In this document: piece by piece, positions 1 to 64,000 of the stretch
Layout of the letters: each line of letters opens with the position of its first letter
Position numbering within the stretch: position 1 is the first letter of the stretch
The notes under the pieces: generated by a model
Told to the model about the DNA's origin: nothing
The model's input: only the letters and a program-made list of their open reading frames with translations
The model's database searches: none
Sequence record: KY963424
DNA: 64,000 nucleotides
Strand: one strand, 5' to 3'
DNA from: Shigella phage SSP1
Translations under genes and position numbers: made by a program

Positions 1-2
1 TT

Positions 3-2051
3 TATGGTGTGCAGAAAATACCTGGAATACCTATTTTTGCGGATACGGAATTACATAATCCTAATATAGTTTACGTAGTATATGCTTTTGCTGAAGGAGA
101 GATAGACGGTTTTCTTGACTTTTCCTTTGGTGATAATCCTATGATTTGTATGGACTCTAATGATAGCTCTGCTAGAACCTGCTTCGGTGTTAAAAAAGTA
201 GCAGGAGACACCATGCAAAGAATAGCATCAGGAATATCTTCTAGTAGTCCTTCTGTGCATGGCCAGGAATATAAATATAACGATGGTAATGGTGATATAA
301 GGATTTGGACTTATCATGGAAAAGCCGATCAAACTGCTTCTGAAGTATTAGTAAATATAGCGAAGGAGCGTGGGTTCTATCTCCAAAGTATGAACGGTAA
401 TGGACCTGAGTACTGGGATGCTAGATATAAACTATTAGATACTGCATACGCGGTAGTACGCTTTACTATTAATGAAAATAGAACTGAGATCCCAGAAGTT
501 AGTGCTGAGATTCAGGGTAAGAAGATAAAAATCTACCATTCTGATGGTAGAGTAACTGCTAATAGTACTAGTTTAAATGGTATTTGGCAAACACTTGACT
601 ACTTAACTTCAGATAGGTATGGTGCAAACATTGCTATTGATCAGTTCCCTCTCCAACAATTGGTACAAGAAGCTGCTATCTTAGATATTATAGATGAATC
701 TTACCAGGTATCTTGGCAGCCATACTGGAGATATGTTGGGTGGACTGATCCATTAGCAGAAAATAGGCAAATAGTACAAATGAATACTATTCTAGATACA
801 TCTGAATCAGTATTTAAAAACGTGCAAGGTTTGCTAGAGTCCTACGGTGGGGCTATTAACAACTTATCTGGTCAATATAGGATTACTGTAGAAAAATATT
901 CTAATACTCCATTAGAGATTAATTTTCTGGATACTTATGGTGATTTAGAGCTATCAGATACTACTGGTAGAAATAAATTCAACTCAGTTCAAGCATCCAT
1001 CGTAGACCCAGCTCTTAGCTGGAAAACTAACTCTATTACCTTTTACAACTCTAAATATAAAGAGCAAGATAAAAATTTAGACAAAAAATTACAATTATCT
1101 TTTGCAAATATAACTAACTACTATACTGCTAGAAGTTTTGCAGACAGAGAGCTTAAAAAATCTAGGTATTCTAGAACCCTCTCATTTTCTTTACCATACC
1201 AATTCATTGGTATTGAGCCTAACGATGCTATTGCATTTACATACGACCGTTATGGATGGGATAAGAAATACTTTTTAGTAGATGAAGTCGAAAACTCTAG
1301 AGAAGGAAAGATAAATGTTACTCTACAAGAGTATGGGGAAGATGTATTTATCAACTCTGATCAAGTAGATAATAGTGGTAATGATATACCAGATATTAGT
1401 AACAATGTTCTTCCTCCTAGAGATTTTAAATATACCCCTACACCCGGTGGTTTAGTTGGTTCTATAGGAAAAAATGGTGAGCTATCTTGGCTTCCAAGTT
1501 TAACTAATAACGTAGTTTATTACTCTATCATGCATTCAGGTCATGCTGAACCCTATATCGTACAGCAACTAGAAACAAATCCCAATGAACGCATGATCCA
1601 AGAGATAATTGGAGAGCCTGCAGGTTTAGCAATATTTGAAATAAGGGCCGTGGATATAAACGGTAGAAGAAGTTCTCCAGTAACATTATCTATAGAACTT
1701 AACTCTGCTAAAAACCTAAGTGTAGTATCTAATTTTAGGGTAACTAATACGGCTTCTGGGGATGTAACTGAGTTTGTAGGCCCAGATGTAAAACTAGCTT
1801 GGGATAGGATACCAGAAGAAGATATAATAGAAAGTATATTCTATACTCTGGAGATCTATGATTCTCAGAATAGAATGCTAAGAAGTGTACGTATTGAAAA
1901 TCAGTATACTTATGACTATTTATTAATGTATAATAAGGCAGATTTTGCTCTTCATAACAGCGATGCTCTAGGAATCAATAGAAAACTATATTTTCGTATT
2001 AGAGCAGAAGGAGATGATGGAGAACAGTCTGTGGAGTGGGCATCCATTTAA
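3..2051 (+). CDS. Tail tip/baseplate protein, pb3-like, 5'-partial (reading frame is open to the window edge)
   Basis: Long ORF with no in-frame stop upstream of position 9; sits directly upstream of pb4-like and tail-fibre genes; product assigned by gene order and size only. Confidence 0.55.
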   Translation, partial: YGVQKIPGIPIFADTELHNPNIVYVVYAFAEGEIDGFLDFSFGDNPMICMDSNDSSARTCFGVKKVAGDTMQRIASGISSSSPSVHGQEYKYNDGNGDIRIWTYHGKADQTASEVLVNIAKERGFYLQSMNGNGPEYWDARYKLLDTAYAVVRFTINENRTEIPEVSAEIQGKKIKIYHSDGRVTANSTSLNGIWQTLDYLTSDRYGANIAIDQFPLQQLVQEAAILDIIDESYQVSWQPYWRYVGWTDPLAENRQIVQMNTILDTSESVFKNVQGLLESYGGAINNLSGQYRITVEKYSNTPLEINFLDTYGDLELSDTTGRNKFNSVQASIVDPALSWKTNSITFYNSKYKEQDKNLDKKLQLSFANITNYYTARSFADRELKKSRYSRTLSFSLPYQFIGIEPNDAIAFTYDRYGWDKKYFLVDEVENSREGKINVTLQEYGEDVFINSDQVDNSGNDIPDISNNVLPPRDFKYTPTPGGLVGSIGKNGELSWLPSLTNNVVYYSIMHSGHAEPYIVQQLETNPNERMIQEIIGEPAGLAIFEIRAVDINGRRSSPVTLSIELNSAKNLSVVSNFRVTNTASGDVTEFVGPDVKLAWDRIPEEDIIESIFYTLEIYDSQNRMLRSVRIENQYTYDYLLMYNKADFALHNSDALGINRKLYFRIRAEGDDGEQSVEWASI

Positions 2052-4108
2052 TGATTTCGAATAATGCACCAGCCAAAATGGTCTTAAATAGTATAATGAC
2101 TGGATATACAATGGCATATGTCCAGCACTCTATATATACTGACTATGACGTTATTGGCAGATCTTTTTGGTTAAAGACAGGAGAAAGTGTAGATAGACGT
2201 GATTATACTGGTATAGATACTTTCTTCGTAATGATTAATAATCTGACCCCTTCAACCTCTTATGAGATTCAAGGGGCTTTCTACGACTCTATTATTGATT
2301 CTGAACTGTTAGAGGCTAAGATTGGTATCAATCTCTCTAATGAGACTAACTTTAGGACAAAAGAGAAGCCAACAATTGTTGCAGCAAGATCTGAATCAGA
2401 ACCTGTGGATGTTGGGGTAGGTGCACCGATAGTTATCGTAGAAACAACTGGTGAAGCAAGCTACTGTACTATTGAGTTAAAAAGTACAGCTACTGAAGAC
2501 AGTCCTTGGACTAAGTATTACATTGGTGCTTTAGGTTCTACTATTAAATTTGGTGGAGTTCCTATCGGAGATTACAAGATCAGAATATCTGGTCAAGTAA
2601 CTATGCCTGATGGTGTTACAGTTGATTCTTCTGGGTATTATGAATTCCCTAATATTTTAACTGTAGCGTATAATTTTGTTCCTCCTACTGCACCTATCAA
2701 TATTGTTTTTAAAGCTGCACGAATTGCTGATGGTAAAGAACGCTATGATGTTAGAATTGAGTGGGATTGGGAACGCGGTGGCGGTGCTAATGTTCGTGAG
2801 TTCTTGGTTACTTATATAAACTCTGAAGAATACGGTAAGACTGGCTGGGCTAAAGCCCAAAAGATAAACGTTGGTGCTGCTAGAGCTGCAACAATTATAT
2901 CCTTTCCATGGAAAGTTGAGCATACTTTTAAGGTATCATCAATTGCCTGGGGACCAAATAAGCAGGATATAACAGAATCAGCTCCTGTAACATTTATATT
3001 GAATGAAGATACTCCTCTAGACAACAGCTTTGTCAATGAGACGGGTATTGATGTTAACTATGCCTTTATTAAAGGCAGCATGAAAGATGGAGAAATCTGG
3101 AGACAGACATTCTTAATCGATGCAGCTACTGGTGCTATTAACATCGGTCTGCTAGATGAAGAGGGAAAAGCACCTATTTCTTTTGATCCTATAAACCGTG
3201 TTGTTAACGTTGATGGTAAAGTAATTACTAGAGATATTAATGCTGCGAATTTTATCATGACTAACTTATCCGGTAAGGATAATCCAGCAATTTATACTCA
3301 AGGTAAATCTTGGGGAGATAATAACTCCGGTATTTGGATGGGCATGGATAATACCTCTGCCAAAGCTAAGTTAGACATTGGTAATGCCACACAGTGGATT
3401 CGTTATGATGGTGATGTGCTACGTATCTCTAGTGGTGTAGTAATTGGGACACCAAATGGCGATGTAGATATTGGTACTGGGATGCAGGGTAAACAAACAG
3501 TATTTGTTTATAAGTTAGCAACATCTCTACCCGCTAAACCACTAGAACAAGATTACCCGCCTCCTGGTTGGTCAAAAACTCCACCTAACCGTACAGATAT
3601 GACACAAAATATCTATGCAACTACGGGTACACTTGATCCGGTTACTAACAAACTTCTTGAAGGTACTAGCTGGTCTGATGTAGTTCAGTGGAGTGGTACT
3701 GAAGGTACTATTGGTGCAGATGGTCAAAGGGGGCCTGGCATGTATTCCTTAGGTATTCCAGGTCTTGGAGGCTGGGATGATGGACAAGCTAATGCCTTCT
3801 TCCAGAATAACTTTGGTAGTCCACCAGTTAGATATGATGTATTGACTGAGTTTAATAGTAATGCTCCGCAATCTGCATTTACTCGTCAATGGAATGGTTC
3901 CGGTTGGATTAACCCTGCAATGGTTCTTCATGGCAACATGATTGTTAATGGAACTGTGACTGCTGATAAGATTGTGGCAGGAAATGCCTTCTTATCACAA
4001 ATCGGTGTTAATATAATCTATGATAGAAATGCTGCGTTATCAGGGAACCCTGAAGCATACTATAAGATGAAGATAGACCTAAATAGTGGGTATATCCATA
4101 TAAGGTAA
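2051..4108 (+). CDS. Tail straight-fibre/baseplate protein, pb4-like (about 686 aa)
   Basis: ATG overlaps upstream stop (TAATG); size and position match T5 pb4 as recalled; a GTG/ATG at 2036 is an alternative start. Confidence 0.55.
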
Positions 4109-4112
4109 AATA

Positions 4113-4535
4113 ATGAGTACAGAAAATAGAGTAATTGATATTGTTGTTGATGAGAAAGTACCTTATGGTCTTGTCATGCAGTTTATGGATGTTGATGATA
4201 GTGTCTACCCTCCCTCTGAAATACCTGTTAACCTAACAGGTTACTCACTTCGTGGAACTATTAAAGCAAGTCTTGATGAAGATGCAGAAACTTTAGCTAC
4301 TTTTAAAACTCGTATAATCGATGCGGCTCAAGGAGCTGCTGCTATTAGCCTTAGTGTTGGAGATGTTAATAATATTGGTATTAAGGCATCCAAAGAGCGT
4401 GATAAATATAACCCAAGACAACGTTTTGCAGGCTATTACGATATTCTAATGACCCGCGATGTTATTGGTTCAGAAGTCAGTTCTTTCCGTATTATGGAAG
4501 GAAAGGTTTATGTGAGTGATGGGGTAACTCAATAA
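4113..4535 (+). CDS. Small tail protein, 140 aa, possibly collar (p132-like)
   Basis: Compact ORF between pb4-like and tail-fibre genes; same length as T5 p132 as recalled. Confidence 0.45.
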
Positions 4536-7500
4536 TGGCACTTAAAACTAAAATTATTGTACAGCAGATTCTGAACATAGATGACACTACAACTACTGCT
4601 AGTAAGTACCCTAAATATACAGTAGTTTTAGGAAATTCTATTAGCTCTATTACTGCTGGTGAATTAACTTCTGCTGTAGAAGCCTCCGCTGCTTCTGCGG
4701 CAGCAGCAAAAGGTTCTGAAATTGCTGCTAAAGATTCTGAGAATAAAGCAAAAGACTCCGAAATTATGGCGGGTATCTATGCAGATTCTTCCCAAACATC
4801 AGCTACTCAATCCGCAGCTTCAGCAGCAGAATCTGAGAAACAAGCTAGATTATCTCAGAAGAGTGCAGATGCTTCTGCTACATCAGCGGAAGAGTCTAAA
4901 GGATTTAGAGATTCTGCTGAACTAGCTGCTCAGAATGCTGAGAACAGTCGTAGACTTGCTGAACAAGCTAAGTCTGCTGCGCAAGCTGCTCAAACAGCGG
5001 CTGAAACTGCTAAGACTGGTGCTGAAACAGCAAAAGCTGGAGCAGATGCTGCTGCTACAACTGCTGGAGAACACGCTGCTGCTGCGAAACAATCAGAATT
5101 AAATGCTAAAACTTCTGAGACTAATGCTGCTAGCTCTGCTACAGAAGCGGGGGACAAAGCTATTGATGCTACTACTGAAGCAGATCGTGCTAAAGCTGAA
5201 GCAGATCGTGCAACTCAGATTGTTGATAGTAAACTTGATAAGGTAGATATTTCTGGTTTCATCAAAGTTTATAAGACTAAAGCAGAAGCCGATGCGGATG
5301 TTGGAAGTCGTGTACTAGGGGAGAAGATCCTAGTATGGAATCAAACTGATTCAAAATATGGGTGGTATAAGGTCACTGGTACTGCCGAAGCTCCTGTTCT
5401 AGAATTAGCAGAAATAGAGCAAAAGCTAGTTTCTATTAATAACGTTCGTGCAGATGACGCGGGTAACGTACAGATTACTCTTCCTGGTGGTAACCCCTCT
5501 TTATGGCTAGGTGAAGTTACTTGGTTCCCTTATGATAAAGATTCAGGTGTTGGCTATCCCGGTGTTCTGCCTGCCGATGGCCGTGAAGTCCTTCGTGTAG
5601 ACTACCCAGACACTTGGGAAGCCATCGAAGCTGGTCTAATTCCTTCTGTATCAGAAGCTGAATGGCAGGCTGGTGCAATACTCTACTTCTCCACTGGTGA
5701 TGGTTCTACAACCTTCCGTTTACCAGATATGATGCAAGGGCAGGCTTTCCGTGCACCAACTAAAGGTGAAGAAAATGCTGGTGCTATCAAAGAACAAATT
5801 CCTTATATCACCACTGTGAATGGAATTAGTCCTGCTGACGATACTGGAGCTATTAAGCTCCCTTACGTGGCGATGGTTAATGGAACTATTATACCAGATG
5901 AGAATGGAAACCTAGCACTAGGTAACGTTGTTACTAAGAATGTTTGGAATGGTACTGATGGAGAAGTTCTACTTCGTGGTGCTTTTGGTTTAGGTGGTGC
6001 TGGTATTGCGTTAAATGAACCTGATATAGTATCATTTTTTAAGGCTATGAGAGCTTTTGGCTCTGGGTATTATCGCAATGATACGGGATTTGATGGCTTG
6101 CCTGCATACGCTGCAGGTTTCTACTCCAGGGTAGCAGATACTAACTCGTTTATCTGCCCATCGTATGGTAGTGCTTCAGTATTTGTAGCTGCAATCAATG
6201 ATGCTGGTTTAGATAGTGAAAACCCTATTGTTCATACTAATATTCTTTATGGTACTGTTAATAAGCCAGATCTAAATGGTGATACTAATGGAGTTCTTAG
6301 TGTTGGTAAAGGCGGTACTGGAGCTACCACAGTTAGTGCTGCTAAGAAAGCTTTAGAAGTTGGTGGAGTTTTCTGTAATGATAGCCCAGCTGATGCTGCT
6401 TTCAACTCTCTCCAGAGCCCTGCTGGTATTCATGAGTTTAGACTAACTAATGAGGGGTTATGGGGTGTATGGAAGAAGGGGGAAGAAACGGTAGCTGCGT
6501 TGCCTATAGGCTCTGGTGGTACAGGAGCTACTGATAAAGTTGCTGCACGTGATAACTTTGAATTGGGGTATCATAATACTCCTAGATTTACTGGGGTAGA
6601 TCTATCTAATCCCGAAAGCATACCCTATAGTGGTATCCTTAATCTAAACAGGCTAAAGGAATCTGATCAAAATGTTATTACTCAGGGTAGAATCTATCAT
6701 GAGATGCAATCAGATTTGGCTAAAATTACCCTTCATATTAACAATACTTTAAATGGTGCAAACCGTTATATACAGTTTGTAGAAAATGGTGATTTAACTG
6801 GGCTACAGAATGTACATGCAGTTAACTACCTTGCAAGTGGTTATGTTACAGCCCAGGGATGGATCAAAGGCGGGGAAAAAATCTATATACAGCAAACAGG
6901 TGGGGGCAACAGGGAAATTAGTATGGCTGTACCTACTCCTAATAATGACCCTGGTGCTGGTTCTTGGGTTAACTTACTACAGGGTAACTGGTATAACGGT
7001 TACTGGCAAGTAGGTGGTATCCGTGGTAGTGGACCGGACTTAGACTGCCTCCGTATTGGAGTTAACAACTCTGGTACAGATTGGAAGGAATTCAATTTCT
7101 ACAACTCCTATGGTGGCCATATAACTGCTCCAAAAGGTTTTCGTGGTCAGTGTACTCAAGGATATTGGGGCTTAGAGTGGGATTACATGGGCGCCCCATT
7201 TCATGCAGAGTCTGTAGCAAATAATGATGGTGGTTGGTCTCCTATAGTATCGGGAGGTTCTTTATCCGCTGGTGGATATCATTTAAGAATAGGCCTTGGC
7301 TGTATCTCTAATGGTAACGCTGCATGGCCTGACGCTGCTCTTAAGTTAAATGGGGATGGCCAGTTCCACCGTTCATTCAACTTTAGAACAAACGGTAGCG
7401 TGTATACTTGGGGTAATGATCCTTGGGGAGGTAACTATGACTTTGCTATGAACCCTTCTTCAGATAGAGATATCAAAAGAGATATTAATTATGATGATGG

Positions 7501-7885
7501 GTTAGCCTCCTATGAGAATATAAAGCAATTTAAACCTACCACATTTATCTATAAACTAGATAAGTATAATCGTGTACGCCGTGGTGTTATTGCTCAAGAT
7601 CTTTATAAAATTGACCCTGAGTACGTAAAACTGGTTCCTGGTTCCCCTATCATAGAAACTCCAGAACATCATTGCTGTGACGAAAAAACTGAGAACGTAG
7701 AAAGTAAGATCATTGACTATGAGGATGATACTTTAGCTCTGGATATTAACCCGATCGCTATTGATACGGCATTAGCAGTTCGTTACTTGTCTCTAAAGTT
7801 CGAAGAGTCCCAGGAAGAACTGAAGTCCGTTAAGGCAGAACTGGCAGAGTTAAAAGCTCTAGTAGCCACTCTGGTAAATAAGTAA
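4535..7885 (+). CDS. L-shaped tail fibre protein (LtfA/pb1-like) with C-terminal intramolecular chaperone (peptidase S74) domain
   Basis: 1116 aa; Ala/Ser/Glu-rich N-terminal coiled region; repeated GGTGAT..AKKAL motifs; C-terminal DIKRDINYDD...VIAQDLYKIDPEYVKL resembles the self-cleaving chaperone domain of phage fibres and endosialidases. Confidence 0.8.
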   Translation: MALKTKIIVQQILNIDDTTTTASKYPKYTVVLGNSISSITAGELTSAVEASAASAAAAKGSEIAAKDSENKAKDSEIMAGIYADSSQTSATQSAASAAESEKQARLSQKSADASATSAEESKGFRDSAELAAQNAENSRRLAEQAKSAAQAAQTAAETAKTGAETAKAGADAAATTAGEHAAAAKQSELNAKTSETNAASSATEAGDKAIDATTEADRAKAEADRATQIVDSKLDKVDISGFIKVYKTKAEADADVGSRVLGEKILVWNQTDSKYGWYKVTGTAEAPVLELAEIEQKLVSINNVRADDAGNVQITLPGGNPSLWLGEVTWFPYDKDSGVGYPGVLPADGREVLRVDYPDTWEAIEAGLIPSVSEAEWQAGAILYFSTGDGSTTFRLPDMMQGQAFRAPTKGEENAGAIKEQIPYITTVNGISPADDTGAIKLPYVAMVNGTIIPDENGNLALGNVVTKNVWNGTDGEVLLRGAFGLGGAGIALNEPDIVSFFKAMRAFGSGYYRNDTGFDGLPAYAAGFYSRVADTNSFICPSYGSASVFVAAINDAGLDSENPIVHTNILYGTVNKPDLNGDTNGVLSVGKGGTGATTVSAAKKALEVGGVFCNDSPADAAFNSLQSPAGIHEFRLTNEGLWGVWKKGEETVAALPIGSGGTGATDKVAARDNFELGYHNTPRFTGVDLSNPESIPYSGILNLNRLKESDQNVITQGRIYHEMQSDLAKITLHINNTLNGANRYIQFVENGDLTGLQNVHAVNYLASGYVTAQGWIKGGEKIYIQQTGGGNREISMAVPTPNNDPGAGSWVNLLQGNWYNGYWQVGGIRGSGPDLDCLRIGVNNSGTDWKEFNFYNSYGGHITAPKGFRGQCTQGYWGLEWDYMGAPFHAESVANNDGGWSPIVSGGSLSAGGYHLRIGLGCISNGNAAWPDAALKLNGDGQFHRSFNFRTNGSVYTWGNDPWGGNYDFAMNPSSDRDIKRDINYDDGLASYENIKQFKPTTFIYKLDKYNRVRRGVIAQDLYKIDPEYVKLVPGSPIIETPEHHCCDEKTENVESKIIDYEDDTLALDINPIAIDTALAVRYLSLKFEESQEELKSVKAELAELKALVATLVNK

Positions 7886-7891
7886 GAGTAT

Positions 7892-7912
7892 AGGGGAGTA
7901 ATTCTCCCCTAT
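7892..7912 (+). terminator. Hairpin after first tail-fibre gene
   Basis: AGGGGAG-TAATT-CTCCCCT inverted repeat followed by ATTTACT. Confidence 0.45.
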
Positions 7913-7928
7913 TTACTAAGGAAATACT

Positions 7929-10016
7929 ATGTCACGTAATTTAATGCCTAAATCTGGCGCAATGGCGCCTTACGTAGTAGTTAACAGAGACGCTGCAGTT
8001 GCTGGTGTTTTCTCTGTCGATGGAGAGGCTGGTGCTGTTGTACTAACTTCCAAATATCTACAAATTACAAAATATACTACTGATAAAGCTGCTACTGATG
8101 CATCTATTAATAGTATTAATGAATCAATTGGTAATATTAATACTGCATTAGGTGGTATTAATACTACTTTAGGTACTAAAGCTGCTAAAGGTGCTAATAA
8201 CGATATTACAGAATTAAATGCACTGACTAAAGCTATTACTATTGCTCAGGGTGGTACTGGTGCTACTACGTTAGAGGGTGCTAAGAAGGCCTTACAAGTT
8301 GAGCGCCTTCGCCAACAGAGTAATGGAACTTTTATTGTATCTCCTAATGAGAAATATTCTTTATTTATATATGATAGTGGAGATTTTGGTCTACTTGATA
8401 ATTCTACCGCAGCAGTACAAGCATTAAAAGTTGCATTTGGTGGTACTGGAGGAACTACTCCAAAAGCAGCAAGAAAAAATCTTAATGTTCCGGTTGGCGC
8501 CTCGGCTGAAAAAATTGCTGATGGGGAAGATGTTCTAAACTATATTGCGGTTGCAGGTCAAAGTGGATACTATTCATCTGGTGAATTAATAGTTAATGGG
8601 CCTCCTAAGCAAGAAGGTTGGTGGGCCTATAACTTCCACTGTCATGGTGTGGATATTAACGGAGCTGCTCAGTATGGTACACTAAAAGCTACAGGAGCAC
8701 TTGGAAGTACTTGGATCAATATTCTAGATGGTACAGACAACTGGAGAGGATGGAAAGAGCAATTTAATACCCAGTCTATCATACAGTTTTCAAATGGGGG
8801 TACTGGTGCTACTTCTAAAGATGGTGCAAGAACTAACCTGGATATTGACAGATTCAAACAAAGTGCTACTGAGACTATGGTATATGCTCCCGGAAGTGGA
8901 TTTAGAATCACTGCTAGGCCTAATGGGGAATGGGGTACATGGAGAGATGATACCGGTACTTGGGTTCCTTTGGCTATTACAGCCGGGGGTACAGGAGCTA
9001 ATTCTGCCGACCAAGCTAGAAAAAATCTAGAGTTAACAGAGTGGAACCTCTTATCCTCTATGGATGGTAAATACCCTAATGGGTTTAATTTTGACACTCT
9101 TGCTGTAAATAGTAAGTTTACTGTTCCACCTACTGGAGGAAATATTGTTGGTACCCGACCATACCAACAAATAAACGGGTTGGAAGACGCTTGGTTTTTC
9201 CTAGAGACTCTAGTACACCCAGATCCTAACTATAGAATGCAAAGAGCCACCACGTTTACAGGAACTTGGAAAGGTTCAGTAAGCGTACGTATTATGGAGA
9301 ATGGTACTTGGGGTGTATGGCAACAAGCTCATGGGGCTTTGGGGCAATTAGTTAATGCAATCTCTAACCGAGGTGCCATTAGAGTACAGGGGGCTGCAAG
9401 TGGGGAATCTGGGTCACTAATAAGTGGTGCTATTACTGGTGGTTCATTTACTGATTGGAGATCAAGACCTACAGGAGTACTAGTAGAACATACTGGATTG
9501 GATTCTGCATCTTCTGTATTTAAAAGCGTAATGTGGGGTGTAGACTGGTTAGCCGGTATGGATGTAGTAGGCTGGAGTGCCGGCGGTGCACAGTTAAACA
9601 TGTATTGCAGGGGGGCTGAGTTTCGTTTTGATAGCGCTGGTAATGCTGTTGGTGGTAACTGGGTAAGCAGTTCTGATATTCGCATGAAAGCCAATCTTAA
9701 GGAAATTGAGAATGCTCGTGATAAGGTTAAGTCTCTAGTAGGCTATACATACTACAAGAGAAATACTCTAGCAGAAGAAAGAGATACCGTGTACAGTACT
9801 GAGGCTGGTGTTATCGCTCAAGATGTGCAATCTGTTCTCCCAGAAGCAGTGTACAAGATTGAGCCACAAAAAGAAGACAGTATGCTTGGTGTCTCCCATG
9901 CAGGTGTCAATGCTCTTCTAGTTAATGCTTTTAATGAACTTAACGAAGTTGTTGAAAAGCAGCAACAAGAGATTGATGAGCTTAAGAAACTGGTAAAACA
10001 GTTACTTGATAAATAA
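7929..10016 (+). CDS. Second tail fibre protein (LtfB-like) with C-terminal intramolecular chaperone (S74) domain
   Basis: 695 aa; four GGTGAT(T)..A(K/R)KAL/NL repeat units; C-terminal SSSDIRMKANL...VIAQDVQSVLPEAVYKI chaperone-like domain; RBS AAGGAAA upstream. Confidence 0.8.
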   Translation: MSRNLMPKSGAMAPYVVVNRDAAVAGVFSVDGEAGAVVLTSKYLQITKYTTDKAATDASINSINESIGNINTALGGINTTLGTKAAKGANNDITELNALTKAITIAQGGTGATTLEGAKKALQVERLRQQSNGTFIVSPNEKYSLFIYDSGDFGLLDNSTAAVQALKVAFGGTGGTTPKAARKNLNVPVGASAEKIADGEDVLNYIAVAGQSGYYSSGELIVNGPPKQEGWWAYNFHCHGVDINGAAQYGTLKATGALGSTWINILDGTDNWRGWKEQFNTQSIIQFSNGGTGATSKDGARTNLDIDRFKQSATETMVYAPGSGFRITARPNGEWGTWRDDTGTWVPLAITAGGTGANSADQARKNLELTEWNLLSSMDGKYPNGFNFDTLAVNSKFTVPPTGGNIVGTRPYQQINGLEDAWFFLETLVHPDPNYRMQRATTFTGTWKGSVSVRIMENGTWGVWQQAHGALGQLVNAISNRGAIRVQGAASGESGSLISGAITGGSFTDWRSRPTGVLVEHTGLDSASSVFKSVMWGVDWLAGMDVVGWSAGGAQLNMYCRGAEFRFDSAGNAVGGNWVSSSDIRMKANLKEIENARDKVKSLVGYTYYKRNTLAEERDTVYSTEAGVIAQDVQSVLPEAVYKIEPQKEDSMLGVSHAGVNALLVNAFNELNEVVEKQQQEIDELKKLVKQLLDK

Positions 10017-10020
10017 AAGA

Positions 10021-10050
10021 AAACCCCAGTGGATTGCCCACTGGGGTTTA
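10021..10050. terminator. Bidirectional intrinsic terminator between convergent late (+) and early (-) blocks
   Basis: CCCCAGTGG-ATTGC-CCACTGGGG perfect hairpin flanked by A-run upstream and T-run downstream. Confidence 0.7.
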
Positions 10051-10053
10051 TTA

Positions 10054-10320
10054 TTACCTGCTACCAGCAATAATACCTAAATTAAACACTGCTAACATAG
10101 CTCGAAGAGTAGGATCTTCTGAATTACTACATAGTTCGATAAAAGCCTCCTCATCCCAATGGATTACATTGCCTTCACGATCTACTTTGAGAACTACGTT
10201 ATTCATGTCTGGTTCTGCTACCATAACATGATGATATGTAGCGGGATGTTCAAATGATCCTACCATATTAGGATCAACAAAATTATTTACTTCCTGAACT
10301 TCCAAATCCACCTTCTCCAC
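10054..10320 (-). CDS. Hypothetical protein (88 aa)
   Basis: ORF at 3' end of the minus-strand early block; no recognisable motif. Confidence 0.4.
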   Translation of the reverse strand: MEKVDLEVQEVNNFVDPNMVGSFEHPATYHHVMVAEPDMNNVVLKVDREGNVIHWDEEAFIELCSNSEDPTLRAMLAVFNLGIIAGSR

Positions 10321-10729
10321 GATTAGTCTCCTCTAGTTCGTCAACGATTTTAAAATTATGGGTTGAGTAGTGTGGTACTATCACCAACTGACAAAGTCTT
10401 TCGAAATTTTCTAATGTTTGTATTTCAGAACCGTAGTTAAATAGATTCATCTTAATAGTTCCACGATAGTCTGAGTCAATCACTCCTGCGGTGTTTGCGA
10501 TCATCAGATGACGCTTACCTAAAGAGCTGCGAGGAACTACCAAACCGAACCAACCTCGCGGAATTTCCACCGCGACACCGGTGTCAATCATTAAGGATTT
10601 GCCTGGTGCAATAGCACGTAAATCTGCGGCAGGGTTAGTACCAAAGAACGCTCGTAAATCCATACCTGCGGCATCTTCGGAACCAATCTTAGGCATACAA
10701 TCTGGATGAGTTAATTTAATTTTAATCAT
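10283..10729 (-). CDS. dut: dUTP pyrophosphatase
   Basis: 148 aa; motifs AGMDLRA, RSSLGKRHLMIANTAGVIDSDYRG typical of trimeric dUTPases. Confidence 0.85.
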   Translation of the reverse strand: MIKIKLTHPDCMPKIGSEDAAGMDLRAFFGTNPAADLRAIAPGKSLMIDTGVAVEIPRGWFGLVVPRSSLGKRHLMIANTAGVIDSDYRGTIKMNLFNYGSEIQTLENFERLCQLVIVPHYSTHNFKIVDELEETNRGEGGFGSSGSK

Positions 10730-11601
10730 TGTTCTGCAATCTCCAAAATATCTTTTGTAAACTTATCTAATACATCTTGACCTACAGCAGCAATAGCATC
10801 TACACAGTAGGTAGGTAAATCAACCAGAATTAAGTTTCGGTAAAGCAATTCTTCCGAAGCATTTAAATTCTGTATATATTTCTGTTTTCCAGGTAGTGGA
10901 AGCTGATCAATAATATCCAGAACGTTACCAAATTCACGAATAATATTATACCCGCGTTTTGCCCCAATACCTTCAACACCACGGATATTATCCCCTAAAT
11001 CACCCATAATTGCTTTCAGAGAGATAAACTGCTCTACATCGTCAACATTATGATGCTCATACATATCACGAAGATGGTATTCGCGACGTGTTGTAAAAGA
11101 GAAGCGAGAAACTTTATCAGTTAATAAAGTATCCCAGTCACCATCAGTAGAAATCAACCAAACGTGATCATACAGATGTCCAATGAGTTTAACGATATAA
11201 GCCGCCATATCATCTGCTTCTACACCACGAATAGTGAATGTTGGGAATGTAGTTTCACATAGTTCGAAAGCATCTTTCAAATACTCGAAGAACTGCTCAT
11301 CTAACGCTTTCTCCTCTTCCGTACGCTGCGAGTATTTCTCATCTCGATTCCCTTTATACTCAGGGAGATGCTCTAAGCGGAATGCAGACTTCCCTTTATC
11401 TCCTAAAACTATTGTAGTTCTAGCGGAATAAGATTTTGCTAGAGACTGAATAGTGGAAACATAACTTGAGGCAAATGGTTTTTTACTGTTATTATGCTTG
11501 AAGCGAAAGCCTAAGTTAGTTCCATCAACAATCATTAGGTTACGACGGGAAGCCATTTCAGCTTCCTCTTCTTCAATAAATTTTCCCCAGGATTTACTCA
11601 T
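10726..11601 (-). CDS. Flap endonuclease / 5'-3' exonuclease (T5 D15-like)
   Basis: 291 aa; N-terminal MSKSWGKFIEEEE...NLMIVDGTNLGFRF and acidic metal-binding residues characteristic of FEN/5' nuclease family. Confidence 0.8.
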   Translation of the reverse strand: MSKSWGKFIEEEEAEMASRRNLMIVDGTNLGFRFKHNNSKKPFASSYVSTIQSLAKSYSARTTIVLGDKGKSAFRLEHLPEYKGNRDEKYSQRTEEEKALDEQFFEYLKDAFELCETTFPTFTIRGVEADDMAAYIVKLIGHLYDHVWLISTDGDWDTLLTDKVSRFSFTTRREYHLRDMYEHHNVDDVEQFISLKAIMGDLGDNIRGVEGIGAKRGYNIIREFGNVLDIIDQLPLPGKQKYIQNLNASEELLYRNLILVDLPTYCVDAIAAVGQDVLDKFTKDILEIAEQ

Positions 11602-12083
11602 TATTTAATTAAGTCCTCAACAGATGCATGATGTAGCCACGGCTCAAATAAACCAATTACGATTTCCATGTCTTTCTTATTTAACACCATATGGGTACGA
11701 CTCATTAAGTTGTCAACCATCGGGTCTGAGCTATCCAAAGCTATTAACCACTGTCCTCTGTCTTTCTTGAATATTAATGCAGGTTTGGAGTTCATCTGCT
11801 CACCTTCACGTGAGCACTGCTGCCACCACTTCTCTAGAGTGGATTCACCAACATTAAATAAATTACTTGATATATTATCATCTTTATACCACTTAACTTC
11901 GAAGCAGTATTTACTAATGTGTCCGCTTTGTGGTGGAAGGTAGATGTCACCCTTCAATCCGTGGCTCTGGCCAAAAGCACCAGAACCAGGAACACGTTCC
12001 CACTCAAGACCTGTACGTTCACGTAAAATATCTCTTACCTGATATTCACCACGTTTACCCTTCTCTCTACTATCTACAGCCAT
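11601..12083 (-). CDS. Hypothetical protein (160 aa, D14-like position)
   Basis: Conserved position between flap endonuclease and SbcC-like gene. Confidence 0.5.
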   Translation of the reverse strand: MAVDSREKGKRGEYQVRDILRERTGLEWERVPGSGAFGQSHGLKGDIYLPPQSGHISKYCFEVKWYKDDNISSNLFNVGESTLEKWWQQCSREGEQMNSKPALIFKKDRGQWLIALDSSDPMVDNLMSRTHMVLNKKDMEIVIGLFEPWLHHASVEDLIK

Positions 12084-12086
12084 GTT

Positions 12087-13925
12087 TTATTCTAAGTAGG
12101 AAAATCCTTCTGCATCTTTTTTGACAGTAATCTTATGGGCCAATGGATGCGTATGCCCATGAGAAACAATGATAGAATTTAGACTTTCTTCCTCATTTAA
12201 TAATTCAACAAGGGTGTCAAGTCCTTTAGTATCAATAAAGCTAATTACTTCATCAAGGAATAGAAGATTAATATTAACTTTACTAATAGATGTTAGTAGC
12301 ATTCGAATAGCTAACAGAGTTGCTAGGTTGATTCTACTTTGCTGACCAGTAGAGCAGTTCTCCATACTGGTACGGTTTCCATCATTGAAGATTACTACTT
12401 GTAATTTCGTTTCATCAAGCTCAAATCCAAGTGCGAACTTACCGCCAGTCATAATAGAAAGGTATTTATTGATAAGCTCTTCAAATACTTTCACACTATG
12501 CTCTAGTTTATACCCTACCAGATTTTTCAATGCGGCGATCAGAATATCGAGATCAGCAACAGCTTCTGATACTCCATCTAGTTTGGAAGTAATCTCAGAC
12601 ATTTCTGCCTCAGCTTTCTCAATCTGTTCTAGTTTCGCTCTATATTTTGCATTGGCTAATTCAACATTTGCATTATGCTCTTTGGCAATTGCAACCTTAG
12701 AACGTCCGTCAGCGATTTCCTGTTCTAGTTGTCGGATTTGCACCTGTAGGTTTTGCACATTGAGTTCTTCAAAAGAGGCATCACTCATTGAATTTTTGAA
12801 CTCGTCTCTAGCTGCTACTGCTTTATCCAAAGCATCCTTTGCTCTGATATACGTAGTGTACTCAAGTTGTTCTTTCTTCAGCTGTTCTAGCTTGGTTTCA
12901 AGAGATTGCTTCTCTTTGAACAGAGGATCATATTCTGTTCTAGCCATATCCATTGCTTTTTGAGCAGCAGTTATATCCAGATGAGTACCACAAGTAGGAC
13001 ATTCAGTATTTGAAGCCTCTTGCTTGAACTTCTGATAACGTTTCTTGACTTCGCCCGCACGTGAGGTCACAATTGTTAGGTCACGCGTAACACTCGAGAT
13101 CTCTTCATTTTGGTCGGTGGGCGCAGGTAAATTTTTGAAAGGCTCGAAAGATTGTTCGGCAACTTGTACAGCTTTGTCCAAATTACGCAATTTAGTAATA
13201 TTAGCCTCTTGAGACTTGGCTAATGCCGCCTTAATTTTCGATTCAGTAAGTTCTTGTGCTAAGGGTTCTTCGTCAAACTCAGGCACTTCGACTGGTTCCT
13301 GCAAAGTTCCCAGATTATTCTTTCCATTAAGGATTTTCGTAATTACAGCCATTTGGCCCTGCAAATTATTCAAGGTATTTGCTATTTCTTTACGGTCGGC
13401 CTTAATAGTTTCTGACATTTCTTTGTACTGTTCTTGATTGAACAAGTTAACAAGAAAAGCCTTACGTGTTGCATCTGTTGCTTTTAGAAAATCTAGGTTG
13501 GAACCCACTGATTGATAAATTAGTTTGGTGAATGTTTGGAAGTCACCACCCATAATCTCTTCAATCATCTTGTATGTTTGAGTTGCCGTGTGGCCACTAA
13601 TATCTTCTCCATTCTTAATAAGAGTTACTTTAGCAGTTGATTTAACTACTTTATGCAATTCATACTCATCTTCATCTTTTGAGAAGTAAGCGTGCATATC
13701 ATACTCTTTTTTCGGAGAAGACCAGGAGAACAGAGCATCCTTCTTAATACCACGTGAGTTCTTATTATAAAATAGTTCTTCAATAACAGTAGCAATAGTG
13801 GATTTTCCTAACCCATTGCCACCAATTAGTTGGGTAACTGGATTCTTATCGAAATGAATTACGATGTCCTTACCGTAAGACATAACGTTACTAAATTTTA
13901 GTGTCTTAATTGTAATCTTTGACAT
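12087..13925 (-). CDS. SbcC/Rad50-like recombination ATPase
   Basis: Walker A GGNGLGKST near N-terminus, long coiled-coil middle, C-terminal LLFLDEV signature/D-loop; start chosen at MSKITIK (ORF extends to 14006). Confidence 0.8.
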   Translation of the reverse strand: MSKITIKTLKFSNVMSYGKDIVIHFDKNPVTQLIGGNGLGKSTIATVIEELFYNKNSRGIKKDALFSWSSPKKEYDMHAYFSKDEDEYELHKVVKSTAKVTLIKNGEDISGHTATQTYKMIEEIMGGDFQTFTKLIYQSVGSNLDFLKATDATRKAFLVNLFNQEQYKEMSETIKADRKEIANTLNNLQGQMAVITKILNGKNNLGTLQEPVEVPEFDEEPLAQELTESKIKAALAKSQEANITKLRNLDKAVQVAEQSFEPFKNLPAPTDQNEEISSVTRDLTIVTSRAGEVKKRYQKFKQEASNTECPTCGTHLDITAAQKAMDMARTEYDPLFKEKQSLETKLEQLKKEQLEYTTYIRAKDALDKAVAARDEFKNSMSDASFEELNVQNLQVQIRQLEQEIADGRSKVAIAKEHNANVELANAKYRAKLEQIEKAEAEMSEITSKLDGVSEAVADLDILIAALKNLVGYKLEHSVKVFEELINKYLSIMTGGKFALGFELDETKLQVVIFNDGNRTSMENCSTGQQSRINLATLLAIRMLLTSISKVNINLLFLDEVISFIDTKGLDTLVELLNEEESLNSIIVSHGHTHPLAHKITVKKDAEGFSYLE

Positions 13926-14883
13926 ATTTCGCAGCTCTAGCCAAGATTCTATCAATGTCACCTTGAGATAGCTTCTCAACTTCACGGAAGTAAAGTTCAA
14001 GTTCACCTAACATATCAAGATCAACAAGATTTAACTTAGCGTCTTTAGTAACTCGATGATTAATCTTCTTATCTAATAAATCAGAGTCTTTGATAGACTT
14101 TAATTGAACAACGTCACCAGTAACTTCATAGACTACACGATCATAATCACTAGGTTCCATCTCTTCACCAGCTCCGATTGTTTTACGAATCAGTTGTGGT
14201 AAATCACCGAGTTCAATCCATTCTACTTTTAATGTATCGGTATCAATGATAAAGCAACCATTTGTACCTTTTGTGCGTTCTCTATGGAACGATGTAGTTA
14301 ATGGAGACCCTGGGTAGAGGAGTCTAGTAGATCCGATAGTCTGGCTATTAGTATAAGAATGTAAATCGCCAGCAATTACAGTATCATAACAGTTGTACTT
14401 AGTTAGATCAATTTCTGGTTTTACATGTGGAGGGATTTCACCACGAACATGCGTGAAACATAGTTTTGATTCAGATGGTTTCCACTTAGACTTATGGATC
14501 TCATCATACGGAACAATATCAAATTCAGGGGAACGATATGGTTTGGTAATTACTTCCCACTTCCCACTCGTTACTTTATTAATAACTCCCGCATAATGAT
14601 ATAGGCATGAAATAGTTTTAGTTAACATTTCATGATTTCCAGTAAAGATTTTGCCCGGATGGTCAAGTCTTGACATGAACTGTTCAAGCAGTTCTATTTC
14701 TTCTGACGACGGGTCGGCAACATCAAGTATATCACCACCAGCAATATGAAGATCACAGTTATGATTATGGAATATATCATTTAACCGTTCTCCTAGCATC
14801 AGGAAGCGACGCTTCTGCCATTCCTTTGGAACTTTATCTTGTCCTAGTTTGATATGATGATCAGCACTAAATAATATTCTCAT
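13906..14883 (-). CDS. SbcD/Mre11-like nuclease
   Basis: MRILFSADHH, GDILD, GNHE calcineurin-like phosphoesterase motifs. Confidence 0.8.
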   Translation of the reverse strand: MRILFSADHHIKLGQDKVPKEWQKRRFLMLGERLNDIFHNHNCDLHIAGGDILDVADPSSEEIELLEQFMSRLDHPGKIFTGNHEMLTKTISCLYHYAGVINKVTSGKWEVITKPYRSPEFDIVPYDEIHKSKWKPSESKLCFTHVRGEIPPHVKPEIDLTKYNCYDTVIAGDLHSYTNSQTIGSTRLLYPGSPLTTSFHRERTKGTNGCFIIDTDTLKVEWIELGDLPQLIRKTIGAGEEMEPSDYDRVVYEVTGDVVQLKSIKDSDLLDKKINHRVTKDAKLNLVDLDMLGELELYFREVEKLSQGDIDRILARAAKYVKDYN

Positions 14884-14888
14884 TGGTT

Positions 14889-14912
14889 AAAAAGAAAGGG
14901 GCCGAAGCCCCT
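14889..14912 (-). terminator. Intrinsic terminator (minus strand)
   Basis: AGGGGC-CGAA-GCCCCT hairpin with T-run on minus strand. Confidence 0.55.
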
Positions 14913-14919
14913 CTATTTA

Positions 14920-15693
14920 TTAGTCGTCCAGATCGCTTGCAGCTTCTGTGTCAATACCTTTCTGGGAGCCTGCATTGCTATTACCAGATTTGGCATCATC
15001 ATCTTTATTCTCACGACCCTCCATGAAGGCTTGAATTGCTTCTTTCTGCTCTTCATAGGTAGGAACCGGATAGGTTTGTTCCAGAGAAGGAACTTTTTCG
15101 AACTTAATGATGTCGCCATCTTCATCACACATAGCTTCACCGATCAGATCTACGTCTGCAGCATATTGCTTAGATTCTGCACTGTTAGGATCTTGCAGCT
15201 TAATCTGGAACTGCATAGCAGCAATCTGCTGTACATCATACTCAGTATCGAAACCTTTACCTTTTTTCTCGATAGAAATATCAATATCAAACGGAGTTGC
15301 CAGATTCAACTGCTTCATGATAGACTGGATGCCTTTCAGAATCGTAGCCTTGACTTCCATTACTTTCAGTTTGTTATCAGAACGGTCGATAACAAAAGCG
15401 ATATAGTTTTTCTTCGGTTTCAGCGGAACACGATTACCATCTTTATCCAGCTCTTTCTCGAAGAAGCCCATCTCATGAACCGGATCAGCTTTACCACGAA
15501 CAAAGCTCTCTTTGTCACGGTTAAAACGGAGGCATTCGAAAGGAGCTACGTTACCCTCTTTATTAGTCAGCCAATAGACATAACGTGGAAGAACACCAGA
15601 AACGATACGAACACGAGTGATACCGTTGTTGAACTTCAGGAATTCGATTTTATCGTTAGAACCGCCAGTAGTTTCGCCCCAAGACTTAGCCAT
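14920..15693 (-). CDS. Putative ssDNA-binding protein (acidic C-terminal tail)
   Basis: 257 aa; C-terminus DTEAASDLDD acidic tail typical of SSBs; location within replication module; assignment tentative. Confidence 0.45.
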   Translation of the reverse strand: MAKSWGETTGGSNDKIEFLKFNNGITRVRIVSGVLPRYVYWLTNKEGNVAPFECLRFNRDKESFVRGKADPVHEMGFFEKELDKDGNRVPLKPKKNYIAFVIDRSDNKLKVMEVKATILKGIQSIMKQLNLATPFDIDISIEKKGKGFDTEYDVQQIAAMQFQIKLQDPNSAESKQYAADVDLIGEAMCDEDGDIIKFEKVPSLEQTYPVPTYEEQKEAIQAFMEGRENKDDDAKSGNSNAGSQKGIDTEAASDLDD

Positions 15694-15970
15694 ATTTTAT
15701 TTCCTCTTTAAAGATTAATTTCGATTTGTTAATTGCGATTAGTGGGTTAGTGTCGATTACTAAACGTGGTATCCATACTGGAACATATTGTATGTCCAAA
15801 CTAGGATCGTTTGTAAACTTGTATTCGGCATAATTTCGTAGACTTAAAATCCCTAGATATTCTGCCAGTTGTCTATTAGACAATTTATTTGGATTATCAA
15901 CTATTGTTGATTCATTCAAAATGAATGAGGAACCGACCAATAATTGGTGAGCATCAGGCTCTGTAAGCAT
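15686..15970 (-). CDS. Hypothetical protein (94 aa)
   Basis: ORF downstream of tandem early promoters. Confidence 0.45.
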   Translation of the reverse strand: MLTEPDAHQLLVGSSFILNESTIVDNPNKLSNRQLAEYLGILSLRNYAEYKFTNDPSLDIQYVPVWIPRLVIDTNPLIAINKSKLIFKEEIKYG

Positions 15971-16077
15971 TCTTTTGAATAGCTTAATAATTAGGTCGGA
16001 ATTTCCTCTAGCTAGTAAGTATAGCTTTTCATAATCGAAGAATTTAATTTTTGTTTTCTCCTCGAATTTATGTATAT

Positions 16078-16107
16078 ATTATACTAGATTTCGAGAGAAT
16101 TTAGCAA
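16078..16107 (-). promoter_or_regulatory. T5-type early promoter (TTGCTA-18-TATAAT)
   Basis: Reverse complement reads AAAATTTTAGTTGCTAAATTCTCTCGAAATCTAGTATAAT with A-rich upstream region. Confidence 0.6.
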
Positions 16108-16178
16108 CTAAAATTTTTATTTTTCTGCTTCGGACTTTCTTATCAAACCGAAACTTTCTCTCTCAAATTTATGTATAT

Positions 16179-16207
16179 ATTATACATCATTTATGAGCTA
16201 TTGCCAA
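16179..16207 (-). promoter_or_regulatory. Second tandem early promoter (TTGGCA-17-TATAAT)
   Basis: Reverse complement TTGGCAATAGCTCATAAATGATGTATAAT followed by conserved ATACATAAATTTGAGAGAG box; overlaps stop of helicase gene. Confidence 0.5.
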
Positions 16208-17543
16208 ATGCAATTTTAGCTAATTGAACTGCTTTCTCCGGAGTCATAGTAATAGTTTTCCACCCGTTATTACGATATACTGCCATACGTCCAGAAGCCT
16301 GTCTTAGTCCAGTACCACCTTTCATAATTAGATCTACAACAATAGGATCGAGTTTACCCTTGACAATACGTTGAACACGGCCTGCAAGCTGTTCAATGAG
16401 AGATTCATTATTAATAAGACTTCCCATTATTAAACAAGACAGCTCATTAAGGGAAATACCTTCAGAGAAGATACTTTGAGCGGCTGCGAGTACACAAGGT
16501 CCACCTTTTGCTATATCTTCCTGAATTTTTAATCGATCATCTAAGTGGGTTGCCCCTATAATTTCATATGTTGTAACACCACGCTGTGCAAGAGCTTCTA
16601 GTACTGTTTGGATTAACTCTGTTCTGTCACTTACAATGAGTACTTTATGCCCCATATTCACATATAAATGTGCTAGATTTATAATAGTCTCTCGATATTC
16701 AGGATGGTTGTACACATCATTAGCACGTAATGCCCATGGCACATTCTGATTTCCTGATAACTCAACAGGCACGGAGTACCTATGGATTGTAGGTGCAATA
16801 GTATTATTAACCGGCGGGCTAAAGATCTTATATCCAAAGAAATCTTTGAACATAACTTGTAGACCATCTTTTCTTTTTAATGTTCCAGATAGCCCGATTT
16901 TATAGCGAGCACATGATATTTCTAGGAAGTTAGTGAAAGTTGTAGCCACACAATGGTGAACTTCATCAACTATAACAGTACCGAATACTTTAGAAAGATT
17001 ATTCGCATGTTTATTCACTGTTTGAATATTACTGACCACAATTGGTGGGTCAATATTGTATTTCCCGGAACCTATGATGCCTGGTTCAAACCCAAACCAT
17101 TTACGAACTTCTGCCGCCCACATTTCACGAATAGATGTGTTGGTACAAATTACCAAAGTTTTCTGGCCAAATTTATACGCAAGCGCAAGGGCTAGGATAG
17201 TTTTACCAAATCCAGGCTTACCATTAATAATACAGGTATCATCGCATTCTTCGTATATTGGAAGCTGGTCTTCTTCACGCAGCTTGAACTTAGGTTTTGG
17301 TATATCTACCGGAGCTAATGTGCGTTTATCAACTAATTCGTATTTTACTCCTTTAGCATCTAGTAAGTCTAGACGTGTAATAGGAATCCACTTAATCTCT
17401 TTGGCAACAACACCACTATTCTTATACATAATAGGGTATTTACTAGTCATTGTCTCAATGTGATAAGTGGTTTGCTTACTACAATAATCCCAAAGTTCAT
17501 CATCGGGCTTGAAATAGGCTTTATTAGATATAACAACCTTCAT
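16191..17543 (-). CDS. SF2 DNA helicase (DEAH box)
   Basis: Walker A GKPGFGKT, Walker B VIVDEVHH, C-terminal helicase domain. Confidence 0.8.
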   Translation of the reverse strand: MKVVISNKAYFKPDDELWDYCSKQTTYHIETMTSKYPIMYKNSGVVAKEIKWIPITRLDLLDAKGVKYELVDKRTLAPVDIPKPKFKLREEDQLPIYEECDDTCIINGKPGFGKTILALALAYKFGQKTLVICTNTSIREMWAAEVRKWFGFEPGIIGSGKYNIDPPIVVSNIQTVNKHANNLSKVFGTVIVDEVHHCVATTFTNFLEISCARYKIGLSGTLKRKDGLQVMFKDFFGYKIFSPPVNNTIAPTIHRYSVPVELSGNQNVPWALRANDVYNHPEYRETIINLAHLYVNMGHKVLIVSDRTELIQTVLEALAQRGVTTYEIIGATHLDDRLKIQEDIAKGGPCVLAAAQSIFSEGISLNELSCLIMGSLINNESLIEQLAGRVQRIVKGKLDPIVVDLIMKGGTGLRQASGRMAVYRNNGWKTITMTPEKAVQLAKIAFGNSS

Positions 17544-18037
17544 AATTTTATTCTAAGTCTAGGAATTTCAGGCTCCTCTTGATGGACTTGATAAATAACA
17601 GGGCTATTATTTACCAGAATATAGCTTATATAAGCTGGAACATAGGATAATACAAATGGATATGGAACCTTAGCTACATAGCATTGGTATTTTCCGTTAT
17701 AAATTCTAGCTGAATGCAAAACTTTAGAGGTGACAACATCATAGAACGTAGTTTTCTTCCAGTTAATAAGATTTCCATCAGAATCTATAAATTGGCTACG
17801 CTTTGACCCAACTAATTGAGACAACATTGATATTCTACCTCTAATAGGGTAGAGCTTGTATGGTAATTCTTTCCGTTTCTCAAATAGAATAAGCCTACGT
17901 TGAGAAAACGTGCCAGGCAACTTCCTGTTATCTAGCACATATTTATTATATCTTGTTGTAATTACGGAATAATCACCTTCTTGCTCAATTGATACAAATG
18001 CCCGTAAAGCATATACGGGCAATTTGAAATCAAGCAC
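17540..18037 (-). CDS. Hypothetical protein (165 aa)
   Basis: ORF translationally coupled between DNA polymerase and helicase. Confidence 0.5.
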   Translation of the reverse strand: MLDFKLPVYALRAFVSIEQEGDYSVITTRYNKYVLDNRKLPGTFSQRRLILFEKRKELPYKLYPIRGRISMLSQLVGSKRSQFIDSDGNLINWKKTTFYDVVTSKVLHSARIYNGKYQCYVAKVPYPFVLSYVPAYISYILVNNSPVIYQVHQEEPEIPRLRIKL

Positions 18038-20597
18038 CGAGAATCCTTCTCACGTTATCCAAATCTTTACATACAGCAATAAACTTATCATCCTTGTATT
18101 TGCTATGATCTGGATGCTCTTTATCCATTGCAGCTAGTTTCTTATACTCGAACTCTGCATCAAGTAATACACCCTTAACATAACGAGTATATTCATCATC
18201 ATCAATACAAGCGATTGATGGGTGCTGTTTCTTCATCTTACCACAAGAATAGTCACGAGAACCTCCAGCTTCAGAATCTGAATCAATACCAATCGGACAG
18301 CCAGGAATACTGATACCACGGTCTTTTTGAATATTACGAATCAGGATTTCATTGTATTGGTCGATCAAATCCTCACGAACAATAGCAACTACGGAGTCGT
18401 GAACCAGCATAACAATCTTCATCTCTTGTTCTAGGCCAAGAGAGATGATCTCATTATCTGCATCTACAGCCCCTAAAAGGAGACTATCAGAAGAAGCAGA
18501 CTGAATGATTGCGTTAAATCCAGAACGGATTTCTTCACCCTGAACACCACGGTCTTCGGAGTGGATATTATGCAGACGACGTTTACGACCAAAGTGACTA
18601 TAGATAAATCCATGATTCTTGATCTGATCGTGGCACTTATCAATCCAACGCTTAAGCTGTGGGAACTGACCGAAGTAAGTTTCAATGTACTCTTTAGCAT
18701 CTGCAACAGTACACTCTACAAACGGTTCACCTGTCTTAGCAGCCTGTTCCAGAAGAGCTTCGTTAACAGAATGAGCTACTTTAGCTGGGCCAGAACCATA
18801 CAGAATACCAAAGGTGATTGCTTTAGCTGCTTGACGCAGAGCTGGGAATAGCTTTTTAACATCACGAGGCTCGCATTGGAGTTTAAATACCATGTGTGCG
18901 ATGTTAGAGTGGAAGTCAGGGTATTTATCTGGTTCATTTCTCATGTTGATAAATACTTGTTGCATATTTCTATCGCCAGATAGAACAGCAGCATAATAAA
19001 CTTCCGCAGTTGTTAAGTCCCATGCAATTACACGGTATCCTACAGGGGCTACTACACAACCCTTGATAATGGATTCATCACGTGGTAACTGTTGCAGGTT
19101 CAGTTTACCAGAAGAACTCAGACGACCAGAAGTAGTCATATGTTCATGGAAGCCAGTACGAATGCAACCATCAGCATCAATACTCAGAAGAATTTTCTCA
19201 ACGTAAGTAGAGATCAGCTTAGTCAGCTTACGAATCTCTAGTAGAGTCTTAGCAATTGGATGCTGCGTAGACAATTCGTTCAGAGCTTCTGCATCTGTAG
19301 AGTCTGCTCCAGTATCCGTCAATTTACCTGTTGGAGTTAACCCAACATAATCAAACAGAAGAACACGGAGTTGTTTAACAGAGTTTGGGTTAAACGCTTC
19401 GTTCTGATCTTTCTCTAGCTGAACGACTTCTGGGTAAGTATACAGCTTCTCACGGGCTTTATTCAGATTATGAGTTAACTGATACTGAGCTTCTTTCAAG
19501 CGATCAATAGAAATTGGTACACCACGATCCTCAACACGCTGGAGAAATACACAACCAGGCATTAGGACATCATAATACAGGCTGCAAAGTTTTTCATTCT
19601 TCTCAATTTTTGGTAAGAAGAAGTTGTGCAAACGTAGTGTGGCATCAGTATCTTTTGCAGCGTAAGGCCACATAATATCAAACGGAATTAAATCATAGGT
19701 GAAATCTTCTTTCTTGATTTTATGTGCTTTGCAGTAATCCTCCTTGAACTTATCTAGTTCAAAGTCATAGTCACCCATATCGGTATACTTCATTGCTAGA
19801 GATTTCAAGCCATGAGTACCACGACGCTCATCTAGAACATAATGCTGCAACATTGTATCATGGAGCCTGCGTTCTTTATGTGCTTTATCAAAAGTAAGTC
19901 CCAGATGGTACTTATAAAAGTGCATATCAAACTTCAAGTTGTGAAAAACAATAGTGTGGTTTTCACTATCTAGAATTTTCTGGAGATAATATACTGCAAC
20001 CTCTGTGAGACAATCAGAATCGATATACACACCCTGATACTCTTGGTGAGACATAGAAACACCAAGCAGATAACCATCTCGACAGTATAGTGCTGAGGTT
20101 TCGGAGTCGAATGCGACAGGTCCGATAACCATATTATACACCATCTTGATATATTCTTCCGCCTCGTCAGGGTCAGTAATAGGACGGTAATCACCAGCTT
20201 TTGCAATCTTCTCACGACCATTGATAATATCGTGGATATTTTCTACTGTTGCATCGAAAACTGGTTTCATTTCAGGCTTAAAGTGTAACTGGGCTGGGCT
20301 GATACTCGCAATCCAGTTAGCATATCCATTATACTCTACACGTTTACCAGTATAGTCACCAATGCCTTTCTTACCTGCGAAATACAGGAAAGGTTCAGCA
20401 CCTACTAGTATAACAAAATCGTAATCATTCGGATCAAATGGGTTTTCTGGTGTTCCAATAGTAATGTGCTTTTTAAGCAAACGACCGGATAACTTTTCGT
20501 TACACATATGGAATACATCAACTTTCTCGCCGTATAGCTGGAAATGTTTATCGTAACGAGTGTTATTTAGAGCTTTATCAACTACTGCTATTTTCAA
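18030..20597 (-). CDS. DNA polymerase, family A, with 3'-5' exonuclease domain
   Basis: 855 aa; exo motif FDSETSALY; Pol A motif B RQAAKAITFGILYGSG; motif C VHDS. Confidence 0.9.
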   Translation of the reverse strand: MKIAVVDKALNNTRYDKHFQLYGEKVDVFHMCNEKLSGRLLKKHITIGTPENPFDPNDYDFVILVGAEPFLYFAGKKGIGDYTGKRVEYNGYANWIASISPAQLHFKPEMKPVFDATVENIHDIINGREKIAKAGDYRPITDPDEAEEYIKMVYNMVIGPVAFDSETSALYCRDGYLLGVSMSHQEYQGVYIDSDCLTEVAVYYLQKILDSENHTIVFHNLKFDMHFYKYHLGLTFDKAHKERRLHDTMLQHYVLDERRGTHGLKSLAMKYTDMGDYDFELDKFKEDYCKAHKIKKEDFTYDLIPFDIMWPYAAKDTDATLRLHNFFLPKIEKNEKLCSLYYDVLMPGCVFLQRVEDRGVPISIDRLKEAQYQLTHNLNKAREKLYTYPEVVQLEKDQNEAFNPNSVKQLRVLLFDYVGLTPTGKLTDTGADSTDAEALNELSTQHPIAKTLLEIRKLTKLISTYVEKILLSIDADGCIRTGFHEHMTTSGRLSSSGKLNLQQLPRDESIIKGCVVAPVGYRVIAWDLTTAEVYYAAVLSGDRNMQQVFINMRNEPDKYPDFHSNIAHMVFKLQCEPRDVKKLFPALRQAAKAITFGILYGSGPAKVAHSVNEALLEQAAKTGEPFVECTVADAKEYIETYFGQFPQLKRWIDKCHDQIKNHGFIYSHFGRKRRLHNIHSEDRGVQGEEIRSGFNAIIQSASSDSLLLGAVDADNEIISLGLEQEMKIVMLVHDSVVAIVREDLIDQYNEILIRNIQKDRGISIPGCPIGIDSDSEAGGSRDYSCGKMKKQHPSIACIDDDEYTRYVKGVLLDAEFEYKKLAAMDKEHPDHSKYKDDKFIAVCKDLDNVRRILGA

Positions 20598-20658
20598 ATT
20601 TAATCTCCTCTTGGTAAGTAAGTATAACTTCAGTGTTTCTTCTCTAACTTACCAATAT

Positions 20659-20688
20659 ATTATACCAAATCTTTAAGCGATTCAGCAA
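20659..20688 (-). promoter_or_regulatory. Putative early promoter inside 3' end of primase gene (TTGCTG-18-TATAAT)
   Basis: Reverse complement TTGCTGAATCGCTTAAAGATTTGGTATAAT upstream of polymerase start. Confidence 0.45.
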
Positions 20689-21550
20689 CTAAAATTTCAA
20701 TACGTTTTGCTAACATATCAATTTCATCTTTGTTTAAGTCACCTGGATCTTTGCCTTCTGGTAGAAGAAAGTTAGCAACTACAGGTGTTAAACGCGTTTT
20801 TGTACGAATTAATTTGGCCAATGCTTGTGCAGCTTTATTACCAGAAGCATCATTATCTAGTAAGATAACAACAACTTTAACACCAGCAATAATATAAGGA
20901 CTGAACTTATCTGCAATGTTATCTGGAGTGAACTGATGTGTACCAAAGCAGCAAGAAGCATAGTCTATACCATTATCCTCTAGGTTCAGCATATCAAAGA
21001 TACCTTCAACTAGGATAAGAACTGGAGTATTATATCGTACAGGGAAAATCGGTGGTGAAACTTGTTTTGGTTTTACTAAGTATTTAGGAGGGGCAGAACT
21101 GTTTATAGAACGACCCAAAAATAGGATATTGCGTCCAACAGCATCTGTGATTGGGAATACAATTCTGCCTTCCCAGTCTGCTTGGTGTTGGAAAGCAAAA
21201 TATTTCTTCAAGGTCTTAGAACTTATACCTCGGAAATCACCTTCGAAAAGGTAAGCAGATTCAGGAATTGCAAGATTCGTAGATCCATTCCTAATCTCTG
21301 AAATCTTTTTACGTACCTGCGATAGTCTTGGGGACTGTCGGTACTGAGTCTCATTAAAATAATGGTAAATGCTCGGTATACCTTTACCGAAGCCACAACT
21401 CAAGCAGTGCATAATACCTGTTTCAGGATCAATACGCAAACTTGGGTGTTTATCGTCATGATCTGGATTGAGACAACAGATGAGGATGTCCCCACCTGTG
21501 TCTTTATATTCAATGCCTTTCAGATCAAGTAGTTCTGTTATTCTACTCAT
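20660..21550 (-). CDS. DNA primase (DnaG-like zinc-binding + Toprim)
   Basis: CxxC...HCLSCGF zinc ribbon near N-terminus; Toprim-like acidic cluster VVILLDNDASG. Confidence 0.75.
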   Translation of the reverse strand: MSRITELLDLKGIEYKDTGGDILICCLNPDHDDKHPSLRIDPETGIMHCLSCGFGKGIPSIYHYFNETQYRQSPRLSQVRKKISEIRNGSTNLAIPESAYLFEGDFRGISSKTLKKYFAFQHQADWEGRIVFPITDAVGRNILFLGRSINSSAPPKYLVKPKQVSPPIFPVRYNTPVLILVEGIFDMLNLEDNGIDYASCCFGTHQFTPDNIADKFSPYIIAGVKVVVILLDNDASGNKAAQALAKLIRTKTRLTPVVANFLLPEGKDPGDLNKDEIDMLAKRIEILVAESLKDLV

Positions 21551-23019
21551 ATATCGCTGGCCTGTTCACCTGTTGAATTTTCAGCTTTGTCTTTCTTAGC
21601 ACGTTTAGGTTGAGCCGGCTTATCCTTCTCAATAGGGATAACGAACTCAGCTTCCATTTGAGATATATCTTCCATTGCTAGGTTGGTAGTGTTATCCATT
21701 CGCAGAGTTTCCCAGTTCATTTTAGGCATAAACTTCACGCTATCAGAAGAACGAGTCTTAACGAAGTCAAACATAATAGCACCTTGACCATTATCAGCTT
21801 TTGCAGCATTAAGATTAGCAGCCATGTCTGCGGAATCAAGAATCCCCTTTGACATACGTGTTCTACCATCTTGATCGATCTGGTAAGGAGCTACACCAGC
21901 CACGTTATGTTTCTGGCAGATAGATTTGAAAGACGAGCTGACAACCATCTGTTCTTTCCAGTCATACATATCAATGGTTTTAGAGTCTGGAAGTCGGGTT
22001 TGGTTAATATAGTCCAGTAAAGCTACTGTAACTTTATCACCATATCTAGCAACTAATTTATTTAGTTCTACGTCAACTGTTGTAATGGACAGTTCAGGAT
22101 CATAAACAATAATCATAGGAGTATGTAGCTCATACCCTTCTATTAGTTTACTCTCCATATCGTAGAAATCACTCATCTTAGCCATTGTGTACTGTTTAAC
22201 GAAGCTATCGAAAAGCTCTTCACCACCATTAAACATTCTAGCTCTAGTTCTGGCTAATCTCAACAGAGCTGCACCTTCTAGAGTATTATTACGCATTGCT
22301 AGTGCTGATACACCTGCTAACATGGCTAAATTACGCCTAAATACTTCATGTTCTTTCATCTCAATTGAGAAGTATGGAGCAATATCCCCATTCAAATATT
22401 GCTGAACCTGTATGTTTGAACAGATAATGGATTTACCAGTACCACGCCAACCACCAAGCAGTAACGTTTCTGTGCGAGCTAAACCAATTTGAGCGTCGAA
22501 CTCATTACAAATACCAAGAGCGATTAAGTTCAGTTTGGTATCTTCTTCTCTCTGGAAAATACGCATGTTATCTGCGTTGAATACTTTTCCAGTATTCGTT
22601 ACTTTCTCTTCTAATTTTAAGTGAAGGGAGGCAACTCGGTTGAGAATTTCTCCCTGATCCAGCATTGTTAAATCTTGAAGCACGTCTGTTTCTAGAAGCT
22701 TCAGGAATAAATCCTGTGTATATTCGGCTTCTAGGACTTCAAGTGCCTGTTCCATGCTCACTTCTGGAATTTGAGTGTTAGCTAAGACGACTAGAGCTTG
22801 AGAAAGGCGGGCGTTCCTATTAGCTTCAAGCATAAGTGCGTCAATGGACGGCATTGTGTTATATTTTTTATAATAATTCTGGACGGCTTGGTAAATTGAG
22901 GAGAAAGCGTCATTAAAATGATCTTTATGCAGTTTTGAGAATGTTTCCAATGCTATTTGCTTCTGTTCGGAAGCTAGAAGCATCTTCAACACTACAGCTT
23001 GCACGTTAAACAAGGTCAT
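21547..23019 (-). CDS. Replicative helicase, DnaB-like
   Basis: Walker A GGWRGTGKS; RecA-fold C-terminal half; start set at MTLFNV with AGGAGA RBS (ORF extends to 23070). Confidence 0.7.
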   Translation of the reverse strand: MTLFNVQAVVLKMLLASEQKQIALETFSKLHKDHFNDAFSSIYQAVQNYYKKYNTMPSIDALMLEANRNARLSQALVVLANTQIPEVSMEQALEVLEAEYTQDLFLKLLETDVLQDLTMLDQGEILNRVASLHLKLEEKVTNTGKVFNADNMRIFQREEDTKLNLIALGICNEFDAQIGLARTETLLLGGWRGTGKSIICSNIQVQQYLNGDIAPYFSIEMKEHEVFRRNLAMLAGVSALAMRNNTLEGAALLRLARTRARMFNGGEELFDSFVKQYTMAKMSDFYDMESKLIEGYELHTPMIIVYDPELSITTVDVELNKLVARYGDKVTVALLDYINQTRLPDSKTIDMYDWKEQMVVSSSFKSICQKHNVAGVAPYQIDQDGRTRMSKGILDSADMAANLNAAKADNGQGAIMFDFVKTRSSDSVKFMPKMNWETLRMDNTTNLAMEDISQMEAEFVIPIEKDKPAQPKRAKKDKAENSTGEQASDI

Positions 23020-23049
23020 TCTCCTTTGCACGCTTTCGTGCCTTCTAAA

Positions 23050-23095
23050 TGCAAAAAGGGGAAGGAGCATAGCCCCCTCCCCTTAGGTTTAATTT
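23050..23095 (-). terminator. Possible hairpin terminator
   Basis: GGGGAAGG...CCCCCTCCCC imperfect inverted repeat with T-run on minus strand. Confidence 0.35.
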
Positions 23096-23101
23096 ACCAG
23101 A

Positions 23102-23869
23102 TTATTCAGCAGCCGCAGCTTTTGCATCCAGTTTAGCACGCTTAGCGGCACCATCATAGTCCTTAGCAACCAGACCACGACGAGACAGCATAGATTTAAC
23201 ACCACGCTCAGACTTACCAGTTTTCTCAGCGATCTCAGCAACAGTCATGTTAACCAGATCCAGACCTTCTAACAGATCTTCACGAGTTTTAGCACTTGAA
23301 GTTTCCTGTACCGGCATAGCAGCGATACGACCTTCACGAAGCAGGCTCAGAGCTTTACCACGGATCTGCTTAATATTGCGGCCGAAGTGAGCAGCGATAG
23401 CTTCAATAGTAGCACCAGCAACAACCTGATTAACAAAATCAGTTTCTTCATCCGGAGTGAAGGAACGAACAGCAGCAGCTTTTTCAGTTGGCTTAACAGA
23501 AGCGGTCATTTCCAGGCTCAGAATCTTACCCTGTACCTGCTTAGCACCGAACTGACCACCAGCTACAGCAGCAGCGATTTCAGCATAGGTATACTGACCA
23601 GCATGAGCGTTCAGGAAATCAACCAGTTCAGCTTCCTGCTCAGGAGTCCACGGGGATTTCTGTACTTCGTTAGCTTTCTGTACTTCAAAACCTTCTTTAC
23701 GCAGTTTAGAGCCAACAGAGCGAGCAGTAACGTCTTTGCCAGTTTCAGCAGCCAGTTCAGTAGCGATAGCAGCTACTTGTTCTTGAGAGATTACAGCAAC
23801 ACCCAGAGCAGTGGCTTTTGCTTTCAGAGACTCGGTTACACCTTCTACGTTCCAGTTCAGTTTAGACAT
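23102..23869 (-). CDS. Ala-rich hypothetical protein with internal repeats and C-terminal HTH-like segment
   Basis: 255 aa; visibly higher GC and host-like codons (CTG, CGT, GCA) than neighbours; repeated ...EIAAAV/IEAIAAHF...; TVAEIAEKTGKSERGVKSMLSRRGL resembles an HTH. Confidence 0.6.
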   Translation of the reverse strand: MSKLNWNVEGVTESLKAKATALGVAVISQEQVAAIATELAAETGKDVTARSVGSKLRKEGFEVQKANEVQKSPWTPEQEAELVDFLNAHAGQYTYAEIAAAVAGGQFGAKQVQGKILSLEMTASVKPTEKAAAVRSFTPDEETDFVNQVVAGATIEAIAAHFGRNIKQIRGKALSLLREGRIAAMPVQETSSAKTREDLLEGLDLVNMTVAEIAEKTGKSERGVKSMLSRRGLVAKDYDGAAKRAKLDAKAAAAE

Positions 23870-24644
23870 TATTATTTTTCTCCAATAGTTCTTTAATCGA
23901 CAGGATTTCTATCCCATTCGTTTCGGCTTTCTTATAAGATGAGGAAGAACGTTTTGATTCATCCTCACAGATTAGGTATTTGACGTCTTTAGTAACGGAT
24001 TTCTTAACCGTATACCCTAGACTTTCTAAATAGTTTGTTGCATCCGTTCTATTTGCAAAATCTTGCAAAGATCCGGTAATACATACCGCGATTCCGTTTG
24101 GCTGGGCAACTAATTCATCTGTAATTATGATATTAGCTTTTGCACCTCTGATACCAGTTGAGAATTTCCACGGTAGTTCGATAACATCCTTGCCTTGTGG
24201 GGAATTTAGCCAGGCTCTATAGTTTTCTCCAGCCTTGCCGTCAGCCTTCACATCGTGGAAGCTAGTGCAATTTTGGGATAATTTCTTTGCTGCAACCTCT
24301 CCAATTAGAGGGATTCCTAAAGAACCGAGAACTGAATCAAAGTCAATGTCTCCGCGAACTTTAGTATTTAATTCGCTAATTAACTTAGCGGCAACCTTGC
24401 TACCCACGGCTCTAACCAAATCTTCTTCGGTTAGGTAAAACAGTTCTGAAATCTTCGTCAGCTCCAGCTTCTCAATAGTTTTTGGGCCAAAGCCCTTTAA
24501 CTTCATTTTTGTACAGAAGTTCTCAATTAACTTACTTGATTGCGCTGGACAGTTGGACTTATTCCGACAGAATAATTGTCCGTTGACAAGATCTAGCTTA
24601 GAACCACAAGAGGGACATTGTGTTGGAATTTCGATTTTCATCAA
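23862..24644 (-). CDS. NAD-dependent DNA ligase, C-terminal part (zinc finger/HhH/BRCT-like), subunit B
   Basis: CPSCGSKL...CRNKSNCPAQ Cys4 zinc finger, helix-hairpin-helix region, C-terminal BRCT-like fold. Confidence 0.65.
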   Translation of the reverse strand: MMKIEIPTQCPSCGSKLDLVNGQLFCRNKSNCPAQSSKLIENFCTKMKLKGFGPKTIEKLELTKISELFYLTEEDLVRAVGSKVAAKLISELNTKVRGDIDFDSVLGSLGIPLIGEVAAKKLSQNCTSFHDVKADGKAGENYRAWLNSPQGKDVIELPWKFSTGIRGAKANIIITDELVAQPNGIAVCITGSLQDFANRTDATNYLESLGYTVKKSVTKDVKYLICEDESKRSSSSYKKAETNGIEILSIKELLEKNNNV

Positions 24645-24671
24645 ATTTCTTCCTTATCAATTTATATAAAT

Positions 24672-24700
24672 ATTATAGCAAGTATTTAAGCATTTAGCAA
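24672..24700 (-). promoter_or_regulatory. T5-type early promoter in ligase inter-subunit gap (TTGCTA-17-TATAAT)
   Basis: Reverse complement AAAATTGTAGTTGCTAAATGCTTAAATACTTGCTATAAT. Confidence 0.6.
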
Positions 24701-24843
24701 CTACAATTTTAACTAACTTTGCTTACCCTCGCCATAACTTTCTATCCCTCAACTGAATGATAATAGTATATACCTAAGCGGCGAAAATGTCAATAACCAC
24801 TTTATAATTCCGATATGGTAGATGGGTAGCAAAGGGTTATGTA

Positions 24844-25815
24844 TTAATCGTATACTCGCTCTACTATGCACGGGATTACACCACCAGCACGAATTACTCG
24901 AATCTGGCAACCGATCTCTAGATCAAGAGAGTTAATATAATCAACGTTATTAAGAGTCGCTTTAACAATTGTAGCATCATCAATAATTACCGGTTCGAAA
25001 TAACCAACTGGAGTTACTTTACCAGAAGCCCCTACCTGCCACTCAACTTTAGTAAGAGTTGTAATCTCGCCTTCTTCATCCTCTTTAATAGCGAATGCTC
25101 CACGAGGGAATTTATTAGTCCAGCCTTCTCGGAAGAATTTGTTGTTGTCATTAATACGAACAACTTTACCGTCCGTCGGAATCCATTTAAAGAAGGAACG
25201 CACATTAACAACTGTTAAGAAATCTTCATTCTCTAGCCAGAGCATATCTTTTAAATATGATTCTGTAATACCTACAGATTCAGCAGAACACTGGATACCA
25301 TATGCAACGAAGATTAAACCACCTTCCCCGATACGTTGTACGAAATCATCGCTATCTTTGAGGTTAATAGCGCCAGAGGCAAAGTTACGTTTATTTTCTA
25401 CTTCTTTTGTAATTAGAACTTCACCAGTGATTTGAGTAGGTACTTTTTGGGAAATCTTTTGAGGGATATTTAGCAATCTTACGTTGCTTGTGACATCATT
25501 CCCTAGAATACCATTACCACGAGTTAGTGCTTGAACAAAATCTCCATTAATATATAACAGAGAAATCGCACAACCATCTAACTTATCAGTTTCTACCTGA
25601 CCTAATGGATTAAATGGAGGTTTATCTCCACGATTATAATAAACTTTCTGTAAAGAATACATACGATACAGATGTGGAATATCACCTTTAGGCCCGATCT
25701 CTTCTTCTAACGGAAATCTTTTAATCAGACGATCATATTCTTCGTCAGAGATTAAAGACATTCCCTGGTAATATGCTTCTTGACAACGTTTAATAAAGTC
25801 TTTTACATTAGTCAT
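24844..25815 (-). CDS. NAD-dependent DNA ligase, N-terminal adenylation/OB part, subunit A
   Basis: SDEEYDRL and KLDG (adenylation lysine motif) typical of LigA domain Ia/NTase. Confidence 0.75.
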   Translation of the reverse strand: MTNVKDFIKRCQEAYYQGMSLISDEEYDRLIKRFPLEEEIGPKGDIPHLYRMYSLQKVYYNRGDKPPFNPLGQVETDKLDGCAISLLYINGDFVQALTRGNGILGNDVTSNVRLLNIPQKISQKVPTQITGEVLITKEVENKRNFASGAINLKDSDDFVQRIGEGGLIFVAYGIQCSAESVGITESYLKDMLWLENEDFLTVVNVRSFFKWIPTDGKVVRINDNNKFFREGWTNKFPRGAFAIKEDEEGEITTLTKVEWQVGASGKVTPVGYFEPVIIDDATIVKATLNNVDYINSLDLEIGCQIRVIRAGGVIPCIVERVYD

Positions 25816-26014
25816 TCATTTCTACCTGTAGTTCTTTATTATACTGAGTAGTGAGATCGGCTAACTCTTGCGCTTCTTTCAACCACGCATCTTTGTACGC
25901 TTTATCGTTGATTCCACCAAAGTTATCTAGATAGTTATTTCTAGCAGTTGATACTAGGTTTAACTTTGCTTGAATTTTTGGAAGTGTTATGTTCATAATT
26001 GATCCTCTCATCAA
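25808..26014 (-). CDS. Hypothetical protein (68 aa)
   Basis: ORF directly downstream of an early promoter. Confidence 0.45.
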   Translation of the reverse strand: MMRGSIMNITLPKIQAKLNLVSTARNNYLDNFGGINDKAYKDAWLKEAQELADLTTQYNKELQVEMND

Positions 26015-26025
26015 TTTATATAAAT

Positions 26026-26054
26026 ATTATATAACAAAACTGAGTTGAAAGCAA
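26026..26054 (-). promoter_or_regulatory. T5-type early promoter (TTGCTT-17-TATAAT)
   Basis: Reverse complement ATTTGCTTTCAACTCAGTTTTGTTATATAAT. Confidence 0.6.
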
Positions 26055-26081
26055 ATACATTTATAAAGAAAAAGCCAAGAA

Positions 26082-26390
26082 CTAGGCATTCTTGGCTTTT
26101 AGTTCTTCAGCTCGTTTCTGTACTTCATGTAAAACCTCAGATTCGCTAAGAATCTGTGTAAACGCATAGAAAAGCTGTGATGTTGTTTCTAGGGTGTAAG
26201 GAAAAGAGAAGCCAGATTTCGTTGGAAACCATTCATCATTAATATCAAGAAGCCAGTAACGAATACCCATGTATAGATTCCCACGAAATTCAGATACTGT
26301 TAATCTTACTTGTTCTCCCTCCTTCTCCCAAAGTATGATGGACTGGTCATCAACGTGTCCTTCATAGTTTTGATTTACCTGTTCGCTCAT
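26082..26390 (-). CDS. Hypothetical protein (102 aa)
   Basis: ORF with upstream RBS. Confidence 0.5.
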   Translation of the reverse strand: MSEQVNQNYEGHVDDQSIILWEKEGEQVRLTVSEFRGNLYMGIRYWLLDINDEWFPTKSGFSFPYTLETTSQLFYAFTQILSESEVLHEVQKRAEELKAKNA

Positions 26391-26410
26391 TTACATATCC
26401 CAAATACACA

Positions 26411-26430
26411 AAAAGCCCCATATAGGGGCT
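26411..26430 (-). terminator. Intrinsic terminator (minus strand)
   Basis: AGCCCC-ATAT-AGGGGCT hairpin, T-run on minus strand. Confidence 0.6.
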
Positions 26431-26440
26431 AATTGGTTTC

Positions 26441-26737
26441 TTATCGGCCTACTGGAGAAGCACGATCTAACTCTGATTGGAGGCTAGTCACACGACGGAC
26501 TTTCTCGACAGGAATAAAACGGAAGCTATCATTAGTACGAGAGAAGACAAGGATCTCATCATCTTTCGCTTTACGAATACGTTCACGTTTAATACGCTCA
26601 GCCAGATATTTATCTTGGGCTGGATCAAATTCCATCGTACCCTGAAGGTACGTGGTTCCTTTCTGACGAAGTTTCTCGTAATGAAGATAAAACTCACCAA
26701 ATTTTTCACATTGTGCGATAATTTCAGCTTTGGTCAT
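26441..26737 (-). CDS. Hypothetical protein (98 aa)
   Basis: ORF; basic/acidic mixed small protein. Confidence 0.5.
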   Translation of the reverse strand: MTKAEIIAQCEKFGEFYLHYEKLRQKGTTYLQGTMEFDPAQDKYLAERIKRERIRKAKDDEILVFSRTNDSFRFIPVEKVRRVTSLQSELDRASPVGR

Positions 26738-26773
26738 AACTGTATTCCTTTTGTTGGTGGATTTATCTAAAAA

Positions 26774-27184
26774 TTACTTAGTGATAGCTCGGATTGCTTC
26801 TGCCAGATGAGCAGCTGCTTTACCGGTCAGTTTGTCGATAATTGCATCATCCAGAAAATCTGGTGCTAGGCCAGCATCAGAGAATGCTGAACGAAGATCG
26901 GCATGAGCTTGGGCTTTGGAAGTACGAGAACCACCAGAGGCTTTTTCTCCAGTAGATGCGCTAGATTTAGAAGCAGAGCCAGCAGCTTTCTTGATATACA
27001 AACCTGCTTTAGTCAGCTTCATACGAAAACCGTTCGGAGTTACACCATTTTCCTGGGCAATTTCGCTAACAATTTCCATGCTAACACCGGGACGTTCATC
27101 CTCTGGGAATTGCTCCATACGAGCAACGTATTCGGAAGACATTTTTTCGAACAGTTCATCAGTCCACTGAGTTGGAGTAGTCAT
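26774..27184 (-). CDS. Hypothetical protein (136 aa)
   Basis: ORF downstream of early promoter at 27242..27270. Confidence 0.5.
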   Translation of the reverse strand: MTTPTQWTDELFEKMSSEYVARMEQFPEDERPGVSMEIVSEIAQENGVTPNGFRMKLTKAGLYIKKAAGSASKSSASTGEKASGGSRTSKAQAHADLRSAFSDAGLAPDFLDDAIIDKLTGKAAAHLAEAIRAITK

Positions 27185-27241
27185 ATTTTATATTTCCTTA
27201 ATTAAGAATTAAACAGAATAGTTCTTTCAAACTATGAGAAT

Positions 27242-27270
27242 ATTATATCAAGAATTATAGAATTAAGCAA
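27242..27270 (-). promoter_or_regulatory. T5-type early promoter (TTGCTT-17-TATAAT)
   Basis: Reverse complement TTTCAGTTGCTTAATTCTATAATTCTTGATATAAT. Confidence 0.6.
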
Positions 27271-27290
27271 CTGAAATTTTTCGGTAATTG

Positions 27291-27545
27291 CTACACATCT
27301 AGTTCAACAATCTCCCAATCATCAGCCAGAGCCTCGTCTAGGGTAAGGTTTACTTGACGGATAAGCGGGGATTCCATACCGTTCTCCCACACATGTTCAG
27401 TCACTGTACCCTGCTCTACGTTAAATTCTAAAACCACTGTAAAGTGTTTATTGTTTTCCCAGCAATCTCGCTGGAGATATTTTACGTCCCCAGCTTTCAG
27501 CAAATCTGTTAGCTTACTCACGGCGTTTTCCTTTTTCTTTATCAA
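27291..27545 (-). CDS. Hypothetical protein (84 aa)
   Basis: ORF overlapping stop of upstream gene. Confidence 0.45.
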   Translation of the reverse strand: MIKKKENAVSKLTDLLKAGDVKYLQRDCWENNKHFTVVLEFNVEQGTVTEHVWENGMESPLIRQVNLTLDEALADDWEIVELDV

Positions 27546-28218
27546 GTTTCAGGGCAGCCTTAACAGCTTCGTTAATCAACGTAATAATTTCTTCACGAGT
27601 CCATTTATATCCCAGAGATTTTACGTCAACCCCTAGCTTTTCCAGGTGTTTAACAGAAGCCAGCTCGTAATTCATATAATGGACGTTCTGTTGTTTGCCT
27701 TCTGATAGAAGCCATACACGGTAGCAACCAACAGGATTATCCATTGCTTTTTTGATTTCACCGATACACTGGTATCCAGGAACCCAAACAAGCTCACCAA
27801 CTGCAAATTCTTCTGCTACAGCATCATCAGGAATAATTGGAGGATTCAATGGATCTACAATATCGTTCAAACGAAGTAAAGCACCATAGCGTTCCAAAAC
27901 TGATTTGACCATTGCTACAGAGCGATAATTACGATCAGCAATTTCTTCAAAAGAATCACCAGATAAATACTGCTCAATAACGTTAGCTAACTCAATGCCT
28001 TCAATGAGTGTGCCACGTTTCTTTTTCTTCATTTCGGCAACTTGGATCTGGCGGTCTTGCCATTCTTCAATCATCCTTTCCATAGTTGGATTGGATGATA
28101 CGCCGAGCATTTCACATGCTGCTTTCTTAGTACCACCGTTCTCCAGATGCTCTATAACTTTTTTAAAGACTTCATCCGGGATTTCATGGATATGTTTCTT
28201 TCTACGAGAACCAGCCAT
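27514..28218 (-). CDS. Putative DNA-binding protein (HTH), first gene behind PN25-like promoter
   Basis: 234 aa; GGTKKAACEMLGVSSNPTMERMIEEW helix-turn-helix-like N-terminus. Confidence 0.55.
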   Translation of the reverse strand: MAGSRRKKHIHEIPDEVFKKVIEHLENGGTKKAACEMLGVSSNPTMERMIEEWQDRQIQVAEMKKKKRGTLIEGIELANVIEQYLSGDSFEEIADRNYRSVAMVKSVLERYGALLRLNDIVDPLNPPIIPDDAVAEEFAVGELVWVPGYQCIGEIKKAMDNPVGCYRVWLLSEGKQQNVHYMNYELASVKHLEKLGVDVKSLGYKWTREEIITLINEAVKAALKLDKEKGKRRE

Positions 28219-28249
28219 ATTTAAACTCCTCTCTCAAATTTATGAATCT

Positions 28250-28278
28250 ATTATACAGAAAAATTTTCCTGAAAGCAA
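28250..28278 (-). promoter_or_regulatory. Early promoter matching T5 PN25 as recalled (TTGCTT-17-TATAAT + ATAAATTTGAGAGAGG box)
   Basis: Reverse complement reads AAAAATTTATTTGCTTTCAGGAAAATTTTTCTGTATAATAGATTCATAAATTTGAGAGAGGAG, which matches the PN25 sequence as I remember it. Confidence 0.8.
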
Positions 28279-28286
28279 ATAAATTT

Positions 28287-28529
28287 TTACGATTCCTTGA
28301 GCAAAGAAGCAAGTTCAGCATAGACTTTATCTAACTCAAAGCCGATGCGAAGAGACACGTTTGTTTTCCGTTGTTTAAGTAACCACTCGGATATGTTAGG
28401 GATGCCAGCTAATCTATGCGGTACCACCCTACATAGCTTTTCCGAAGTGTCGTAAACAGGAACTTTACGTTCTTTTACTGGGAACTTCCTTGTTTCCCAT
28501 TTTTTATTCTTCACTGTCATTTCTAGCAC
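28287..28529 (-). CDS. Hypothetical protein (80 aa)
   Basis: ORF overlapping end of 929-aa gene. Confidence 0.4.
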   Translation of the reverse strand: MLEMTVKNKKWETRKFPVKERKVPVYDTSEKLCRVVPHRLAGIPNISEWLLKQRKTNVSLRIGFELDKVYAELASLLKES

Positions 28530-31293
28530 CTAGCTCTGCCATTGCTTCATCATGCATATGTTTCTCCTCGTCAGTCATAAACTTATATGGGATTGGCATA
28601 CACTCGATTTTACAATAAGTTCTGTACCAGTCTACAATATTCTCCGTATTCATATCCTTACCAATACCCATCATACCAAGATACATTCTCGCATATTTTG
28701 GGTTAGCACTCTGACCTGTTTTAAGGAAGAAATCTTTCTTTTTACCTTTCAGAGCTTCTATGAATGGTTTGATAGTGACATTTGAACACTTCTTAATATC
28801 TTCCCAGAACATCTCGTGCATTTTATGGAAAAATGCCGCTCGATCATTCGGTTTATCCTTGATATATTGTTCAACATGCTCAACTGTTACATCTTTAATA
28901 GACTCAAGATGATAGTAGCGAACAAGAAGTAGTTTAGCTTCATACGCATCTGCATGGCGTGGAGCACAATAATCAGGAGTTGAATACAAAATAGCTTTGA
29001 TTCGCTCTTCCGTATATTCCTTCCCAGCACCTTCGATAGTTCCCCAGCTTTCACTGAAAATATCAATAGTTGCACCCTGATCAAGCAAGTAATAACGTAA
29101 AGTACTAGTATAGTTCCTAGATTCCAGCTCCCTACGACGTGCGTATAATTGCTGTGCTAACTCCAGCCAACCTTCATCAATGTTATATTGCTCAGAACCT
29201 GCGGAGAATCCACTCGTAGATTTATCAATAAAATAATAAATGTTCTGAGCGCCACGGTCGCGCCTGATTGCTTGAAAACGCATGTTTGGCGCTTGGTTGC
29301 TGGTTCTAGTAATAACGAATACGTTATCAAAATAGTTGAAGTCAACACCACTAGTTACTGATGGACTACATAATAAGCAATCAATTTGTTGGTCAATTAG
29401 CTCATTAGTTGTGTAATCCAGAATACGTCTAATATCTACATCAGACGTAGAGTTTGAGTGGATTTCCTTAACTAACGCACCCGTATTACGACGCAACGCC
29501 ATGCCCTTCTCATTCAGTTCATCTGGACCACAGTCAGATACTAGGATAGATTTCTCACCCATCTCTAGAGAAGTCTGAAGTGCAACCCAAATACTGGATT
29601 CATCAGGGAACTCATAAGCATGAGCTTTTGACAGCATTTTACGGTGGTGATTATAAAATGCAACCGGTTTATCAAAATCAATTAGAGAACCGTAGGCTTC
29701 AATAGTCTCAGCACTAATATCACCATCGGATAAGATTACAGTTTTAGCTGTCATGAGGATGTCACGTAGAACTTGAATACACTCGCGACGTTGTTTAACA
29801 ACTGGGGCGAATAATAGATCATTCATTACAGCGTCACATTCATCAATAAAGATGGTGTCTATTTGACCAATAAAACTTTTGAACTTATGCAAAGAGTGAA
29901 TAGTTGTGGACATACGATCAATAGCTCCACGTTTAAAGTTGAGCATATCTACAGACTTATCATATTGTCCTGCGCTAAATTTCTTAGCGTTTGAAGATAC
30001 CAGCGCTCTAGTATTTGTAACTGCTAAAAAGTTGCCAGGAAGAACCCCTGCGTCCAGCCATTTAGTTACTGCCGTAGTTTTACCAGTACCAAGACTTGCC
30101 TTAACAAATGTTATATGGCCCTTTGGGGGCACAATGTTAATCTTCAGGTATGGAACTTCTGGTGGAGAATCCACTTCTAATTTCTTGAGTGGAACACCCT
30201 TCAGATTTAATGGAATCTCACGTTTAGAATTATTAACAAACGCTTTGAGAGCCTGCTTACGACCGTTATTAAAGTAATCTTGAATATTACGACTGTTATC
30301 TTTAGTTGCAATATATTCAGATAAAGCGGGTTTAATCTCACGTTCTAGCCATGCGAAATCAACACCATCCTCTAATGCTCTATGGTATAGTTTGGGGATA
30401 ATACGCAAGTACACCCCATCATCAGCTTCTTCCAATTCGCTGATGGTTTCTTCTACTTTATCAGAAGCAATCTTTTTGCCTTTAATTTGATCAAGTAAAG
30501 AATAAAACTCTTCCTTAAACTCCCCTCTAGTTGTTTCATAGTCAACCAGATTATTAGGCAAATTTACCTTCGAACCTTTAACATACACCAGACGTGGCTT
30601 ACTCTCCGCTTTAAACGGATCAACAATACCATCGCTAAATAAAGGGTCGGCAAAATAGTGAAGCTGGACAGATGAATAATAAGCTAAGTCGGCAATATCA
30701 AAACCGAATTTTTGCTTACTACTATCATTGATAGACGTAAATAGGAACTTTAACTGACCTTGAGTTACCTTGACGTTAGATTCTAGCATTAAGTGCATTC
30801 GGATACCTGGTTTTAGGCCAGCCGAAGACGATGCATGAGCAATAAACCCTGCATCAAGAGGAAACATGTCCTCACTAATACTATTCAACATCTTAATAAT
30901 GTGGCGGGCCATACCTACAAGATTAAACTTGTCGTACCCACCGGTATCTATGATACCATCCACGTCCATAGCAATAATATTGCTAGGGTTGGATACATTA
31001 AAGTTACCTTTCTTACGTCGCACATTATTTTTAGGTGCAAGACATCGACCTCGTACCGCAACGATATGAGGGTCAGACGTTAAACGTCTCATAAGTGGTA
31101 ACATTTCGGCAAGGCTTTGCGGGTCATGCTCTTCTATTACATCAAATTTGAAGGGCATAGAAGCTGGTTTACCTTCTGGATGCTCTTTCGAGAATCGTTT
31201 GGCAAAGGTATAATCTTCCGCTTTGATTTCTCGCCAAATACCTGTTGCTAAATCACGAGAAAATCCGGCGTGACCTTGGAGGATAGAAAACAC
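28504..31293 (-). CDS. Putative replication-origin-binding protein / SF2 ATPase (UL9-like)
   Basis: 929 aa; Walker A VKASLGTGKTT, Walker B/DExD IFIDECD; large N-terminal domain. Confidence 0.65.
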   Translation of the reverse strand: MFSILQGHAGFSRDLATGIWREIKAEDYTFAKRFSKEHPEGKPASMPFKFDVIEEHDPQSLAEMLPLMRRLTSDPHIVAVRGRCLAPKNNVRRKKGNFNVSNPSNIIAMDVDGIIDTGGYDKFNLVGMARHIIKMLNSISEDMFPLDAGFIAHASSSAGLKPGIRMHLMLESNVKVTQGQLKFLFTSINDSSKQKFGFDIADLAYYSSVQLHYFADPLFSDGIVDPFKAESKPRLVYVKGSKVNLPNNLVDYETTRGEFKEEFYSLLDQIKGKKIASDKVEETISELEEADDGVYLRIIPKLYHRALEDGVDFAWLEREIKPALSEYIATKDNSRNIQDYFNNGRKQALKAFVNNSKREIPLNLKGVPLKKLEVDSPPEVPYLKINIVPPKGHITFVKASLGTGKTTAVTKWLDAGVLPGNFLAVTNTRALVSSNAKKFSAGQYDKSVDMLNFKRGAIDRMSTTIHSLHKFKSFIGQIDTIFIDECDAVMNDLLFAPVVKQRRECIQVLRDILMTAKTVILSDGDISAETIEAYGSLIDFDKPVAFYNHHRKMLSKAHAYEFPDESSIWVALQTSLEMGEKSILVSDCGPDELNEKGMALRRNTGALVKEIHSNSTSDVDIRRILDYTTNELIDQQIDCLLCSPSVTSGVDFNYFDNVFVITRTSNQAPNMRFQAIRRDRGAQNIYYFIDKSTSGFSAGSEQYNIDEGWLELAQQLYARRRELESRNYTSTLRYYLLDQGATIDIFSESWGTIEGAGKEYTEERIKAILYSTPDYCAPRHADAYEAKLLLVRYYHLESIKDVTVEHVEQYIKDKPNDRAAFFHKMHEMFWEDIKKCSNVTIKPFIEALKGKKKDFFLKTGQSANPKYARMYLGMMGIGKDMNTENIVDWYRTYCKIECMPIPYKFMTDEEKHMHDEAMAELGARNDSEE

Positions 31294-31790
31294 AACAATA
31301 CTCCTGTATTGATTAATCGAAATCTTTTCTTTAGGACTATTCAGAAAGAATAGAACAACTATTACTACTATTTACGTAAACATCAATTATCATCAAACAA
31401 TATGAATAAGTTATCATATCTCAGTGCTGTGCTCTCTTCGCTCATATACAGAATAGAACCTAGGTCATTGGCCGCTAAGCCGATTCTATTTGTCCTCACT
31501 ATCCTATTGGTAGGTGACTACTGTACGTGCCGCCATTCGCTGCTCTTTTCGTTCGCACCCCCATATAAAGCTCTGCCTATATAACGAGCTAAATATGCAC
31601 GGTTTGGATTTACCTTTCCGAATTCAGGGTACACAGATCACTTAATTGAAGATTAACTAATGCAATATAAACACTAGTAATAGTTAAAACAACCCTTAAT
31701 GGGGCAGCCTAACTGTTCCGTATCGCGGATTGTAAACAAGAAAAATTAGCAAAATCAATTTTTACTAATGTCTCTCAATTCAATATAAAT

Positions 31791-31819
31791 ATTATATCAA
31801 GATTTTGGGCATCCTGCAA
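31791..31819 (-). promoter_or_regulatory. Early promoter (TTGCAG-17-TATAAT)
   Basis: Reverse complement TTTTACTTGCAGGATGCCCAAAATCTTGATATAAT; followed by about 480 nt leader before the 929-aa gene. Confidence 0.5.
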
Positions 31820-31913
31820 GTAAAATTTTCCGGATGGTGCTATCATTGGTCTTGAGTACGGGTAAAACCGAGCCAAAATGACTCGGTAATCAGAGTTCAG
31901 CCAATAAAAATCA

Positions 31914-32303
31914 TTAGTCATTTAATCCCGGAACATAGATCCCAACACGGTTTAATTGTTCTTTAGCTTCTTTGAGAATATCTGGAGTGTACTCCCAAAT
32001 ATCATCTTCCACCTGTAAAAGATGGGGCGAACAACCGTCATCCGGCACACGGCATATGGCCAAACCACGTGGGTGGAACAAAGAGAAATTTAGGGCAACA
32101 ATTAAACCCATAGCAGACAATTCATTCCAATCCAATTCCCATTCCCCCGCGTAGCCGGATAGGAAAACACCAACACAGGGATCATCTATTTGCTGCTCCG
32201 GAAAAGTGAAGGAGGCTTGTCTTACCCCCAACCAACGTTGTAGCAGCTTCTCCGCACGTTTCACCAAACTAGGATCAATCTGACGCCAATATACTTGTTC
32301 CAT
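31914..32303 (-). CDS. Hypothetical protein, paralog A (129 aa)
   Basis: Shares ...GxxExxxxELxxMGLxxALNxxLF...VPGL(N/T) architecture with adjacent ORF. Confidence 0.55.
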   Translation of the reverse strand: MEQVYWRQIDPSLVKRAEKLLQRWLGVRQASFTFPEQQIDDPCVGVFLSGYAGEWELDWNELSAMGLIVALNFSLFHPRGLAICRVPDDGCSPHLLQVEDDIWEYTPDILKEAKEQLNRVGIYVPGLND

Positions 32304-32312
32304 TGTGCCCCC

Positions 32313-32741
32313 TTAGGCAGTTAAACCTGGGATCATATACCCGAAACGTCGAAGTTTCTGAATCCCCTCATTTACTTCTTCCGGTGAGTAAGACCAACCA
32401 TAACGTTCATTAACCTGAAAACCAGGAGATTCACTAGTTTTATAGTTAACAACGAGGCGATGCTTAGCAGGCATAAACAGCTTATAGTTTAACGCAAAAA
32501 CTAAGCCCATTTCATCTAACTCTTTCCAGCCGACAATCTCTTCAAGACCCTCCTCTACCTGAACAATTAAACCAATACAGGGAGCCTCATCAATATCATC
32601 TTTAAAAGCAAAGGAGATTTCGTTATTCTCACACCATATTTTCAAAGAGTTAATAGCCTCATTATACAGGCTAGCTGGGAGAGTACGCCAAAAGTTAACC
32701 AAAATTGGATTAGCTTCTTTAGAGAATACATTATTGAACAT
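32313..32741 (-). CDS. Hypothetical protein, paralog B (142 aa)
   Basis: Tandem paralog of 31914..32303. Confidence 0.55.
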   Translation of the reverse strand: MFNNVFSKEANPILVNFWRTLPASLYNEAINSLKIWCENNEISFAFKDDIDEAPCIGLIVQVEEGLEEIVGWKELDEMGLVFALNYKLFMPAKHRLVVNYKTSESPGFQVNERYGWSYSPEEVNEGIQKLRRFGYMIPGLTA

Positions 32742-32743
32742 AT

Positions 32744-33256
32744 TTACACCTTAAATTGTTGTAGGGCTTTACACATTTCAAGATCTGGACTAAATTCTAA
32801 CATATAGCTAACAGCTCTTAAATCTTGAAGATTTATCCCAGTTCTACCATTGACTATAACTGTTGGATACTGATACATCATAGCACCGGCATCATCCAGC
32901 ACACACCAATGTTTGAGCCTATGCTTTTCAACGAAGCGAAGAACAGAATTACCCCTAGATAATCCACCCCCAGTAAAATCCGTTGTACCAAGAAAACGAT
33001 CGATAAGGCCTAATCCGGTCATAATCTGAACGTTCTCCATCTCATTTCTGACAGAGAACCAAGATGATACTCCAACAATCATTATCGGAGAAGGACGAAT
33101 AAAGTCCTGAAAAGCCTTGAGAAGCGGTTTGAAAACCCAGTCACTTCCAAAGAAAATCTTTTCATCATCAGGTGCATGATGGTGGGAGATGCTCGAATTG
33201 AGCACCCCATCAATGTCTAGAAAAATAATTGGAATATTACTTATTTCCTGACACAT
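32744..33256 (-). CDS. HAD-superfamily hydrolase (putative nucleotidase/phosphatase)
   Basis: N-terminal IIFLDIDGVL HAD motif I (DxDGx). Confidence 0.6.
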   Translation of the reverse strand: MCQEISNIPIIFLDIDGVLNSSISHHHAPDDEKIFFGSDWVFKPLLKAFQDFIRPSPIMIVGVSSWFSVRNEMENVQIMTGLGLIDRFLGTTDFTGGGLSRGNSVLRFVEKHRLKHWCVLDDAGAMMYQYPTVIVNGRTGINLQDLRAVSYMLEFSPDLEMCKALQQFKV

Positions 33257-34052
33257 AAGGTCTACCCCCTAAATGAGCTTCTACACGAGCAATAAAATCA
33301 GTATCACTGAAAGCATCTACCGCACCTTTACTCCAGTAAGGGATACCGCGTTCTTCCAGCTGGTACATCTCACTACGAGTCATACCTTGATAGCTCGGTT
33401 CCGCCGCTAGTACACTATCATAGTAGTTAACAACCATAAGTTTCGCAGCAGTCAAATTAAGAACAGGAAATAATTCCCAATAGAAGTTAATTACTTGGTT
33501 AGAGCAACCAACCACAATGATCATATCTTGACTAGTAATACCATCAAAAACATTATACATTTCTGCATACGCTGGAGCATGCTCCCCAAAGAAGACTACA
33601 TTAGGTTTAACCCATTTATAATCATCTGGGTCAATAGAATTGTATCCTACATCAATAATCCGTTTATTGCTACTATTGTAGCTATCAGCTACAACAACCT
33701 CTTTTAAATATCCGTGAATGTGCAGAATGTCACTATGTGGAACGCCAGCACGCTCAATAAGGTCATCAACGTTGGTAGTCAAGTTTACTACTTGACCTGG
33801 GTATTGTTTATACCATTCACCAATACGCAAATGCGCAAGATTGGGTTCAACAGTTTTTAGCTCTTCACGACGCTTGTTGTAAAACATATGGGTTTTATGG
33901 TAAAAATTACCACGAAAGGCATGAATATTACACACTTCTTCTAGATCATAATCATCCCACAATGCTTTACCACTAGCAGTATCAGTACGAAAAGCTCGTA
34001 CACCACTTTCAACACTCAAACCTGCACCGCTAATAATAATTAACCTACGCAC
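33237..34052 (-). CDS. SIR2-family (sirtuin-like) NAD-dependent enzyme
   Basis: LIIISGAGLSVESGVRAFR Rossmann/NAD-binding sirtuin signature; 271 aa. Confidence 0.65.
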   Translation of the reverse strand: MRRLIIISGAGLSVESGVRAFRTDTASGKALWDDYDLEEVCNIHAFRGNFYHKTHMFYNKRREELKTVEPNLAHLRIGEWYKQYPGQVVNLTTNVDDLIERAGVPHSDILHIHGYLKEVVVADSYNSSNKRIIDVGYNSIDPDDYKWVKPNVVFFGEHAPAYAEMYNVFDGITSQDMIIVVGCSNQVINFYWELFPVLNLTAAKLMVVNYYDSVLAAEPSYQGMTRSEMYQLEERGIPYWSKGAVDAFSDTDFIARVEAHLGGRPYVSGNK

Positions 34053-34246
34053 TATACGATTCCTCGCTTAAATCCTTCGATAATATTTCGGAGTAAAATT
34101 GCTTCCTCCGGGCGTACCTTTTCTTGCTTAATAAGCATATCCAATCCAGCAATACAACTAGCTACACCAGCATTATAACCAGAGTTCCATTGCTCAATAA
34201 GCATGTTTTCTAGATTACTTTTTAGACTCTGATTCAAGAAGTCCAT
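34052..34246 (-). CDS. Hypothetical protein (64 aa)
   Basis: Small ORF. Confidence 0.35.
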   Translation of the reverse strand: MDFLNQSLKSNLENMLIEQWNSGYNAGVASCIAGLDMLIKQEKVRPEEAILLRNIIEGFKRGIV

Positions 34247-34418
34247 AAAGTTTCTCCTCTAGTTCCATAACACGATTTTCATAAGAAGCACGCAACTTTT
34301 CAATTGCCAGCGCACGCACTGTAACCTCATTAGAATTAATAGCTAACTGGGCCAGGTCTTCTGTTTCCATACGTCCGTTGTAAATTAAGCGATATTTAAG
34401 ATGTTTTACGTTTTTCAT
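34215..34418 (-). CDS. Hypothetical protein (67 aa)
   Basis: Small ORF. Confidence 0.35.
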   Translation of the reverse strand: MKNVKHLKYRLIYNGRMETEDLAQLAINSNEVTVRALAIEKLRASYENRVMELEEKLYGLLESESKK

Positions 34419-34427
34419 TCTTGTTCC

Positions 34428-34709
34428 TTAGTTCTGTACTGTAAACTCATTCTTATCACAGTGAGCATAATAATACCCATACATACGATAAATTTTCACA
34501 GCCTTAGTAGACCCCTTCGATTCTTCATAATCAATCCAGAGCCACTTGTCTTTACCTACATAATGTACCCGAAACTTCTTAACTTTCTTATCATTCCATG
34601 TTGCAACAACACGACGATAATCAAATCCACCCAACCAATCTAGAGCCTTACGTTCTTCACTAGGCTCTCCAAGATGGGAGACATCTACTTTAGGAAGCAA
34701 CTCGCTCAT
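34428..34709 (-). CDS. Hypothetical protein (93 aa)
   Basis: ORF downstream of early promoter at 34738..34766. Confidence 0.45.
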   Translation of the reverse strand: MSELLPKVDVSHLGEPSEERKALDWLGGFDYRRVVATWNDKKVKKFRVHYVGKDKWLWIDYEESKGSTKAVKIYRMYGYYYAHCDKNEFTVQN

Positions 34710-34737
34710 AGCTTTCTCCTCTCAAATTTATAAATCA

Positions 34738-34766
34738 ATTATACATAAATTTTTGGCTGAAAGCAA
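34738..34766 (-). promoter_or_regulatory. T5-type early promoter (TTGCTT-17-TATAAT + ATAAATTTGAGAGGAG box)
   Basis: Reverse complement TTTATTTGCTTTCAGCCAAAAATTTATGTATAATTGATTTATAAATTTGAGAGGAG. Confidence 0.65.
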
Positions 34767-34808
34767 ATAAAATAAAAGCCAGGTCGACTAGCAACCCGGC
34801 TGATTAGC

Positions 34809-36683
34809 TTATTTAGCTCGAATATCCTGATGTTTCACTCTGCCCATAACCTCGTGCTGTTTGCCGGGGTTAAATGGACGAGCACCCGGATTTCCAAGAT
34901 ACCCACAAACTCGACGAGTTACCTCAAGAGTTTCGGGGTCATGATTACCACAGATAGGGCACTTAAATCCATCTTCGGATGCTATTGTTTCACCTAAGAA
35001 TCCACATTTACCGCAAGAATCCACTGGAGTATTAATACCGAAGTAATGAACTTTACTAGCAGCATAATTAATAACCCATTCCAGTGCATCTGGGAATCGT
35101 TTCATATCTGGTAGTTCTACATAGGAAATGCACCCACCAGAAGCAATCGGAGTGAAATTAGATTCATAATCAAATTTCACGTTAGGAGCAACTTTACGTT
35201 CTACATCAAGGTGGTGAGAGTTAGTGTAGTATCCTTTGGACAGAATATCTTCATGCTCCGGGAAATATTCGCGGTCTAGACGACAAAAACGGTCACATAG
35301 GGATTCTGATGGTGTAGCATACAGGCTATAACCTAATTTAGTTTCTTCCTTCTTCTGATCGACTCTATCCCGCATGTACTGCAATACACGCTGAACAAAC
35401 TTGATGCAGGTCTCGGACATTGTGTCTACATCTTTGCCAAACATAAACTGTAGCATTTCATGGCAACCAATATACCCTAGAGATACAGAAGCACGGTTAT
35501 AGAAATGATCGAATACATACTCATCCGGCTCCAAGCGTAACCCAAAGGCTCCTGACATATAGAGGATGGGTGCAGCTTTAGCTTGAATGTATTTTAAGCG
35601 ATCAACTCTCCACTCCAATGCTTTTAACGCTGTATCCACACGTAGCTCAAGCAAATCAAAGAATAGATCAATATTTCCTTCAGCTTCGATAGCAATTCTA
35701 GGCAAGTTTACAGAAACAACACCTAAGTTATTACGACCGGCAGTTTCACCATCTTCTGTAGCAGCTAGGAATGAACGGCAGCCCATAGAAACTTTATAGT
35801 CACCAGTAACTTCCACAACCTTATCATAGCTGATATAATCTGGATACATACGTTCAGCAGTACATTTCATAGCTAACTTCTTGATGTCATAATTAACATC
35901 TCCTGGTTTCATATTTACGCCATCACGAAGTACAAATACCAGTTTCGGGAAGATAGCTGTACGTTTATTGATACCTAAACCATCCATGCGTACTTTCAGT
36001 ATTGCTTTCTGTACTAGACGTGCTTCCCAAGAAGTTCCTAGACCAAAACCAAAGGTAATAAATGGACTCTGCCCATTAGAGTTGAACATGGTATTGATTT
36101 CATATTCTAAACCCTGACAAGCGTCATAGACTTCTTTTTCAGTCATCTCCGTAGCCATTACGGATGCTTTGGCTTCATCCTTAGTCCAACGTTTTGCAAA
36201 CGCATGATTTTTGTCATAGGATTTACGAACATAAGGGGCTAATACTTCATCAAGGCGATCTACAGAAGTACCACCATACTGATGGGAGCTAACCTGAGTG
36301 ATAATCTGAGCAGTAATAGCCGCCGCAGTAGTGATAGAGTTTGGAGTGCTAATTTCAGCATTACCAACCTTCATGCCATTCTTCAACATATCTTCCAGGG
36401 CCACCAGACAACAGTTAGTCATGCCTAATGCAGCATAATCAGCATCATGGAAATGAATATCCCCAATCATATGAGCATTTCGAATCTGAATTGGCATTTC
36501 TTCTAGAATTAGATACTTACTCAACTCACCTGCAAGCATATCCCTTTGTGTAGGGAAACGTTCTGAGGGTTTATTGGCATTATTAAATAGCAGTTCTTCA
36601 TCTGCTGACCCTTCGATAATCTCTTTGCAGTTTCTAATTAACGCCTGCATTTCTTTATACTTTAGTTCTTCATTACGATTCAT
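34809..36683 (-). CDS. nrdD: Anaerobic ribonucleoside-triphosphate reductase (class III)
   Basis: 624 aa; C-terminal glycyl-radical motif RVCGYLG and Cys4 zinc site CGKCGF...CPICG. Confidence 0.9.
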   Translation of the reverse strand: MNRNEELKYKEMQALIRNCKEIIEGSADEELLFNNANKPSERFPTQRDMLAGELSKYLILEEMPIQIRNAHMIGDIHFHDADYAALGMTNCCLVALEDMLKNGMKVGNAEISTPNSITTAAAITAQIITQVSSHQYGGTSVDRLDEVLAPYVRKSYDKNHAFAKRWTKDEAKASVMATEMTEKEVYDACQGLEYEINTMFNSNGQSPFITFGFGLGTSWEARLVQKAILKVRMDGLGINKRTAIFPKLVFVLRDGVNMKPGDVNYDIKKLAMKCTAERMYPDYISYDKVVEVTGDYKVSMGCRSFLAATEDGETAGRNNLGVVSVNLPRIAIEAEGNIDLFFDLLELRVDTALKALEWRVDRLKYIQAKAAPILYMSGAFGLRLEPDEYVFDHFYNRASVSLGYIGCHEMLQFMFGKDVDTMSETCIKFVQRVLQYMRDRVDQKKEETKLGYSLYATPSESLCDRFCRLDREYFPEHEDILSKGYYTNSHHLDVERKVAPNVKFDYESNFTPIASGGCISYVELPDMKRFPDALEWVINYAASKVHYFGINTPVDSCGKCGFLGETIASEDGFKCPICGNHDPETLEVTRRVCGYLGNPGARPFNPGKQHEVMGRVKHQDIRAK

Positions 36684-36712
36684 TACACCCTCCTTCTCTA
36701 ACTAAGACTACT

Positions 36713-36741
36713 ATTATAACTCATTCGAGGGCGGATGTCAA
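36713..36741 (-). promoter_or_regulatory. Consensus sigma70-like promoter for nrdD (TTGACA-17-TATAAT)
   Basis: Reverse complement TTGACATCCGCCCTCGAATGAGTTATAAT. Confidence 0.6.
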
Positions 36742-36876
36742 TATAATTTTTCTCTTAGATATCGTATTTTGATCTGTGCTAAGAAACTTGATCAGAGTGT
36801 CAAAATTTTATTGACACCACCGTAACTTTTGTATAAGATATACACATAATTTAAGAAATTTGACAAGGAAATAAAA

Positions 36877-37368
36877 ATGAACACTGAAATAACACAAGAC
36901 CTACTAAGAACTTACTTTGACTATAAAGATGGAGAATTGTTTTACAAACCAACTTATAAAACCCCTGCAGGAAGAATATCCAAAAAAGCAGGTAAATCCG
37001 CCAGACTAACTCCGAGTAACGGGTACTATCGTATAAATGTACCAAGAATAGGTGTACAGAAAGAACATAGGATGATTTTCCTATATCATGAAGGATACCT
37101 ACCAGAAGTAGTAGATCATATTGATAGGGATAAGGAAAATAATAGGATAGAGAACCTTAGGGCATCTAATCTTCAGGACAACGCTATTAATCGCTCCATA
37201 AGTAAGAGTAACACCTCTGGCATTGTGGGTGTCCATTATGATGAATCGTATGGTAAGTGGGTTGTAACGTATAGGGGTAAGTACTTTGGAAGATTTGATA
37301 CCAAAGAAGAAGCTGCCGAAGTTAATGCTAATGTTCGTGCCCTTGATCAAACCCGTATAAATAGTTGA
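36877..37368 (+). CDS. HNH homing endonuclease with AP2 DNA-binding domain
   Basis: VDHIDRDKENNRIENLRASNLQDNAIN (HNH) followed by GVHYDESYGKWVVTYRGKYFGRFDTKEEAA (AP2-like). Confidence 0.75.
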   Translation: MNTEITQDLLRTYFDYKDGELFYKPTYKTPAGRISKKAGKSARLTPSNGYYRINVPRIGVQKEHRMIFLYHEGYLPEVVDHIDRDKENNRIENLRASNLQDNAINRSISKSNTSGIVGVHYDESYGKWVVTYRGKYFGRFDTKEEAAEVNANVRALDQTRINS

Positions 37369-37451
37369 TTATCTAGTATCACACATCTCCCGTTAAAAGC
37401 AAGCAAATTTTTTATTTAAATGCAATATCATAGGCTTATTTAAAATTGTAG

Positions 37452-37480
37452 TTGCTTTTTACTGTATATATTGGTATAAT
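37452..37480 (+). promoter_or_regulatory. T5-type early promoter (TTGCTT-17-TATAAT)
   Basis: AAAATTGTAGTTGCTTTTTACTGTATATATTGGTATAAT. Confidence 0.6.
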
Positions 37481-37553
37481 ATATTTGTAAGTTGATAAAC
37501 AAGATCTTTTTGTTGATCCTCTGTTAGCGAAGTACACTATAGGAGTGTTATTT

Positions 37554-38306
37554 ATGGGAAAAGCACGTCAAAAAAGAGAGAACCGCAATGGTTCAAGAAA
37601 GCGTGGCAACAAATATGAGAACAACGTAATTCAGGCTGATTTTTCTAATGATTACGCTAATCCAGTTGCTAAATCCCTAGTAGGTAAAAACCGCGAGCAA
37701 AAATCATATATCAATATGATCAAGAACAACACAGTGACTGTGGGTATCGGTGAGCCAGGTACTGGTAAAACCTTTATTCCGTCCGTTCTTGCAGCTCAGG
37801 AACTCGTAGACATTCACTCAGATATTGAGCAAGTGATCCTCGTACGTCCTAATGAACCTCTAGGTAAGTCTCTTGGTATGCTTCCTGGTGATCTAGCGGA
37901 AAAGCTAGAGCCTTGGTTAGAGCCAATAGCTGATGGTATGAAATGGGCCATCGGCGATCATGCGTATAAAGGATATGTCGAACGTCAGAAAATTAAATTT
38001 TTGGCTGTCGAACATGCTCGTGGCAGAACTTTCAACAACTCCTATGTAATTGTCGATGAAGCTCAGAATATTTCCGTTGAGGCAATGATTTGTCTCCTAA
38101 CTCGTGTAGGACAAGACTGCCGTTTAATTATCTGCGGAGATATAGCTCAGAAAGACATTAAAGGTGACTCAGGTCTAGCACTCCTTATGGAAGTCTATGA
38201 AAAATACGAAAATGCCCCATTCTCAATGATCGAATTGATTGATAACGTTCGTTCTGTTGAGTCTAAAGCATTCTATGATATTTTTAAAGACATGGGGAAG
38301 GTGTAA
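37554..38306 (+). CDS. phoH: PhoH-like ATPase
   Basis: Walker A GEPGTGKT, Walker B VIVDEAQN; ATG with AGGAG RBS (ORF track starts at GTG 37545). Confidence 0.8.
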   Translation: MGKARQKRENRNGSRKRGNKYENNVIQADFSNDYANPVAKSLVGKNREQKSYINMIKNNTVTVGIGEPGTGKTFIPSVLAAQELVDIHSDIEQVILVRPNEPLGKSLGMLPGDLAEKLEPWLEPIADGMKWAIGDHAYKGYVERQKIKFLAVEHARGRTFNNSYVIVDEAQNISVEAMICLLTRVGQDCRLIICGDIAQKDIKGDSGLALLMEVYEKYENAPFSMIELIDNVRSVESKAFYDIFKDMGKV

Positions 38307-38307
38307 T

Positions 38308-38550
38308 ATGGGAAACGTCGTTCATCTGAGCCGTAAAACTAAAATACATCGTACTTCACTGAGTGCTGCTAATATGATTACACGTAAGGAAGGGGAAGAA
38401 AGTCCTAAGACAACCCTAGCGTGGAAAATTGTAACCTCAAATCCAAATAAACCATTCAATTATAACGAGTTGAGCACCTCCATAGATATTCTATTAAAAG
38501 AGGCAGCTAGAGCTAAAGTAATTGAACAAGCTAAAAAGCTAGACTGGTAA
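38308..38550 (+). CDS. Hypothetical protein (80 aa)
   Basis: ATG with GGGGAAGG RBS immediately after phoH stop. Confidence 0.45.
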   Translation: MGNVVHLSRKTKIHRTSLSAANMITRKEGEESPKTTLAWKIVTSNPNKPFNYNELSTSIDILLKEAARAKVIEQAKKLDW

Positions 38551-38671
38551 TATACAGGGCCTGGGTATGAAAATACTCGGGCCTTTTCTATCAGAAAATT
38601 TTATTTGCCTAATGACCGATAATAAAGTAGAATATTCCTTAAATCCTGATAACTATAAAAAGGAAAGCCAA

Positions 38672-41002
38672 ATGAGTCATCGCATTGAAAAAGTAATTAA
38701 ACGTGACGGTACTGTAGAAGACTTTGCTCCTGAAAAAATCAATGGTTGGGCAGAGTATGGTTGCAAAACAGTTGATGTAAGTTGGTCAGCCATTACTATG
38801 GCTGCTCAAAAAACTCTGCCTAAAGGGGTTGTAGATTCCGACACTCTGATGGATGCATTAATTAAAGCTGCTGAAAGTCTTATTAAAGATAATCCAGCAT
38901 ATGATGTGCCAGCAAAGGAATTACGTCTTGCGCAAATGCGTAAACGCCTTTATGATTCTTTCGAACCACCTTCTCTACGCTTCTTCCATGATCACATGGT
39001 TAGCGTAGGTGCATGGGAAGACATGAGTGCATGGATTACCGATGAGCAATTTGAAGCTCTGAATCAGGTTATCGACCATGATCGTGACCGTCTTTTTACT
39101 AGTGGTGGGCTGAAGCAGTTCTTTGATAAGTATTCCCGTCGTAACATAGCCACTGGTGAAATCTATGAAACTCCGCAGTTTGCCTACATGGGTATGGCAA
39201 TGGCGATGTTATCTCAACCTAACTGGACAATTCTAGATGCAATCGACCTCTACAACGCAATGTCACTCCACAAAATCAACGTTCCTACGCCGCCACTGGT
39301 TGGTCTGCGCTCTAGTGACCGTGGATTTGCTAGTTGCTGCCTCGTGGATTCCACTGACACGTTGGATTCAATCGACACCGCCGAGCACATCGTCTTCAAA
39401 ATGGTCGCAGCCAGAGCGGGAATCGGGTATCATCTTGAAAGCCGATCAATTGCTGATCCGGTGCGAAATGGGGCATTCCCGCATTCCGGAAAACTGCCAT
39501 ATTATCGACACATTGACCGCTCAGTAAAGGCCAATACTCAGCAAACTCGTGGTGGTTCTGCTACAGTGTCTTATCCGTACTTCGACCCTGAAATCATTCA
39601 ATTGATGCAGGTTAAGCAGCAACGTGCTACAGATGAGAATAAAATCGATAAGATGGATTATTCTCTGAGCTTTAACAATCTTTTGTTAAAACGTTATCTT
39701 AAAAACGAAGATATTACGCTAATGTCATACTTCTATGCTCCAGAAGTTCATGAAGCGTTTTATAGTGATGACGAGGCTAAATTTGAAGAAATCTACGTGG
39801 CAGCGGAGAAACGTGTGGCATCTCTTACAAAGATCGACCACGAAGGAAAAACAGTTCCAGCAGCTCCTAAAGTCTCTGCAAAAGAAATCCTAGATACTTG
39901 GCTACGTATCCGAATGGAAACAGGACGTATGTATGCTCATCACATCGGGGAATCTAATCGTCACGGTAACTTCCTTGATCCGATCCGTATGACAAACCTT
40001 TGTGTTGAAATTACTCAGCCTACACGCCCATTCCATCATATCACGGAACTGTATAAAACAAAAGAACAACTTGATCAAATGAAGCCGGAGGATATTGGTG
40101 AAGTATCTCTGTGTAACTTAGGTGGTGTTGTACTTGGACGCATGGAATCTCTGGCCGAGTGGGAAAAAACTTGCTACATCCTCCTGAAATTCGTTGATAC
40201 AATTATTGAAATTCAGGATTATCCGTTCCCAACTATGGAATATACGGCTAAGAAACGTCGTAATGTTGGTATTGGCCTGATGAACGCAGCAGGTGCAATG
40301 GCAGCAGAAGGTCTGGCTTATGAAGGTATTGAAGCCCGTAACTGGATTCACCGTGAGGCTGAAAAACTGTCTTACTTCCTGCATAAAGCCTCTGTACGCC
40401 TAGCTAAAGAACAGGGCGCATGTGAGTGGTTTGATCGTACTAAACCATCTAAAGGAATTCTGGTAATCGACACGTACAAGAAAACTGTTGATGAACTGGT
40501 ATCCGTAGGTCTAGAAATGGATTGGGAGTCTCTACGTGCAGATATTCTGAAATATGGTATGCGTAACTCTGTTCTGACTGCTCAGATGCCGGGAGAAAGT
40601 TCTTCTGTTCTGTTAGGTGTTACTAACTCTATCGAACCACCTCGTAAGATTGTATCTATCAAGGGTAGTGCAGTTAATAAAGTAATTGCAATTGCTCCAG
40701 GTGCAACCGATTGGGAAACGTTAATGAGCTATAAACTGGCTTATGATGTAGATCGTATCGAGTGGATCAAGTGGGTAGCAACTATGCAGAAATTCTTCAG
40801 TCAGTCTATCAGTACGAATATGTACTATGACTACACCAAGTTTGAGAATGAAATCATTCCTGGCCCAGTAGTAGTTCGTGATTTCATGACTGCTGTTAAG
40901 TATGGGTGGAAAACTTGGTATTATGCTAACTTCAATACCGCAAATGGTGGAGGTGCTGGAGAAGAAGCAGCCGGTTGTGCATCCGGCGGTTGTACTATTT
41001 AA
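38672..41002 (+). CDS. nrdA: Ribonucleoside-diphosphate reductase, alpha subunit (class Ia)
   Basis: N-terminal ATP-cone (IKRDGTVEDF), catalytic core, C-terminal CxxxxC tail; start at MSHRIEK with AAAAGGAAAG RBS. Confidence 0.9.
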   Translation: MSHRIEKVIKRDGTVEDFAPEKINGWAEYGCKTVDVSWSAITMAAQKTLPKGVVDSDTLMDALIKAAESLIKDNPAYDVPAKELRLAQMRKRLYDSFEPPSLRFFHDHMVSVGAWEDMSAWITDEQFEALNQVIDHDRDRLFTSGGLKQFFDKYSRRNIATGEIYETPQFAYMGMAMAMLSQPNWTILDAIDLYNAMSLHKINVPTPPLVGLRSSDRGFASCCLVDSTDTLDSIDTAEHIVFKMVAARAGIGYHLESRSIADPVRNGAFPHSGKLPYYRHIDRSVKANTQQTRGGSATVSYPYFDPEIIQLMQVKQQRATDENKIDKMDYSLSFNNLLLKRYLKNEDITLMSYFYAPEVHEAFYSDDEAKFEEIYVAAEKRVASLTKIDHEGKTVPAAPKVSAKEILDTWLRIRMETGRMYAHHIGESNRHGNFLDPIRMTNLCVEITQPTRPFHHITELYKTKEQLDQMKPEDIGEVSLCNLGGVVLGRMESLAEWEKTCYILLKFVDTIIEIQDYPFPTMEYTAKKRRNVGIGLMNAAGAMAAEGLAYEGIEARNWIHREAEKLSYFLHKASVRLAKEQGACEWFDRTKPSKGILVIDTYKKTVDELVSVGLEMDWESLRADILKYGMRNSVLTAQMPGESSSVLLGVTNSIEPPRKIVSIKGSAVNKVIAIAPGATDWETLMSYKLAYDVDRIEWIKWVATMQKFFSQSISTNMYYDYTKFENEIIPGPVVVRDFMTAVKYGWKTWYYANFNTANGGGAGEEAAGCASGGCTI

Positions 41003-41010
41003 TAAAAACA

Positions 41011-41038
41011 AGGAGATCTTCGGGTCTCCTTTTTCTTT
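41011..41038 (+). terminator. Intrinsic terminator after nrdA
   Basis: GGAGATC-TTCG-GGTCTCC hairpin followed by TTTTTCTTT. Confidence 0.65.
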
Positions 41039-41048
41039 GAAATTTTAC

Positions 41049-41078
41049 TTGCTAATCGCTACCAGATTTGCTATAATA
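41049..41078 (+). promoter_or_regulatory. T5-type early promoter (TTGCTA-18-TATAAT)
   Basis: AAATTTTACTTGCTAATCGCTACCAGATTTGCTATAAT. Confidence 0.6.
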
Positions 41079-41108
41079 TTCCTGAAATAGTGAGAAAGAG
41101 GAAAATCA

Positions 41109-42254
41109 ATGACTACTTTACTAAACCTGAACTGGGATCATACTAACGCTGACCTTTTCCTGGGAGATTCTCTCGGTATCGCAGATTATGTACGTGTAGC
41201 ACATCCAGAACTAGAACGTCTGGCACTTCTGCAACGCTCTCAATTTTGGACTGAAACTGAAATCAGTCTGGAAGCAGATAAGAAACAATGGCCTAATCTC
41301 CCGCGTGAAATTCAGGAAATTACACTCCTGAACTTAGCATGGCAGACTCAAACAGATTCCTTTATCAGTCGTGCTCCTGAAGCAGCTATTATGCCGCTTG
41401 TAAGTCGTCCAGAATTGGAAGGTATGCTCAAGCAGTGGAGCTACTTCGAAGATCTACATAGTCGTGCTTATAGCAATATTATTCGTAATGTGCTAACTGA
41501 TCCAGCAGAATTTATTGATTCTGTAACCAAAAACCAAGAAGCATTCGCACGCATCGCTGATTCTGTTGAACTATTCGATGAACTGTACCAGTTAGGTCAG
41601 TATTTCATCGCAGTACGCGATCATCGTGGCGACAATACATATCCAGAAACTGAGTTCCCTGAAGTTAAACGTGAAACTCAGGCTAAACTATTAGACGCTT
41701 ACTTTGCGATCTATGGTCTGGAAGCAATGCAGTTTTACGCATCCTTTGCATGTACCTTTGCATTAGCAGAGAACGATATTCTGCAAGGTATTGCTAAAAA
41801 TCTGCAATTAATCGCTAAAGATGAAGCTCTGCACACTCAGATGTCCAAAGCAATCATCCAGATTATGTTCCAGCAGTTTGACAAAGACCTGGTGGATGAA
41901 GCAGTGGCTAAAGCACCAGCACAGCTCCTGAAAACTCTGAAAACTGAAATTGAATGGGGTCACTTCATTTTCAAAGGTCGTAGTCTGATTGGCTTGAATG
42001 CAGAACTTCTAGAAGAATATCTGTACTTTGTGGGGCGTAATGCATTTATGCACATCGGTGTAGAATGGCCAAGTAACCTGCCGGTAATCACCAAGAACCC
42101 TATTCCATGGATCATGAACTGGTTGGATACCACTTCTTTACAGCCTGCTCCACAAGAAATCCAGATTGGTGCAGCATATCGTGTAGGTCAGGTAACTGAG
42201 ACCTCTACTGATACTCTGAAAGATCTGGGCAATGAATTTGGAGATTTCTTATGA
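41109..42254 (+). CDS. nrdB: Ribonucleoside-diphosphate reductase, beta subunit
   Basis: 381 aa; di-iron/tyrosyl radical ferritin-like fold; follows nrdA. Confidence 0.9.
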   Translation: MTTLLNLNWDHTNADLFLGDSLGIADYVRVAHPELERLALLQRSQFWTETEISLEADKKQWPNLPREIQEITLLNLAWQTQTDSFISRAPEAAIMPLVSRPELEGMLKQWSYFEDLHSRAYSNIIRNVLTDPAEFIDSVTKNQEAFARIADSVELFDELYQLGQYFIAVRDHRGDNTYPETEFPEVKRETQAKLLDAYFAIYGLEAMQFYASFACTFALAENDILQGIAKNLQLIAKDEALHTQMSKAIIQIMFQQFDKDLVDEAVAKAPAQLLKTLKTEIEWGHFIFKGRSLIGLNAELLEEYLYFVGRNAFMHIGVEWPSNLPVITKNPIPWIMNWLDTTSLQPAPQEIQIGAAYRVGQVTETSTDTLKDLGNEFGDFL

Positions 42255-42784
42255 TAACGGCATTATATGCAGTTGGGCCGAATGGGGAGTTCGGCCTCCG
42301 AGGTAAACTCCCCTGGGGTTCCTTCAAAGAAGAACTAGATGCTTTCTACTCTCAACTGGACGTGTTGAACCCAGATAACATCATCATTGGTGCGGGCACT
42401 TATTTAGCACTTCCAGAAGTTGTTCGGCAACGTATGATTGGAGAATCTGACCTCTTTATTCGTGCGGATCGTCCTCTGCCTGATGATATTAAACATGGTA
42501 TTTACACTCCAATTTCTAAGATTGGGGATACATTACCTACGTTCTTAAAAGATCAACAGACAGTGGTTTTAGGTGGTGCAACATTACTGTACGAAATGTA
42601 TATTCATGGACATATTGAAAGTGCTTTTGTATCAACAATCTTTAGTAATCAAAAACTAGAGGCAGATGTACATCTGGATAATATGATTCTAGATTACAAC
42701 TATGAATCTACTCGTTTAGTTTACGCAACTGGCGCAAACAGTGATAACAGCCTGCGATTTGTACAGGAATTGGTTACTTATTAA
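42251..42784 (+). CDS. Dihydrofolate reductase
   Basis: MITALYAVGPNGEFG...LPW DHFR N-terminal signature; translationally coupled to nrdB and thyA. Confidence 0.85.
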   Translation: MITALYAVGPNGEFGLRGKLPWGSFKEELDAFYSQLDVLNPDNIIIGAGTYLALPEVVRQRMIGESDLFIRADRPLPDDIKHGIYTPISKIGDTLPTFLKDQQTVVLGGATLLYEMYIHGHIESAFVSTIFSNQKLEADVHLDNMILDYNYESTRLVYATGANSDNSLRFVQELVTY

Positions 42785-43623
42785 TGCAACAATATTTAAA
42801 AATTCTAACAGATGTAATTCTACTAGGTGAACCACGTAACGATCGTACAGGAACAGGCACAGTTTCAATTTTTGATTCCTATGCTAAGTTCGACCTACGT
42901 GAAGGATTCCCTGCCGTAACCACTAAACGTCTAGCTTGGAAATCGGTAGTTGGAGAACTCTTATGGTTTTTATCTGGATCTACAAATCTCCATGATCTGC
43001 GAGTATTCACATTTGGGCGTGACGAAGGACAGTGGACTATCTGGACTCCAAATTATGAAGACCAAGCCATAAGCATGGGTTATGACAGGGGTAATCTGGG
43101 GCCAGTATATGGTAAACAATGGCGCAACTTTGGTGGACGAGATCAGATCCTAGAACTCATTGAGGGTCTTAAGAATAATCCACATGGTCGTAGACACCTA
43201 GTATCTGCATGGAACGTTGCCGAACTAGATAAGATGGCACTACCACCATGTCACTATGGTTTCCAGTGTTACGTAAGTAATGATGGATACTTAGATCTTA
43301 AATGGACACAACGTTCTGTAGACTGTTTTCTAGGTCTGCCTTTTAATATTGCTAGCTATGCTTTATTAACACATATCCTGGCAAAACTGACTGGATTAAA
43401 ACCTCGTTATCTCATCTTTAGTGGTGGAGATACACATATTTACAGTGATCATATAGAGCAAGTAGAGGAGCAAATGAAACGTAAACCACGTCCTTTGCCA
43501 ACTCTAGTAATGCCAGAGTTTGTAGATCTCTATGATTTATTAGAGAATAATACTGCGGCTTGGTCCTTCCAACTTGAAGGATATGATCCACATCCCGCTC
43601 TTAAAGCTAAAATGTCCTCTTAA
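42784..43623 (+). CDS. thyA: Thymidylate synthase
   Basis: RNDRTGTGT, catalytic PPCH, and DxxxxxxNxxxY motifs. Confidence 0.9.
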   Translation: MQQYLKILTDVILLGEPRNDRTGTGTVSIFDSYAKFDLREGFPAVTTKRLAWKSVVGELLWFLSGSTNLHDLRVFTFGRDEGQWTIWTPNYEDQAISMGYDRGNLGPVYGKQWRNFGGRDQILELIEGLKNNPHGRRHLVSAWNVAELDKMALPPCHYGFQCYVSNDGYLDLKWTQRSVDCFLGLPFNIASYALLTHILAKLTGLKPRYLIFSGGDTHIYSDHIEQVEEQMKRKPRPLPTLVMPEFVDLYDLLENNTAAWSFQLEGYDPHPALKAKMSS

Positions 43624-43627
43624 CTTA

Positions 43628-43650
43628 AGTAGCCCTTCGGGGCTATTATA
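43628..43650 (+). terminator. Intrinsic terminator after thyA
   Basis: AGCCC-TTCG-GGGCT hairpin followed by ATTATATTT. Confidence 0.6.
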
Positions 43651-43693
43651 TTTGAAATTGTACTTGCTTATTAAGTACAATTTCAAATATAAT
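43651..43693 (+). promoter_or_regulatory. Early promoter embedded in a 15-17 bp perfect inverted repeat (TTGCTT-18-TATAAT)
   Basis: TTTGAAATTGTACTTGCTTATTAAGTACAATTTCAAATATAAT; the two arms are exact reverse complements flanking the -35. Confidence 0.55.
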
Positions 43694-43722
43694 ATACTCA
43701 ATAAGTACAAAAGGATAATAAA

Positions 43723-44106
43723 ATGAGTAAAGAAATTGAATTAGAACAAGCCCTTCTGAATTACTCCAATTACTTGCAGGGTGATAAAGAAACTATTACT
43801 AAGGAACAGGTATTATTAATACTAGACTCTATCACTTCTAAATTCAGGACTTTAGAAGACTACTACTCTGTAGGCAATGGAGATGAGAAGGTAGAGTTAT
43901 GTCTAAATCTCCTAGAAGATATGGGTTGGGATGAGGAAGATCAAGTAGGGTATTTAGGTATATCTACAGAAATTCTAGAAAATACAGAGCATGAAAATAT
44001 ACTTGAAGTAAAGAGCAGAAGTGCTATTCGATATAATACTTATGGTACAGGTATTACAGGAATAAAAGCATTACTTAGTATAGACATAGGATGGTTAGAT
44101 GAGTAA
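43723..44106 (+). CDS. Hypothetical protein (127 aa)
   Basis: ORF with GGATAA RBS-like sequence. Confidence 0.5.
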   Translation: MSKEIELEQALLNYSNYLQGDKETITKEQVLLILDSITSKFRTLEDYYSVGNGDEKVELCLNLLEDMGWDEEDQVGYLGISTEILENTEHENILEVKSRSAIRYNTYGTGITGIKALLSIDIGWLDE

Positions 44107-44647
44107 AAAGTTACCTAGCCAAGAAAGATTAAAAGAAATACTAATCTATGATCCAGATACTGGTATATTTACTAATAAGGTAAGTCGTGGTAGGGGAGGA
44201 AAAGCAGGTTCGCCAGCTGGATACCTAAGAAAAGATGGCTATATAACTATTAAGATAGATAAAATAGATTATTTAGCGCATAGGTTAGCCTTTCTATACA
44301 TGACAGGATCAATACCTGATTTAATAGACCACAAAAATAGAATTAGGTCAGATAATAGGTGGATAAATCTAAGAGAAGCTACAAGCCAGTCTAATAACAG
44401 AAATTGTACCGCATCGAGTAAATCTGGATATCTAGGTGTACACTGGAACAAACAACTACAGAAATGGCAAGTACAGGTGATTGATAATAATGGTAAAAAT
44501 ATTTACGGGGGTGTTTTTGATTACTTAGACCTAGAAAGTGCGGTCATAAAGGCTAATGAACTAAGAAAAACACTTCATGGTAGCGAAGCAGTTATAGAAG
44601 ATTTCTATACCAACTATTACCCACCAATAGAGGAACTTAATAAGTGA
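44099..44647 (+). CDS. HNH homing endonuclease with AP2 domain
   Basis: DHKNRIRSDNRWINLREATSQSNNRN (HNH) and GVHWNKQLQKWQVQVIDNNGKNIYGGVFD (AP2-like). Confidence 0.75.
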   Translation: MSKKLPSQERLKEILIYDPDTGIFTNKVSRGRGGKAGSPAGYLRKDGYITIKIDKIDYLAHRLAFLYMTGSIPDLIDHKNRIRSDNRWINLREATSQSNNRNCTASSKSGYLGVHWNKQLQKWQVQVIDNNGKNIYGGVFDYLDLESAVIKANELRKTLHGSEAVIEDFYTNYYPPIEELNK

Positions 44648-45120
44648 GCGTTTTCCACATTTACACAGATGGTGCTTGTAAGTCTAACCCAGGTCCAGGT
44701 GCTTGGGGTTTTATTGTTTATGATGATAACGACGATCGTTTAGGTTCTAAATCTGGTTATAATCCTAAAACTACAAATAATGAGATGGAACTCACAGCTA
44801 TTGTAGAAGCTTTACGTTGGTCTGTTAAAAAAGATAATAGACCAATTGCTATCTATACTGACTCTGCTTATTGCAAAAATGGCATGGAAAGTTGGATGTT
44901 TTCTTGGCAAAGGAAAGGCTGGAAGAAAGCAGATGGTGAAGTTCCTCTTAATCTAGAACTTTGGCAGGAAGCATTTAAATTAACACAGCAGTATATCAAC
45001 TTTCATAATACTAATCCTACCTTTATTAAGGTTAAAGGACATTCTGGTATTAGTGGTAATGAAGCTGTAGATGCATTGTGTAATACTGTTATTACTGAAG
45101 CTGAAATGGCTGAGATGTAA
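44644..45120 (+). CDS. Ribonuclease H
   Basis: IYTDGACKSNPGPGAWG...TNNEMEL...YTDS...H motifs of RNase HI. Confidence 0.8.
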   Translation: MSVFHIYTDGACKSNPGPGAWGFIVYDDNDDRLGSKSGYNPKTTNNEMELTAIVEALRWSVKKDNRPIAIYTDSAYCKNGMESWMFSWQRKGWKKADGEVPLNLELWQEAFKLTQQYINFHNTNPTFIKVKGHSGISGNEAVDALCNTVITEAEMAEM

Positions 45121-45140
45121 TAAATAAATTAAAAATTCAC

Positions 45141-45169
45141 TTGCTTAAAGCCCTCTAATTTAGTATAAT
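45141..45169 (+). promoter_or_regulatory. T5-type early promoter (TTGCTT-17-TATAAT)
   Basis: AAAAATTCACTTGCTTAAAGCCCTCTAATTTAGTATAAT. Confidence 0.65.
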
Positions 45170-45196
45170 ATTCGTATTGAAAGTGAGGAGGGCTTT

Positions 45197-45481
45197 ATGC
45201 GGATTTATAACTCAAATTCATTAGGATTTAAGCCATTGAGAAAACGTGCACAATCACCTCGTCAAATAAGAAAGGCTAATATTGGTGAGCCAGAAACACG
45301 TCTTCCACCTCCTCCAGAGCAACGTTTAGTTTATCTGGACGAAGAGTTAGCTGAACGCGAAAGAAAAGCTCAAGAAGAGATTGAGCGTAAGAAAATGTGT
45401 ACTGCTCCAGCCTACTCCAAAGGGGCTTATCAGTATATCTATACAGCCGAGGAGGCTAAAGATGCGGGGCGTAAAAAATGA
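45197..45481 (+). CDS. Hypothetical protein (94 aa)
   Basis: ORF with GAGGAGGG RBS. Confidence 0.5.
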   Translation: MRIYNSNSLGFKPLRKRAQSPRQIRKANIGEPETRLPPPPEQRLVYLDEELAERERKAQEEIERKKMCTAPAYSKGAYQYIYTAEEAKDAGRKK

Positions 45482-45927
45482 AGATTACCGAATTTAAAGG
45501 TACTTATAGTTTCTTATCTAACTTTTATTTATCACCAATTACTTTCGAATACCTAAACGAGATATGGCATGCTGATACTGTAGAACATGCTTTTCAGGCT
45601 ATGAAATCCGACCAAAAAGATGATGTAGCTCATGTACTGCGCTCCCTAAATGCAGGTGTTGCCAAACGTAGAGGACGTAAATTAACTCTGCGCTCTGACT
45701 GGGATAAGGTAAAAGATGATGTAATGCTAGAGCTTTTACGGTTAAAGTTTGCAATCCCTGATTTGAGAGACAAACTGTTAGCAACAAAAAATGCAACTTT
45801 GATCGAAGGAAATACCTGGGGAGATACATATTGGGGTGTTTGCCGAGGAATCGGGGATAATACTTTAGGAGTTCTTTTGATGCAGGTAAGGTCTGAAATT
45901 AAAAGAAGCTTACAGTTAATAAATTAA
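45478..45927 (+). CDS. NADAR-family (YbiA/DUF1768-like) protein
   Basis: 149 aa; FLSNFY...EHAFQA...KSDW...GxxxWG pattern typical of the NADAR domain. Confidence 0.6.
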   Translation: MKITEFKGTYSFLSNFYLSPITFEYLNEIWHADTVEHAFQAMKSDQKDDVAHVLRSLNAGVAKRRGRKLTLRSDWDKVKDDVMLELLRLKFAIPDLRDKLLATKNATLIEGNTWGDTYWGVCRGIGDNTLGVLLMQVRSEIKRSLQLIN

Positions 45928-45935
45928 AAATTCAT

Positions 45936-45964
45936 TTGCTAAACGCTTCAAATTCTCGTATAAT
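45936..45964 (+). promoter_or_regulatory. T5-type early promoter (TTGCTA-17-TATAAT)
   Basis: AAAAATTCATTTGCTAAACGCTTCAAATTCTCGTATAAT + CATAAATTGA box. Confidence 0.65.
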
Positions 45965-46002
45965 ATACTTCATAAATTGATAAACAAAAAGGAAAACAAA
46001 TA

Positions 46003-46518
46003 ATGGCTAAGCAGAAAAACGCAAAAACTCAAGCAGCTCCGGCAGTTAAAACTTTCCCGAAGACTGAGGCTAATCGCAAAGCTCGTCTGGAACGTCACCT
46101 GCGTAAGCATCCTACCGATGCTCAGGCTGCGCAAGCACTGAATAATCCGGCTCCGATTCGTCAGAAGCCTAAAGCTAAAAATGCCACCCGTAAATCCTAC
46201 AAAATGGTTATGTATGTAGAAAATTACGGCCACAAATCTGTCCCAGTTTCCCTGAGCTTCAACGCCGGGGCTGAATTGTTCTCTCGTAATGGCATGGCTA
46301 TGAAAGACTATGAGAAAGCAGTTAACCAAAAACGTAAACCAACGGCAGACGTACTACGTGATGCTCGTGGACAGTTTGGTTCTGTTAAGCCAAATATCTT
46401 TGGCGTAGAGTATAGTAAAGATAACGTTCGCGCTCTGTGTTACGGCGTAGGTATTAAGTTCACGGGTGATTCTGCTCGTAAATCTGCTAAACCAGCTCGT
46501 AAGCGTAAAGCGAAGTAA
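46003..46518 (+). CDS. Basic hypothetical protein (171 aa), Lys/Arg-rich termini
   Basis: Strong RBS AAAAGGAAAACAAATAATG; high-GC host-like codon usage. Confidence 0.55.
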   Translation: MAKQKNAKTQAAPAVKTFPKTEANRKARLERHLRKHPTDAQAAQALNNPAPIRQKPKAKNATRKSYKMVMYVENYGHKSVPVSLSFNAGAELFSRNGMAMKDYEKAVNQKRKPTADVLRDARGQFGSVKPNIFGVEYSKDNVRALCYGVGIKFTGDSARKSAKPARKRKAK

Positions 46519-46582
46519 TAGATAAATAGGGGCTTCTGCCCCTACAATCTACTAATTCTCTAACTAATCAAGGATATTTTTT

Positions 46583-46798
46583 ATGTTCTCTAAGAAACCA
46601 CGTTCCGTTACTGAAATCGTTGCTTCCTTTACCACTATCACTGATGAGCTTCAAGCCCGTATTGAAGCTGATCAAAAAATTGCTGCGGATATTCAGAAAC
46701 AGCAGGAAGAACTCGCTTTAAAGTTGGCTGAAACCAACAAGAGTGAAAAATCTGCCCAAACTATTATGGAAAATATCCTTAAACTGCTGGGTAAGTAA
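46583..46798 (+). CDS. Hypothetical protein (71 aa)
   Basis: ORF with AAGGA RBS. Confidence 0.45.
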   Translation: MFSKKPRSVTEIVASFTTITDELQARIEADQKIAADIQKQQEELALKLAETNKSEKSAQTIMENILKLLGK

Positions 46799-46799
46799 T

Positions 46800-47060
46800 A
46801 TGAAAGAAAATAACGCTCGTATTATGTCAGGTATGCTGCAACGCCTGTTCTACGATGGTGCAGTAAAAGCGTACAAAACTGAATTTCCAAATATCTGGAA
46901 ACTAGAGTTTCGGTCATCAGATGACCCAGATTTTTTGTACAACCAAACATTTACTTGGTATGAATATTCTGATGAGTGTGAACAGTTTAGCGAGGGCTAC
47001 TTCGTTACGCCTGGAGAGGCTCAGGCTGCTTTAGAGCATTACTGTCGAACTTGTCTTTGA
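46800..47060 (+). CDS. Hypothetical protein (86 aa)
   Basis: Start MKENNAR coupled to upstream stop. Confidence 0.45.
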   Translation: MKENNARIMSGMLQRLFYDGAVKAYKTEFPNIWKLEFRSSDDPDFLYNQTFTWYEYSDECEQFSEGYFVTPGEAQAALEHYCRTCL

Positions 47061-47065
47061 TAGGT

Positions 47066-47095
47066 AGGGGGCGAAAGCCCCTCTTATTTGGAGAA
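47066..47095 (+). terminator. Intrinsic terminator
   Basis: AGGGGGCG-AAA-GCCCCTCT hairpin followed by TATTT. Confidence 0.55.
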
Positions 47096-47098
47096 ACT

Positions 47099-47335
47099 AT
47101 GCGTAATTTTGTAGCAAAGAATGATTTTAACCGTGCTAGCACCCATAAGTCAGCTAGGGATTATACACGACTTTCTAGTCATGAGGTAATGGATACTTGT
47201 TATGAAGAGCTGGAAGGTAGCTGGAATGAGTGGCCCGACTTCTCTATGGAAGAGAACTGGGATGTCGGTGAGGATATGCTTCCTGGTTTTAAAGACCCCA
47301 AGAAGTGGGAGTCTATTAAAGAGACAGCTCTTTAA
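47099..47335 (+). CDS. Hypothetical acidic protein (78 aa)
   Basis: Start MRNFVAK after terminator. Confidence 0.4.
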   Translation: MRNFVAKNDFNRASTHKSARDYTRLSSHEVMDTCYEELEGSWNEWPDFSMEENWDVGEDMLPGFKDPKKWESIKETAL

Positions 47336-47363
47336 TAGTTTTCTACACAATAAAGGATAAGTT

Positions 47364-48065
47364 ATGAAAGTAAAACCATTTGGTATGCTAGATATTGAAT
47401 CTCTAGGAACTCCAGGAGATTGTGGTACTACTCATATCGCAATGCCTTCTTTCGCTTTTGTGGCTATGCATGGAATTGATAAAGATCCTGATCTAGTATT
47501 TGTTACTTTGGATGTACAAGATCAGCTTAATTCTGGTGCTAAAGTTACAGCATCTACTCTAGCATTCTGGATGGATCAAGCTAAAAATAGCCCGTCTGCT
47601 ATCCACATTATGGAAGCTATGAAGGAACGTAATCCAAAACTGATTGCCTTCCAAAATGGTAAACATCATTGCACTAATAAATTAGGCTCAAACTATGCTG
47701 CCTTCTCTATGGCTCAAAATATTATGGAGTTGGCTCTAGGCGAAAACGCTTTGTATTATGGCAATGGTCCAGAGTTTGATATGACTATCTACTCCGCAAA
47801 TACGTTCCATGCTGGAACCAATGGAGAGGTAGTTCCGTGGAAATTCTGGAATTTGGGCAATGTTCGATCTCTTCGTAATCTCTGGATGCAAACTGGCTAT
47901 AGTTATAAAGCTCTAGAAACCGAAGGTATTAGCTGGGCAATAGCTAAAATGGAGAAGATGGACACCATTCGTTATGGGATCTATCCGGTTAAGCACGACC
48001 CAGCATTCGATGCCCTAGTTGAGAGCTATTGTGTTGCAGCTATGATCGAAAAAATGAAAATTTGA
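47364..48065 (+). CDS. Putative DEDDh 3'-5' exonuclease
   Basis: MLDIESLG (Exo I-like D-x-E) and KHDPAFDA (Exo III H-x4-D) motifs; tentative. Confidence 0.45.
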   Translation: MKVKPFGMLDIESLGTPGDCGTTHIAMPSFAFVAMHGIDKDPDLVFVTLDVQDQLNSGAKVTASTLAFWMDQAKNSPSAIHIMEAMKERNPKLIAFQNGKHHCTNKLGSNYAAFSMAQNIMELALGENALYYGNGPEFDMTIYSANTFHAGTNGEVVPWKFWNLGNVRSLRNLWMQTGYSYKALETEGISWAIAKMEKMDTIRYGIYPVKHDPAFDALVESYCVAAMIEKMKI

Positions 48066-48066
48066 T

Positions 48067-48095
48067 TTGCTTCCGGCTCCAAAATTCTGTATAAT
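48067..48095 (+). promoter_or_regulatory. T5-type early promoter (TTGCTT-17-TATAAT)
   Basis: GATTTGCTTCCGGCTCCAAAATTCTGTATAAT + CATAAATTTGAGA box. Confidence 0.65.
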
Positions 48096-48135
48096 ATATT
48101 CATAAATTTGAGAAAACAATAAAAGGAAAACAAAT

Positions 48136-48318
48136 ATGCCAGTATCTAAAAATGTTCGTAAAAATGGTAAGAAAGCTACTCGTAATCTGGGTATCCGTCG
48201 TATGGCTGAACGTCAATCAGGTATCCAGAAAATCTTTGATCTGCTAAATCGTGCTAATCCTAAAATTGATAACAGTAACGATACTGTTCTGCGCACTCTG
48301 CTGGCAATTGGTCTGTAA
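48136..48318 (+). CDS. Hypothetical basic protein (60 aa)
   Basis: AAAGGAAAACAAATATG RBS. Confidence 0.45.
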   Translation: MPVSKNVRKNGKKATRNLGIRRMAERQSGIQKIFDLLNRANPKIDNSNDTVLRTLLAIGL

Positions 48319-48371
48319 TAGACCAACTTTAAACAAATTCAAATCTCAAACTTCATATAAGGAAACAAATA

Positions 48372-49010
48372 ATGACTACTCGTATTTCTAAAACTCGCGC
48401 TCTGGCAACTATTAAATCTCTGGAAGCTAAAATCCGTAAAGCTACTGAACAGCAGCTTCTGATCGCTGTTGGTGAAGGTAAGGATAAAAACCAGGTTGTA
48501 GTTGGCGCTGCAATCGAAGTAGCTGATCTGTCTACTCGTATTAAGGCAGATTTCCAATCTCTCCTGGATATGATGTCCCAGCGTGATCGTATCAAAGCCG
48601 CTCTGATTAAGAGCAATGCGGAAACAGTAGTTGAGATTGGTTCTCGTAAGATGACTGTTGCGGAAGCAATTGAAGCTAAGCGTTCTATGGAACTTAAAGC
48701 CCAACTGCTGGCTAATATGCGTAAGCAGTTCCATGCCGCTACGGTTAAGTTTAATACGCAGAAAGCACAGTTTGATGCTAAATATGAGCGTTTGCAGGAT
48801 AGCATGGCTACCCGCGATAAGAAAACTTCCGAAGATGAAGTTAAAATGCAGCTCAACCTGCTGGAACTCAAGAATACTCCATTCTTGATTGATCCGCTGG
48901 AACTGGAAAAGCTGATTAAGCAGCATGATGAGGAATATCAGGACTTTGCAACAAATGTTGACTTTGTTCTGTCCGAGTCTAACGCCTCTACCTTCATTGA
49001 AGTAGAGTAA
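48372..49010 (+). CDS. Hypothetical coiled-coil protein (212 aa)
   Basis: AAGGAAACAAATAATG RBS; heptad-like charged pattern. Confidence 0.55.
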   Translation: MTTRISKTRALATIKSLEAKIRKATEQQLLIAVGEGKDKNQVVVGAAIEVADLSTRIKADFQSLLDMMSQRDRIKAALIKSNAETVVEIGSRKMTVAEAIEAKRSMELKAQLLANMRKQFHAATVKFNTQKAQFDAKYERLQDSMATRDKKTSEDEVKMQLNLLELKNTPFLIDPLELEKLIKQHDEEYQDFATNVDFVLSESNASTFIEVE

Positions 49011-49393
49011 TAATTTAAAAGCTAGTAAATCGGTAGACGAAAGCCCAAGCATCTTACCTCGCAGCAGCGGTTGAAATACGAGGTTAAATAGGACCGCTGA
49101 CCATACTATAAAGTATAATCTATTGGAGATTATGTTTATTACACCAGCCTTTTAAGCTGACACGTAAGAACAAAGCGTCGTTGATATTACCGACACAACT
49201 TCAAAGATCAACATTTAAGTATGAAAGCTGAAAAGTTTAAAGAACTCAAACTTCTAAACTTCTAAAGCTAAAAGATGCAAAGTATTCGTTGATGATTCAA
49301 ACCCTAGATCAAAGGTACATGGCTCATAAGATATGGCCTGTGGCGCCTCTAGGCTGTTTATCGGTTTACTAGTTTCACAATTTAAAAATGTAT

Positions 49394-49422
49394 TTGCTAA
49401 TCTACTAAATTATATGTATAAT
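49394..49422 (+). promoter_or_regulatory. T5-type early promoter (TTGCTA-17-TATAAT)
   Basis: AAAAATGTATTTGCTAATCTACTAAATTATATGTATAAT. Confidence 0.65.
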
Positions 49423-49452
49423 ATATTTTTAAATTGATGAAACGAGGCTATT

Positions 49453-49770
49453 ATGACTTTTCATATTTTGATTGATGATGTGCGTAATCTTCACGGAATG
49501 GACATTATCATTCGAACCCCAGAAGCCGCTGTAGAGTTTCTGAATAAAACTGATACCACAGGCCATTTCGTTTATATGGATAATGACTTGGCTGTAGATG
49601 GTATGGAAGGTTATCAAATTCTTCGTTTACTCTTAGAATTTGGGCAGAGACCAAAGAAAGTGGTACTAGTAACCTCGAACCCAGTAGCTAAGCAAAATAT
49701 GCGTAATGATTTGCTTGACTTAGGGTATAAAGAAAATCCCAATCGTGTTGAATATGATTGGCAGGAGTAA
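49453..49770 (+). CDS. Small protein with receiver (CheY-like) domain-like pattern
   Basis: HILIDDV...FVYMDNDLAVDGMEGYQILRLL...VVLVTSNP resembles an orphan REC fold (acidic pocket, phospho-Asp position, T/S, hydrophobic beta strands); tentative. Confidence 0.4.
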   Translation: MTFHILIDDVRNLHGMDIIIRTPEAAVEFLNKTDTTGHFVYMDNDLAVDGMEGYQILRLLLEFGQRPKKVVLVTSNPVAKQNMRNDLLDLGYKENPNRVEYDWQE

Positions 49771-49775
49771 AAAGA

Positions 49776-50225
49776 ATGAAGGCAGCTTTGCTTTTAGTAG
49801 CTGCCCTTACCTTCAGCTTTAGTAGTCAGGCATCGCACGATGCAAAAGAAATAGATTGCATTGCTAAAAATATCTATTTCGAGAGTCGTGGTGAGGGCAT
49901 AAAGGGAATGACGGCGATTGCACATGTTACTAAAAACCGTGTAAACTCCGGTAAATTCCCAGATTCCTACTGTAAAGTAGTATATCAGTCTAACCAGTTC
50001 TCTTGGGTATCTAAGAGACCAAAAGTTGATAAAACTGATGAGGCTTGGCAAACCGCTAAGAATTTAGCTAGAGTGATATACTACGTTGATTTACCACAAG
50101 ATCCTACATATGGAGCACTATACTTCCATAGTGGTAAAGATAAACCTTACTGGACAAAGAAGTTTAAGAAAACAACTAAGATTAAGGGGCATACGTTTTA
50201 TAAACCTGTTGTCACTAAAACTTAA
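49776..50225 (+). CDS. Secreted cell-wall hydrolase, SleB-like (Hydrolase_2)
   Basis: N-terminal signal peptide MKAALLLVAALTFSFSSQA; IAKNIYFESRGEG...AIAHVTKNR core similar to SleB/CwlJ-type hydrolases. Confidence 0.55.
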   Translation: MKAALLLVAALTFSFSSQASHDAKEIDCIAKNIYFESRGEGIKGMTAIAHVTKNRVNSGKFPDSYCKVVYQSNQFSWVSKRPKVDKTDEAWQTAKNLARVIYYVDLPQDPTYGALYFHSGKDKPYWTKKFKKTTKIKGHTFYKPVVTKT

Positions 50226-50233
50226 AAATTTAC

Positions 50234-50262
50234 TTGCTTAAATACTTAAATTTCCGTATAAT
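50234..50262 (+). promoter_or_regulatory. T5-type early promoter (TTGCTT-17-TATAAT)
   Basis: AAAAATTTACTTGCTTAAATACTTAAATTTCCGTATAAT. Confidence 0.65.
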
Positions 50263-50293
50263 ACTTCCATAAATTAATGAGAGGAAGCGAAAT

Positions 50294-50464
50294 ATGAAAT
50301 CAGTTGTAATTATTGGTGTTAACACTCGCGGTATTCGTACTACGAAAACTGTTAAAACTTCTAACGTTGCTGAAATCACTACGAACCCTAAAAAGTTTGA
50401 TTTCGCCAAAGTCTCAGCAGTTATGACAGAACAATCTTTTAACCAAGCGTTAGGAATGAAATAA
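50294..50464 (+). CDS. Hypothetical small protein (56 aa)
   Basis: GAGGAAGCGAAATATG RBS; below 60-aa cut-off of ORF track; stop overlaps next start (TAATG). Confidence 0.35.
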   Translation: MKSVVIIGVNTRGIRTTKTVKTSNVAEITTNPKKFDFAKVSAVMTEQSFNQALGMK

Positions 50465-50907
50465 TGGAAGAGAATATTTTAGATGTTTTGCGTAGAGCTT
50501 TGCAGGATTCTAAGTTTAATGGTTCTGATAAAGAAGTCGCTAAAAGCTATCAGACCATAATTGGGGATCTTCAGCGTATTGATAAAGATTTCATCACTTC
50601 TGAACAATTTGTGTCTTATCTCAAAGCTCAACTAAAAAGCATTAACCAGATGAAAGCTAAACTTCATGGTCAAGATCTTGATAGTTATAGCTTGCAGTCT
50701 GCTCAGTATGAATACATTCTAAATAAGTGGTTGCAGGAGTATCTGCCCCCTCAGTTATCTGATACTGAGATTCGTAAATACTTTGCAGAATTAGTTAAGC
50801 TAAACCCTGGAATTACAAAAGGTATGCTGATGAAAGCGATTAAGGAAGAATTTCCTGGGCGTTATGATGGTGGTACTGCTGCTCAGATTGCTGGCGAATT
50901 TAATTAA
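50464..50907 (+). CDS. GatB/YqeY-domain protein
   Basis: 147 aa; LSDTEIRKYFAEL...GMLMKAIK pattern typical of YqeY/GatB C-terminal domain. Confidence 0.55.
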   Translation: MEENILDVLRRALQDSKFNGSDKEVAKSYQTIIGDLQRIDKDFITSEQFVSYLKAQLKSINQMKAKLHGQDLDSYSLQSAQYEYILNKWLQEYLPPQLSDTEIRKYFAELVKLNPGITKGMLMKAIKEEFPGRYDGGTAAQIAGEFN

Positions 50908-50915
50908 AAATTTAT

Positions 50916-50944
50916 TTGCTAAATGCCTTTAAATTCTGTATAAT
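50916..50944 (+). promoter_or_regulatory. T5-type early promoter (TTGCTA-17-TATAAT) preceding ORF-less region
   Basis: AAAAATTTATTTGCTAAATGCCTTTAAATTCTGTATAAT + CATAAATTAGGGAAC. Confidence 0.65.
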
Positions 50945-51182
50945 ATATTCATAAATTAGGGAACAGCGAGCCGATTACGCTGAACTTGTCTTAATGTAAG
51001 ATGCGTCGAGCACTAAGATTCGTTGAATAGAGTCGGTGGGTTAGTTGTAAAACTAGTACACATGGGGCGGCAATCCCGGTTAGTGGCTAGAACGTGTAAA
51101 ATGAGGCGTCTGAAACCTCTCCCCTAAACTCTTCTCTAATTTATAAATAGTGGGGTGTGGAAATCACTTATGTAGTAACACT

Positions 51183-51254
51183 GCCGTCCTAGTATAATTG
51201 GTATTATCAAGCCGTAACTGGTGGAAGATGTAGGTTCGAATCCTACGGTCGGTA
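51183..51254 (+). ncRNA. tRNA-like element (canonical T-arm, 6/7 acceptor pairs, no recognisable anticodon arm)
   Basis: GTAGG-TTCGAAT-CCTAC T-arm; 5' GCCGTCC pairs with 3' GGTCGGT except one U-U; D- and anticodon regions do not fold canonically. Confidence 0.35.
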
Positions 51255-51754
51255 AGAACTGGATAACTGATGCTTTTAACGTAAAAGCTTCCGAGGTTAG
51301 TTGCGCACTGCCTAAACCACGCGGTAGTTGGTTCCAGACTAACCAACCAGTCTGCTGAATAGTTTTATTACGATTTAACTATGTCCAGGCTAAAGAAGAA
51401 CTTTAGAAGGTATTCTAGGATAGTGAAGTTCTTCCTCCATATCGGAGTAGTTTTTCAAGCTATCCACAAAGTGGGAAATGCTGACATGAGAGATGTCACT
51501 AATGGTGCACAATAGCACAGGTAATTCGCGATAATTCCTGTTGAGTAGCAGCAAAAGGCGGGAAGTCATGACCCCAAGCCTAACCGAGTCCTCAATATAC
51601 CGCAGGACATAACCACTAAGTCACCCTGACTTAAACTGGAAAATAATAGACGTTACCGTATTTTGTCTTGAAATACTTAATGAGTGAGACTTATGACTCT
51701 CCCGGTATCGTCTGTATTTTTAAGAGTTTTTACGAGAGTTCTTAAAAATACTTA

Positions 51755-51827
51755 AACGGGGTGTAGTCTAAGGGAGAGGCAGGAGTCTTCTAAATTCCTT
51801 TATGCAGGTTCGAATCCTGTATGAGCA
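51755..51827 (+). ncRNA. tRNA-like 3' element (T-arm GCAGG-TTCGAAT-CCTGT) at end of ORF-less region
   Basis: Canonical T-loop; no complementary 5' acceptor strand found by eye. Confidence 0.3.
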
Positions 51828-52734
51828 AAAATTGATGCGTAATATCAAACGTTGGGGTATTGGTGCTGCAGTTGGTTTGGTAGGTTTAGTTCTGGCCCTT
51901 AACTCCTATACTGTTGTTCAAGACGGTACTGTTAAAACCCAGACTTTCCTGGGTAAAGTTGACCCTAGCCCAGTATTACCCGGCTTTCATATTGTAAATC
52001 CTTTTGCTTCTTTCGATACTTTTAGTACTAAAGATATTGCTCTAAAATTAGATAAACTTCAGGTTCCTAGTCAGGATAAGTTTAAATCCACTGTTGACCT
52101 GACTGTTATGTTGCAGTTTGATGGTTCTAAGGCACCGATTAACCGTATTAATGCAGGTACTCAGGATCAATCGTTAGACAAATATGTAACTGAAAAATTA
52201 CTGTCTACTATTCGTGAGTTTGGTAAATCTGTACCTAAAGCACAAGATTTGTTTGATGCTAAAATTCAGGCTCAATTGCAAACTGCAATTCAACAGGAAG
52301 TTGAAGAGTATGCACGCCCATATGGTTACACAGTTAAGCAGGTGTTCCTTCAGGATATTACTTTGCCACCGGTAATCATGGAACAGGTACAGAATACCAA
52401 AGTTCGTGAAGAGCAGGTTAATGCTGCTAAAGCTGAATTAGCTCGTGTTGAACAGGAAGCACAGCAAAAAGTTAAACAAGCAGAAGCAGATCGTGAAGCC
52501 CGCAACAACCAAGCTATTGCCAATGAACGTGACGCAGATGCTAAACTATACGCAGCTAAGAAAGAAGCTGAAGCTAACGCCGCATTACAACGTACCATTA
52601 CTCCTGAGATGATTCGCTGGAAGCAACTGGAAGTCGAAATGATTCGTGCTCAGAAATATCAAGGTGGTGTACCCCAGACTGTGGTAGGTACTGGCTACGA
52701 TGGTCAAATGATCATGGATATGCGTAATAAATAA
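51802..52734 (+). CDS. SPFH/band-7 domain membrane protein (prohibitin/HflC-like)
   Basis: N-terminal TM helix WGIGAAVGLVGLVLAL, SPFH-like core, C-terminal Ala/Glu/Gln-rich coiled coil; likely start at ATG 51835 (MRNIKRW); no clear SD. Confidence 0.65.
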   Translation: MQVRILYEQKLMRNIKRWGIGAAVGLVGLVLALNSYTVVQDGTVKTQTFLGKVDPSPVLPGFHIVNPFASFDTFSTKDIALKLDKLQVPSQDKFKSTVDLTVMLQFDGSKAPINRINAGTQDQSLDKYVTEKLLSTIREFGKSVPKAQDLFDAKIQAQLQTAIQQEVEEYARPYGYTVKQVFLQDITLPPVIMEQVQNTKVREEQVNAAKAELARVEQEAQQKVKQAEADREARNNQAIANERDADAKLYAAKKEAEANAALQRTITPEMIRWKQLEVEMIRAQKYQGGVPQTVVGTGYDGQMIMDMRNK

Positions 52735-52759
52735 TACCCGCATGTAACATCTGAAGTAA

Positions 52760-52796
52760 GCCCTGCGTTCCCTGGAGAGCGCAGGGTTTTTCTGTA
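52760..52796 (+). terminator. Intrinsic terminator after SPFH gene
   Basis: CCCTGCG...CGCAGGG hairpin followed by TTTTTCTG. Confidence 0.65.
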
Positions 52797-52812
52797 TTTA
52801 AGATAAAAGAAA

Positions 52813-52850
52813 AGCCCCTAAGTCTTTCGACTAGGGGCTTTATTGTTTGG
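52813..52850. terminator. Second hairpin, potentially bidirectional terminator
   Basis: AGCCCCTAG-TCTTTCGA-CTAGGGGCT flanked by A-run upstream and TTATTGTTT downstream. Confidence 0.55.
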
Positions 52851-53058
52851 TTCTTTAGAACCATATACTCTTATTACAGCAACCACCCATACGGGAGGCC
52901 AACCTTGACTGAAAATCTACTCTAGGGGGCAGGATAAGAGTAGGCTTAAAGGCAAACGGATTGAACGCCGGTATTTGCGTAAACATTGCTGGAGAGCAAC
53001 AACGTGCTACAGGCATTGGGCAGCACGAAACAGATTTTCTGCAACACATAATTCCTCC

Positions 53059-53475
53059 TTAGGAGTTATTACCACCATTTTGAGCTTTTGCAACTTGGCT
53101 TTGGCAGAAGCTATTAAACTTACCCATAAGTGATACAAGCTGTTTCCCATCCTCTGTCTTTGCGAAGTCTTCGAAAAGGGCTAGTACTGCCTGTCCTTCC
53201 GCAGAAACCTGCGGTTGTTGGGTTTGTTGCTGAACTTGCTGCTGCGGCACCTGTTGCTGCATTTGTTGAGGCATTTGCGACTGCCCGCTCATTTGCTGCA
53301 TCATTTGCATAGGACTCACACTTCCAGGGTTTTGCTGGAGTTGTTGCTGCATCTGTTGCGCTTCTGCTAAACGCTGTTGCAATTGTTGTAAGTAGGGGTT
53401 ATCCAGACCCGGAACGGGCTGCTGGGAGCCCATATTTTGATTAAGTCCGTTATTTACAAAACCATATTTACTCAT
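53059..53475 (-). CDS. Gln-rich low-complexity protein (138 aa)
   Basis: About 30% Gln (QQLQQRLAEAQQMQQQLQQ...QQMQQQVPQQQVQQQTQQPQ); RBS GGAGGAG upstream; second gene of minus-strand island. Confidence 0.6.
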   Translation of the reverse strand: MSKYGFVNNGLNQNMGSQQPVPGLDNPYLQQLQQRLAEAQQMQQQLQQNPGSVSPMQMMQQMSGQSQMPQQMQQQVPQQQVQQQTQQPQVSAEGQAVLALFEDFAKTEDGKQLVSLMGKFNSFCQSQVAKAQNGGNNS

Positions 53476-53496
53476 AATGGGCTCCTCCCCTTAATA

Positions 53497-54483
53497 TTAA
53501 GCCGGCAGTTTAGCCTGCAGACCAGCCAGAGTCTGAGTGATAGCACCAAGACTTAAAGCGATTTGATTAATTACCTGACCGTTAGCACCGCTACCCGCAG
53601 CGATTGCTTCACGTAGGCGACATGCGTCTAACTCATCCTGGATACGCGCAGTAGTTACACCAGCTATCGCAGTCTGAAGTTCACAGCAACATTCAGCGAT
53701 CTGACGTTCCAAAGAGTTCTGGTTAGCACACATCTGAGCCTGAACAGCGGCAAACTGGTTATTAGTTTGTAAAGTCTGCTGGAAAGCGATCTGTGCAGAA
53801 TCAAACTTATCTTGTGCACGAGCTATCTGATTAGCTGCGAAAGATTGATCAATCTGGCGAGAAAGATCGAACTGACCCTGAATAACGTTGCGAGTTTCCT
53901 GGCAGATTTGATTAGACAGATTAGCACCCGTACCATAGATCGTAGTTAGTACAGACTGAGTATCACGGCTCTGGTTTTGGGATGTCTGGCTAAAACCATT
54001 GTTAACTGCGCTTAAAACAGCTCCAGTACCCTGGTTAGCTTCTGTACGAGTAGTGTTAATAGCTGCTAGAATACTAGCGGTATCTTGGTTCTGAAGTACT
54101 GCATCAACTGCGGTACCTTCACCAACTACACCACGTCCACCGAATCCACCGAAACCACCGAATCCGCCTGTTAATAGAGCACCGATTAGGATAGCTCCGA
54201 ATAGCCCCATACCTTCACCACCGAAAGCACCTGCGTTTGCTGGGTAACCACCCAGTAGGCCAGGGAAGCCACTAGTGAATACGTTTACTGGTTCTTGCAT
54301 TTTATGTTTTCCATATTTATGACAATGTTCATCATCGTCATCTTCTTCATCGTCGTGTTCGCGATGTTTCTCTTCGTAGGCTCTGACCTTCTCCCACTTT
54401 TTCTTATCTGATTCCTCGTGACGGTGCAGTTCTGCTGCAACGCTAGCGACGGTCTCAGGACTCTTAGCTACTTCTTCTGTCAT
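53497..54483 (-). CDS. Membrane protein with acidic/His-rich N-terminus, glycine-zipper TM (GGFGGFGGFGG) and Gln/Asn/Thr-rich C-terminal domain
   Basis: Start MTEEVAK with AGGAGGTG RBS (ORF track extends to 54543); MGLFGAILIGALLTGGFGGFGGFGG hydrophobic Gly-zipper; long Q/N/A/T-rich tail. Confidence 0.6.
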   Translation of the reverse strand: MTEEVAKSPETVASVAAELHRHEESDKKKWEKVRAYEEKHREHDDEEDDDDEHCHKYGKHKMQEPVNVFTSGFPGLLGGYPANAGAFGGEGMGLFGAILIGALLTGGFGGFGGFGGRGVVGEGTAVDAVLQNQDTASILAAINTTRTEANQGTGAVLSAVNNGFSQTSQNQSRDTQSVLTTIYGTGANLSNQICQETRNVIQGQFDLSRQIDQSFAANQIARAQDKFDSAQIAFQQTLQTNNQFAAVQAQMCANQNSLERQIAECCCELQTAIAGVTTARIQDELDACRLREAIAAGSGANGQVINQIALSLGAITQTLAGLQAKLPA

Positions 54484-54545
54484 TTTTTGACACCTCCTAG
54501 TATATAGAAAATGTGTGTCTCTTTGATCACTCATCCATAACATAT

Positions 54546-54574
54546 ACTTTACACTACCCCAGCGAAAATGTCAA
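54546..54574 (-). promoter_or_regulatory. Host-like sigma70 promoter for minus-strand island (TTGACA-17-TAAAGT)
   Basis: Reverse complement CCCTTGACATTTTCGCTGGGGTAGTGTAAAGT; differs from the phage early-promoter family. Confidence 0.5.
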
Positions 54575-54690
54575 GGGGTCTTTAAAAATTGCCCCCGGAT
54601 TTTTAGTGGGGTCACAAATTTTGGTCCTCACCACTTATCTGCTACCCTTAAGTGCCCTATGATTTTCCTCTAAAAAGTTAAAAAATTTGA

Positions 54691-54719
54691 TTGCTTGAAT
54701 GCTAAATTCTCTGTATAAT
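54691..54719 (+). promoter_or_regulatory. T5-type early promoter (TTGCTT-17-TATAAT)
   Basis: AAAAAATTTGATTGCTTGAATGCTAAATTCTCTGTATAAT + CTATAAATTTGAGAGAGG. Confidence 0.65.
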
Positions 54720-54749
54720 ATATCTATAAATTTGAGAGAGGAACCAAAT

Positions 54750-55268
54750 ATGAATGTTGATGAGCTAACACAGCACCTCTTATCTAGAGGATTTGATACA
54801 GATAAATATCATTGCTGGTTAAGTCCGGAAGGGTGGCTAACTGTCCCGTTGTATGACTTCTCTGGGATGTTGAGAGGCTATCAGACGTATAATCCTTCTG
54901 CTCCAAAAGGTCATGGTAAGTGCCCCTTTGAAGCTAAATATTTTACTTATTCTACTACACAGTGTGTATGGGGACTAGAAACTCTCAATGGAGATGAAAA
55001 AGTAGTATTGATTGCTGAATCTGTATTTAAGGCAGTTGCATTACATAACGCTGGTTATCCAGCCCTGGCAATGTTGGGTTCTTCTCCAGGAAAAGCGTTA
55101 TTAAAGCAACTGAAATTATTACCTTTTAAATTGGTAGCTGTCGGGGACAACGATCCTGCTGGTGAAAAATTTGCTAGAAAATTGAACGGCTTTGTTTCTC
55201 CCGTAGATGTGGATGAGATGTCTACCGAAAACTTGAAAAATTTTCTTGCTATGAAGCTAAATTTCTAA
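54750..55268 (+). CDS. Toprim-domain protein (primase-like)
   Basis: VVLIAESVFKAVAL (Toprim Glu) and VAVGDNDPAGEKFARKL (DxD) motifs; start MNVDEL with GAGAGAGG RBS. Confidence 0.5.
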   Translation: MNVDELTQHLLSRGFDTDKYHCWLSPEGWLTVPLYDFSGMLRGYQTYNPSAPKGHGKCPFEAKYFTYSTTQCVWGLETLNGDEKVVLIAESVFKAVALHNAGYPALAMLGSSPGKALLKQLKLLPFKLVAVGDNDPAGEKFARKLNGFVSPVDVDEMSTENLKNFLAMKLNF

Positions 55269-55289
55269 TATAATATATCTTATAAATTC

Positions 55290-55378
55290 GGAAGAATAGC
55301 ATAACGGTATTGCAGCAGATTGCTAATCTGTCGGTTTGAAATATAGCCTTGTGGGTTCGATTCCCACTTCTTCCGCCA
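55290..55378 (+). tRNA. tRNA-Ser(GCT), type II
   Basis: Acceptor GGAAGAA/TTCTTCC, anticodon loop TTGCTAA, long variable arm, T-arm GTGGG-TTCGATT-CCCAC, encoded CCA. Confidence 0.8.
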
Positions 55379-55384
55379 GATTTT

Positions 55385-55462
55385 GGTTCTCAAGCTCATA
55401 TGGTATGAGCACCCGGCTCATAACCGGAAGGTACGTAGGTTCGAATCCTCGGGGAGCCACCA
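55385..55462 (+). tRNA. tRNA with CAT anticodon (Met or Ile2)
   Basis: Acceptor GGTTCTC/GGGAGCC (with G-U pairs), D-stem GCTC/GAGC, anticodon loop CTCATAA, T-loop TTCGAAT with imperfect stem, CCA encoded. Confidence 0.6.
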
Positions 55463-55480
55463 GTTAAATAGAGGTCACAA

Positions 55481-55669
55481 ATGGATCTATATATAGTTTA
55501 TGTTGTGTTTATTCAAGATAGAGAATACCCGGATGAATATAAAAAAGGATATAGGTTAGCCAGAGCTACCTCTGTAGCCCAAGCTATGGATAAAGTGGCA
55601 GATTATATGATTACGGTAGAAAACGTACACTATATCGACTACCTTGAAGCCTCAAAAGTAATTGACTAA
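55481..55669 (+). CDS. Hypothetical protein (62 aa)
   Basis: ORF immediately after tRNA; weak RBS. Confidence 0.4.
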   Translation: MDLYIVYVVFIQDREYPDEYKKGYRLARATSVAQAMDKVADYMITVENVHYIDYLEASKVID

Positions 55670-55678
55670 GGAGACTAT

Positions 55679-55864
55679 ATGTCTAAGTTTCAAGAACTCA
55701 AGCAAGAGCTAGAAGAATGTGCCTGCCCCGAATGTAGGGGAATTGGTGAAAGTTCTGATGCAGAAGCAGGAGATACTTTTTGCAATATCTGGGTTTGCTC
55801 AAATTGCAATGGTACAGGTATTAATCCTAACTGCGGTATTTCCCTAGATATTGAACGAGGATAA
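55679..55864 (+). CDS. Small Cys-rich (zinc-ribbon-like) protein (61 aa)
   Basis: CPECRG...CSNCNGTG two CxxC pairs; AGGAGACTATATG RBS. Confidence 0.45.
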   Translation: MSKFQELKQELEECACPECRGIGESSDAEAGDTFCNIWVCSNCNGTGINPNCGISLDIERG

Positions 55865-55965
55865 TACCTGTGAAACTAAAAGATTATTATATTGGTTGGT
55901 TTGTAGGATTAGTAGTAGGATTTTCACTAGGCTATAATATGTATCAACTAATAAACTGATTACAT

Positions 55966-56042
55966 GGGGGTGTAATCGAATTGGCATAGGTACTGGACTT
56001 AAAATTCAGGTTTTGTGGGTTCGAATCCCACCACCCCTACCA
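55966..56042 (+). tRNA. tRNA with anticodon TAA (Leu-type anticodon) but short variable arm
   Basis: Acceptor GGGGGTG/CACCCCT, anticodon arm CTGGA-CTTAAAA-TTCAG, T-arm GTGGG-TTCGAAT-CCCAC, CCA encoded; D-arm non-canonical. Confidence 0.55.
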
Positions 56043-56057
56043 AATTAAGGAAATAAG

Positions 56058-56225
56058 ATGTATAGACATCCACCTCCGCCAACACGTCGTTCTAGAGAAG
56101 TTATTCTCATGGAATTGACTAAAAACTTCAAGGCAACCCTTGAAGATAGAGATCTAGGCACGGATGAAGACATTGATTTTATTTGTAGACTATTAAAGAT
56201 GAAACTGGAGAAACAACATGGCTAA
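56058..56225 (+). CDS. Hypothetical small protein (55 aa)
   Basis: AAGGAAATAAGATG RBS right after tRNA; below ORF-track cut-off. Confidence 0.35.
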   Translation: MYRHPPPPTRRSREVILMELTKNFKATLEDRDLGTDEDIDFICRLLKMKLEKQHG

Positions 56226-56424
56226 TCCTGAAATTACCGCACAACGCTTCATGCTTAAAGGCATGATTGCTGAGGCAGGTATAACTCAAGAGGTTGCAGA
56301 TTTTCATAAGCAATTTCTTGATATTATAACTCTAGCTAAAGAGACTGGAGAAAAAGAGCACGGAGCAGCAATTATGGCTATATCTCTTATTAGTCTAGAC
56401 TTGGCTGAAGAATCTGGAGTTTAG
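56218..56424 (+). CDS. Hypothetical protein (68 aa)
   Basis: ORF overlapping previous stop. Confidence 0.4.
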   Translation: MANPEITAQRFMLKGMIAEAGITQEVADFHKQFLDIITLAKETGEKEHGAAIMAISLISLDLAEESGV

Positions 56425-56454
56425 CTCCTCCAAACAGAATTTTTAAAAATGTAC

Positions 56455-56484
56455 TTGCCTTTTGCTTTAAATTTCTGATATAAT
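56455..56484 (+). promoter_or_regulatory. T5-type early promoter (TTGCCT-18-TATAAT)
   Basis: AAAAATGTACTTGCCTTTTGCTTTAAATTTCTGATATAAT. Confidence 0.55.
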
Positions 56485-56514
56485 AGTTATATAAATTGAT
56501 GAAGGAGTTAACGA

Positions 56515-56790
56515 ATGCAAAATCGTGTTATAGCTGCTGGTATTGAAAGTGCAATCTGTAAATCCTGGGAAGGCTGGGAAGGTGAGATTGAATGGCTTTA
56601 TTTCTACGATGTAGAACTTCTGCCGGAAATTAAAGCTAAATGTGTTGAAGCTGGCATGGCTCCAGATGCAAAAGCTGATATTGATATTTCAATGTCTGAA
56701 CTTAAAGGTCGTGTAATCACTGTTAGTGATGAGGGTGAAGAAGTTTTTGAACTTCCGTTCTCCTTAACTGTCACTCCTAAGTTCGACTAG
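56515..56790 (+). CDS. Hypothetical acidic protein (91 aa)
   Basis: GAAGGAG RBS. Confidence 0.45.
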   Translation: MQNRVIAAGIESAICKSWEGWEGEIEWLYFYDVELLPEIKAKCVEAGMAPDAKADIDISMSELKGRVITVSDEGEEVFELPFSLTVTPKFD

Positions 56791-56826
56791 CTAATACAGC
56801 ATTGGGCAAGTTCTTTAAAATTTGAC

Positions 56827-56855
56827 TTGCTCAGTGCCTTAAAACTTGATATAAT
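56827..56855 (+). promoter_or_regulatory. T5-type early promoter (TTGCTC-17-TATAAT) upstream of tRNA-Tyr
   Basis: AAAATTTGACTTGCTCAGTGCCTTAAAACTTGATATAAT. Confidence 0.6.
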
Positions 56856-56979
56856 AGTTATCTAATTTGGAAACATATCTGAATGAGAAGTAATTAAGCG
56901 AGTTGCTTTGAGGGGTAAAGTCAGGAAATCCTGAAATATTCCACCTTGAGTTTAACCGACTTACTTTTCATTCAAATAT

Positions 56980-57060
56980 GAGGGATTGGCTCAGTGGCGA
57001 CGGCGCCTGGCTGTAGACCGGGTATATCACGCGGAGGTTCGAGTCCTCCATCCCTCACCA
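56980..57060 (+). tRNA. tRNA-Tyr(GTA)
   Basis: Acceptor GAGGGAT/ATCCCTC perfect, anticodon arm CCTGG-CTGTAGA-CCGGG, extended variable region, T-arm GGAGG-TTCGAGT-CCTCC, CCA encoded. Confidence 0.7.
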
Positions 57061-57078
57061 AATTACTAAGGAAGTAAT

Positions 57079-57624
57079 ATGCACAATAAGTTAATAAATG
57101 AGCTTCAAAAAAGACAAATAATAACAAAAACTAAGGAGTTTGATATAACTCCAGATTTAATAGTTGAATGTTCAAAAGTTTACTTAGAATTAAGTAACAC
57201 AAAAGCTAAGAAAGTCTCTTTAGGGGATCTTAGATATAACGTTAAACTATTGTGCTTATCATTAATTAAATTTAAACAGGAAAATAAACTTGCTATAAAA
57301 GAAGGCTTCATATATTTTATAGCAAATAAGGCCTGGCCCAATTATTTTAAGATTGGTATGTCAGCTAACCCAAAGAAACGCTTAGCGAACTATCAAACAT
57401 ATAGCCCCTTTAGGGATTATACAATGCTACACTGGTCTTTCTGGTTTGATAGAAAGGAAGGTGAAAAGTTTGTCCATAGTCTCTATCATGATAGAGATCA
57501 TGAATGGGTTAAGTTGCCTCAAAGAAAACTAAATAAAATATTTGAACAAATTAATAAACTTTCTGGTTTGGAACATTTAGTACAGAAAGTTAATAGAGAA
57601 ATAGTTAATGCACCTATCGTCTAA
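57079..57624 (+). CDS. T5orf172/GIY-YIG-like domain protein (mobile-element-type)
   Basis: GFIYFIANKAWPNYFKIGMSANPKKRLANYQTYSP resembles the T5orf172 (GIY-YIG-related) signature; AT-rich codon usage; stop overlaps tRNA-Glu 5' end. Confidence 0.55.
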   Translation: MHNKLINELQKRQIITKTKEFDITPDLIVECSKVYLELSNTKAKKVSLGDLRYNVKLLCLSLIKFKQENKLAIKEGFIYFIANKAWPNYFKIGMSANPKKRLANYQTYSPFRDYTMLHWSFWFDRKEGEKFVHSLYHDRDHEWVKLPQRKLNKIFEQINKLSGLEHLVQKVNREIVNAPIV

Positions 57625-57684
57625 TGGTTAGGACATCAGGATTTCAATCTGAGAATCGGAGTTCAATTCTCCGTGGGTGTACCA
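57610..57684 (+). tRNA. tRNA-Glu(TTC)
   Basis: Acceptor GCACCTA/TGGGTGT (two G-U), D-stem GTC/GAC, anticodon arm TCAGG-ATTTCAA-TCTGA, T-arm CGGAG-TTCAATT-CTCCG, CCA encoded. Confidence 0.75.
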
Positions 57685-57692
57685 GTTTCTGC

Positions 57693-57769
57693 ATTCCTAG
57701 AGTGTTACTGGACAGCATGTCGGTCTCCAAAACCGTACGGTCTAGGTTCGAGTCCTAGTAGGTTTGCCA
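57693..57769 (+). tRNA. tRNA-Trp(CCA)-like (acceptor stem with two U-U mismatches)
   Basis: Anticodon arm CGGT-CTCCAAA-ACCG, D-stem GTGT/GCAT, T-arm CTAGG-TTCGAGT-CCTAG, CCA encoded; acceptor ATTCCTA/TAGGTTT pairs only 5 of 7. Confidence 0.5.
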
Positions 57770-57775
57770 AAATTT

Positions 57776-57850
57776 GCACCTTTAGCTGAGATGGATTAGC
57801 GCTTGCCTGAAGAGCTTGAGAGGTTCGTTCGATACGAACAGGGTGCACCA
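57776..57850 (+). tRNA. tRNA-Phe(GAA)-like
   Basis: Acceptor GCACCTT/AGGGTGC, D-stem GCTG/TAGC, anticodon loop CTGAAGA (stem has two U-U), T-arm GTTCG-TTCGATA-CGAAC, CCA encoded. Confidence 0.6.
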
Positions 57851-57852
57851 AT

Positions 57853-58140
57853 TTGAATGAGCTGCTGATGCATCCTGAAAACTTCTTTATTTACTGCGCG
57901 GATAAGTCGCTGAAACGTAGAATTAACAAAGTCTATCATTATCGTGCTAGTCAACAGCCTTATGTATATGCTTTTGACGGTGATCACATTCCACTAGAAC
58001 AATTATCTTGTGATTACATGATATTGAAGAACTTTGACGAGACGAAGATCTCAAGCGTTCATAATCGACAGAATCCATTAACGTGGAAATATAAGAAGAA
58101 AAAGAAAGGCATCAAATTCTTAAAAAATGTAGTTGCTTAG
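57853..58140 (+). CDS. Hypothetical protein (95 aa)
   Basis: ORF following tRNA block; 3' end overlaps a promoter; weak evidence. Confidence 0.35.
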   Translation: MNELLMHPENFFIYCADKSLKRRINKVYHYRASQQPYVYAFDGDHIPLEQLSCDYMILKNFDETKISSVHNRQNPLTWKYKKKKKGIKFLKNVVA

Positions 58141-58161
58141 TTTCCAAAAGTTCTGTATAAT
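58133..58161 (+). promoter_or_regulatory. T5-type early promoter (TTGCTT-17-TATAAT)
   Basis: AAAAATGTAGTTGCTTAGTTTCCAAAAGTTCTGTATAAT + ACATAAATTGAACTGGAG. Confidence 0.6.
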
Positions 58162-58190
58162 AATTACATAAATTGAACTGGAGAAGCAAC

Positions 58191-58415
58191 ATGACAGAAC
58201 AAGAATTGAATGAACGTAAGCTGGTAATGCTTCGCTTACTAAATATTTTCTCTGGTATGGACGGTGGAATTGACTTTGTTCATCTACGTTCTTTCGTAGA
58301 AGAAGCCGAAGGCGAATCTATCACTAAAATCCTTAAACACATGGGATTACTTTTAGATGCTGCTAATGTGGCTACTGAATATAAACTAGAAGATCTACCG
58401 AAGCGTGTTAAATGA
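58191..58415 (+). CDS. Hypothetical protein (74 aa)
   Basis: Start MTEQEL with GGAGAAGCAACATG RBS. Confidence 0.45.
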   Translation: MTEQELNERKLVMLRLLNIFSGMDGGIDFVHLRSFVEEAEGESITKILKHMGLLLDAANVATEYKLEDLPKRVK

Positions 58416-58603
58416 GAAAGTTAGTTAAATTTAAGTGTTGTGGTTCTGAACATATTTTCACACATCTTCGTGAATTTAAAATGTGTGATTGTGGTAAATC
58501 AGGCTATGACTCAGGAGATGGGTTCTACACCCGTACTCTAGGGAACTTCAATGATCTAGAATTTGAAGATCTCGAAAAACAAGATAAATCGACCGTTGGC
58601 TGA
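58412..58603 (+). CDS. Small Cys-containing protein (63 aa)
   Basis: Translationally coupled; CCGSEH...CDCGKSG; stop overlaps tRNA-Cys 5' end. Confidence 0.4.
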   Translation: MRKLVKFKCCGSEHIFTHLREFKMCDCGKSGYDSGDGFYTRTLGNFNDLEFEDLEKQDKSTVG

Positions 58604-58665
58604 ATGGCTTAGGCGAAGGATTGCAAATCCTTTTTATGTGAGTTCAAATCTCATGCGGTCGTCCA
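58590..58665 (+). tRNA. tRNA-Cys(GCA)
   Basis: Acceptor CGACCGT/GCGGTCG, anticodon arm AAGGA-TTGCAAA-TCCTT, T-arm GTGAG-TTCAAAT-CTCAT, CCA encoded. Confidence 0.75.
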
Positions 58666-58667
58666 AT

Positions 58668-58808
58668 TTGCTGAAAGAATTGTTAAATCAATTCAGGCAC
58701 GCGTAGGAACACTGTCTCCGCAATTGAAAGATGAGGCACGGTTTGGAGAGGTATGCCGCTACACGCTACGGTGCTAACTCCGTCTAGGTGAAAATCCTAG
58801 TCAGCAAT
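58668..58808 (+). ncRNA. 141-nt tRNA-like structured RNA (perfect 7-bp terminal stem, T-arm-positioned hairpin, long insertion)
   Basis: 5' TTGCTGA pairs perfectly with 3' TCAGCAA; hairpin CTAGG-TGAAAAT-CCTAG immediately precedes the 3' strand; no ORF. Confidence 0.35.
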
Positions 58809-58817
58809 ATAAATTTA

Positions 58818-58900
58818 GGGTCGTTAGCCAAGCGGTTTGGCGGTGGACTGTTAATCCATGTCGAAAGACAACGTAGGTTCGAATCCTACACGGCCCGCCA
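58818..58900 (+). tRNA. tRNA with Asn-type anticodon arm (GTT) but extended 13-nt variable arm
   Basis: Acceptor GGGTCGT/ACGGCCC, D-stem GCC/GGC, anticodon arm GTGGA-CTGTTAA-TCCAT (close to the E. coli tRNA-Asn arm as recalled), variable GTCGAAAGACAAC, T-arm GTAGG-TTCGAAT-CCTAC, CCA encoded. Confidence 0.6.
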
Positions 58901-59002
58901 AATTCTGTGTAGAGTTAAGTAAACCGGTAGCCAACCAGCTATCATTGCTGATATCGAATTCAGCCACAGATACCATTTTCATTAATAACTGAGGAAACAA
59001 GC

Positions 59003-59188
59003 ATGTCCAAGAATGTAATTGCACAGTTAGAAGTTCATCGTGATAGCACTATCAACAATATTGAAGTTGAGAAGAAATACATAGAAGAACTTAAACACGA
59101 TATACTAGTAAGTCTCAATCGTCTTAATGTACGAAAAGAGTTTCTTAAAGAACTTAATGCAGCTATTGAAAAACTCAAAGCTGAGTAA
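59003..59188 (+). CDS. Hypothetical coiled-coil protein (61 aa)
   Basis: GAGGAAACAAGCATG RBS. Confidence 0.45.
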   Translation: MSKNVIAQLEVHRDSTINNIEVEKKYIEELKHDILVSLNRLNVRKEFLKELNAAIEKLKAE

Positions 59189-59195
59189 ATGAATT

Positions 59196-59777
59196 ATGCA
59201 CGGAATATTTTTACCTATTCCTATGTTTGATGAATATCTGGTAAGTCTAGATGGGTTAGTGTTCAGTATTAAATCAAATAAAATACTAACCCCAATAACT
59301 AGTAATTATGGATATGTATCTGTACGCCTACATCATAACGGTAGGCAAAGAAATACTGGTATACATAGAATCATAGCATGTGCCTTTAAAAGGTTACCTA
59401 GTTTAGACTCTGTACTAGAGGTTGATCATATTGATACAGATATCACCTATTGGGGATTAAATAATCTACAAGTCCTTACTAAAGAACAGCATTTAGAAAA
59501 AACCCTGAAAGATAAGGGCTATAATAAACTAATACATAATAAACAGTGTAGTATATGTGGTGAACCTATATCACTGAAAGCAGATAAGTGTCAAAAATGC
59601 TCATCACATAAACTGAAAGATCCATCTATTACTAAAGAAATAATAGAATCTACTGTAAAAGAGTTAGGATGGTCTGGTGCTGGAAGAAGATTATCTTATT
59701 CTGATAACGGGTTAAGAAAACGTTATAAAGCATTAGGTGGTGATCCAAAAGAATTAAAAAAGTTAAAGGTACTATAG
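59196..59777 (+). CDS. HNH homing endonuclease (NUMOD4-like N-terminus + HNH)
   Basis: IHRIIACAF...EVDHIDTDITYWGLNNLQVLTKEQHLEKT HNH core; paralog of 62914..63474 with shared C-terminal SGAGRRLSYSDNGLRKRYKALGG; stop overlaps tRNA-Asp. Confidence 0.7.
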   Translation: MHGIFLPIPMFDEYLVSLDGLVFSIKSNKILTPITSNYGYVSVRLHHNGRQRNTGIHRIIACAFKRLPSLDSVLEVDHIDTDITYWGLNNLQVLTKEQHLEKTLKDKGYNKLIHNKQCSICGEPISLKADKCQKCSSHKLKDPSITKEIIESTVKELGWSGAGRRLSYSDNGLRKRYKALGGDPKELKKLKVL

Positions 59778-59842
59778 TCTAACGGTTAGGATACTCCCCT
59801 GTCACGGGAGAGGTAGGGTTTCGATTACCCTTAGTACCGCCA
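59768..59842 (+). tRNA. tRNA-Asp(GTC)
   Basis: Acceptor GGTACTA/TAGTACC perfect, anticodon arm CTCCC-CTGTCAC-GGGAG, T-arm AGGGT-TTCGATT-ACCCT, CCA encoded. Confidence 0.8.
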
Positions 59843-59868
59843 AACTAAACTAGCACGAGAAATATGCT

Positions 59869-60216
59869 ATGATTAATGCTAAAGAAGAATTGTTACTTGC
59901 CCTAAAGAATATTAATTCTGAAGTTAAGTGTATTAAGATAGAATTCGGTTATTATGGGGACAAAGAAGTTTGGGTATTACCCATAGGTTATACAGAAAAA
60001 GATATTGAAGATTTTCTAAATAATCTAGACTTTAAATATGATTCTGGTTTCGGTGGACAATTGCTTTATGGTAACGTATGGTTTACTGATGGAACTTGGT
60101 TAGAACGTGGTGAATATGATGGTTCTGAATGGTGGGAATATAAGACTACACCGGCAATCCCAGAAGAATGCCGAACAATTAATGGTGAAGTAGATAATAC
60201 TTTACGGTTAAACTAA
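59869..60216 (+). CDS. Hypothetical protein (115 aa)
   Basis: ORF with Trp/Gly-rich C-terminus. Confidence 0.5.
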   Translation: MINAKEELLLALKNINSEVKCIKIEFGYYGDKEVWVLPIGYTEKDIEDFLNNLDFKYDSGFGGQLLYGNVWFTDGTWLERGEYDGSEWWEYKTTPAIPEECRTINGEVDNTLRLN

Positions 60217-60220
60217 TAAA

Positions 60221-60329
60221 ATTTCAGTGCAGAACACGGAGCTAGCAATTCGGAAGTGCTGACTCATGATAAGCTGCCTATGTACTTGCTAAGCGGTCGT
60301 GTCCAAGACTCGGACTCTTGCACTGAAAA
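60221..60329 (+). ncRNA. Structured RNA candidate closed by about 11-bp terminal stem
   Basis: TTTCAGTGCAG (60222-60232) is complementary to CTTGCACTGAAA (60317-60328); internal hairpin GTCC-AAGACTC-GGAC; no ORF. Confidence 0.35.
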
Positions 60330-60338
60330 CAATCAAAC

Positions 60339-60459
60339 ATTCTAGCGTGGTTGATGGAGAAACCAGCTTGGCGAGGGCAGAAGCTCGTTCGATTCGAGTG
60401 AAAGAATGGTTCTCGTAAGTCCGCACAAGTGATAACAGGTTCGAGTCCTGTCTAGAATG
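60339..60459 (+). ncRNA. 121-nt tRNA-like RNA (perfect acceptor stem + canonical T-arm, oversized body)
   Basis: 5' ATTCTAG pairs with 3' CTAGAAT; T-arm ACAGG-TTCGAGT-CCTGT; second internal T-arm-like hairpin GCTCG-TTCGATT-CGAGT; no CCA encoded. Confidence 0.4.
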
Positions 60460-60469
60460 ACACTATAAA

Positions 60470-60592
60470 GTTTACTTATTATGTAGGTTCCGATAGATCG
60501 GCGGGTCTATTCTGGCATTTAAGAGAGGTCTCGCAAACTTCTTTGTCAGCCGTGGGGTTCATAGCCTCCAGGTGGCCTACACAATAAGTAAA
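60470..60592 (+). ncRNA. Structured RNA candidate closed by 14-bp terminal stem
   Basis: ACTTATTATGTAGG (60474-60487) pairs with CCTACACAATAAGT (60576-60589) with one mismatch; internal palindromes; no ORF. Confidence 0.35.
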
Positions 60593-60608
60593 TTTATTAA
60601 AAATTCAT

Positions 60609-60638
60609 TTGCTATTCTGCTTTATTATCTGTATAATA
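60609..60638 (+). promoter_or_regulatory. T5-type early promoter (TTGCTA-18-TATAAT)
   Basis: AAAAATTCATTTGCTATTCTGCTTTATTATCTGTATAAT. Confidence 0.6.
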
Positions 60639-60669
60639 TATTTTATAAAGTGAAGAGAAGGAAAGCTAA

Positions 60670-60867
60670 ATGAAGAAAGTTTTATTACTATCTGTATTCC
60701 TACTTACTGGTTGTTTTAAATTTGACTCAACCATTAATAAAGAGTATGAATTTGCTAAAAATTTCTGTGGCGGAGAGAGTAATATAAAGAATTTCTACAT
60801 ATATAGTACAATTCCTAGTACCGTTTATTGTGTAGACGGACGAATTATTAATATTCCTCCACAATAA
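60670..60867 (+). CDS. Small lipoprotein (65 aa)
   Basis: MKKVLLLSVFLLTGC lipoprotein signal peptide with lipobox LTGC; GAGAAGGAAAGCTAAATG RBS. Confidence 0.55.
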   Translation: MKKVLLLSVFLLTGCFKFDSTINKEYEFAKNFCGGESNIKNFYIYSTIPSTVYCVDGRIINIPPQ

Positions 60868-60876
60868 AAGAATTAA

Positions 60877-60952
60877 CAGTGCGTAGCGCAGTTGGTAGCG
60901 TGGGAGCCTTGGATGCTTCGGGTCGCAGGTTCGAGTCCTGCCGCACTGACCA
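60877..60952 (+). tRNA. tRNA-Pro(TGG)
   Basis: Acceptor CAGTGCG/CGCACTG perfect, D-stem GCGC/GCGT, anticodon arm GGAGC-CTTGGAT-GCTTC, T-arm GCAGG-TTCGAGT-CCTGC, CCA encoded. Confidence 0.8.
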
Positions 60953-60958
60953 AACAAT

Positions 60959-61036
60959 TGCGGGTTAGATCTCTGGTAGAGATCACTAGTCTCATAAGCT
61001 AGAAAGAGGTAGGTTCGATTCCTGCACCCGCTTCCA
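60959..61036 (+). tRNA. tRNA with CAT anticodon (second Met/Ile2-type), unpaired 1-72
   Basis: D-stem GATC/GATC, anticodon arm CTAGT-CTCATAA-GCTAG, T-arm GTAGG-TTCGATT-CCTGC, CCA encoded; acceptor TGCGGGT/ACCCGCT with T-T at 1-72. Confidence 0.6.
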
Positions 61037-61056
61037 TTTTAATAGAGGATTTCGAA

Positions 61057-61224
61057 ATGAAAGTATTTCGATTAGTAGTAAGTGACAAACGTTCAGGTAA
61101 AAATACCTCAAAATCCTTACTCGCTCATTATGGTAAAAATTGGGATGAAGTAATGTCAGAGTTTAATACTAATCACCCTTACTTGAAAGTTCACTCTATT
61201 AAAGAAGTATATAATGGTTACTAA
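61057..61224 (+). CDS. Hypothetical small protein (55 aa)
   Basis: TAGAGGATTTCGAAATG RBS; below ORF-track cut-off. Confidence 0.35.
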   Translation: MKVFRLVVSDKRSGKNTSKSLLAHYGKNWDEVMSEFNTNHPYLKVHSIKEVYNGY

Positions 61225-61225
61225 T

Positions 61226-61304
61226 AGATCGCTAGCTCAATAGGTTTAGTAGCATCCGACTTTTAATCGGAAGGTTCTGGGTTCGAGTCCCAGGCGATCT
61301 ACCA
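61226..61304 (+). tRNA. tRNA-Lys(TTT)
   Basis: Acceptor AGATCGC/GCGATCT perfect, anticodon arm TCCGA-CTTTTAA-TCGGA, T-arm CTGGG-TTCGAGT-CCCAG, CCA encoded. Confidence 0.8.
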
Positions 61305-61323
61305 ATTTCAAGAAAAATGTACT

Positions 61324-61351
61324 TGCTTGATGCTTAATTTCTTGTTATAAT
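61324..61351 (+). promoter_or_regulatory. T5-type early promoter (TTGCTT-16-TATAAT)
   Basis: AAAAATGTACTTGCTTGATGCTTAATTTCTTGTTATAAT + ATATAAATTGATGGGGAG. Confidence 0.55.
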
Positions 61352-61589
61352 ATTTATATAAATTGATGGGGAGAAATCCTCATCATAGTTCACTAAGGTA
61401 TTAGCTCGACCTAGGACTGGCTGCCAAAAAGCACGATCCCTACGATTCGGGAGAAGTTCTAGATTAGTCCACTAGATTCAGTGGCAACTGAGTAGTGTAT
61501 CGGGTTTGCGAGATGACGCGGTTCCTTCCGCTTGAAGCGAAGGTGCTGTAGTTACGCCGAGCTAATAGCCTTAGTAAACTAAAGAATTT

Positions 61590-61663
61590 GGGGATATAGT
61601 TTAATGGTAGAACATCTGCTTTGCACGCAGAAGACGAGGGTTCAACTCCCTCTTTCTCCACCA
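61590..61663 (+). tRNA. tRNA-Ala(TGC)
   Basis: Acceptor GGGGATA/TTTCTCC (one mismatch), anticodon arm TCTGC-TTTGCAC-GCAGA, T-arm GAGGG-TTCAACT-CCCTC, CCA encoded. Confidence 0.7.
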
Positions 61664-61668
61664 AATTT

Positions 61669-61753
61669 GGGGCTATGCTGGAACTGGTAGACAATACGGC
61701 CTTAGATTCCGTAGCTTAAATGCGTGGGAGTTCGAGTCTCCCTAGCCCCACCA
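61669..61753 (+). tRNA. tRNA-Leu(TAG), type II
   Basis: Acceptor GGGGCTA/TAGCCCC perfect, D-loop with GGTAGAC, anticodon loop CTTAGAT, 13-nt variable arm, T-arm GGGAG-TTCGAGT-CTCCC, CCA encoded. Confidence 0.75.
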
Positions 61754-61865
61754 AATTTGATGGTCAGAGTAAAATAAACCTACTATCTCGGTTGAGCTGT
61801 TTTAATGGGTTCGAATCCCAGCGAGGCGTAACTGCCTGGTGTGATAGAGGCATCATCTTATTATT

Positions 61866-61956
61866 GGAAGAGCAAATCGAATTGGCGACGAAAACCGCTT
61901 GGAAAGTGGCTGACTGGTAAAACGGCTTGAGAGTTCAAATCTCTCCTCTTCCGCCA
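61866..61956 (+). tRNA. tRNA-Ser(GGA), type II
   Basis: Acceptor GGAAGAG/CTCTTCC perfect, anticodon loop TTGGAAA, long variable arm, T-arm GAGAG-TTCAAAT-CTCTC, CCA encoded; D region irregular. Confidence 0.6.
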
Positions 61957-61978
61957 AACAATTTATATGGTAGGTCAA

Positions 61979-62073
61979 TCCAACGGCTGGCGCTGGACTC
62001 CGACTTGAAATCGGTTGATCGTAGTGATACGGTGTAAGGGTTCGATCCCCTTACCTACCTCCAAATCTTGAAG
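61979..62073 (+). tRNA. tRNA-Ser(TGA), type II
   Basis: Acceptor GGTAGGT/ACCTACC perfect, anticodon arm CCGA-CTTGAAA-TCGG, long variable arm, T-arm AAGGG-TTCGATC-CCCTT, CCA encoded. Confidence 0.7.
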
Positions 62074-62439
62074 TATGCCGGAATCGGTAGACGGGGCTGC
62101 CTAAAAGGTTTATAGGGAACATCCACTCCCTGCAATATACCTCATAAAGCGGCTGAGATAAATGGTCTATCTCGTGAAGGTTCAAGTCCTTCTACTTCTT
62201 GATATATCAATGGCTCAAAGTGTAACGGTGCTATTTGATGCGCTTGGAAAGACTTCCCCGACATGCGTTCGGGAGTAAGCTACTAAGGCTAGAGTAGAAG
62301 AGTTTCGGAGAGCCGCCACAATTGAAAATTCGTACTCGTCTTGAGCTGCGTGCAATAGGAGATAACTTGATTAGTATTCTAGAACATGCTAATTGAGGAA
62401 GGTTTCGCTAACCCTGCGAGTTTTCAATTGTGGCTATAT
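62074..62439 (+). ncRNA. ORF-less segment with degenerate tRNA-like pieces and a 14-bp long-range stem
   Basis: T-arm GAAGG-TTCAAGT-CCTTC without matching acceptor; ...GAGAGCC-G-CCA 3'-end-like motif at 62308-62318; GCCACAATTGAAAA (62314-62327) is the exact reverse complement of TTTTCAATTGTGGC (62431-62444). Confidence 0.3.
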
Positions 62440-62516
62440 CATAATTGGTTAATGATCCTGATTGTGAATCAGGCCTATGTGGATTCGAATTCCACTAGCC
62501 ACCCCAAATTAACTTA
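62440..62516 (+). tRNA. tRNA-His(GTG)
   Basis: Acceptor GTGGCTA/TAGCCAC perfect, D-stem TCAT/ATGA, anticodon arm CCTGA-TTGTGAA-TCAGG, T-arm GTGGA-TTCGAAT-TCCAC, CCA encoded. Confidence 0.8.
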
Positions 62517-62531
62517 AATAGGAAATAAAAT

Positions 62532-62732
62532 ATGGCTGATTTCTGCAAACAATGCTCCATTGATATGTGGGGCAGAGATACTGGTGATCTTTCTGGTTTG
62601 ATTACAGAAGCTGAAGTTAAAGAAGGCTACGGTGCTGTTGTGATTTGCGAAGGATGCGGAGTTATTCGAGTAGATCATGAAGGCAAACGTTTAGAAGATC
62701 CAGAACCAATCGCCACGGTTCCTGTAGAATAA
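62532..62732 (+). CDS. Small zinc-ribbon-like protein (66 aa)
   Basis: CKQC...CEGC two CxxC pairs; AATAGGAAATAAAATATG RBS. Confidence 0.45.
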   Translation: MADFCKQCSIDMWGRDTGDLSGLITEAEVKEGYGAVVICEGCGVIRVDHEGKRLEDPEPIATVPVE

Positions 62733-62739
62733 AAATTAT

Positions 62740-62815
62740 TGGGATGTAGATCAATTGGCAGATCGTCGGCCTCTGACTCCGAAGGTTCCACGTTCGATCC
62801 GTGGCATCCCAGCCA
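62740..62815 (+). tRNA. tRNA-Gln(CTG)
   Basis: Acceptor TGGGATG/CATCCCA perfect, D-stem GATC/GATC, anticodon loop CTCTGAC, T-arm CCACG-TTCGATC-CGTGG, CCA encoded. Confidence 0.7.
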
Positions 62816-62821
62816 AATAAT

Positions 62822-62897
62822 TGGAGAGTAGTGTAACGGTTAGCACAACGGCCTTTGACTCCGTTAATGGTAGGTTCGATTCCTCCTTCTCCAGCCA
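62822..62897 (+). tRNA. tRNA-Gln(TTG)
   Basis: Acceptor TGGAGAG/TTCTCCA, D-stem GTG/CAC, anticodon loop CTTTGAC, T-loop TTCGATT, CCA encoded; near-duplicate of the CTG isoacceptor. Confidence 0.7.
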
Positions 62898-62913
62898 AAA
62901 TAAATAAAGTATT

Positions 62914-63474
62914 ATGAAAATAATTCCTGAATTTCCAAACTATAGTATAACTGAGGATGGTAAGGTATGGTCTAAAAATATTAATGCATTTTTATCTCCA
63001 TATGTTAATAACTCAGGATACCCATGCTATAAACTCCACAAGAATGGTATTCAGTACACACAGTCTATCCATAGATTACTTGCTAGAGTGTATAAGGGTT
63101 TACCTTCACTAGACTCTGAACTAGAGGTAGATCATAAAGATACCGATCCTTCTAATTATAGTTTAGATAATATACAAGTTCTAAGTAAAGAAGAACACTT
63201 GAAGAAAACCCTTCAAGATAGGAAACAGTTGCCTTATAATACTATTTGCCCACTTTGCTCAGGCTACAAAGATCCTGGTGCTTCTAAGTGTAAGAAATGT
63301 TCTTCTTTATCACAAGTAAAAGATAAATCTGTTACCGTAGAACAGATCGAATACTGGGTTAAAAACTATTCTTGGGTAAGAGCTGGAAAGGAATTAGGTT
63401 ATTCAGATAGTGGATTACGTAAACGTTATAAAGCTCTTACTGGTAAAGACCCTAAACAAATAAAATGCGGTTAG
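62914..63474 (+). CDS. HNH homing endonuclease (NUMOD4-like N-terminus + HNH)
   Basis: EFPNYSITEDGKVWS; IHRLLARVY...EVDHKDTDPSNYSLDNIQVLSKEEHLKKT; paralog of 59196..59777; stop overlaps tRNA-Gly. Confidence 0.7.
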   Translation: MKIIPEFPNYSITEDGKVWSKNINAFLSPYVNNSGYPCYKLHKNGIQYTQSIHRLLARVYKGLPSLDSELEVDHKDTDPSNYSLDNIQVLSKEEHLKKTLQDRKQLPYNTICPLCSGYKDPGASKCKKCSSLSQVKDKSVTVEQIEYWVKNYSWVRAGKELGYSDSGLRKRYKALTGKDPKQIKCG

Positions 63475-63538
63475 CCTCATGGTGGGGACTTAGTCTTCCA
63501 AACTAATGGAGAGGGTTCGATTCCCTCTAGCCGCTCCA
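63467..63538 (+). tRNA. tRNA-Gly(TCC)
   Basis: Acceptor GCGGTTA/TAGCCGC, anticodon arm TTAGT-CTTCCAA-ACTAA, T-arm GAGGG-TTCGATT-CCCTC, CCA encoded; short D-arm. Confidence 0.7.
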
Positions 63539-63554
63539 ACTTTAAGGAAACGTT

Positions 63555-63776
63555 ATGCACGTTTTTGAATTTCGTAATAAAAGTACCGATAAACGAGTTA
63601 TTGTTATTGGAGAAACATACCGAGCATACGAACAAACTGACGGCTCTGTTATCCTGAATGACGAGAAAGGAGGTTTTAGCTTTTATCCCAAAGAAACTTA
63701 CGAAGAATTTCGTACAAAGTTTCTTCTACCAGACTGGCTAGAAGTAGCGCAGCAACGAGAACCCGAAGATGGCTGA
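63555..63776 (+). CDS. Hypothetical protein (73 aa)
   Basis: AAGGAAACGTTATG RBS. Confidence 0.45.
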   Translation: MHVFEFRNKSTDKRVIVIGETYRAYEQTDGSVILNDEKGGFSFYPKETYEEFRTKFLLPDWLEVAQQREPEDG

Positions 63777-63933
63777 TAATCTGAAAGTCAAGATCGATAA
63801 ACAAAAGAAACGTGTAGAAGTAGAGATTGGTGAAGAACGTGTAGCCTTCACCTTTGAATTTCTACAACAAATGGCAATGACAGTCATGACTGACAAGTCC
63901 CCTGTTATTGAAAAAGAAATCCCGTTGAAATAA
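63769..63933 (+). CDS. Hypothetical small protein (54 aa)
   Basis: ATG overlapping previous stop; below ORF-track cut-off. Confidence 0.3.
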   Translation: MADNLKVKIDKQKKRVEVEIGEERVAFTFEFLQQMAMTVMTDKSPVIEKEIPLK

Positions 63934-63941
63934 CGGGTTCT

Positions 63942-64000
63942 GCTGGGTTGGCAGAATGGTTGAATGCACCTGATTTGTAATCAGGAGGAGTAATCCCGTT
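63942..64000 (+). tRNA. tRNA, 3'-truncated by window edge (anticodon loop TTTGTAA, Thr-type TGT)
   Basis: D-arm GCA-GAATGGTTGAA-TGC and anticodon arm CCTGA-TTTGTAA-TCAGG visible; T-arm lies beyond window. Confidence 0.4.

What the first reader, a model, noticed from the sequence alone, without database searches (positions are those of the whole stretch)
60217..60600. Three consecutive 100-125 nt RNAs closed by long terminal stems, one with tRNA-like acceptor and T-arm
Between the ORF ending at 60216 and the promoter at 60609 there is no ORF. Instead there are three back-to-back units: 60221..60329 (about 11-bp terminal stem), 60339..60459 (perfect 7-bp acceptor-like stem ATTCTAG/CTAGAAT plus canonical T-arm, but 121 nt long and carrying a second T-arm-like hairpin), and 60470..60592 (14-bp terminal stem, one mismatch). 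This resembles the small stable RNAs of unknown function known from phage tRNA clusters. Their function here is open: tRNA mimics or decoys for host tRNA-targeting nucleases, processing scaffolds, or tRNAs with inserted elements.
Basis: seen in the sequence. Interest (0 to 1): 0.7.

Follow-up and report, generated by a model that had tools for sequence, protein, structure and literature searches.

The report
Known T5 phage stable RNAs
This gene-free stretch of a T5-like phage holds two small stable RNAs already annotated in phage T5 (tRNA-like RNA2 and RNA IV) plus an unannotated structured spacer; their existence is not new, but their function is still unknown.

Summary
The window is a Tequintavirus, 96.9% identical to T5 here. 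Unit 2 (60338-60462) is the ortholog of T5 'rna2', annotated as a tRNA-like stable RNA of unknown function. The core of unit 3 (60481-60583) is T5 'rnaIV'. Both are annotated in GenBank AY543070, AY692264 and BF23 AJ604530. Unit 1 (60221-60329) is annotated nowhere.

Comparative analysis adds structure. RNA2 is a complete cloverleaf (acceptor, D, anticodon-type stem, T arm) backed by covariation across five Demerecviridae lineages. Its anticodon loop is expanded to 55 nt and carries a second, covarying T-arm hairpin and the invariant CUCGUAAnUCCGCA. With 48 nt removed, ARAGORN calls it tRNA-Arg(CCG). RNA IV is a four-way junction (22 of 46 pairs covary) inside a 20-pair stem, with a homolog in a Pectobacterium phage.

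Unit 1 is a sharply bounded module, at least 94% identical in 218 phages. Only its terminal stem is supported.

All three lie inside a deletion carried by a viable T5 variant. Function remains open. My best guess is non-decoding tRNA mimics matured by tRNA-processing enzymes.

Verdict: already known, moderate-to-low interest.

The parts
59869..60216 (+). Upstream ORF of 115 aa, homolog of T5.067. It is the left boundary of the RNA block.
   Evidence: One search lists the ORF. It matches PHROG 3972 (unknown function, E = 6.6e-42) and has no Pfam hit.
60221..60329 (+). Unit 1: a conserved structured spacer module closed by an 11-pair terminal stem (60222-60232 with 60318-60328). It contains an invariant hairpin GTCC-AAGACTC-GGAC. 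It is not annotated as an RNA in any T5 or BF23 record.
   Evidence: Inverted repeat I20. Fold z = -1.2. Present in 218 phage records, all at least 93.9% identical. Its 5' boundary falls at AAATTTCAG in three different upstream contexts. Its substitutions mostly break the MFE inner hairpins.
60338..60462 (+). RNA2 ortholog, a tRNA-like stable RNA of 125 nt. Acceptor 60339-60345 / 60452-60458, with C60338 able to pair G60459. D stem 60348-60351 / 60362-60365. Anticodon-type stem 60366-60370 / 60426-60430. T arm 60435-60451. 3' tail ACA 60460-60462.
   Evidence: 96% identical to T5 rna2 over 125 nt. Covariation: 96.5% of cells paired, 18 of 30 pairs with double changes, 0 of 500 shuffles as good. 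Genuine tRNAs align end to end to its model.
60371..60425 (+). The 55-nt expansion that replaces the anticodon loop of RNA2. It holds helix Pa (GGGC 60375-60378 with GTCC 60419-60422), the second T-arm hairpin (60383-60399, loop TTCGATT), the conserved stretch GAAAGAATGG, and the invariant CTCGTAA (60412-60418) and TCCGCA (60420-60425).
   Evidence: Invariant columns. The hairpin stem reads CUCG/CGAG, CUUG/CAAG, CUGG/CCAG and UACGG/CCGUA in different lineages. Pa pair 44:90 switches between C-G and U-A. ARAGORN treats 48 nt of this stretch as an intron.
60471..60592 (+). Unit 3: the RNA IV precursor-like hairpin. The outer stem P1 (60471-60480 with 60583-60592) flanks the annotated mature RNA IV.
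   Evidence: Inverted repeat I3. Fold z = -4.8. The P1 sequence is conserved even in the Pectobacterium phage DU_PP_V.
60481..60583 (+). RNA IV ortholog, 103 nt, a four-way junction. P2 60482-60491 / 60571-60581. P3 60492-60499 / 60504-60511 with loop GGCG. P4 60512-60516 / 60545-60549. P5 60522-60529 / 60537-60544 with 7-nt loop CTCGCAA (60530-60536). P6 60554-60558 / 60564-60568.
   Evidence: 96% identical to T5 rnaIV. Covariation: 98.6% of cells paired, 22 of 46 pairs with double changes, 0 of 500 shuffles as good. The model scores 151 bits on the + strand and 27 bits on the - strand.
60609..60637 (+). Sigma-70-type promoter, equivalent to T5 early promoter P13a. It is the right boundary of the block.
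   Evidence: TTGCTA-17-TATAAT, 10 of 12 matches. Promoter P13a is annotated at the same place in T5 and BF23.

Best explanation
The stretch belongs to the early tRNA operon of a T5-like phage. It encodes two small stable RNAs already described for T5, preceded by a structured spacer.

RNA2 (60338-60462) is a tRNA-derived cloverleaf, possibly descended from a tRNA-Arg(CCG)-type gene. Its 7-nt anticodon loop is replaced by a conserved 55-nt arm capped by a second T-loop hairpin. I infer that RNase P and 3' trimming cut it from the polycistronic transcript as they cut its tRNA neighbours. I also infer that it is stable because it folds like a tRNA. It cannot decode, because it has no anticodon loop. 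I infer that it acts in trans as a tRNA mimic through its invariant expansion.

RNA IV (60481-60583) is a four-way-junction RNA sitting on a stem of about 20 pairs. It is plausibly released by a double-strand-specific cut of the RNase III type.

Unit 1 is most likely a structured 5' spacer or processing module attached to RNA2, not a third stable RNA.

Shown here: identity with the T5 RNAs, the secondary structures, and the strand. Inferred: the maturation route and every functional statement.
For: Identity: rna2 and rnaIV are annotated as stable RNAs in AY543070, AY692264 and AJ604530. They map to the window at 96% identity.

RNA2 structure: all 7 acceptor pairs covary, as do 3 of 4 D-stem pairs, 3 of 5 anticodon-stem pairs and 3 of 5 T-stem pairs. 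96.5% of cells are paired, against 28-42% when partners are slid, and 0 of 500 shuffles do as well.

tRNA frame: real tRNAs match the RNA2 covariance model over positions 1-127 at 19-28 bits. The sequence with 48 nt removed passes ARAGORN's default threshold as tRNA-Arg(CCG). The Klebsiella-phage orthologs receive the same call with a 47-nt insertion at a relaxed 90% threshold.

Context: in several genera RNA2 sits 3-8 nt from flanking tRNAs. In Sugarlandvirus it carries an encoded CCA.

Selection on the expansion: CUCGUAAnUCCGCA and GGG are invariant across lineages whose acceptor stems have been completely replaced. The second T hairpin covaries.

RNA IV: 22 of 46 pairs covary. Every helix is compensated in DU_PP_V, while the loops GGCG and CUCGCA are kept. 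Scoring is strand-specific.
Against: No expression data were available here. The mature ends come only from GenBank annotation.

Rfam finds nothing in 60150-60680 even at E <= 10. ARAGORN's default mode finds nothing.

RNA2 departs from tRNA rules. It has C rather than U at position 8. No CCA is encoded in T5-like phages. The candidate anticodon residues UCC are paired in helix Pa.

A third helix in the expansion has no register common to all lineages.

The whole block lies inside the T5Mos deletion 30661-38625, and T5Mos is a viable phage. PARIS sensitivity of a smaller tRNA-region deletion mutant (T5 123, which retains this block) was rescued by tRNA-Lys alone (PMC11464382). So no phenotype is attached to these RNAs.

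RNase III involvement rests only on the stem geometry.
Confidence: 0.6

Rival explanations
1. These are cis-acting punctuation elements. The long terminal stems and tRNA-like folds exist only to guide RNase P, RNase III or RNase E cleavage of the polycistronic early transcript and to insulate neighbouring tRNAs and mRNAs. The released pieces are stable by-products with no function of their own.
For: Elements of 100-170 nt closed by long stems recur in spacers across the tRNA region: 60222-60328, 60468-60595, 61399-61567, 62315-62434 and 63186-63309. The stem at 62315-62434 pairs the 3' end of the RNA I homolog with the 5' end of tRNA-His. Unit 1 is not annotated as a stable RNA. The block is dispensable.
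Against: A punctuation role would not require invariant single-stranded motifs (CUCGUAAnUCCGCA in RNA2; GGCG and CUCGCA loops in RNA IV) to persist across subfamilies while all helices are rewritten. tRNAs in the same clusters are separated by only 3-8 nt without such elements.
Confidence: 0.2
2. RNA2 is a functional tRNA-Arg(CCG) gene interrupted by a 48-nt intron-like insertion. The insertion is removed to give a decoding tRNA.
For: ARAGORN calls tRNA-Arg(CCG) with a 48-nt intron at 90% of its threshold. It calls the artificially spliced 73-mer at the default threshold. UCCGCA is invariant in all homologs.
Against: The species annotated as stable in T5 and BF23 is the full 125 nt. The insertion would lie between positions 32 and 33, not at the canonical 37/38 site. 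The insertion is far shorter than the group I introns known in bacterial tRNA genes, and Rfam finds no ribozyme or intron family there even at E <= 10. UCC is paired with the invariant GGG in Pa. Position 37 would be C and position 8 is C. ARAGORN's intron mode at this threshold gives many false chimeras in the same run.
Confidence: 0.04
3. These are decaying tRNA pseudogenes and neutral spacer DNA left behind by rearrangements that homing endonucleases drive in the tRNA region.
For: The region is mosaic. tRNA-Gly and other modules are inserted between units 2 and 3 in BF23 and Epseptimavirus. Unit 1 is present or absent. Homing endonuclease genes lie nearby. The block is dispensable in the laboratory.
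Against: Compensatory changes occur in nearly every helix of RNA2 and RNA IV, and loop motifs are invariant across genera. This pattern indicates purifying selection on RNA structure.
Confidence: 0.06
4. Unit 1 is a small mobile element of the MITE type. What looks like a terminal stem is really a pair of terminal inverted repeats.
For: It is either present at 94% identity or more, or absent, even in phages whose adjacent RNA2 is much more diverged. Its 5' edge is sharp in three different contexts. It has 10-nt perfect inverted termini.
Against: It is essentially single-copy: 220 places in 218 records. It was always found directly 5' of RNA2. No target-site duplication flanks the termini. Its 3' part (CGGACTCT...) is homologous to the leader found upstream of RNA2 in phages that lack unit 1.
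Confidence: 0.08

Closest known systems
Bacteriophage T5 RNA2 (gene rna2) and RNA IV (gene rnaIV), annotated as misc_RNA in GenBank AY543070, AY692264 and BF23 AJ604530
   Same: They are orthologs. Identity is 96% over the full 125 nt and 103 nt. Order, strand and neighbours are the same: the T5.067 ORF upstream and promoter P13a downstream.
   Different: Nothing substantive differs; the window is a close T5 relative. The GenBank notes say only 'tRNA-like' and 'unknown functions'.
Phage T4 species 1 and species 2 stable RNAs (rnaC, rnaD) in the T4 tRNA cluster. This comparison is from my own knowledge and was not tested here.
   Same: They are small stable RNAs of roughly 120-140 nt encoded among phage tRNA genes. 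They are co-transcribed and processed with the tRNAs, are non-essential, and their function has been unknown for decades.
   Different: No sequence relationship was tested or is expected. T4 is an unrelated phage. The RNA2 architecture (a cloverleaf with an expanded anticodon arm and a second T loop) is not known to me for the T4 RNAs.
Canonical tRNA (Rfam RF00005), specifically tRNA-Arg(CCG)
   Same: RNA2 has a 7-bp acceptor stem, a D arm with a GG-containing loop, a 5-bp anticodon-type stem, a 4-nt variable loop, and a 5-bp T stem with a TTCGAGT loop. tRNAs align end to end to the RNA2 model. The spliced form is called tRNA-Arg(CCG).
   Different: RNA2 has 55 nt in place of the 7-nt anticodon loop, C at position 8, and no encoded CCA in T5-like phages. 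It has no Rfam hit and no default ARAGORN hit.
Bacterial Y-RNA-like tRNA mimics (YrlA) and the tRNA-like domain of tmRNA
   Same: These are non-decoding RNAs that reuse T-arm and acceptor-like modules and are handled by tRNA enzymes (my own knowledge).
   Different: Rfam found no match even at E <= 10, and ARAGORN's tmRNA mode found nothing. In RNA2 the 5' and 3' ends form the acceptor stem. In YrlA the ends form the Ro-binding stem. RNA2 has no tag reading frame.
Engineered 'tRNA scaffold' RNAs, in which the anticodon arm is replaced by a cargo RNA for stable expression in E. coli (my own knowledge)
   Same: The topology is the same: an intact acceptor, D and T body with a foreign structured insert where the anticodon loop would be.
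   Different: RNA2 is natural and evolutionarily conserved, and its cargo is of unknown function.

Membership tests
T5 RNA2 (rna2) | Sequence orthology over the full annotated 125-nt RNA, in the same genomic position | tested here: met
   96.0% identity over positions 1-125 at window 60338-60462. The synteny matches that of AY543070.
T5 RNA IV (rnaIV) | Sequence orthology over the full annotated 103-nt RNA, directly upstream of promoter P13a | tested here: met
   96.1% identity over positions 1-103 at window 60481-60583. The promoter is at 60609-60637.
T5 stable RNAs | Accumulation as a discrete stable transcript in infected cells | not testable with these tools
   The only support is the GenBank notes 'stable RNA with unknown functions'. 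The open-access library held no primary paper on this.
tRNA (RF00005) | Acceptor, D, anticodon and T stems in cloverleaf order, with covariation | tested here: met
   tRNAs align end to end to model R1.
tRNA (RF00005) | A 7-nt anticodon loop presenting an anticodon | tested here: not met
   55 nt lie between the two strands of the anticodon-type stem (60371-60425). The UCC of the putative anticodon region pairs with GGG.
tRNA (RF00005) | Reaches the family score with standard detectors | tested here: not met
   No Rfam match even at E <= 10. ARAGORN default finds nothing. It is detected only at 90% of threshold with an intron allowed.
tRNA (RF00005) | Aminoacylation and a 3' CCA end | not testable with these tools
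   The sequence after G60459 is ACA in the window, ACC in DU_PP_V and UCCA in Sugarlandvirus. Charging is unknown.
tmRNA | A tRNA-like domain plus a tag-peptide reading frame | tested here: not met
   ARAGORN -m at 90% of threshold finds nothing. Rfam finds nothing.
YrlA / bacterial Y RNA | Match to the Rfam model; Ro-binding stem formed by the RNA termini | tested here: not met
   No Rfam match at E <= 10. The termini form a tRNA acceptor stem instead.
Intron-containing tRNA | The insertion is removed to yield a mature tRNA of about 75 nt | not testable with these tools
   The annotated stable species is 125 nt. The inferred insertion site 32/33 is non-canonical.

The most novel reading that the evidence does not exclude
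RNA2 is a natural 'tRNA scaffold' whose expanded anticodon arm builds a second tRNA-elbow-like T-loop module. Together with RNA IV and RNA1, which share a CUCG(Y)(R)A motif, it would act in trans. It might work as a decoy or sponge for a tRNA-binding host factor or a tRNA-directed defence nuclease. That would make it a non-coding counter-defence complementing the phage's nuclease-resistant tRNAs.
Probability: 0.12. Interest if true: 0.75.

Novelty: already known. Interest (0 to 1): 0.3.

Why it matters
T5-like phages carry the largest tRNA arrays among well-studied coliphages. Recent work showed that individual T5 tRNAs neutralise tRNA-cleaving defence systems: tRNA-Lys against PARIS, and tRNA-Tyr against retron Eco7 (PMC11464382; PMC10644984).

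The stable non-tRNA RNAs embedded in the same operon are still annotated as being of unknown function. Here they are shown to be under clear structural and sequence selection across several Demerecviridae genera. The covariation-backed models now define which residues to mutate: the second T loop, CUCGUAA/UCCGCA, and the GGCG and CUCGCAA loops. They also define which species to look for.

As a discovery, however, the finding is not new. Its value lies in pointing at an old, neglected question.

Tried and rejected
1. Rfam, all 4227 families, on 60150-60680 at E <= 10: no match. ARAGORN default and tmRNA modes: nothing.

2. ARAGORN intron mode across the tRNA region at 90% of threshold gave many chimeric false calls. 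The intron call on RNA2 is therefore treated only as a description of the tRNA frame, not as evidence of splicing.

3. A third helix in the RNA2 expansion was examined: AGAA/UUCU in T5-like phages, against UGAGA/UCUCG in Klebsiella phages and UGAG/CUCG in DU_PP_V. No common register exists, so it is not claimed.

4. The MFE pairing CGAGGGC/GGUUCUCG was rejected. Many T5-like phages have CUAGGG at that position. RNAalifold and covariation favour GCUUG/CAAGU plus GGGC/GUCC instead.

5. The MFE helix UGGC/GCCG in RNA IV was rejected in favour of CUGGC/GUCAG. Only the latter is compensated in S124, bobsandoy and L019.

6. The inner hairpins of unit 1 were examined. Substitutions at MFE-paired positions more often break a pair than preserve it, and none is compensated, so no inner structure is claimed.

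7. The MITE reading of unit 1 was considered and judged unlikely (see rivals).

8. Pattern scans found no RNA2 signature in 185,579 bacterial and archaeal species genomes. Metagenome hits were T5-like or Sugarlandvirus-like, plus a few chance matches.

9. Literature searches for primary descriptions of the T5 stable RNAs found none in the open library.

10. Flanking proteins gave no RNA-related domains.

11. RNA IV homologs were not found in 26 kb of a Sugarlandvirus or in 14 kb of phage Kamaji with default filters.

Full report
WHAT THE WINDOW IS

The region lies in a cluster of 18-20 tRNA genes, all on the + strand. BLAST of 60217-60600 against phage genomes finds 467 records, nearly all Demerecviridae. 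Identity to phage T5 is 96.9% and reaches 99.5% for other Tequintavirus isolates. The window is therefore a close T5 relative, and this is its early tRNA region.

CHECK OF THE OBSERVATION

No ORF above 45 aa lies in 60217-60600 on either strand. The ORF ending at 60216 is the homolog of T5.067. The promoter-like site at 60609-60637 (TTGCTA-17-TATAAT) is the best in the neighbourhood and coincides with T5 promoter P13a.

All three terminal complementarities exist:
- Unit 1: 60222-60231 with 60319-60328, 10/10 complementary plus a G-U pair (I20).
- Unit 2: ATTCTAG (60339-60345) with CTAGAAT (60452-60458).
- Unit 3: 60468-60487 with 60576-60595, 20 nt at 90% complementarity (I3).

Folding energy alone separates them. 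Unit 3 has z = -4.8, while units 1 and 2 have z of about -1.1 to -1.2.

THESE RNAs ARE ALREADY ANNOTATED

GenBank AY543070 (T5) carries two relevant misc_RNA features:
- 'rna2', product RNA2, noted as a 'tRNA-like stable RNA with unknown functions' (32959-33083).
- 'rnaIV', noted as a 'stable RNA with unknown functions' (32838-32940).

AY692264 and the BF23 tRNA-region record AJ604530 carry the same two features. A third T5 record, AY587007, annotates only the promoter there. In the window these RNAs map to 60338-60462 (96.0% over 125 nt) and 60481-60583 (96.1% over 103 nt).

So unit 2 is RNA2, and unit 3 is RNA IV plus ten flanking pairs on each side. Unit 1 falls in the unannotated gap between T5.067 and rna2 in all of these records.

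The window also contains the homologs of T5 rna1 (62067-62211), rna2H (61399-61570) and rna3 (58903-58975).

RNA2 STRUCTURE

I collected orthologs from Tequintavirus, Epseptimavirus, Hongcheonvirus (Pectobacterium phage DU_PP_V), Sugarlandvirus (Klebsiella phages), Serratia phage Kamaji and metagenomes.

RNAalifold did not reproduce the single-sequence MFE. Instead it paired the five bases that follow the D arm (GCUUG, 60366-60370) with CAAGU (60426-60430). That stem reads GCUGU/GCAGU, GCCAU/GUGGU, GCCUG/CAGGU and GCCUC/GAGGU in other lineages.

Counting pairs on a 13-sequence MAFFT alignment gives the following:
- 95.1% of cells are paired.
- 18 of 30 pairs have changes on both sides.
- 0 of 500 shuffles do as well.
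- Only 28-42% of cells pair when partners are slid by 1-3 columns.

On a 28-distinct-row model-based alignment the values are 96.5%, 18 of 30 and 0 of 500. All seven acceptor pairs covary: ATTCTAG/CTAGAAT, TACGGGG/TCCCGTA, TATGGGA/TCCCGTA and GGGTACT/GGTATCC.

RNA2 is therefore a genuine cloverleaf with a 7-bp acceptor stem, a 4-bp D stem, a 5-bp anticodon-type stem, a 4-nt variable loop and a canonical T arm.

Two reciprocal tests agree. First, a covariance model built from RNA2 matches real tRNAs end to end at 19-28 bits by skipping the insertion. Second, the sequence with 48 nt deleted passes ARAGORN's default threshold as tRNA-Arg(CCG). The intact sequence is called only at 90% of threshold with an intron allowed. 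That mode is noisy.

THE RNA2 EXPANSION

In place of a 7-nt anticodon loop there are 55 nt (60371-60425). Within this stretch:
- GGG pairs with UCC in helix Pa. A fourth pair switches between C-G and U-A.
- A second T-arm hairpin (60383-60399) has a conserved loop UUCGAUU or UUCAAUU. Its stem reads CUCG/CGAG, CUUG/CAAG, CUGG/CCAG or UACGG/CCGUA depending on lineage.
- The stretch CUCGUAAnUCCGCA is invariant in every homolog.

This invariance holds in lineages whose acceptor stems have been completely rewritten. That argues for selection on the expansion itself. A possible third helix has no register common to all lineages, so I do not claim it.

One short variant (L035) lacks the second T hairpin.

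The T5 annotation starts RNA2 one base before the acceptor stem (C60338) and ends it at ACA. C60338 can pair with G60459, giving an 8-bp acceptor stem of the tRNA-His type. This is seen directly in the sequence; its meaning is an inference.

RNA IV STRUCTURE

The mature 103-nt RNA is a four-way junction:
- a closing stem, P2;
- P3, 8 bp with a GGCG loop;
- a long arm, P4 plus P5, ending in the 7-nt loop CUCGCAA;
- a variable hairpin, P6.

Epseptimavirus variants (S124, bobsandoy, atrejo) supply compensatory changes. A covariance model also found a homolog in DU_PP_V at 45.5 bits. It lies about 190 nt downstream of that phage's RNA2, so synteny is preserved. Every helix in that homolog is rewritten while the loops GGCG and CUCGCA are kept.

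On 29 distinct sequences, 98.6% of cells pair, 22 of 46 pairs have double changes, and 0 of 500 shuffles do as well. The model scores 151 bits on the + strand and 27 bits on the - strand, so the structure belongs to the + strand RNA.

The ten outer pairs (P1, 60471-60480 with 60583-60592) never vary, even in DU_PP_V. They are neither supported nor contradicted by covariation. With P2 they make about 20 nearly continuous pairs around the annotated ends. For that reason I suggest an RNase III-type release. This is inference only.

UNIT 1

Unit 1 occurs in 218 phage records, always at 93.9% identity or more. This holds even where the adjacent RNA2 has diverged far more.

Its 5' edge falls at the base of the terminal stem (AAATTTCAG...) in three unrelated upstream contexts: the T5.067 ORF end, the atrejo leader and the TrudiGerster leader. 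Wherever it was seen, it directly precedes RNA2. Its 3' part shares CGGACTCT and downstream bases with the about 70-nt leader that precedes RNA2 in phages lacking unit 1.

The few substitutions available mostly break the MFE inner hairpins and are never compensated. Only the terminal stem and the GUCC/GGAC hairpin are constant.

I conclude that unit 1 is a discrete, conserved module. There is no evidence that it is a third stable RNA. A structured spacer or processing element attached to RNA2 is the most economical reading. Similar spacers closed by long stems occur at 62315-62434 (z = -6) and 63186-63309.

FUNCTION

Nothing here establishes function. PMC11464382 reports that T5Mos carries a deletion of 30661-38625 (AY543070 coordinates) and still infects cells lacking PARIS. 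That deletion removes rna2, rnaIV and the unit 1 region. The same paper reports that PARIS sensitivity of T5 123, a smaller tRNA-region deletion mutant that retains this block, was rescued by T5 tRNA-Lys alone. The block is therefore dispensable in the laboratory.

RNA2 has tRNA-like spacing to its neighbouring tRNAs, a full tRNA body and an encoded CCA in Sugarlandvirus. From this I infer maturation by the tRNA-processing machinery. Because loop motifs are conserved while helices are rewritten, I favour a trans-acting, non-decoding tRNA-mimic role over pure punctuation or decay. The confidence for the functional part is modest.

COMPARISON AND NOVELTY

The closest known entities are the T5 RNAs themselves, and membership is met. 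T4 species 1 and 2 RNAs are functional analogues (my own knowledge, not tested here). RNA2 meets the cloverleaf criteria of a tRNA but fails on the anticodon loop and on detector scores, so it is tRNA-like and not a tRNA. tmRNA and YrlA membership tests fail.

The finding is already known as an object.
- the covariation-supported secondary structures;
- the recognition that RNA2 is a complete cloverleaf with an expanded anticodon arm and a second T loop;
- the distribution beyond T5-like phages;
- the status of unit 1.

Noticed in passing
window 62315-62434: A 120-nt element closed by an 18-20-bp stem (arms 94% complementary, fold z = -6.0). It fills the spacer between the RNA I homolog (62212-62318, ending GCCGCCA) and tRNA-His (62430-). 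The stem pairs the last bases of RNA I with the first bases of tRNA-His. I did not check whether it is annotated in T5.
   Followed up: partly
window 63186-63309: A 124-nt element with 15-nt terminal inverted arms (93% complementary, fold z = -3.0), lying between tRNA-Gln and tRNA-Gly. It is another spacer closed by a long stem.
   Followed up: partly
window 58903-58975, 61399-61570, 62067-62211, 62212-62318: Homologs of the other T5 misc_RNAs are present: rna3 (98.6%), rna2H (97.7%, with a 10-bp terminal stem) and rna1 (86%). The stretch where T5 has RNA I is also present. The window thus carries the whole set of T5 'stable RNAs of unknown function'.
   Followed up: partly
window 62150-62180 (rna1) compared with 60379-60418 (RNA2) and 60527-60536 (RNA IV): A motif is shared. 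The RNA1 variable-arm hairpin GAGAUA-AAUGGUC-UAUCUC-GUGA resembles the RNA2 expansion, most clearly in Klebsiella phages (GAGAUA[T hairpin]AAAUGGUCUCGUAA). The RNA IV loop CUCGCAA resembles the invariant CUCGUAA of RNA2. This could be common descent, a common ligand, or chance.
   Followed up: no
window 61865-61958: A stretch of about 94 nt that matches the RNA2/tRNA covariance model end to end (18.5 bits, E = 0.013). Neither ARAGORN nor Rfam calls it at gathering score. T5 has tRNA-Ser genes near the corresponding position, so it may be a degenerate or unusual tRNA.
   Followed up: no
window 55385-55459 and 51183-51254: Two tRNAs reach the Rfam gathering score (40.3 and 35.5 bits) but ARAGORN does not call them.
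   Followed up: no
L051 (Salmonella phage S124) 611-712: A roughly 100-nt tRNA-like sequence lies between tRNA-Gly and RNA IV. It has acceptor GTGGAGA/TCTCCAC, a 3' ACCA, a canonical T arm and an over-long central region containing CTCCGGA. It is unannotated and may be another expanded tRNA-like RNA.
   Followed up: no
L002 (atrejo) about 935-1035; L052 about 610-715; L054 (DU_PP_V) between 14550 and 14737: A conserved module (AAACAAGGC..AGTT.CCGGCCG.TTCT..GCT.AAAATC...GTAAACGAAAG) sits between RNA2 or tRNA-Gly and RNA IV in Epseptimavirus and DU_PP_V. BF23 has a spacer of similar size at that position, whose sequence I did not inspect. The module is absent from the window and from T5.
   Followed up: no
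L033 (SH9) and L054 (DU_PP_V), the 70 nt upstream of RNA2: The leader between tRNA-Lys(CUU) and RNA2 is almost identical in an Epseptimavirus and a Hongcheonvirus, which belong to different subfamilies. Their RNA2 expansions differ more. This suggests recent lateral exchange in the tRNA region.
   Followed up: no

What the first reader, a model, noticed from the sequence alone, without database searches (positions are those of the whole stretch)
60670..60867. Small early-expressed lipoprotein: possible superinfection-exclusion or receptor-masking factor
The 65-aa ORF has a textbook lipobox (LLTGC) and sits behind a strong early promoter, isolated inside the tRNA cluster. T5-type phages are known to make a small lipoprotein that blocks their own receptor; this could be an additional or alternative exclusion lipoprotein.
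Basis: inference. Interest (0 to 1): 0.4.

Follow-up and report, generated by a model that had tools for sequence, protein, structure and literature searches.

The report
Early phage lipoprotein, mislabelled spanin
This is a real, conserved 65-residue lipoprotein gene that some T5-like phages carry as an optional cassette between an early promoter and a tRNA gene; it is neither the phage's receptor-blocking Llp nor the lysis 'spanin' that databases call it, and what it does in the cell envelope is still untested.

Summary
Window 60670-60867 (+) encodes a 65-aa prolipoprotein (MKKVLLLSVFLLTG|C, Phe at +2) with a good ribosome-binding site. It lies behind the homologue of T5's annotated promoter P13a and 9 nt upstream of tRNA-Pro. 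The gene is under purifying selection (dN/dS about 0.1) and belongs to a small phage-only family (phrog_6073; 38 clusters at 50% identity), found in T5-like siphoviruses and Seunavirus myoviruses.

The database label 'Rz-like spanin' is wrong. Carrier genomes already have a curated i-/o-spanin pair elsewhere, no i-spanin partner lies nearby, and some family members lack an outer-membrane signal.

It is also not an Llp/Cor homologue. There is no sequence or fold similarity beyond the signal peptide, and it is not next to the receptor-binding gene. It co-occurs freely with FhuA-type, BtuB-type and a third type of cognate blocker, so it is additional to Llp and not tied to the phage's own receptor.

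The gene is a 214-bp cassette in a polymorphic slot: empty, this ORF, or the unrelated two-TM T5.066.

Best reading (inferred, untested): an accessory early protein tethered to the outer membrane and facing the periplasm, acting on the envelope, probably in exclusion or competition. Interest is modest.

The parts
60338..60583 (+). Homologues of the T5 stable RNAs rna2 and rnaIV (coordinates approximate); conserved left border of the slot
   Evidence: Placed by gap-free alignment to T5 NC_005859, where misc_RNA rna2 and rnaIV are annotated. Not detected by Rfam or ARAGORN. This flank plus the promoter is present in about 370 phage records.
60609..60637 (+). Promoter, homologue of T5 early promoter P13a: -35 TTGCTA (60609-60614), 17-nt spacer, -10 TATAAT (60632-60637)
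   Evidence: Scan gives 10 of 12 matches. Aligns with the T5 feature 'promoter P13a'. Boxes and spacing are kept in Erwinia phage KEY. Activity was not measured here.
60654..60867 (+). 214-bp inserted cassette (ribosome-binding site plus ORF) relative to the 'empty' genomes
   Evidence: In Kenya-K18 and EscoHU1 the promoter region continues as GTGA-GTTAAC-AAAAATTAACAG into tRNA-Pro. The window carries the cassette in place of GTTAAC.
60658..60662 (+). Shine-Dalgarno sequence AAGGA, 7 nt before the ATG
   Evidence: Read from the sequence. The same SD and first codons, AGAGAAGGAAAGCTAA[A/G]TGAAG, precede the unrelated T5.066 gene in T5.
60670..60867 (+). Coding sequence of the 65-aa prolipoprotein (stop codon included)
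   Evidence: ORF list; phrog_6073 match at E 5.5e-29; dN/dS 0.08-0.13; family of 38 cluster representatives.
60670..60714 (+). Signal peptide (residues 1-14) plus the lipobox Cys15 codon (60712-60714); lipobox L-T-G-C, Phe at +2
   Evidence: Read from the sequence. Lipobox census of the family. Outer-membrane sorting is inferred from the enterobacterial +2 rule (established knowledge), not tested.
60715..60864 (+). Mature periplasmic domain after the lipid Cys15: short tether, one helix (to residue 33), three-stranded sheet; conserved Cys33 (60766-60768) and Cys54 (60829-60831)
   Evidence: AlphaFold2 model: pLDDT 87-98 over residues 21-60, H16-33, E39-43, E50-54, E59-62. Cys33 and Cys54 are the only invariant columns in the 34-sequence alignment. 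The helix is nearly invariant and the sheet and loops are hypervariable among T5-like copies. The disulfide is inferred.
60877..61036 (+). tRNA-Pro(UGG) and tRNA-Met(CAU), the downstream genes of the same promoter; no terminator between the ORF and the tRNAs
   Evidence: ARAGORN and Rfam. No terminator-like site on the + strand in 59800-61400. Co-transcription and processing of the 3' end by RNase P are inferred.

Best explanation
Shown: this is a genuine accessory gene of virulent enterobacterial phages. A 214-bp cassette (ribosome-binding site plus ORF) sits between the T5-type early promoter P13a and the first tRNA of a tRNA operon. It encodes a prolipoprotein with a lipobox (Cys15) and a non-Asp +2 residue. 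Its 50-residue mature part is predicted to be one conserved helix packed on a three-stranded sheet, carrying two invariant Cys. Inferred: it is made early, acylated, and sorted by Lol to the inner leaflet of the outer membrane. There the disulfide-stapled mini-domain hangs a few nanometres into the periplasm. Most likely function (inferred, untested): it binds an envelope component or an incoming phage's penetration machinery from the periplasmic side. This would change the infected cell's envelope so as to exclude or out-compete other phages, or protect the cell from damage by later-adsorbing particles. It does this independently of the phage's own terminal receptor, which is covered by a separate cognate Llp-type blocker. 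It is not a spanin.
For: Real, selected gene. Promoter and SD homologous to T5 P13a, with cassette boundaries defined against empty-slot genomes. Always directly upstream of tRNA-Pro in Tequintavirus, Epseptimavirus, and the Enterobacter and Erwinia T5-like phages. Lipobox with C-F-K in every T5-like copy. Confident small alpha/beta fold. Only the two mature-domain Cys are invariant, which fits an oxidised periplasmic protein. Accessory: present in about 69 of the roughly 370 records that share the flank; the slot is otherwise empty or holds a small two-TM protein. The corresponding T5 region is deletable (T5Mos deletion 30661-38625, PMC11464382). Only found in virulent phages and in arrays of small early-type genes; none found in 185,579 species genomes at the sensitivity of the pattern used. 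Carriers have a separate cognate receptor blocker of three different types. Conserved helix but hypervariable sheet and loops among close homologues (up to 8 residue types per site), as expected for a surface in an arms race. Precedent for early small envelope proteins of virulent phages acting in exclusion: T5 Llp (PMC9586334); T4 Imm and Spackle (my own knowledge).
Against: There is no positive evidence of any exclusion activity, partner or target. No fold or sequence relative has a known function. Anchoring is not conserved across the wider family: 12 of 53 members have Asp at +2 and 4 have no lipobox. An outer-membrane-proximal site of action therefore cannot hold for all members, although the hosts of most of those variants are unknown. 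Expression timing and promoter strength were not measured. The variable surface could also reflect relaxed constraint.
Confidence: 0.4

Rival explanations
1. It is the outer-membrane subunit (o-spanin, Rz1-like) of a two-component spanin that disrupts the outer membrane at lysis, as the PHROG/RefSeq label 'Rz-like spanin' says.
For: It matches phrog_6073, annotated 'Rz-like spanin', and many records carry that product name. It is a small lipoprotein with periplasmic Cys residues, like o-spanins.
Against: T5 and a phage encoding an identical copy both have a canonical overlapped pair near the holin and endolysin: an i-spanin with N-terminal TMD and coiled coil, and an o-spanin with an ITGC lipobox. 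The curated spanin census places the pairs of SPC35 (22433-23161) and PVP-SE1 (60594-61283) elsewhere than the homologues SPC35_0058 (31491-31688) and gp211 (130942-131154) (PMC6139136 Additional file 5). No i-spanin-like gene is embedded, overlapping or adjacent in the window, KEY, PVP-SE1 or three metagenomic loci, and the neighbours are unrelated to one another. It sits behind an early-type promoter in a tRNA operon. The family includes Asp+2 and non-lipoprotein members. hhalign against the T5-type o-spanin gives probability 6.5%.
Confidence: 0.03
2. It is an Llp/Cor-type blocker that jams the phage's own terminal receptor (FhuA, BtuB or FepA) from the periplasmic side, as a second or alternative copy of Llp.
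For: It has the same general format as Llp: a small lipoprotein of a T5-like phage with an outer-membrane-type sorting signal, two Cys in the mature part, and an early-type promoter.
Against: Similarity to Llp and to the Cor PHROG is confined to the signal peptide. There is no structural match to 8a60_B or 7qjf_A, which are present in the PDB copy. It is not in the adjacent, divergent RBP/blocker module that is inherited as a unit. It occurs with T5-Llp-type, SPC35/BtuB-type and a 69%-identity variant blocker, and each of those types is common without it. Homologues exist in Seunavirus myoviruses.
Confidence: 0.07
3. It masks a different outer-membrane protein, not the carrier's own receptor, so as to exclude heterologous phages or colicins. 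This is an Llp-like mechanism with a new fold and a new target.
For: Outer-membrane-type anchor with a short tether in all T5-like copies. Independent of the carrier's own receptor type. Shared by two unrelated phage groups that infect the same enterobacterial hosts. Hypervariable surface.
Against: No candidate target is known. Family members with Asp+2 or a transmembrane anchor, tethered by only 13-21 residues, could not reach the outer membrane. This largely overlaps the best explanation and cannot be separated from it in silico.
Confidence: 0.2
4. It regulates lysis from the periplasm, for example as an antiholin or as an inhibitor of a peptidoglycan hydrolase that sets lysis timing.
For: It is a periplasmic, membrane-tethered small protein. 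T5-like phages have T4-like lysis genes: a holin with a single TMD and PseT.2/PseT.3-like spanins. In T4 a small periplasmic protein (RI) controls the holin (my own knowledge). Tolerance of different anchors would suit a periplasmic target.
Against: It is not linked to lysis genes in any of the contexts seen. It is absent from most T5-like phages that have the same lysis cassette. An outer-membrane tether with a short linker is badly placed to reach a holin domain at the inner membrane. There is no similarity to any known antiholin or inhibitor.
Confidence: 0.1

Closest known systems
T5 Llp (lytic conversion lipoprotein) and the Cor family of superinfection-exclusion lipoproteins (phrog_1119; PDB 8a60_B, 7qjf_A)
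   Same: Small lipoprotein (about 50-60 mature residues) of a virulent T5-like phage, with an outer-membrane-type sorting signal, two Cys in the mature domain and an early-type promoter.
   Different: No sequence similarity beyond the signal peptide. No fold match. Encoded in the tRNA operon about 76 kb from the RBP gene by T5 coordinates, not adjacent and divergent to it. Assorts independently of receptor type and coexists with the cognate blocker. Also present in myoviruses.
o-spanins (lambda Rz1, T4 PseT.2, T5.044)
   Same: Small phage lipoprotein with periplasmic cysteines, and the name databases give it.
   Different: No i-spanin partner and not in a lysis context. The genome has its own curated pair. 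The domain is predicted to be well folded. Family members exist without an outer-membrane signal.
T4 Spackle (gp61.3) and Imm, early envelope proteins of a virulent phage that exclude superinfecting phages (comparison from my own knowledge)
   Same: Small, early, non-essential, periplasm- or membrane-located products encoded among arrays of small accessory genes. The contexts of distant family members look like such arrays, with T4 Y00F-like, DenV-like and GIY-YIG neighbours.
   Different: No homology or fold match found among solved structures. Spackle is a soluble periplasmic protein and Imm an inner-membrane protein, whereas this one is a lipoprotein. Function untested.
T5.066 (phrog_18174), the alternative occupant of the same slot in T5
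   Same: Same position between P13a and tRNA-Pro, the same SD and first codons, small and membrane-targeted.
   Different: Unrelated sequence: 52 aa with two transmembrane segments and no lipobox. Function also unknown.

Membership tests
Bacterial lipoprotein (signal peptidase II substrate) | Positively charged n-region, hydrophobic h-region, and a lipobox [LVI][ASTVI][GAS]C within about 20 residues of the start | tested here: met
   MKK-VLLLSVFL-LTGC, Cys15; 49 of 53 family sequences have a lipobox.
Bacterial lipoprotein (signal peptidase II substrate) | Diacylglyceryl modification, globomycin-sensitive cleavage, and Lol-dependent sorting to the outer membrane | not testable with these tools
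   Outer-membrane sorting is inferred from Phe at +2 using the enterobacterial +2 rule (established knowledge).
o-spanin of a two-component spanin (Rz1 / PseT.2 type) | Outer-membrane lipoprotein signal, conserved in the family | tested here: not met
   Present in this copy, but 12 of 53 family members have Asp at +2 and 4 have no lipobox.
o-spanin of a two-component spanin (Rz1 / PseT.2 type) | Cognate i-spanin gene (N-terminal TMD plus periplasmic coiled coil) embedded, overlapping or adjacent | tested here: not met
   None in the window, KEY, PVP-SE1 or three metagenomic loci; the neighbours are mutually unrelated and have no annotated function.
o-spanin of a two-component spanin (Rz1 / PseT.2 type) | Is the spanin assigned to that genome by curated analysis, with the genome otherwise lacking one | tested here: not met
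   Curated pairs of SPC35 and PVP-SE1 lie elsewhere (PMC6139136 supplement). T5.044/T5.045 and their homologues are present in a carrier genome.
o-spanin of a two-component spanin (Rz1 / PseT.2 type) | Complements an Rz1-defective lysis phenotype | not testable with these tools
   Requires an experiment.
Llp / Cor superinfection-exclusion lipoproteins | Sequence homology of the mature domain to Llp/Cor | tested here: not met
   hhalign aligns only 21 signal-peptide columns. phrog_1119 matches cover residues 1-24 only. No Pfam or NCBIfam hit.
Llp / Cor superinfection-exclusion lipoproteins | Fold like Llp (8a60_B, 7qjf_A) | tested here: not met
Llp / Cor superinfection-exclusion lipoproteins | Gene adjacent to and divergent from the receptor-binding protein gene, and inherited with it | tested here: not met
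   T5 llp and SPC35_0144 lie beside their RBP genes. This ORF is in the tRNA operon and assorts independently of blocker type.
Llp / Cor superinfection-exclusion lipoproteins | Intramolecular disulfide in the mature lipoprotein | tested here: inconclusive
   Two invariant Cys make a disulfide likely. The model coordinates could not be inspected and the redox state is unknown.
Llp / Cor superinfection-exclusion lipoproteins | Blocks adsorption by inactivating the receptor | not testable with these tools
   Requires adsorption and plating assays.
phrog_6073 (sequence family, whatever its label) | Significant full-length HMM match | tested here: met
   E 5.5e-29 over residues 1-63; 33 of 34 aligned relatives match it.

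The most novel reading that the evidence does not exclude
The family is a previously unrecognised class of receptor-independent exclusion factor. It would be a disulfide-stapled mini-domain tethered in the periplasm, shared by unrelated virulent enterobacterial phages (T5-like siphoviruses and rV5-like Seunavirus myoviruses). It would neutralise a conserved envelope component, or the periplasmic penetration machinery of competing phages, using its invariant helix, while its hypervariable sheet face evolves in an arms race.
Probability: 0.2. Interest if true: 0.55.

Novelty: new variant of a known kind. Interest (0 to 1): 0.3.

Why it matters
1. It corrects an annotation error that is spreading. 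phrog_6073, and through it Pharokka and RefSeq, call this protein an 'Rz-like spanin', which gives dozens of T5-like and Seunavirus genomes a spurious third spanin.

2. T5-like and rV5-like phages are widely used in Salmonella and E. coli O157 biocontrol cocktails. An optional early envelope protein that might exclude other phages bears on cocktail design, and it is cheap to test because the gene is only about 200 bp.

3. The promoter-to-tRNA slot has three states: empty, lipoprotein, or two-TM protein. The two unrelated cassettes share one ribosome-binding site. This is a tidy natural example of cassette exchange of small membrane proteins in a virulent phage, and a possible insertion site for engineered payloads.

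Tried and rejected
- **Upstream 33-aa ORF (60572-60673):** annotated in one relative, considered as a partner and rejected. It spans the -35 and -10 boxes, has no SD, and is replaced by an unrelated Cys-rich 35-aa ORF in phage KEY.
- **Conserved neighbour or partner gene:** none found across the window, KEY, PVP-SE1, L007, L008 and L010.
- **Sequence searches of solved structures:** the family profile gives only signal-peptide-level noise.
- **Pfam and NCBIfam:** nothing beyond signal-peptide hits.
- **The search for related loci:** With A2 it found nothing in bacterial genomes and only the known isolates in IMG/VR.
- **Hosts of the Asp+2 and TM-anchored variants:** tblastn against isolated phages found only the already known T5-like and Seunavirus copies, so those variants come from metagenomes of unknown host and the '+2 rule' argument is only partly usable.
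- **Linkage between the lipoprotein and the window-type tRNA-Pro:** rejected, because both tRNA-Pro types occur with an empty slot.
- **Cys33-Cys54 distance in the model:** could not be checked because coordinates are not exposed.

Full report
**1. The observation**

The ORF is present exactly as described: 60670-60867 on the + strand, ATG start, 65 codons. The N-terminus, MKK-VLLLSVFL-LTGC, is a classical prolipoprotein signal with Cys15 in the lipobox and Phe at +2. An AAGGA Shine-Dalgarno site lies 7 nt upstream. The best sigma-70-like site in the neighbourhood, TTGCTA-17-TATAAT at 60609-60637, scores 10 of 12. Such sites are not enriched in this AT-rich stretch (4 found against 4.8 expected), so the match alone is weak evidence. 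The ORF lies between tRNA-Asp (59768-59842) and tRNA-Pro (60877-60952), and the latter starts 9 nt after the stop codon.

**2. Where we are and how the locus is built**

The window is the early/tRNA region of a T5-like phage (Markadamsvirinae). The 1-kb neighbourhood is 97-98% identical to many Salmonella and Escherichia Tequintavirus genomes. The + strand here corresponds to the minus strand of T5 NC_005859.

In T5 the same position carries the annotated promoter P13a, followed by T5.066, a 52-aa protein with two transmembrane segments, and then tRNA-Pro. Window and T5 DNA are almost identical through the stable-RNA genes, the promoter, the SD and the first two codons. They are then unrelated until the tRNA.

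Kenya-K18 and EscoHU1 have no ORF at all. Their promoter region continues GTGA-GTTAAC-AAAAATTAACAG into tRNA-Pro. The lipoprotein gene is therefore a 214-bp cassette (60654-60867) in a three-state slot.

The left flank is in about 370 phage records. The lipoprotein is in 81 records, about 69 of them T5-like, and a T5.066-type gene is in 113. In every T5-like copy examined (Tequintavirus, Epseptimavirus, Enterobacter phage KKP_3711, Erwinia phage KEY) the gene sits directly upstream of tRNA-Pro. The -35 and -10 boxes and their spacing are kept in KEY although the flanks have diverged. There is no terminator between the ORF and the tRNAs, so the ORF is presumably the 5' cistron of a tRNA-operon transcript (inference).

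**3. It is a real gene**

Pairs of T5-like copies with unsaturated synonymous sites give dN/dS of 0.08-0.13. In more distant pairs synonymous sites are saturated while dN stays at 0.12-0.24. A profile search of 1.8 billion cluster representatives finds 38 hits, nearly all 61-90 aa. In a 34-sequence alignment the only invariant columns are Cys33 and Cys54 of the mature domain. Phe32, Arg58 and Pro63 are nearly invariant, within the motifs [FY]xWAxxFCG and CxDGRxxxIP.

**4. The protein**

AlphaFold2 gives a confident small alpha/beta domain, with pLDDT 87-98 over residues 21-60: a helix to residue 33, then strands 39-43, 50-54 and 59-62. The two invariant Cys lie at the end of the helix and at the end of strand 2. 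An intramolecular disulfide in the periplasm is the natural reading, but this is inferred.

The tether from the lipid Cys to the first core Cys is 13-21 residues across the family. Among 14 distinct T5-like sequences the tether and helix are almost invariant (1.5 residue types per site). Positions 37-48, 55 and 59-60 are hypervariable, with up to 8 types at one site.

**5. The 'Rz-like spanin' label is wrong**

The ORF matches phrog_6073, annotated 'Rz-like spanin', and RefSeq and Pharokka records repeat the name. Several results contradict it:
- T5 has T5.044/T5.045 (PseT.2/PseT.3-like) near its holin and endolysin.
- SaI_NFG_5581, which encodes an identical 65-aa protein, has the same overlapped pair: a 149-aa i-spanin with an N-terminal TMD and coiled coil, and a 117-aa o-spanin with an ITGC lipobox.
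- The curated census of Kongari et al. lists the spanins of SPC35 at 22433-23161 and of PVP-SE1 at 60594-61283 (PMC6139136 Additional file 5). The homologues of our ORF are SPC35_0058 at 31491-31688 and gp211 at 130942-131154.
- No i-spanin-like neighbour exists in any context, and the neighbours are mutually unrelated.
- 16 of 53 family members lack an outer-membrane-type signal.
- hhalign against the T5-type o-spanin is negative.

**6. It is not an Llp/Cor homologue and is not tied to the phage's receptor**

- Profile comparison with T5 Llp aligns only the signal peptide, and the weak hits of some members to the Cor PHROG cover residues 1-24 only.
- Llp-type blockers lie beside and divergent from the RBP gene, a hallmark arrangement inherited as a unit (PMC8624392; PMC9586334). 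This ORF lies about 76 kb away by T5 coordinates.
- By tblastn it co-occurs with three blocker types, and all three are frequent without it:
  - the T5/FhuA-type Llp (HK6, FFH_1, SP15, slur09, SUT_E520);
  - the SPC35/BtuB-type blocker (SPC35, phA11, EC148, T5_ev212, PH204, NBSal005, MM-1);
  - a variant about 69% identical to the SPC35 type (Ace).

The protein is therefore additional to Llp, not an alternative to it, and it is very unlikely to mask the carrier's own terminal receptor.

**7. Distribution and context**

- Among isolated phages the family occurs only in Markadamsvirinae and in Seunavirus myoviruses such as PVP-SE1, SSE121 and the Cronobacter phages.
- Distant metagenomic members sit in long same-strand arrays of small unannotated genes of large virulent phages, with T4 Y00F-like, DenV-like, GIY-YIG and SIR2 neighbours. 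None lies beside lysis or tail genes.
- No relative was found in representative genomes of 185,579 bacterial and archaeal species, at the sensitivity of the pattern used.
- The tRNA region of T5, including this slot, is deletable: T5Mos carries the viable deletion 30661-38625 (PMC11464382).
- Anchoring varies. Of 53 sequences, 37 have a lipobox with a non-Asp +2 residue (all T5-like copies read C-F-K), 12 have Asp at +2 (including the Salmonella Seunavirus NINP13076, CDIG), and 4 have a hydrophobic N-terminus without a lipobox.

**8. How it most likely works**

Shown: a selected, accessory, secreted lipoprotein gene behind the homologue of an annotated early promoter.

Inferred: early synthesis, acylation, Lol sorting to the inner leaflet of the outer membrane, and a disulfide-stapled domain held within a few nanometres of that membrane.

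Best guess (confidence about 0.4): an envelope-acting accessory factor of the exclusion or competition type. It would bind a host envelope component or an incoming phage's penetration machinery from the periplasmic side, independently of the carrier's own receptor. The points in favour:
- its format and timing;
- its optional, cassette-like distribution, alternating with another small membrane protein;
- its restriction to virulent phages;
- its coexistence with a dedicated receptor blocker;
- its conserved-helix, variable-sheet pattern.

Against: there is no positive functional evidence and no informative relative, and anchoring is not conserved across the wider family.

Rivals:
- blocker of a heterologous outer-membrane protein (0.2; overlaps the best guess);
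- periplasmic lysis regulator (0.1);
- Llp-type blocker of the carrier's own receptor (0.07);
- o-spanin (0.03).

**9. Novelty and value**

The kind of thing, a small early envelope lipoprotein of a virulent phage, is known. This family has a different fold, a different genomic logic and no characterised member, so I rate it a new variant of a known kind and of modest interest (0.3). The concrete gains are:
- correction of a propagating mis-annotation;
- exclusion of the Llp-like reading;
- a precise definition of the cassette and slot;
- a short list of cheap, decisive experiments.

Noticed in passing
window 60590-60880; L005 18594-18832; L013; L014: The stretch between promoter P13a and tRNA-Pro is a three-state polymorphic slot in T5-like phages: empty, the 65-aa lipoprotein, or the T5.066-type 52-aa two-TM protein. 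The two unrelated cassettes share the same SD and first codons (AGAGAAGGAAAGCTAA[A/G]TGAAG), which suggests exchange by recombination within the translation-initiation region.
   Followed up: yes
window 60877-60952 compared with L005 18513-18589 and L013 904-980: Two clearly different tRNA-Pro(UGG) sequences circulate in T5-like phages: the window/Kenya-K18/KEY type and the T5/EscoHU1 type. They assort independently of what occupies the upstream slot.
   Followed up: partly
window about 60338-60583: Homologues of the T5 'stable RNAs of unknown function' rna2 (tRNA-like) and rnaIV lie just upstream of the promoter and are highly conserved (about 370 records). Neither Rfam nor ARAGORN recognises them, and several spurious ORFs (for example 60299-60418) overlap them.
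   Followed up: no
window 55385-55459: Rfam calls a tRNA here (40.3 bits) that ARAGORN does not report. By position it corresponds to the second tRNA next to tRNA-Ser(GCU), as with T5 tRNA-Ile2(CAU).
   Followed up: no
window 59196-59777: A 193-aa ORF with sub-threshold NUMOD4 and HNH_3 matches (probably a homing endonuclease) lies between the DUF7337 gene (59003-59188) and tRNA-Asp, and overlaps the tRNA start by 10 nt. SPC35 and SaI_NFG_5581 lack it at this position.
   Followed up: partly
L004 2897-3004 (Erwinia phage KEY): In phage KEY a 35-aa Cys-rich ORF (CxxC...CxxC, zinc-ribbon-like; no PHROG match) is inserted between the conserved promoter and the lipoprotein gene, and overlaps its start by 4 nt.
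   Followed up: no
phage records, hits H72/H73 (Klebsiella phage KPP2018) and H80 (Salmonella phage KKP_3831): In these records the tblastn match to the lipoprotein is split into two pieces. This may indicate a frameshift or pseudogene copy, or a sequencing error.
   Followed up: no
L003 4225-4872 (PVP-SE1 gp210) and 3630-4004 (gp212): The Seunavirus homologue gp211 is flanked by a Cys-rich 124-aa protein (4-nt overlap) and by a 215-aa protein with two TM segments and a C-terminal coiled-coil-like tail. Both belong to PHROGs of unknown function, and whether they work together with gp211 is unknown.
   Followed up: partly
T5 record NC_005859 and several RefSeq re-annotations: Automated product names in these records are unreliable. 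T5.036 (a 246-nt gene) is called 'major head protein', Llp is called 'lysozyme' in the EC100 group, and tiny ORFs are called 'tail protein'. The 'Rz-like spanin' label on phrog_6073 is one more case.
   Followed up: partly

What the first reader, a model, noticed from the sequence alone, without database searches (positions are those of the whole stretch)
62074..62446. ORF-less 370 nt with fragmented tRNA-like motifs and a 14-bp helix that competes with the tRNA-His acceptor stem
The segment has a good T-arm (GAAGG-TTCAAGT-CCTTC, about 62180) with no partner acceptor, a tRNA 3'-end-like GAGAGCC-G-CCA at about 62308, and an exact 14-nt inverted repeat GCCACAATTGAAAA / TTTTCAATTGTGGC (62314..62327 and 62431..62444). 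The 3' arm of that repeat includes the first five nucleotides of the tRNA-His acceptor stem. The alternative pairing could regulate tRNA-His processing or mark remnants of tRNA gene rearrangement.
Basis: seen in the sequence. Interest (0 to 1): 0.5.

Follow-up and report, generated by a model that had tools for sequence, protein, structure and literature searches.

The report
T5 stable RNAs and tRNA-His helix
This stretch holds three small structured RNA genes already annotated in phage T5 (function unknown), and the inverted repeat is a conserved 20-base-pair RNA helix joining the end of one of them to the start of the histidine tRNA, most likely a cutting site for the host enzyme RNase III.

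Summary
The window is a T5-like phage (Demerecviridae). The interval is not debris. It holds orthologues of three RNAs annotated in the T5 reference record as "stable RNA with unknown functions". RNA1 (62067-62211) is a tRNA-shaped RNA with a 41-48-nt insert in its anticodon loop. RNAI (62212-62318) is 107 nt and ends in GCCA. RNAIII (62323-62428) is 106 nt and abuts tRNA-His.

The inverted repeat is real, but the second arm was mislocated by 10 nt. It is a 20-bp helix (62315-62334 / 62415-62434), not 14 bp. In about 50 related loci the interior between the arms occurs in at least 6 non-homologous forms. The helix is always present, stops at pair 20, and has 9 pairs with compensatory changes. 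Unrelated Vequintavirinae phages have the same design upstream of their tRNA-His.

The annotated RNAIII ends lie inside the helix with a 2-nt 3' overhang, so RNase III processing is my preferred mechanism. It is inferred, not shown. In folding models the helix fully out-competes the tRNA-His acceptor stem until it is cut.

All these tRNA-His genes have T, not G, at -1.

Verdict: known genes, unknown function, and an interesting conserved processing architecture.

The parts
62067..62211 (+). RNA1: tRNA-shaped stable RNA (orthologue of T5 rna1, 'tRNA-like stable RNA with unknown functions').
   Evidence: Mapped from AY543070. The cloverleaf was tested on 32 distinct sequences: 96.5% of cells paired against 42-52% in slid controls, and 12 pairs with changes on both sides. 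ARAGORN with its intron option calls 62069-62200 a tRNA with a 41-nt insert at 37/38. No Rfam tRNA hit.
62070..62075 (+). RNA1 acceptor-like stem, 5' strand; pairs with 62193-62198.
   Evidence: 5 of 6 pairs show compensatory changes.
62193..62198 (+). RNA1 acceptor-like stem, 3' strand. It is followed by a U and a 13-nt tail with no encoded CCA.
62101..62148 (+). RNA1 insert replacing the anticodon loop. It is closed by the 5-bp stem 62096-62100 / 62149-62153, contains a hairpin at 62113-62118 / 62127-62132, and has a nearly invariant apical loop AACAUCCAC (62118-62126; one of its nine positions is G instead of A in T5).
   Evidence: the closing stem has 2 and the hairpin 3 pairs with compensatory changes, and the loop is invariant except one position among 32 sequences.
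62176..62192 (+).
62212..62318 (+). RNAI: 107-nt stable RNA (orthologue of T5 rnaI). Rod-like fold with terminal stem 62212-62216 / 62310-62314 followed by G-CCA (62315-62318).
   Evidence: Three sequence types (107, 100 and 99 nt) share both ends and a central hairpin. The consensus fold has 6 pairs with compensatory changes.
62315..62334 (+). 5' arm of the 20-bp helix. It begins at the RNAI discriminator G and includes its CCA.
62323..62428 (+). RNAIII: 106-nt stable hairpin RNA (orthologue of T5 rnaIII). Inner 12-bp hairpin at 62366-62377 / 62386-62397.
   Evidence: Fold z = -3.4, or -4.6 with flanks. Mean identity 99.0% among 26 distinct T5-type loci.
62415..62434 (+). 3' arm of the 20-bp helix. 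It ends with U-1 (62429) and G1-C5 of tRNA-His (62430-62434).
62429..62506 (+). tRNA-His(GUG). G1 is at 62430, position -1 is T at 62429, the discriminator is C73, and CCA is encoded.
   Evidence: T5 annotates 78 nt including U-1. The gene is 99% or more identical in 364 phage records.

Best explanation
The interval is part of a polycistronic tRNA transcript of a T5-like phage. In order it encodes tRNA-Ser, RNA1, RNAI, a 4-nt linker, RNAIII and tRNA-His.

- RNA1 is a tRNA-shaped RNA of class II type (long variable arm). Its anticodon loop is replaced by a structured insert of 41-48 nt, so it cannot decode.
- RNAI is a rod-shaped RNA with a tRNA-like end, a 5-bp stem followed by GCCA.
- RNAIII is a hairpin RNA.

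The inverted repeat is the basal helix of the RNAIII module. It is exactly 20 bp and runs from the discriminator G of RNAI (62315) paired with C5 of tRNA-His (62434) inward to 62334:62415.

Proposed mechanism. Steps 1 and 4 rest on computed folds. Steps 2 and 3 are inferred.
1. The helix forms as the RNA is transcribed. It sequesters the RNAI 3' end and the first five nucleotides of tRNA-His, which prevents the tRNA acceptor stem from forming.
2. Host RNase III makes a staggered cut in the helix, at 62322|62323 and 62428|62429. This releases RNAIII with a 12-bp stem and a 2-nt 3' overhang.
3. RNAI keeps a 4-nt trailer that exonucleases trim back to CCA. tRNA-His begins at U-1 with a 5' phosphate.
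4. The remaining 6-bp outer duplex falls apart and the tRNA-His cloverleaf folds.

The identity of the three RNAs is essentially certain. The RNase III step is my preferred but unproven mechanism. What RNA1, RNAI and the RNAIII interior do after release remains unknown.
For: Identity:
- The window is 92-98% identical to T5-like phages.
- AY543070 annotates rna1 (144 nt), rnaI (107 nt) and rnaIII (106 nt) immediately upstream of tRNA-His. These align base for base with the window. AJ604531 and DT57C carry the same annotation.

The helix is under selection:
- All of about 50 loci with this tRNA-His have it. This includes loci retrieved with patterns confined to the tRNA-His gene itself, which leave the upstream spacer free.
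- The interior occurs as at least 6 forms of 33, 68, 111, 126, 138 and 148 nt.
- Pairs 1-20 are essentially always formed, while pairs 21-24 are mostly unpaired.
- 9 pairs have changes on both sides. The covariation score is 0.367 against 0.162 in shuffles (0 of 500 shuffles reach it). Slid controls are 33-45% paired.
- The G.U pairs exist only when the + strand is read as RNA.

RNase III signature:
- The annotated RNAIII ends give a 2-nt 3' overhang inside the helix.
- Two other T5 hairpin RNAs also have their annotated ends inside long helices: RNA2H with a 2-bp stagger and RNAIV with a 1-nt stagger in another 20-bp helix.
- Measured against the published in-vivo rules, a footprint of 11+2+11 positions and A-U preferred at D/D' (PMC6212723), the site has 11 of 11 inner positions paired. 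It has 7 outer helix positions plus 4 from the RNAI terminal stem if that stem stacks coaxially. D and D' are both A-U.

Competition with the tRNA:
- In the 295-nt precursor the helix pairs have probability about 1 and the acceptor pairs about 0.
- The fold with the acceptor stem forced is 9.5 kcal/mol worse.
- The excised tRNA folds as a cloverleaf.

Independent recurrence in Vequintavirinae:
- AV124 has a perfect 20-bp helix from the discriminator of tRNA-Gln to C5 of tRNA-His.
- KNP2, SPLA5a and EC152 have 17 bp over 19 positions, with compensatory changes and different interiors.
- All four have T at -1.

Precedent: E. coli RNase III takes part in maturation of phage T4 tRNAs (PMC4810235).
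Against: - The RNAIII, RNA2H and RNAIV ends come from database annotation. I could not reach the primary papers that say how they were determined. If they were predicted, the overhang argument is circular.
- No end-mapping or rnc-mutant data were available.
- The two pairs between the proposed cuts are A-U and U-A, whereas in-vivo sites usually include a G-C there. In the KNP2-type helix the equivalent positions are U.G and U.U.
- On the outer side the helix proper gives only the 6 pairs beyond the cut on the tRNA-His strand (7 positions counted from between the cuts). The full footprint needs coaxial stacking, which I assumed and did not show.
- The RNAIV stagger is 1 nt, not 2.
- L034 has a mismatch at pair 15, and L029 and L031 lose the outermost pair.
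- The T5-type interior is 98.8% conserved, far more than RNA1 or RNAI. A pure processing spacer does not explain that.
- T5 mutants deleted for the whole region are viable (PMC11464382).
Confidence: 0.55

Rival explanations
1. Passive spacer. The hairpin is only a thermodynamically stable by-product of RNase P and RNase E processing between RNAI and tRNA-His. The helix exists to keep neighbouring RNAs from misfolding into each other, or to protect the spacer from exonucleases. RNase III plays no part.
For: RNAIII's 3' end coincides with the tRNA-His 5' boundary, which RNase P could generate. RNAI has an RNase P-like minihelix end. The pairs between the proposed cuts lack the usual G-C. The region is dispensable in the laboratory.
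Against: It does not explain why the helix is held at exactly 20 bp across unrelated interiors and in two phage families. It does not explain why it must include the tRNA's own first five nucleotides, which blocks rather than helps tRNA folding. It does not explain why the 5' end of RNAIII lies 4 nt beyond the RNAI CCA at precisely the 2-nt-overhang position. A leader paired right up to -1 should hinder RNase P (my own knowledge).
Confidence: 0.17
2. Functional cassette. RNAIII, and perhaps RNA1 and RNAI, are trans-acting phage RNAs such as decoys or inhibitors of host defence or tRNA-targeting nucleases. The 20-bp helix is chiefly their protective or recognition stem, and the alternative interiors are specificity variants exchanged during an arms race. 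This can coexist with RNase III excision.
For: The interior is 98.8% conserved within the T5 type but replaced wholesale by at least 5 other forms. RNA1 has a nearly invariant apical loop, AACAUCCAC, and occurs alone in Klebsiella phages. The T5 tRNA region is known to hold anti-defence tRNAs, for example tRNA-Lys against PARIS and tRNA-Tyr against a retron (PMC10644984).
Against: There is no match to any Rfam family. There is no extended similarity or complementarity to 5,426 E. coli genomes. High conservation could reflect co-conversion with the nearly invariant tRNA-His next to homing-endonuclease genes. No phenotype is known.
Confidence: 0.2
3. One reading: the motifs are decaying fragments left by rearrangement of tRNA genes, and the repeat is coincidental.
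For: RNA1 is plainly tRNA-derived in shape. The cluster is rearranged between phages by insertions of HNH endonuclease genes.
Against: All three RNAs are full-length, conserved and maintained by compensatory changes. They are annotated as stable RNAs in T5. No orthologue lacks the helix.
Confidence: 0.03
4. A DNA-level or transcription-level element: a cruciform or recombination site, a homing-endonuclease target, or an intrinsic terminator or attenuator upstream of tRNA-His.
For: The central CAATTG is palindromic. The consensus scan flags 62404-62420 plus TTTTCAATTG as terminator-like. Interiors are swapped between constant arms.
Against: The G.U pairs (positions 12, 15, 17, 19) would be A.C mismatches on the other strand. 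Terminator-like hits are at background level, 2 found against 1.6 expected, and the T-run is itself paired in the helix. A terminator there would abolish tRNA-His expression.
Confidence: 0.03

Closest known systems
Phage T5 stable RNA genes rna1, rnaI, rnaIII (GenBank AY543070; also AJ604531, BF23, DT57C)
   Same: Same order and position between tRNA-Ser1 and tRNA-His, and the same lengths (145 vs 144, 107 and 106 nt). Identity to T5 is 86%, 93% and 99%.
   Different: Nothing essential; these are orthologues. In this phage RNA1 follows tRNA-Ser directly, whereas T5 has a small ORF (T5.063) in between.
RNase III processing stems of bacterial rRNA operons, and RNase III action in the phage T4 tRNA cluster
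   Same: A long helix formed by sequences flanking or separating stable RNAs in one transcript, cut by RNase III to start maturation (PMC4810235; PMC6212723).
   Different: Here the helix is only 20 bp. It encloses a third stable RNA rather than the product itself. It uses the NCCA end of one RNA and the acceptor 5' strand of the next tRNA as its outer pairs. Cleavage has not been demonstrated.
Phage T4 stable RNAs C and D in its tRNA cluster (my own knowledge)
   Same: Small stable RNAs of unknown function, co-transcribed and co-processed with phage tRNAs.
   Different: No sequence relation was tested or expected. T4 has no tRNA-His.
Canonical bacterial tRNA-His maturation: gene-encoded G-1 retained by RNase P (PMC9976931; the RNase P detail is my own knowledge)
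   Same: A tRNA-His with C73 that needs an extra 5' nucleotide bearing a 5' phosphate for HisRS.
   Different: The phage genes have T at -1, which cannot pair with C73. They carry an upstream helix in which U-1 is paired with an A.
Intron-containing or disrupted tRNAs, and tRNA-like RNAs such as YrlA
   Same: RNA1 keeps the acceptor, D, variable and T arms, with an insertion at the 37/38 position.
   Different: The insert is 41-48 nt, too short for a group I intron, with no Intron_gpI or YrlA hit in Rfam. The loop flank is not conserved, no CCA is encoded, and T5 annotates the unspliced 144-nt form as the stable species.

Membership tests
T5 rna1 / rnaI / rnaIII stable RNA genes | Sequence orthology and synteny with the features annotated in AY543070. 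| tested here: met
   86%, 93% and 99% identity, the same order upstream of an identical tRNA-His.
T5 rna1 / rnaI / rnaIII stable RNA genes | Accumulation as discrete stable RNAs in infected cells. | not testable with these tools
   Rests on the depositors' annotation ('stable RNA').
tRNA (Rfam RF00005), for RNA1 | Score at or above the gathering threshold (29 bits). | tested here: not met
   No hit on 62067-62211 even at E up to 10.
tRNA (Rfam RF00005), for RNA1 | Acceptor, D and T arms in cloverleaf arrangement. | tested here: met
tRNA (Rfam RF00005), for RNA1 | 7-nt anticodon loop with U33, and a 3' NCCA end. | tested here: not met
   The loop is replaced by a 48-nt structured insert. The U33-equivalent varies (G in T5). 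No CCA follows the acceptor stem.
E. coli RNase III substrate | About 20-22 bp of (quasi-)continuous duplex around the site. | tested here: met
   20 bp, conserved in length. A 25-bp stack results if the RNAI terminal stem stacks on it (the stacking is assumed).
E. coli RNase III substrate | Product ends with a 2-nt 3' overhang. | tested here: inconclusive
   Met for the annotated ends of RNAIII and RNA2H, and 1 nt for RNAIV. However, the ends come from annotation, not from data I could inspect.
E. coli RNase III substrate | Base-pair preferences: A-U at D/D', and usually a G-C between the cuts. | tested here: inconclusive
   D and D' are A-U (fits). A and A' are U-A and A-U (does not fit the usual preference).
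E. coli RNase III substrate | Cleavage that depends on rnc. | not testable with these tools
   Needs an experiment.
Intrinsic terminator | GC-rich hairpin followed by an unpaired U-tract, at a frequency above background. | tested here: not met
   2 hits against 1.6 expected. The T-run at 62421-62424 is part of the helix.
Group I intron / YrlA / other curated RNA families | Match to the Rfam covariance model. | tested here: not met
   only tRNA and weak tRNA-Sec hits (on the tRNA-Ser genes), and nothing on RNA1, RNAI, RNAIII or the variant interiors.

The most novel reading that the evidence does not exclude
In T5-like and rV5-like phages the extra 5' nucleotide that HisRS requires on tRNA-His is not a gene-encoded G-1 kept by RNase P. 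It is a U-1 whose 5' phosphate is created by RNase III. A 20-bp 'ruler' helix pairs the NCCA end of the upstream RNA with U-1 and G1-C5 of tRNA-His and places the cut exactly between -2 and -1. The same helix serves as a fixed socket for interchangeable structured RNA cassettes (the RNAIII variants), which have functions of their own, possibly in counter-defence.
Probability: 0.22. Interest if true: 0.65.

Novelty: already known. Interest (0 to 1): 0.4.

Why it matters
These RNAs have been annotated as "stable RNA with unknown functions" since T5 was sequenced. By my recollection they were first described in the 1980s.

- **Annotation.** Knowing that the interval is three real RNA genes matters for annotation. 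Many deposited T5-like genomes leave it blank or place spurious small CDSs over it.
- **Helix.** It is exactly 20 bp, preserved through at least six wholesale replacements of its interior and present in a second phage family. It always pairs an upstream NCCA end with the 5' end of a tRNA-His that has U instead of G at -1. This gives a concrete, testable hypothesis for what at least RNAIII's stem is for.
- **tRNA biology.** It raises a specific question: how a bacterial-type tRNA-His lacking an encoded G-1 gets a functional 5' end.
- **If the RNase III route is confirmed.** It would be an unusual way to generate a tRNA identity element.
- **If it is not confirmed.** The locus remains an ordinary, already catalogued part of the T5 tRNA cluster.

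Tried and rejected
1. Known RNA families. Rfam at gathering and permissive thresholds, on the window and on four variant loci, found nothing for RNA1, RNAI, RNAIII or the variant interiors.
2. RNAI as a decayed tRNA-Gln. The idea came from its AG-UGUAACGGU 5' part and from tRNA-Gln occupying the same place in Vequintavirinae. Global alignment scores against six tRNA-Gln sequences were no better than shuffles (z from -1.2 to +0.5), so I rejected it.
3. Protein-coding reading. Only ORFs of 46 aa or less are present, on both strands, and the substitution pattern is compensatory at the RNA level. Rejected.
4. Antisense or host mimicry. blastn of 62067-62428 against 5,426 E. coli genomes at E up to 10 gave no match.
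5. Promoter and terminator scan. Nothing above background.
6. Primary literature on how the T5 stable RNA ends were determined, or on RNase III in T5. It was not found in the searchable library. Two of these searches were poorly targeted and wasted.
7. IMG/VR and metagenome scans for more variants. These returned mostly the same isolates, 27 and 8 loci, and added only one or two new arm variants.
8. RNA1 as an intron-containing decoder. ARAGORN's nominal anticodon AAA is not credible, because the flank varies, the body has a class II shape, and no CCA is encoded.

Full report
**What the window is.** ARAGORN and Rfam find about 20 tRNA genes on the + strand between 51 kb and 64 kb. The stretch 61300-62520 is 92-98% identical to the tRNA region of T5-like phages (Demerecviridae; best match Salmonella phage Th1). 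The finding lies between two tRNA-Ser genes and tRNA-His(GUG) at 62430-62506. ARAGORN misses both tRNA-Ser genes (61866-61952 and 61969-62059; weak Rfam tRNA-Sec hits, annotated tRNA-Ser in relatives).

**Checking the observation.** All three motifs exist. The inverted repeat is exact over 14 nt, at 62315-62328 and 62421-62434. Such a repeat is expected 0.08 times per shuffled window.

The pairing continues to 20 bp (62315-62334 with 62415-62434, two G.U pairs) and closes a strongly structured 120-nt element. The fold z-score is -3.4, and -4.6 with flanks. No ORF above 46 aa is present.

The statement that the T-arm has no acceptor is wrong, as shown below.

**What it is.** The T5 reference record AY543070 annotates three misc_RNAs directly upstream of tRNA-His. 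They are rnaIII (106 nt, abutting the tRNA), rnaI (107 nt) and rna1 (144 nt, "tRNA-like"), all "stable RNA with unknown functions". Aligning T5 to the window maps them to these coordinates:

| RNA | Window coordinates |
|---|---|
| RNA1 | 62067-62211 |
| RNAI | 62212-62318 |
| RNAIII | 62323-62428 |
| tRNA-His (including U-1) | 62429-62506 |

The records for Salmonella phage 5 and DT57C carry the same annotation. BLAST hits break the interval into exactly these modules. Some phages have RNA1 and RNAI without T5-type RNAIII, one lacks RNA1, and Klebsiella phages have RNA1 alone.

**RNA1.** I aligned 32 distinct copies of three or four sequence types. I then tested a cloverleaf with these elements:
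- a 6-bp acceptor stem;
- a 3-bp D stem;
- a 5-bp "anticodon" stem closing a 48-nt insert with its own hairpin;
- a 6-bp variable arm;
- the T arm.

96.5% of cells pair, against 42-52% when partners are slid. Twelve pairs change on both sides, and 0 of 500 shuffles reach that. Five of the six acceptor pairs covary, and RNAalifold agrees.

The flank of the loop varies (the U33 equivalent is G in T5), no CCA is encoded, and Rfam's tRNA model does not hit it. It is therefore tRNA-shaped but not a decoder. The apical loop AACAUCCAC varies at only one of its nine positions (G for A in T5).

**RNAI.** Three types (107, 100 and 99 nt) share the 5' end GGCUCAAAGWGUAACGGUGC, a central hairpin, and the 3' end GAGUUUCKGAGAGCC-G-CCA. 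The consensus fold is a rod with a 5-bp terminal stem plus NCCA, and six pairs show compensatory changes. It is not detectably related to tRNA-Gln.

**The helix.** Every locus I could obtain with this tRNA-His has an RNAI-type 3' end upstream and the two arms. This covers about 50 loci, and includes scans whose pattern lay entirely within the tRNA-His gene and so left the upstream spacer free.

The sequence between the arms comes in at least six forms of 33, 68, 111, 126, 138 and 148 nt, most of them unalignable with one another. In each form the invariant outer part, GCCACAAUUGA / UCAAUUGUGGC, is continued by form-specific complementary bases.

On ten distinct arm pairs:
- pairs 1-20 are essentially always formed;
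- pairs 21-24 are mostly unpaired (2/9, 0/9, 1/9, 4/9);
- nine pairs have changes on both sides;
- the covariation score is 0.367 against 0.162 in shuffles (0 of 500 reach it);
- slid controls are 33-45% paired.

One phage has a double change inside the "invariant" part (G-C to A-U at pair 10). Another has UCA instead of CCA at the RNAI end and still pairs through U.G. The frequent G.U pairs exist only on the + strand read as RNA, which argues against a DNA cruciform.

**A second family.** I looked at other phage tRNA-His genes.
- Escherichia phage AV124 (Vequintavirinae) has T at -1. It has a perfect 20-bp helix from the discriminator G of the upstream tRNA-Gln to C5 of tRNA-His, with a different sequence from pair 5 inward.
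- KNP2, SPLA5a and EC152 have 17 bp over 19 positions, with compensatory changes and different interiors. All have T at -1.
- Of the two other phage tRNA-His genes inspected, a jumbo Erwinia phage and phiEa21-4, neither has such a helix. The jumbo phage clearly encodes G at -1; I did not resolve the phiEa21-4 acceptor stem and read its -1 as G only tentatively.

The sample is small, but the design [quoted passage not shown] is clearly not a T5 accident.

**Mechanism.** The annotated RNAIII ends fall inside the helix. The 5' end, 62323, pairs with 62426, which leaves 62427-62428 as a 2-nt 3' overhang. The outer product also has a 2-nt 3' overhang. That is the RNase III signature (PMC6212723).

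T5's two other hairpin-type stable RNAs behave alike:
- RNA2H (window 61399-61570) has a 2-bp stagger in a long helix.
- RNAIV (60481-60583) lies in another 20-bp helix, with a 1-nt stagger.

Against the published footprint of 11+2+11 positions, the site has all 11 inner positions paired. It has 7 outer helix positions, plus 4 more if the RNAI terminal stem stacks coaxially. The preferred A-U is present at both D and D'. However, the two pairs between the cuts are U-A and A-U rather than the usual G-C.

In a nearest-neighbour model of the RNAI-RNAIII-tRNA-His precursor, the helix has probability about 1 and the acceptor stem about 0. The fold with the acceptor stem forced is 9.5 kcal/mol worse, and the excised tRNA folds correctly.

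RNase III is known to act in phage T4 tRNA maturation (PMC4810235).

I therefore propose that RNase III cuts the helix. That would free the RNAI 3' end, release RNAIII and allow tRNA-His to fold. The steps from "helix" to "RNase III cut" are inference. I could not see how the annotated ends were determined.

**What stays unexplained.** Among 26 distinct T5-type loci, mean pairwise identities are:

| RNA | Mean pairwise identity |
|---|---|
| RNA1 | 91.9% |
| RNAI | 93.8% |
| RNAIII | 99.0% (interior 98.8%) |
| tRNA-His | 99.6% |

So the interior is either constrained for a function of its own or co-converted with the tRNA. No Rfam family and no host complementarity gives a clue. T5 mutants deleted for the region are viable (PMC11464382).

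The T at -1 is notable. Bacterial His identity rests on G-1 and C73, G-1 is normally encoded in the gene, and its role is to position the 5' phosphate (PMC9976931). An RNase III cut at -2|-1 would supply a 5'-phosphorylated U-1. This is the most novel reading that the data allow.

**Verdict.** The "debris" reading is wrong. Novelty of the feature: already known. Interest is moderate, because of the conserved 20-bp ruler helix, its exchangeable interiors, and the link to a U-1 tRNA-His.

Noticed in passing
window 62429 (and L052, L055-L057): The phage tRNA-His genes have T, not G, at position -1, with C73. T5 annotates the tRNA as 78 nt including U-1. Bacterial tRNA-His normally has a gene-encoded G-1, a major HisRS determinant.
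   Followed up: partly
window 61399-61570 and 60481-60583: Orthologues of T5 RNA2H and RNAIV. Both lie within long closing helices (about 17 bp plus 5 bp, and 20 bp with one A.C mismatch). Their annotated ends give 2-bp and 1-nt 3' staggers, like RNAIII. tRNA-like RNA2 (60338-60462) precedes RNAIV, which parallels RNA1 preceding RNAI and RNAIII.
   Followed up: partly
window 61866-61952 and 61969-62059: Two class II tRNA-Ser genes (GGA and UGA in T5) are missed by default ARAGORN and by the Rfam tRNA model. They appear only as sub-threshold tRNA-Sec hits.
   Followed up: partly
window 61754-61865: An unannotated 112 nt between tRNA-Leu(UAG) and tRNA-Ser2, containing a T-arm-like GGGTTCGAATCCC (61807-61819). 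T5 and phage bux have an HNH endonuclease gene (hegC / TflI) at this position. It is possibly a tRNA remnant or a deletion scar.
   Followed up: no
L002 (PV577657) 1173-1553 and other deposited T5-like genomes: Automatic annotation places small 'hypothetical protein' CDSs, often on the opposite strand, over RNA1, RNAI and RNAIII. Most records leave the RNAs unannotated. These CDSs are probably mis-annotations.
   Followed up: partly
L007 (Klebsiella phage vB_Kpn_K7_rec14) 892-1025: An RNA1 homologue with a fully compensated, different acceptor stem occurs alone, with no RNAI or tRNA-His after it. RNA1 is therefore an independent module.
   Followed up: partly
L039 (Enterobacter phage KKP_3711) ~790-800: RNAI ends in G-UCA instead of G-CCA but still pairs with GUGGC of tRNA-His through U.G. 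Pairing appears more conserved than the CCA itself.
   Followed up: no
window 62914-63474: A 186-aa ORF between tRNA-Gln(UUG) and tRNA-Gly. By eye it looks like an HNH homing endonuclease (motif ...EVDHKD...N...H). T5 has hegD (F-TflII) in this neighbourhood. It was not searched.
   Followed up: no
window 43644-43694: The only other exact inverted repeat of 14 nt or more in the window. It is a perfect hairpin of about 20 bp, ATATTTGAAATTGTACTT...AAGTACAATTTCAAATAT, just downstream of a terminator-like GC hairpin and about 30 nt upstream of an ATG at 43724. It may be an operator or another RNase III-type site.
   Followed up: no
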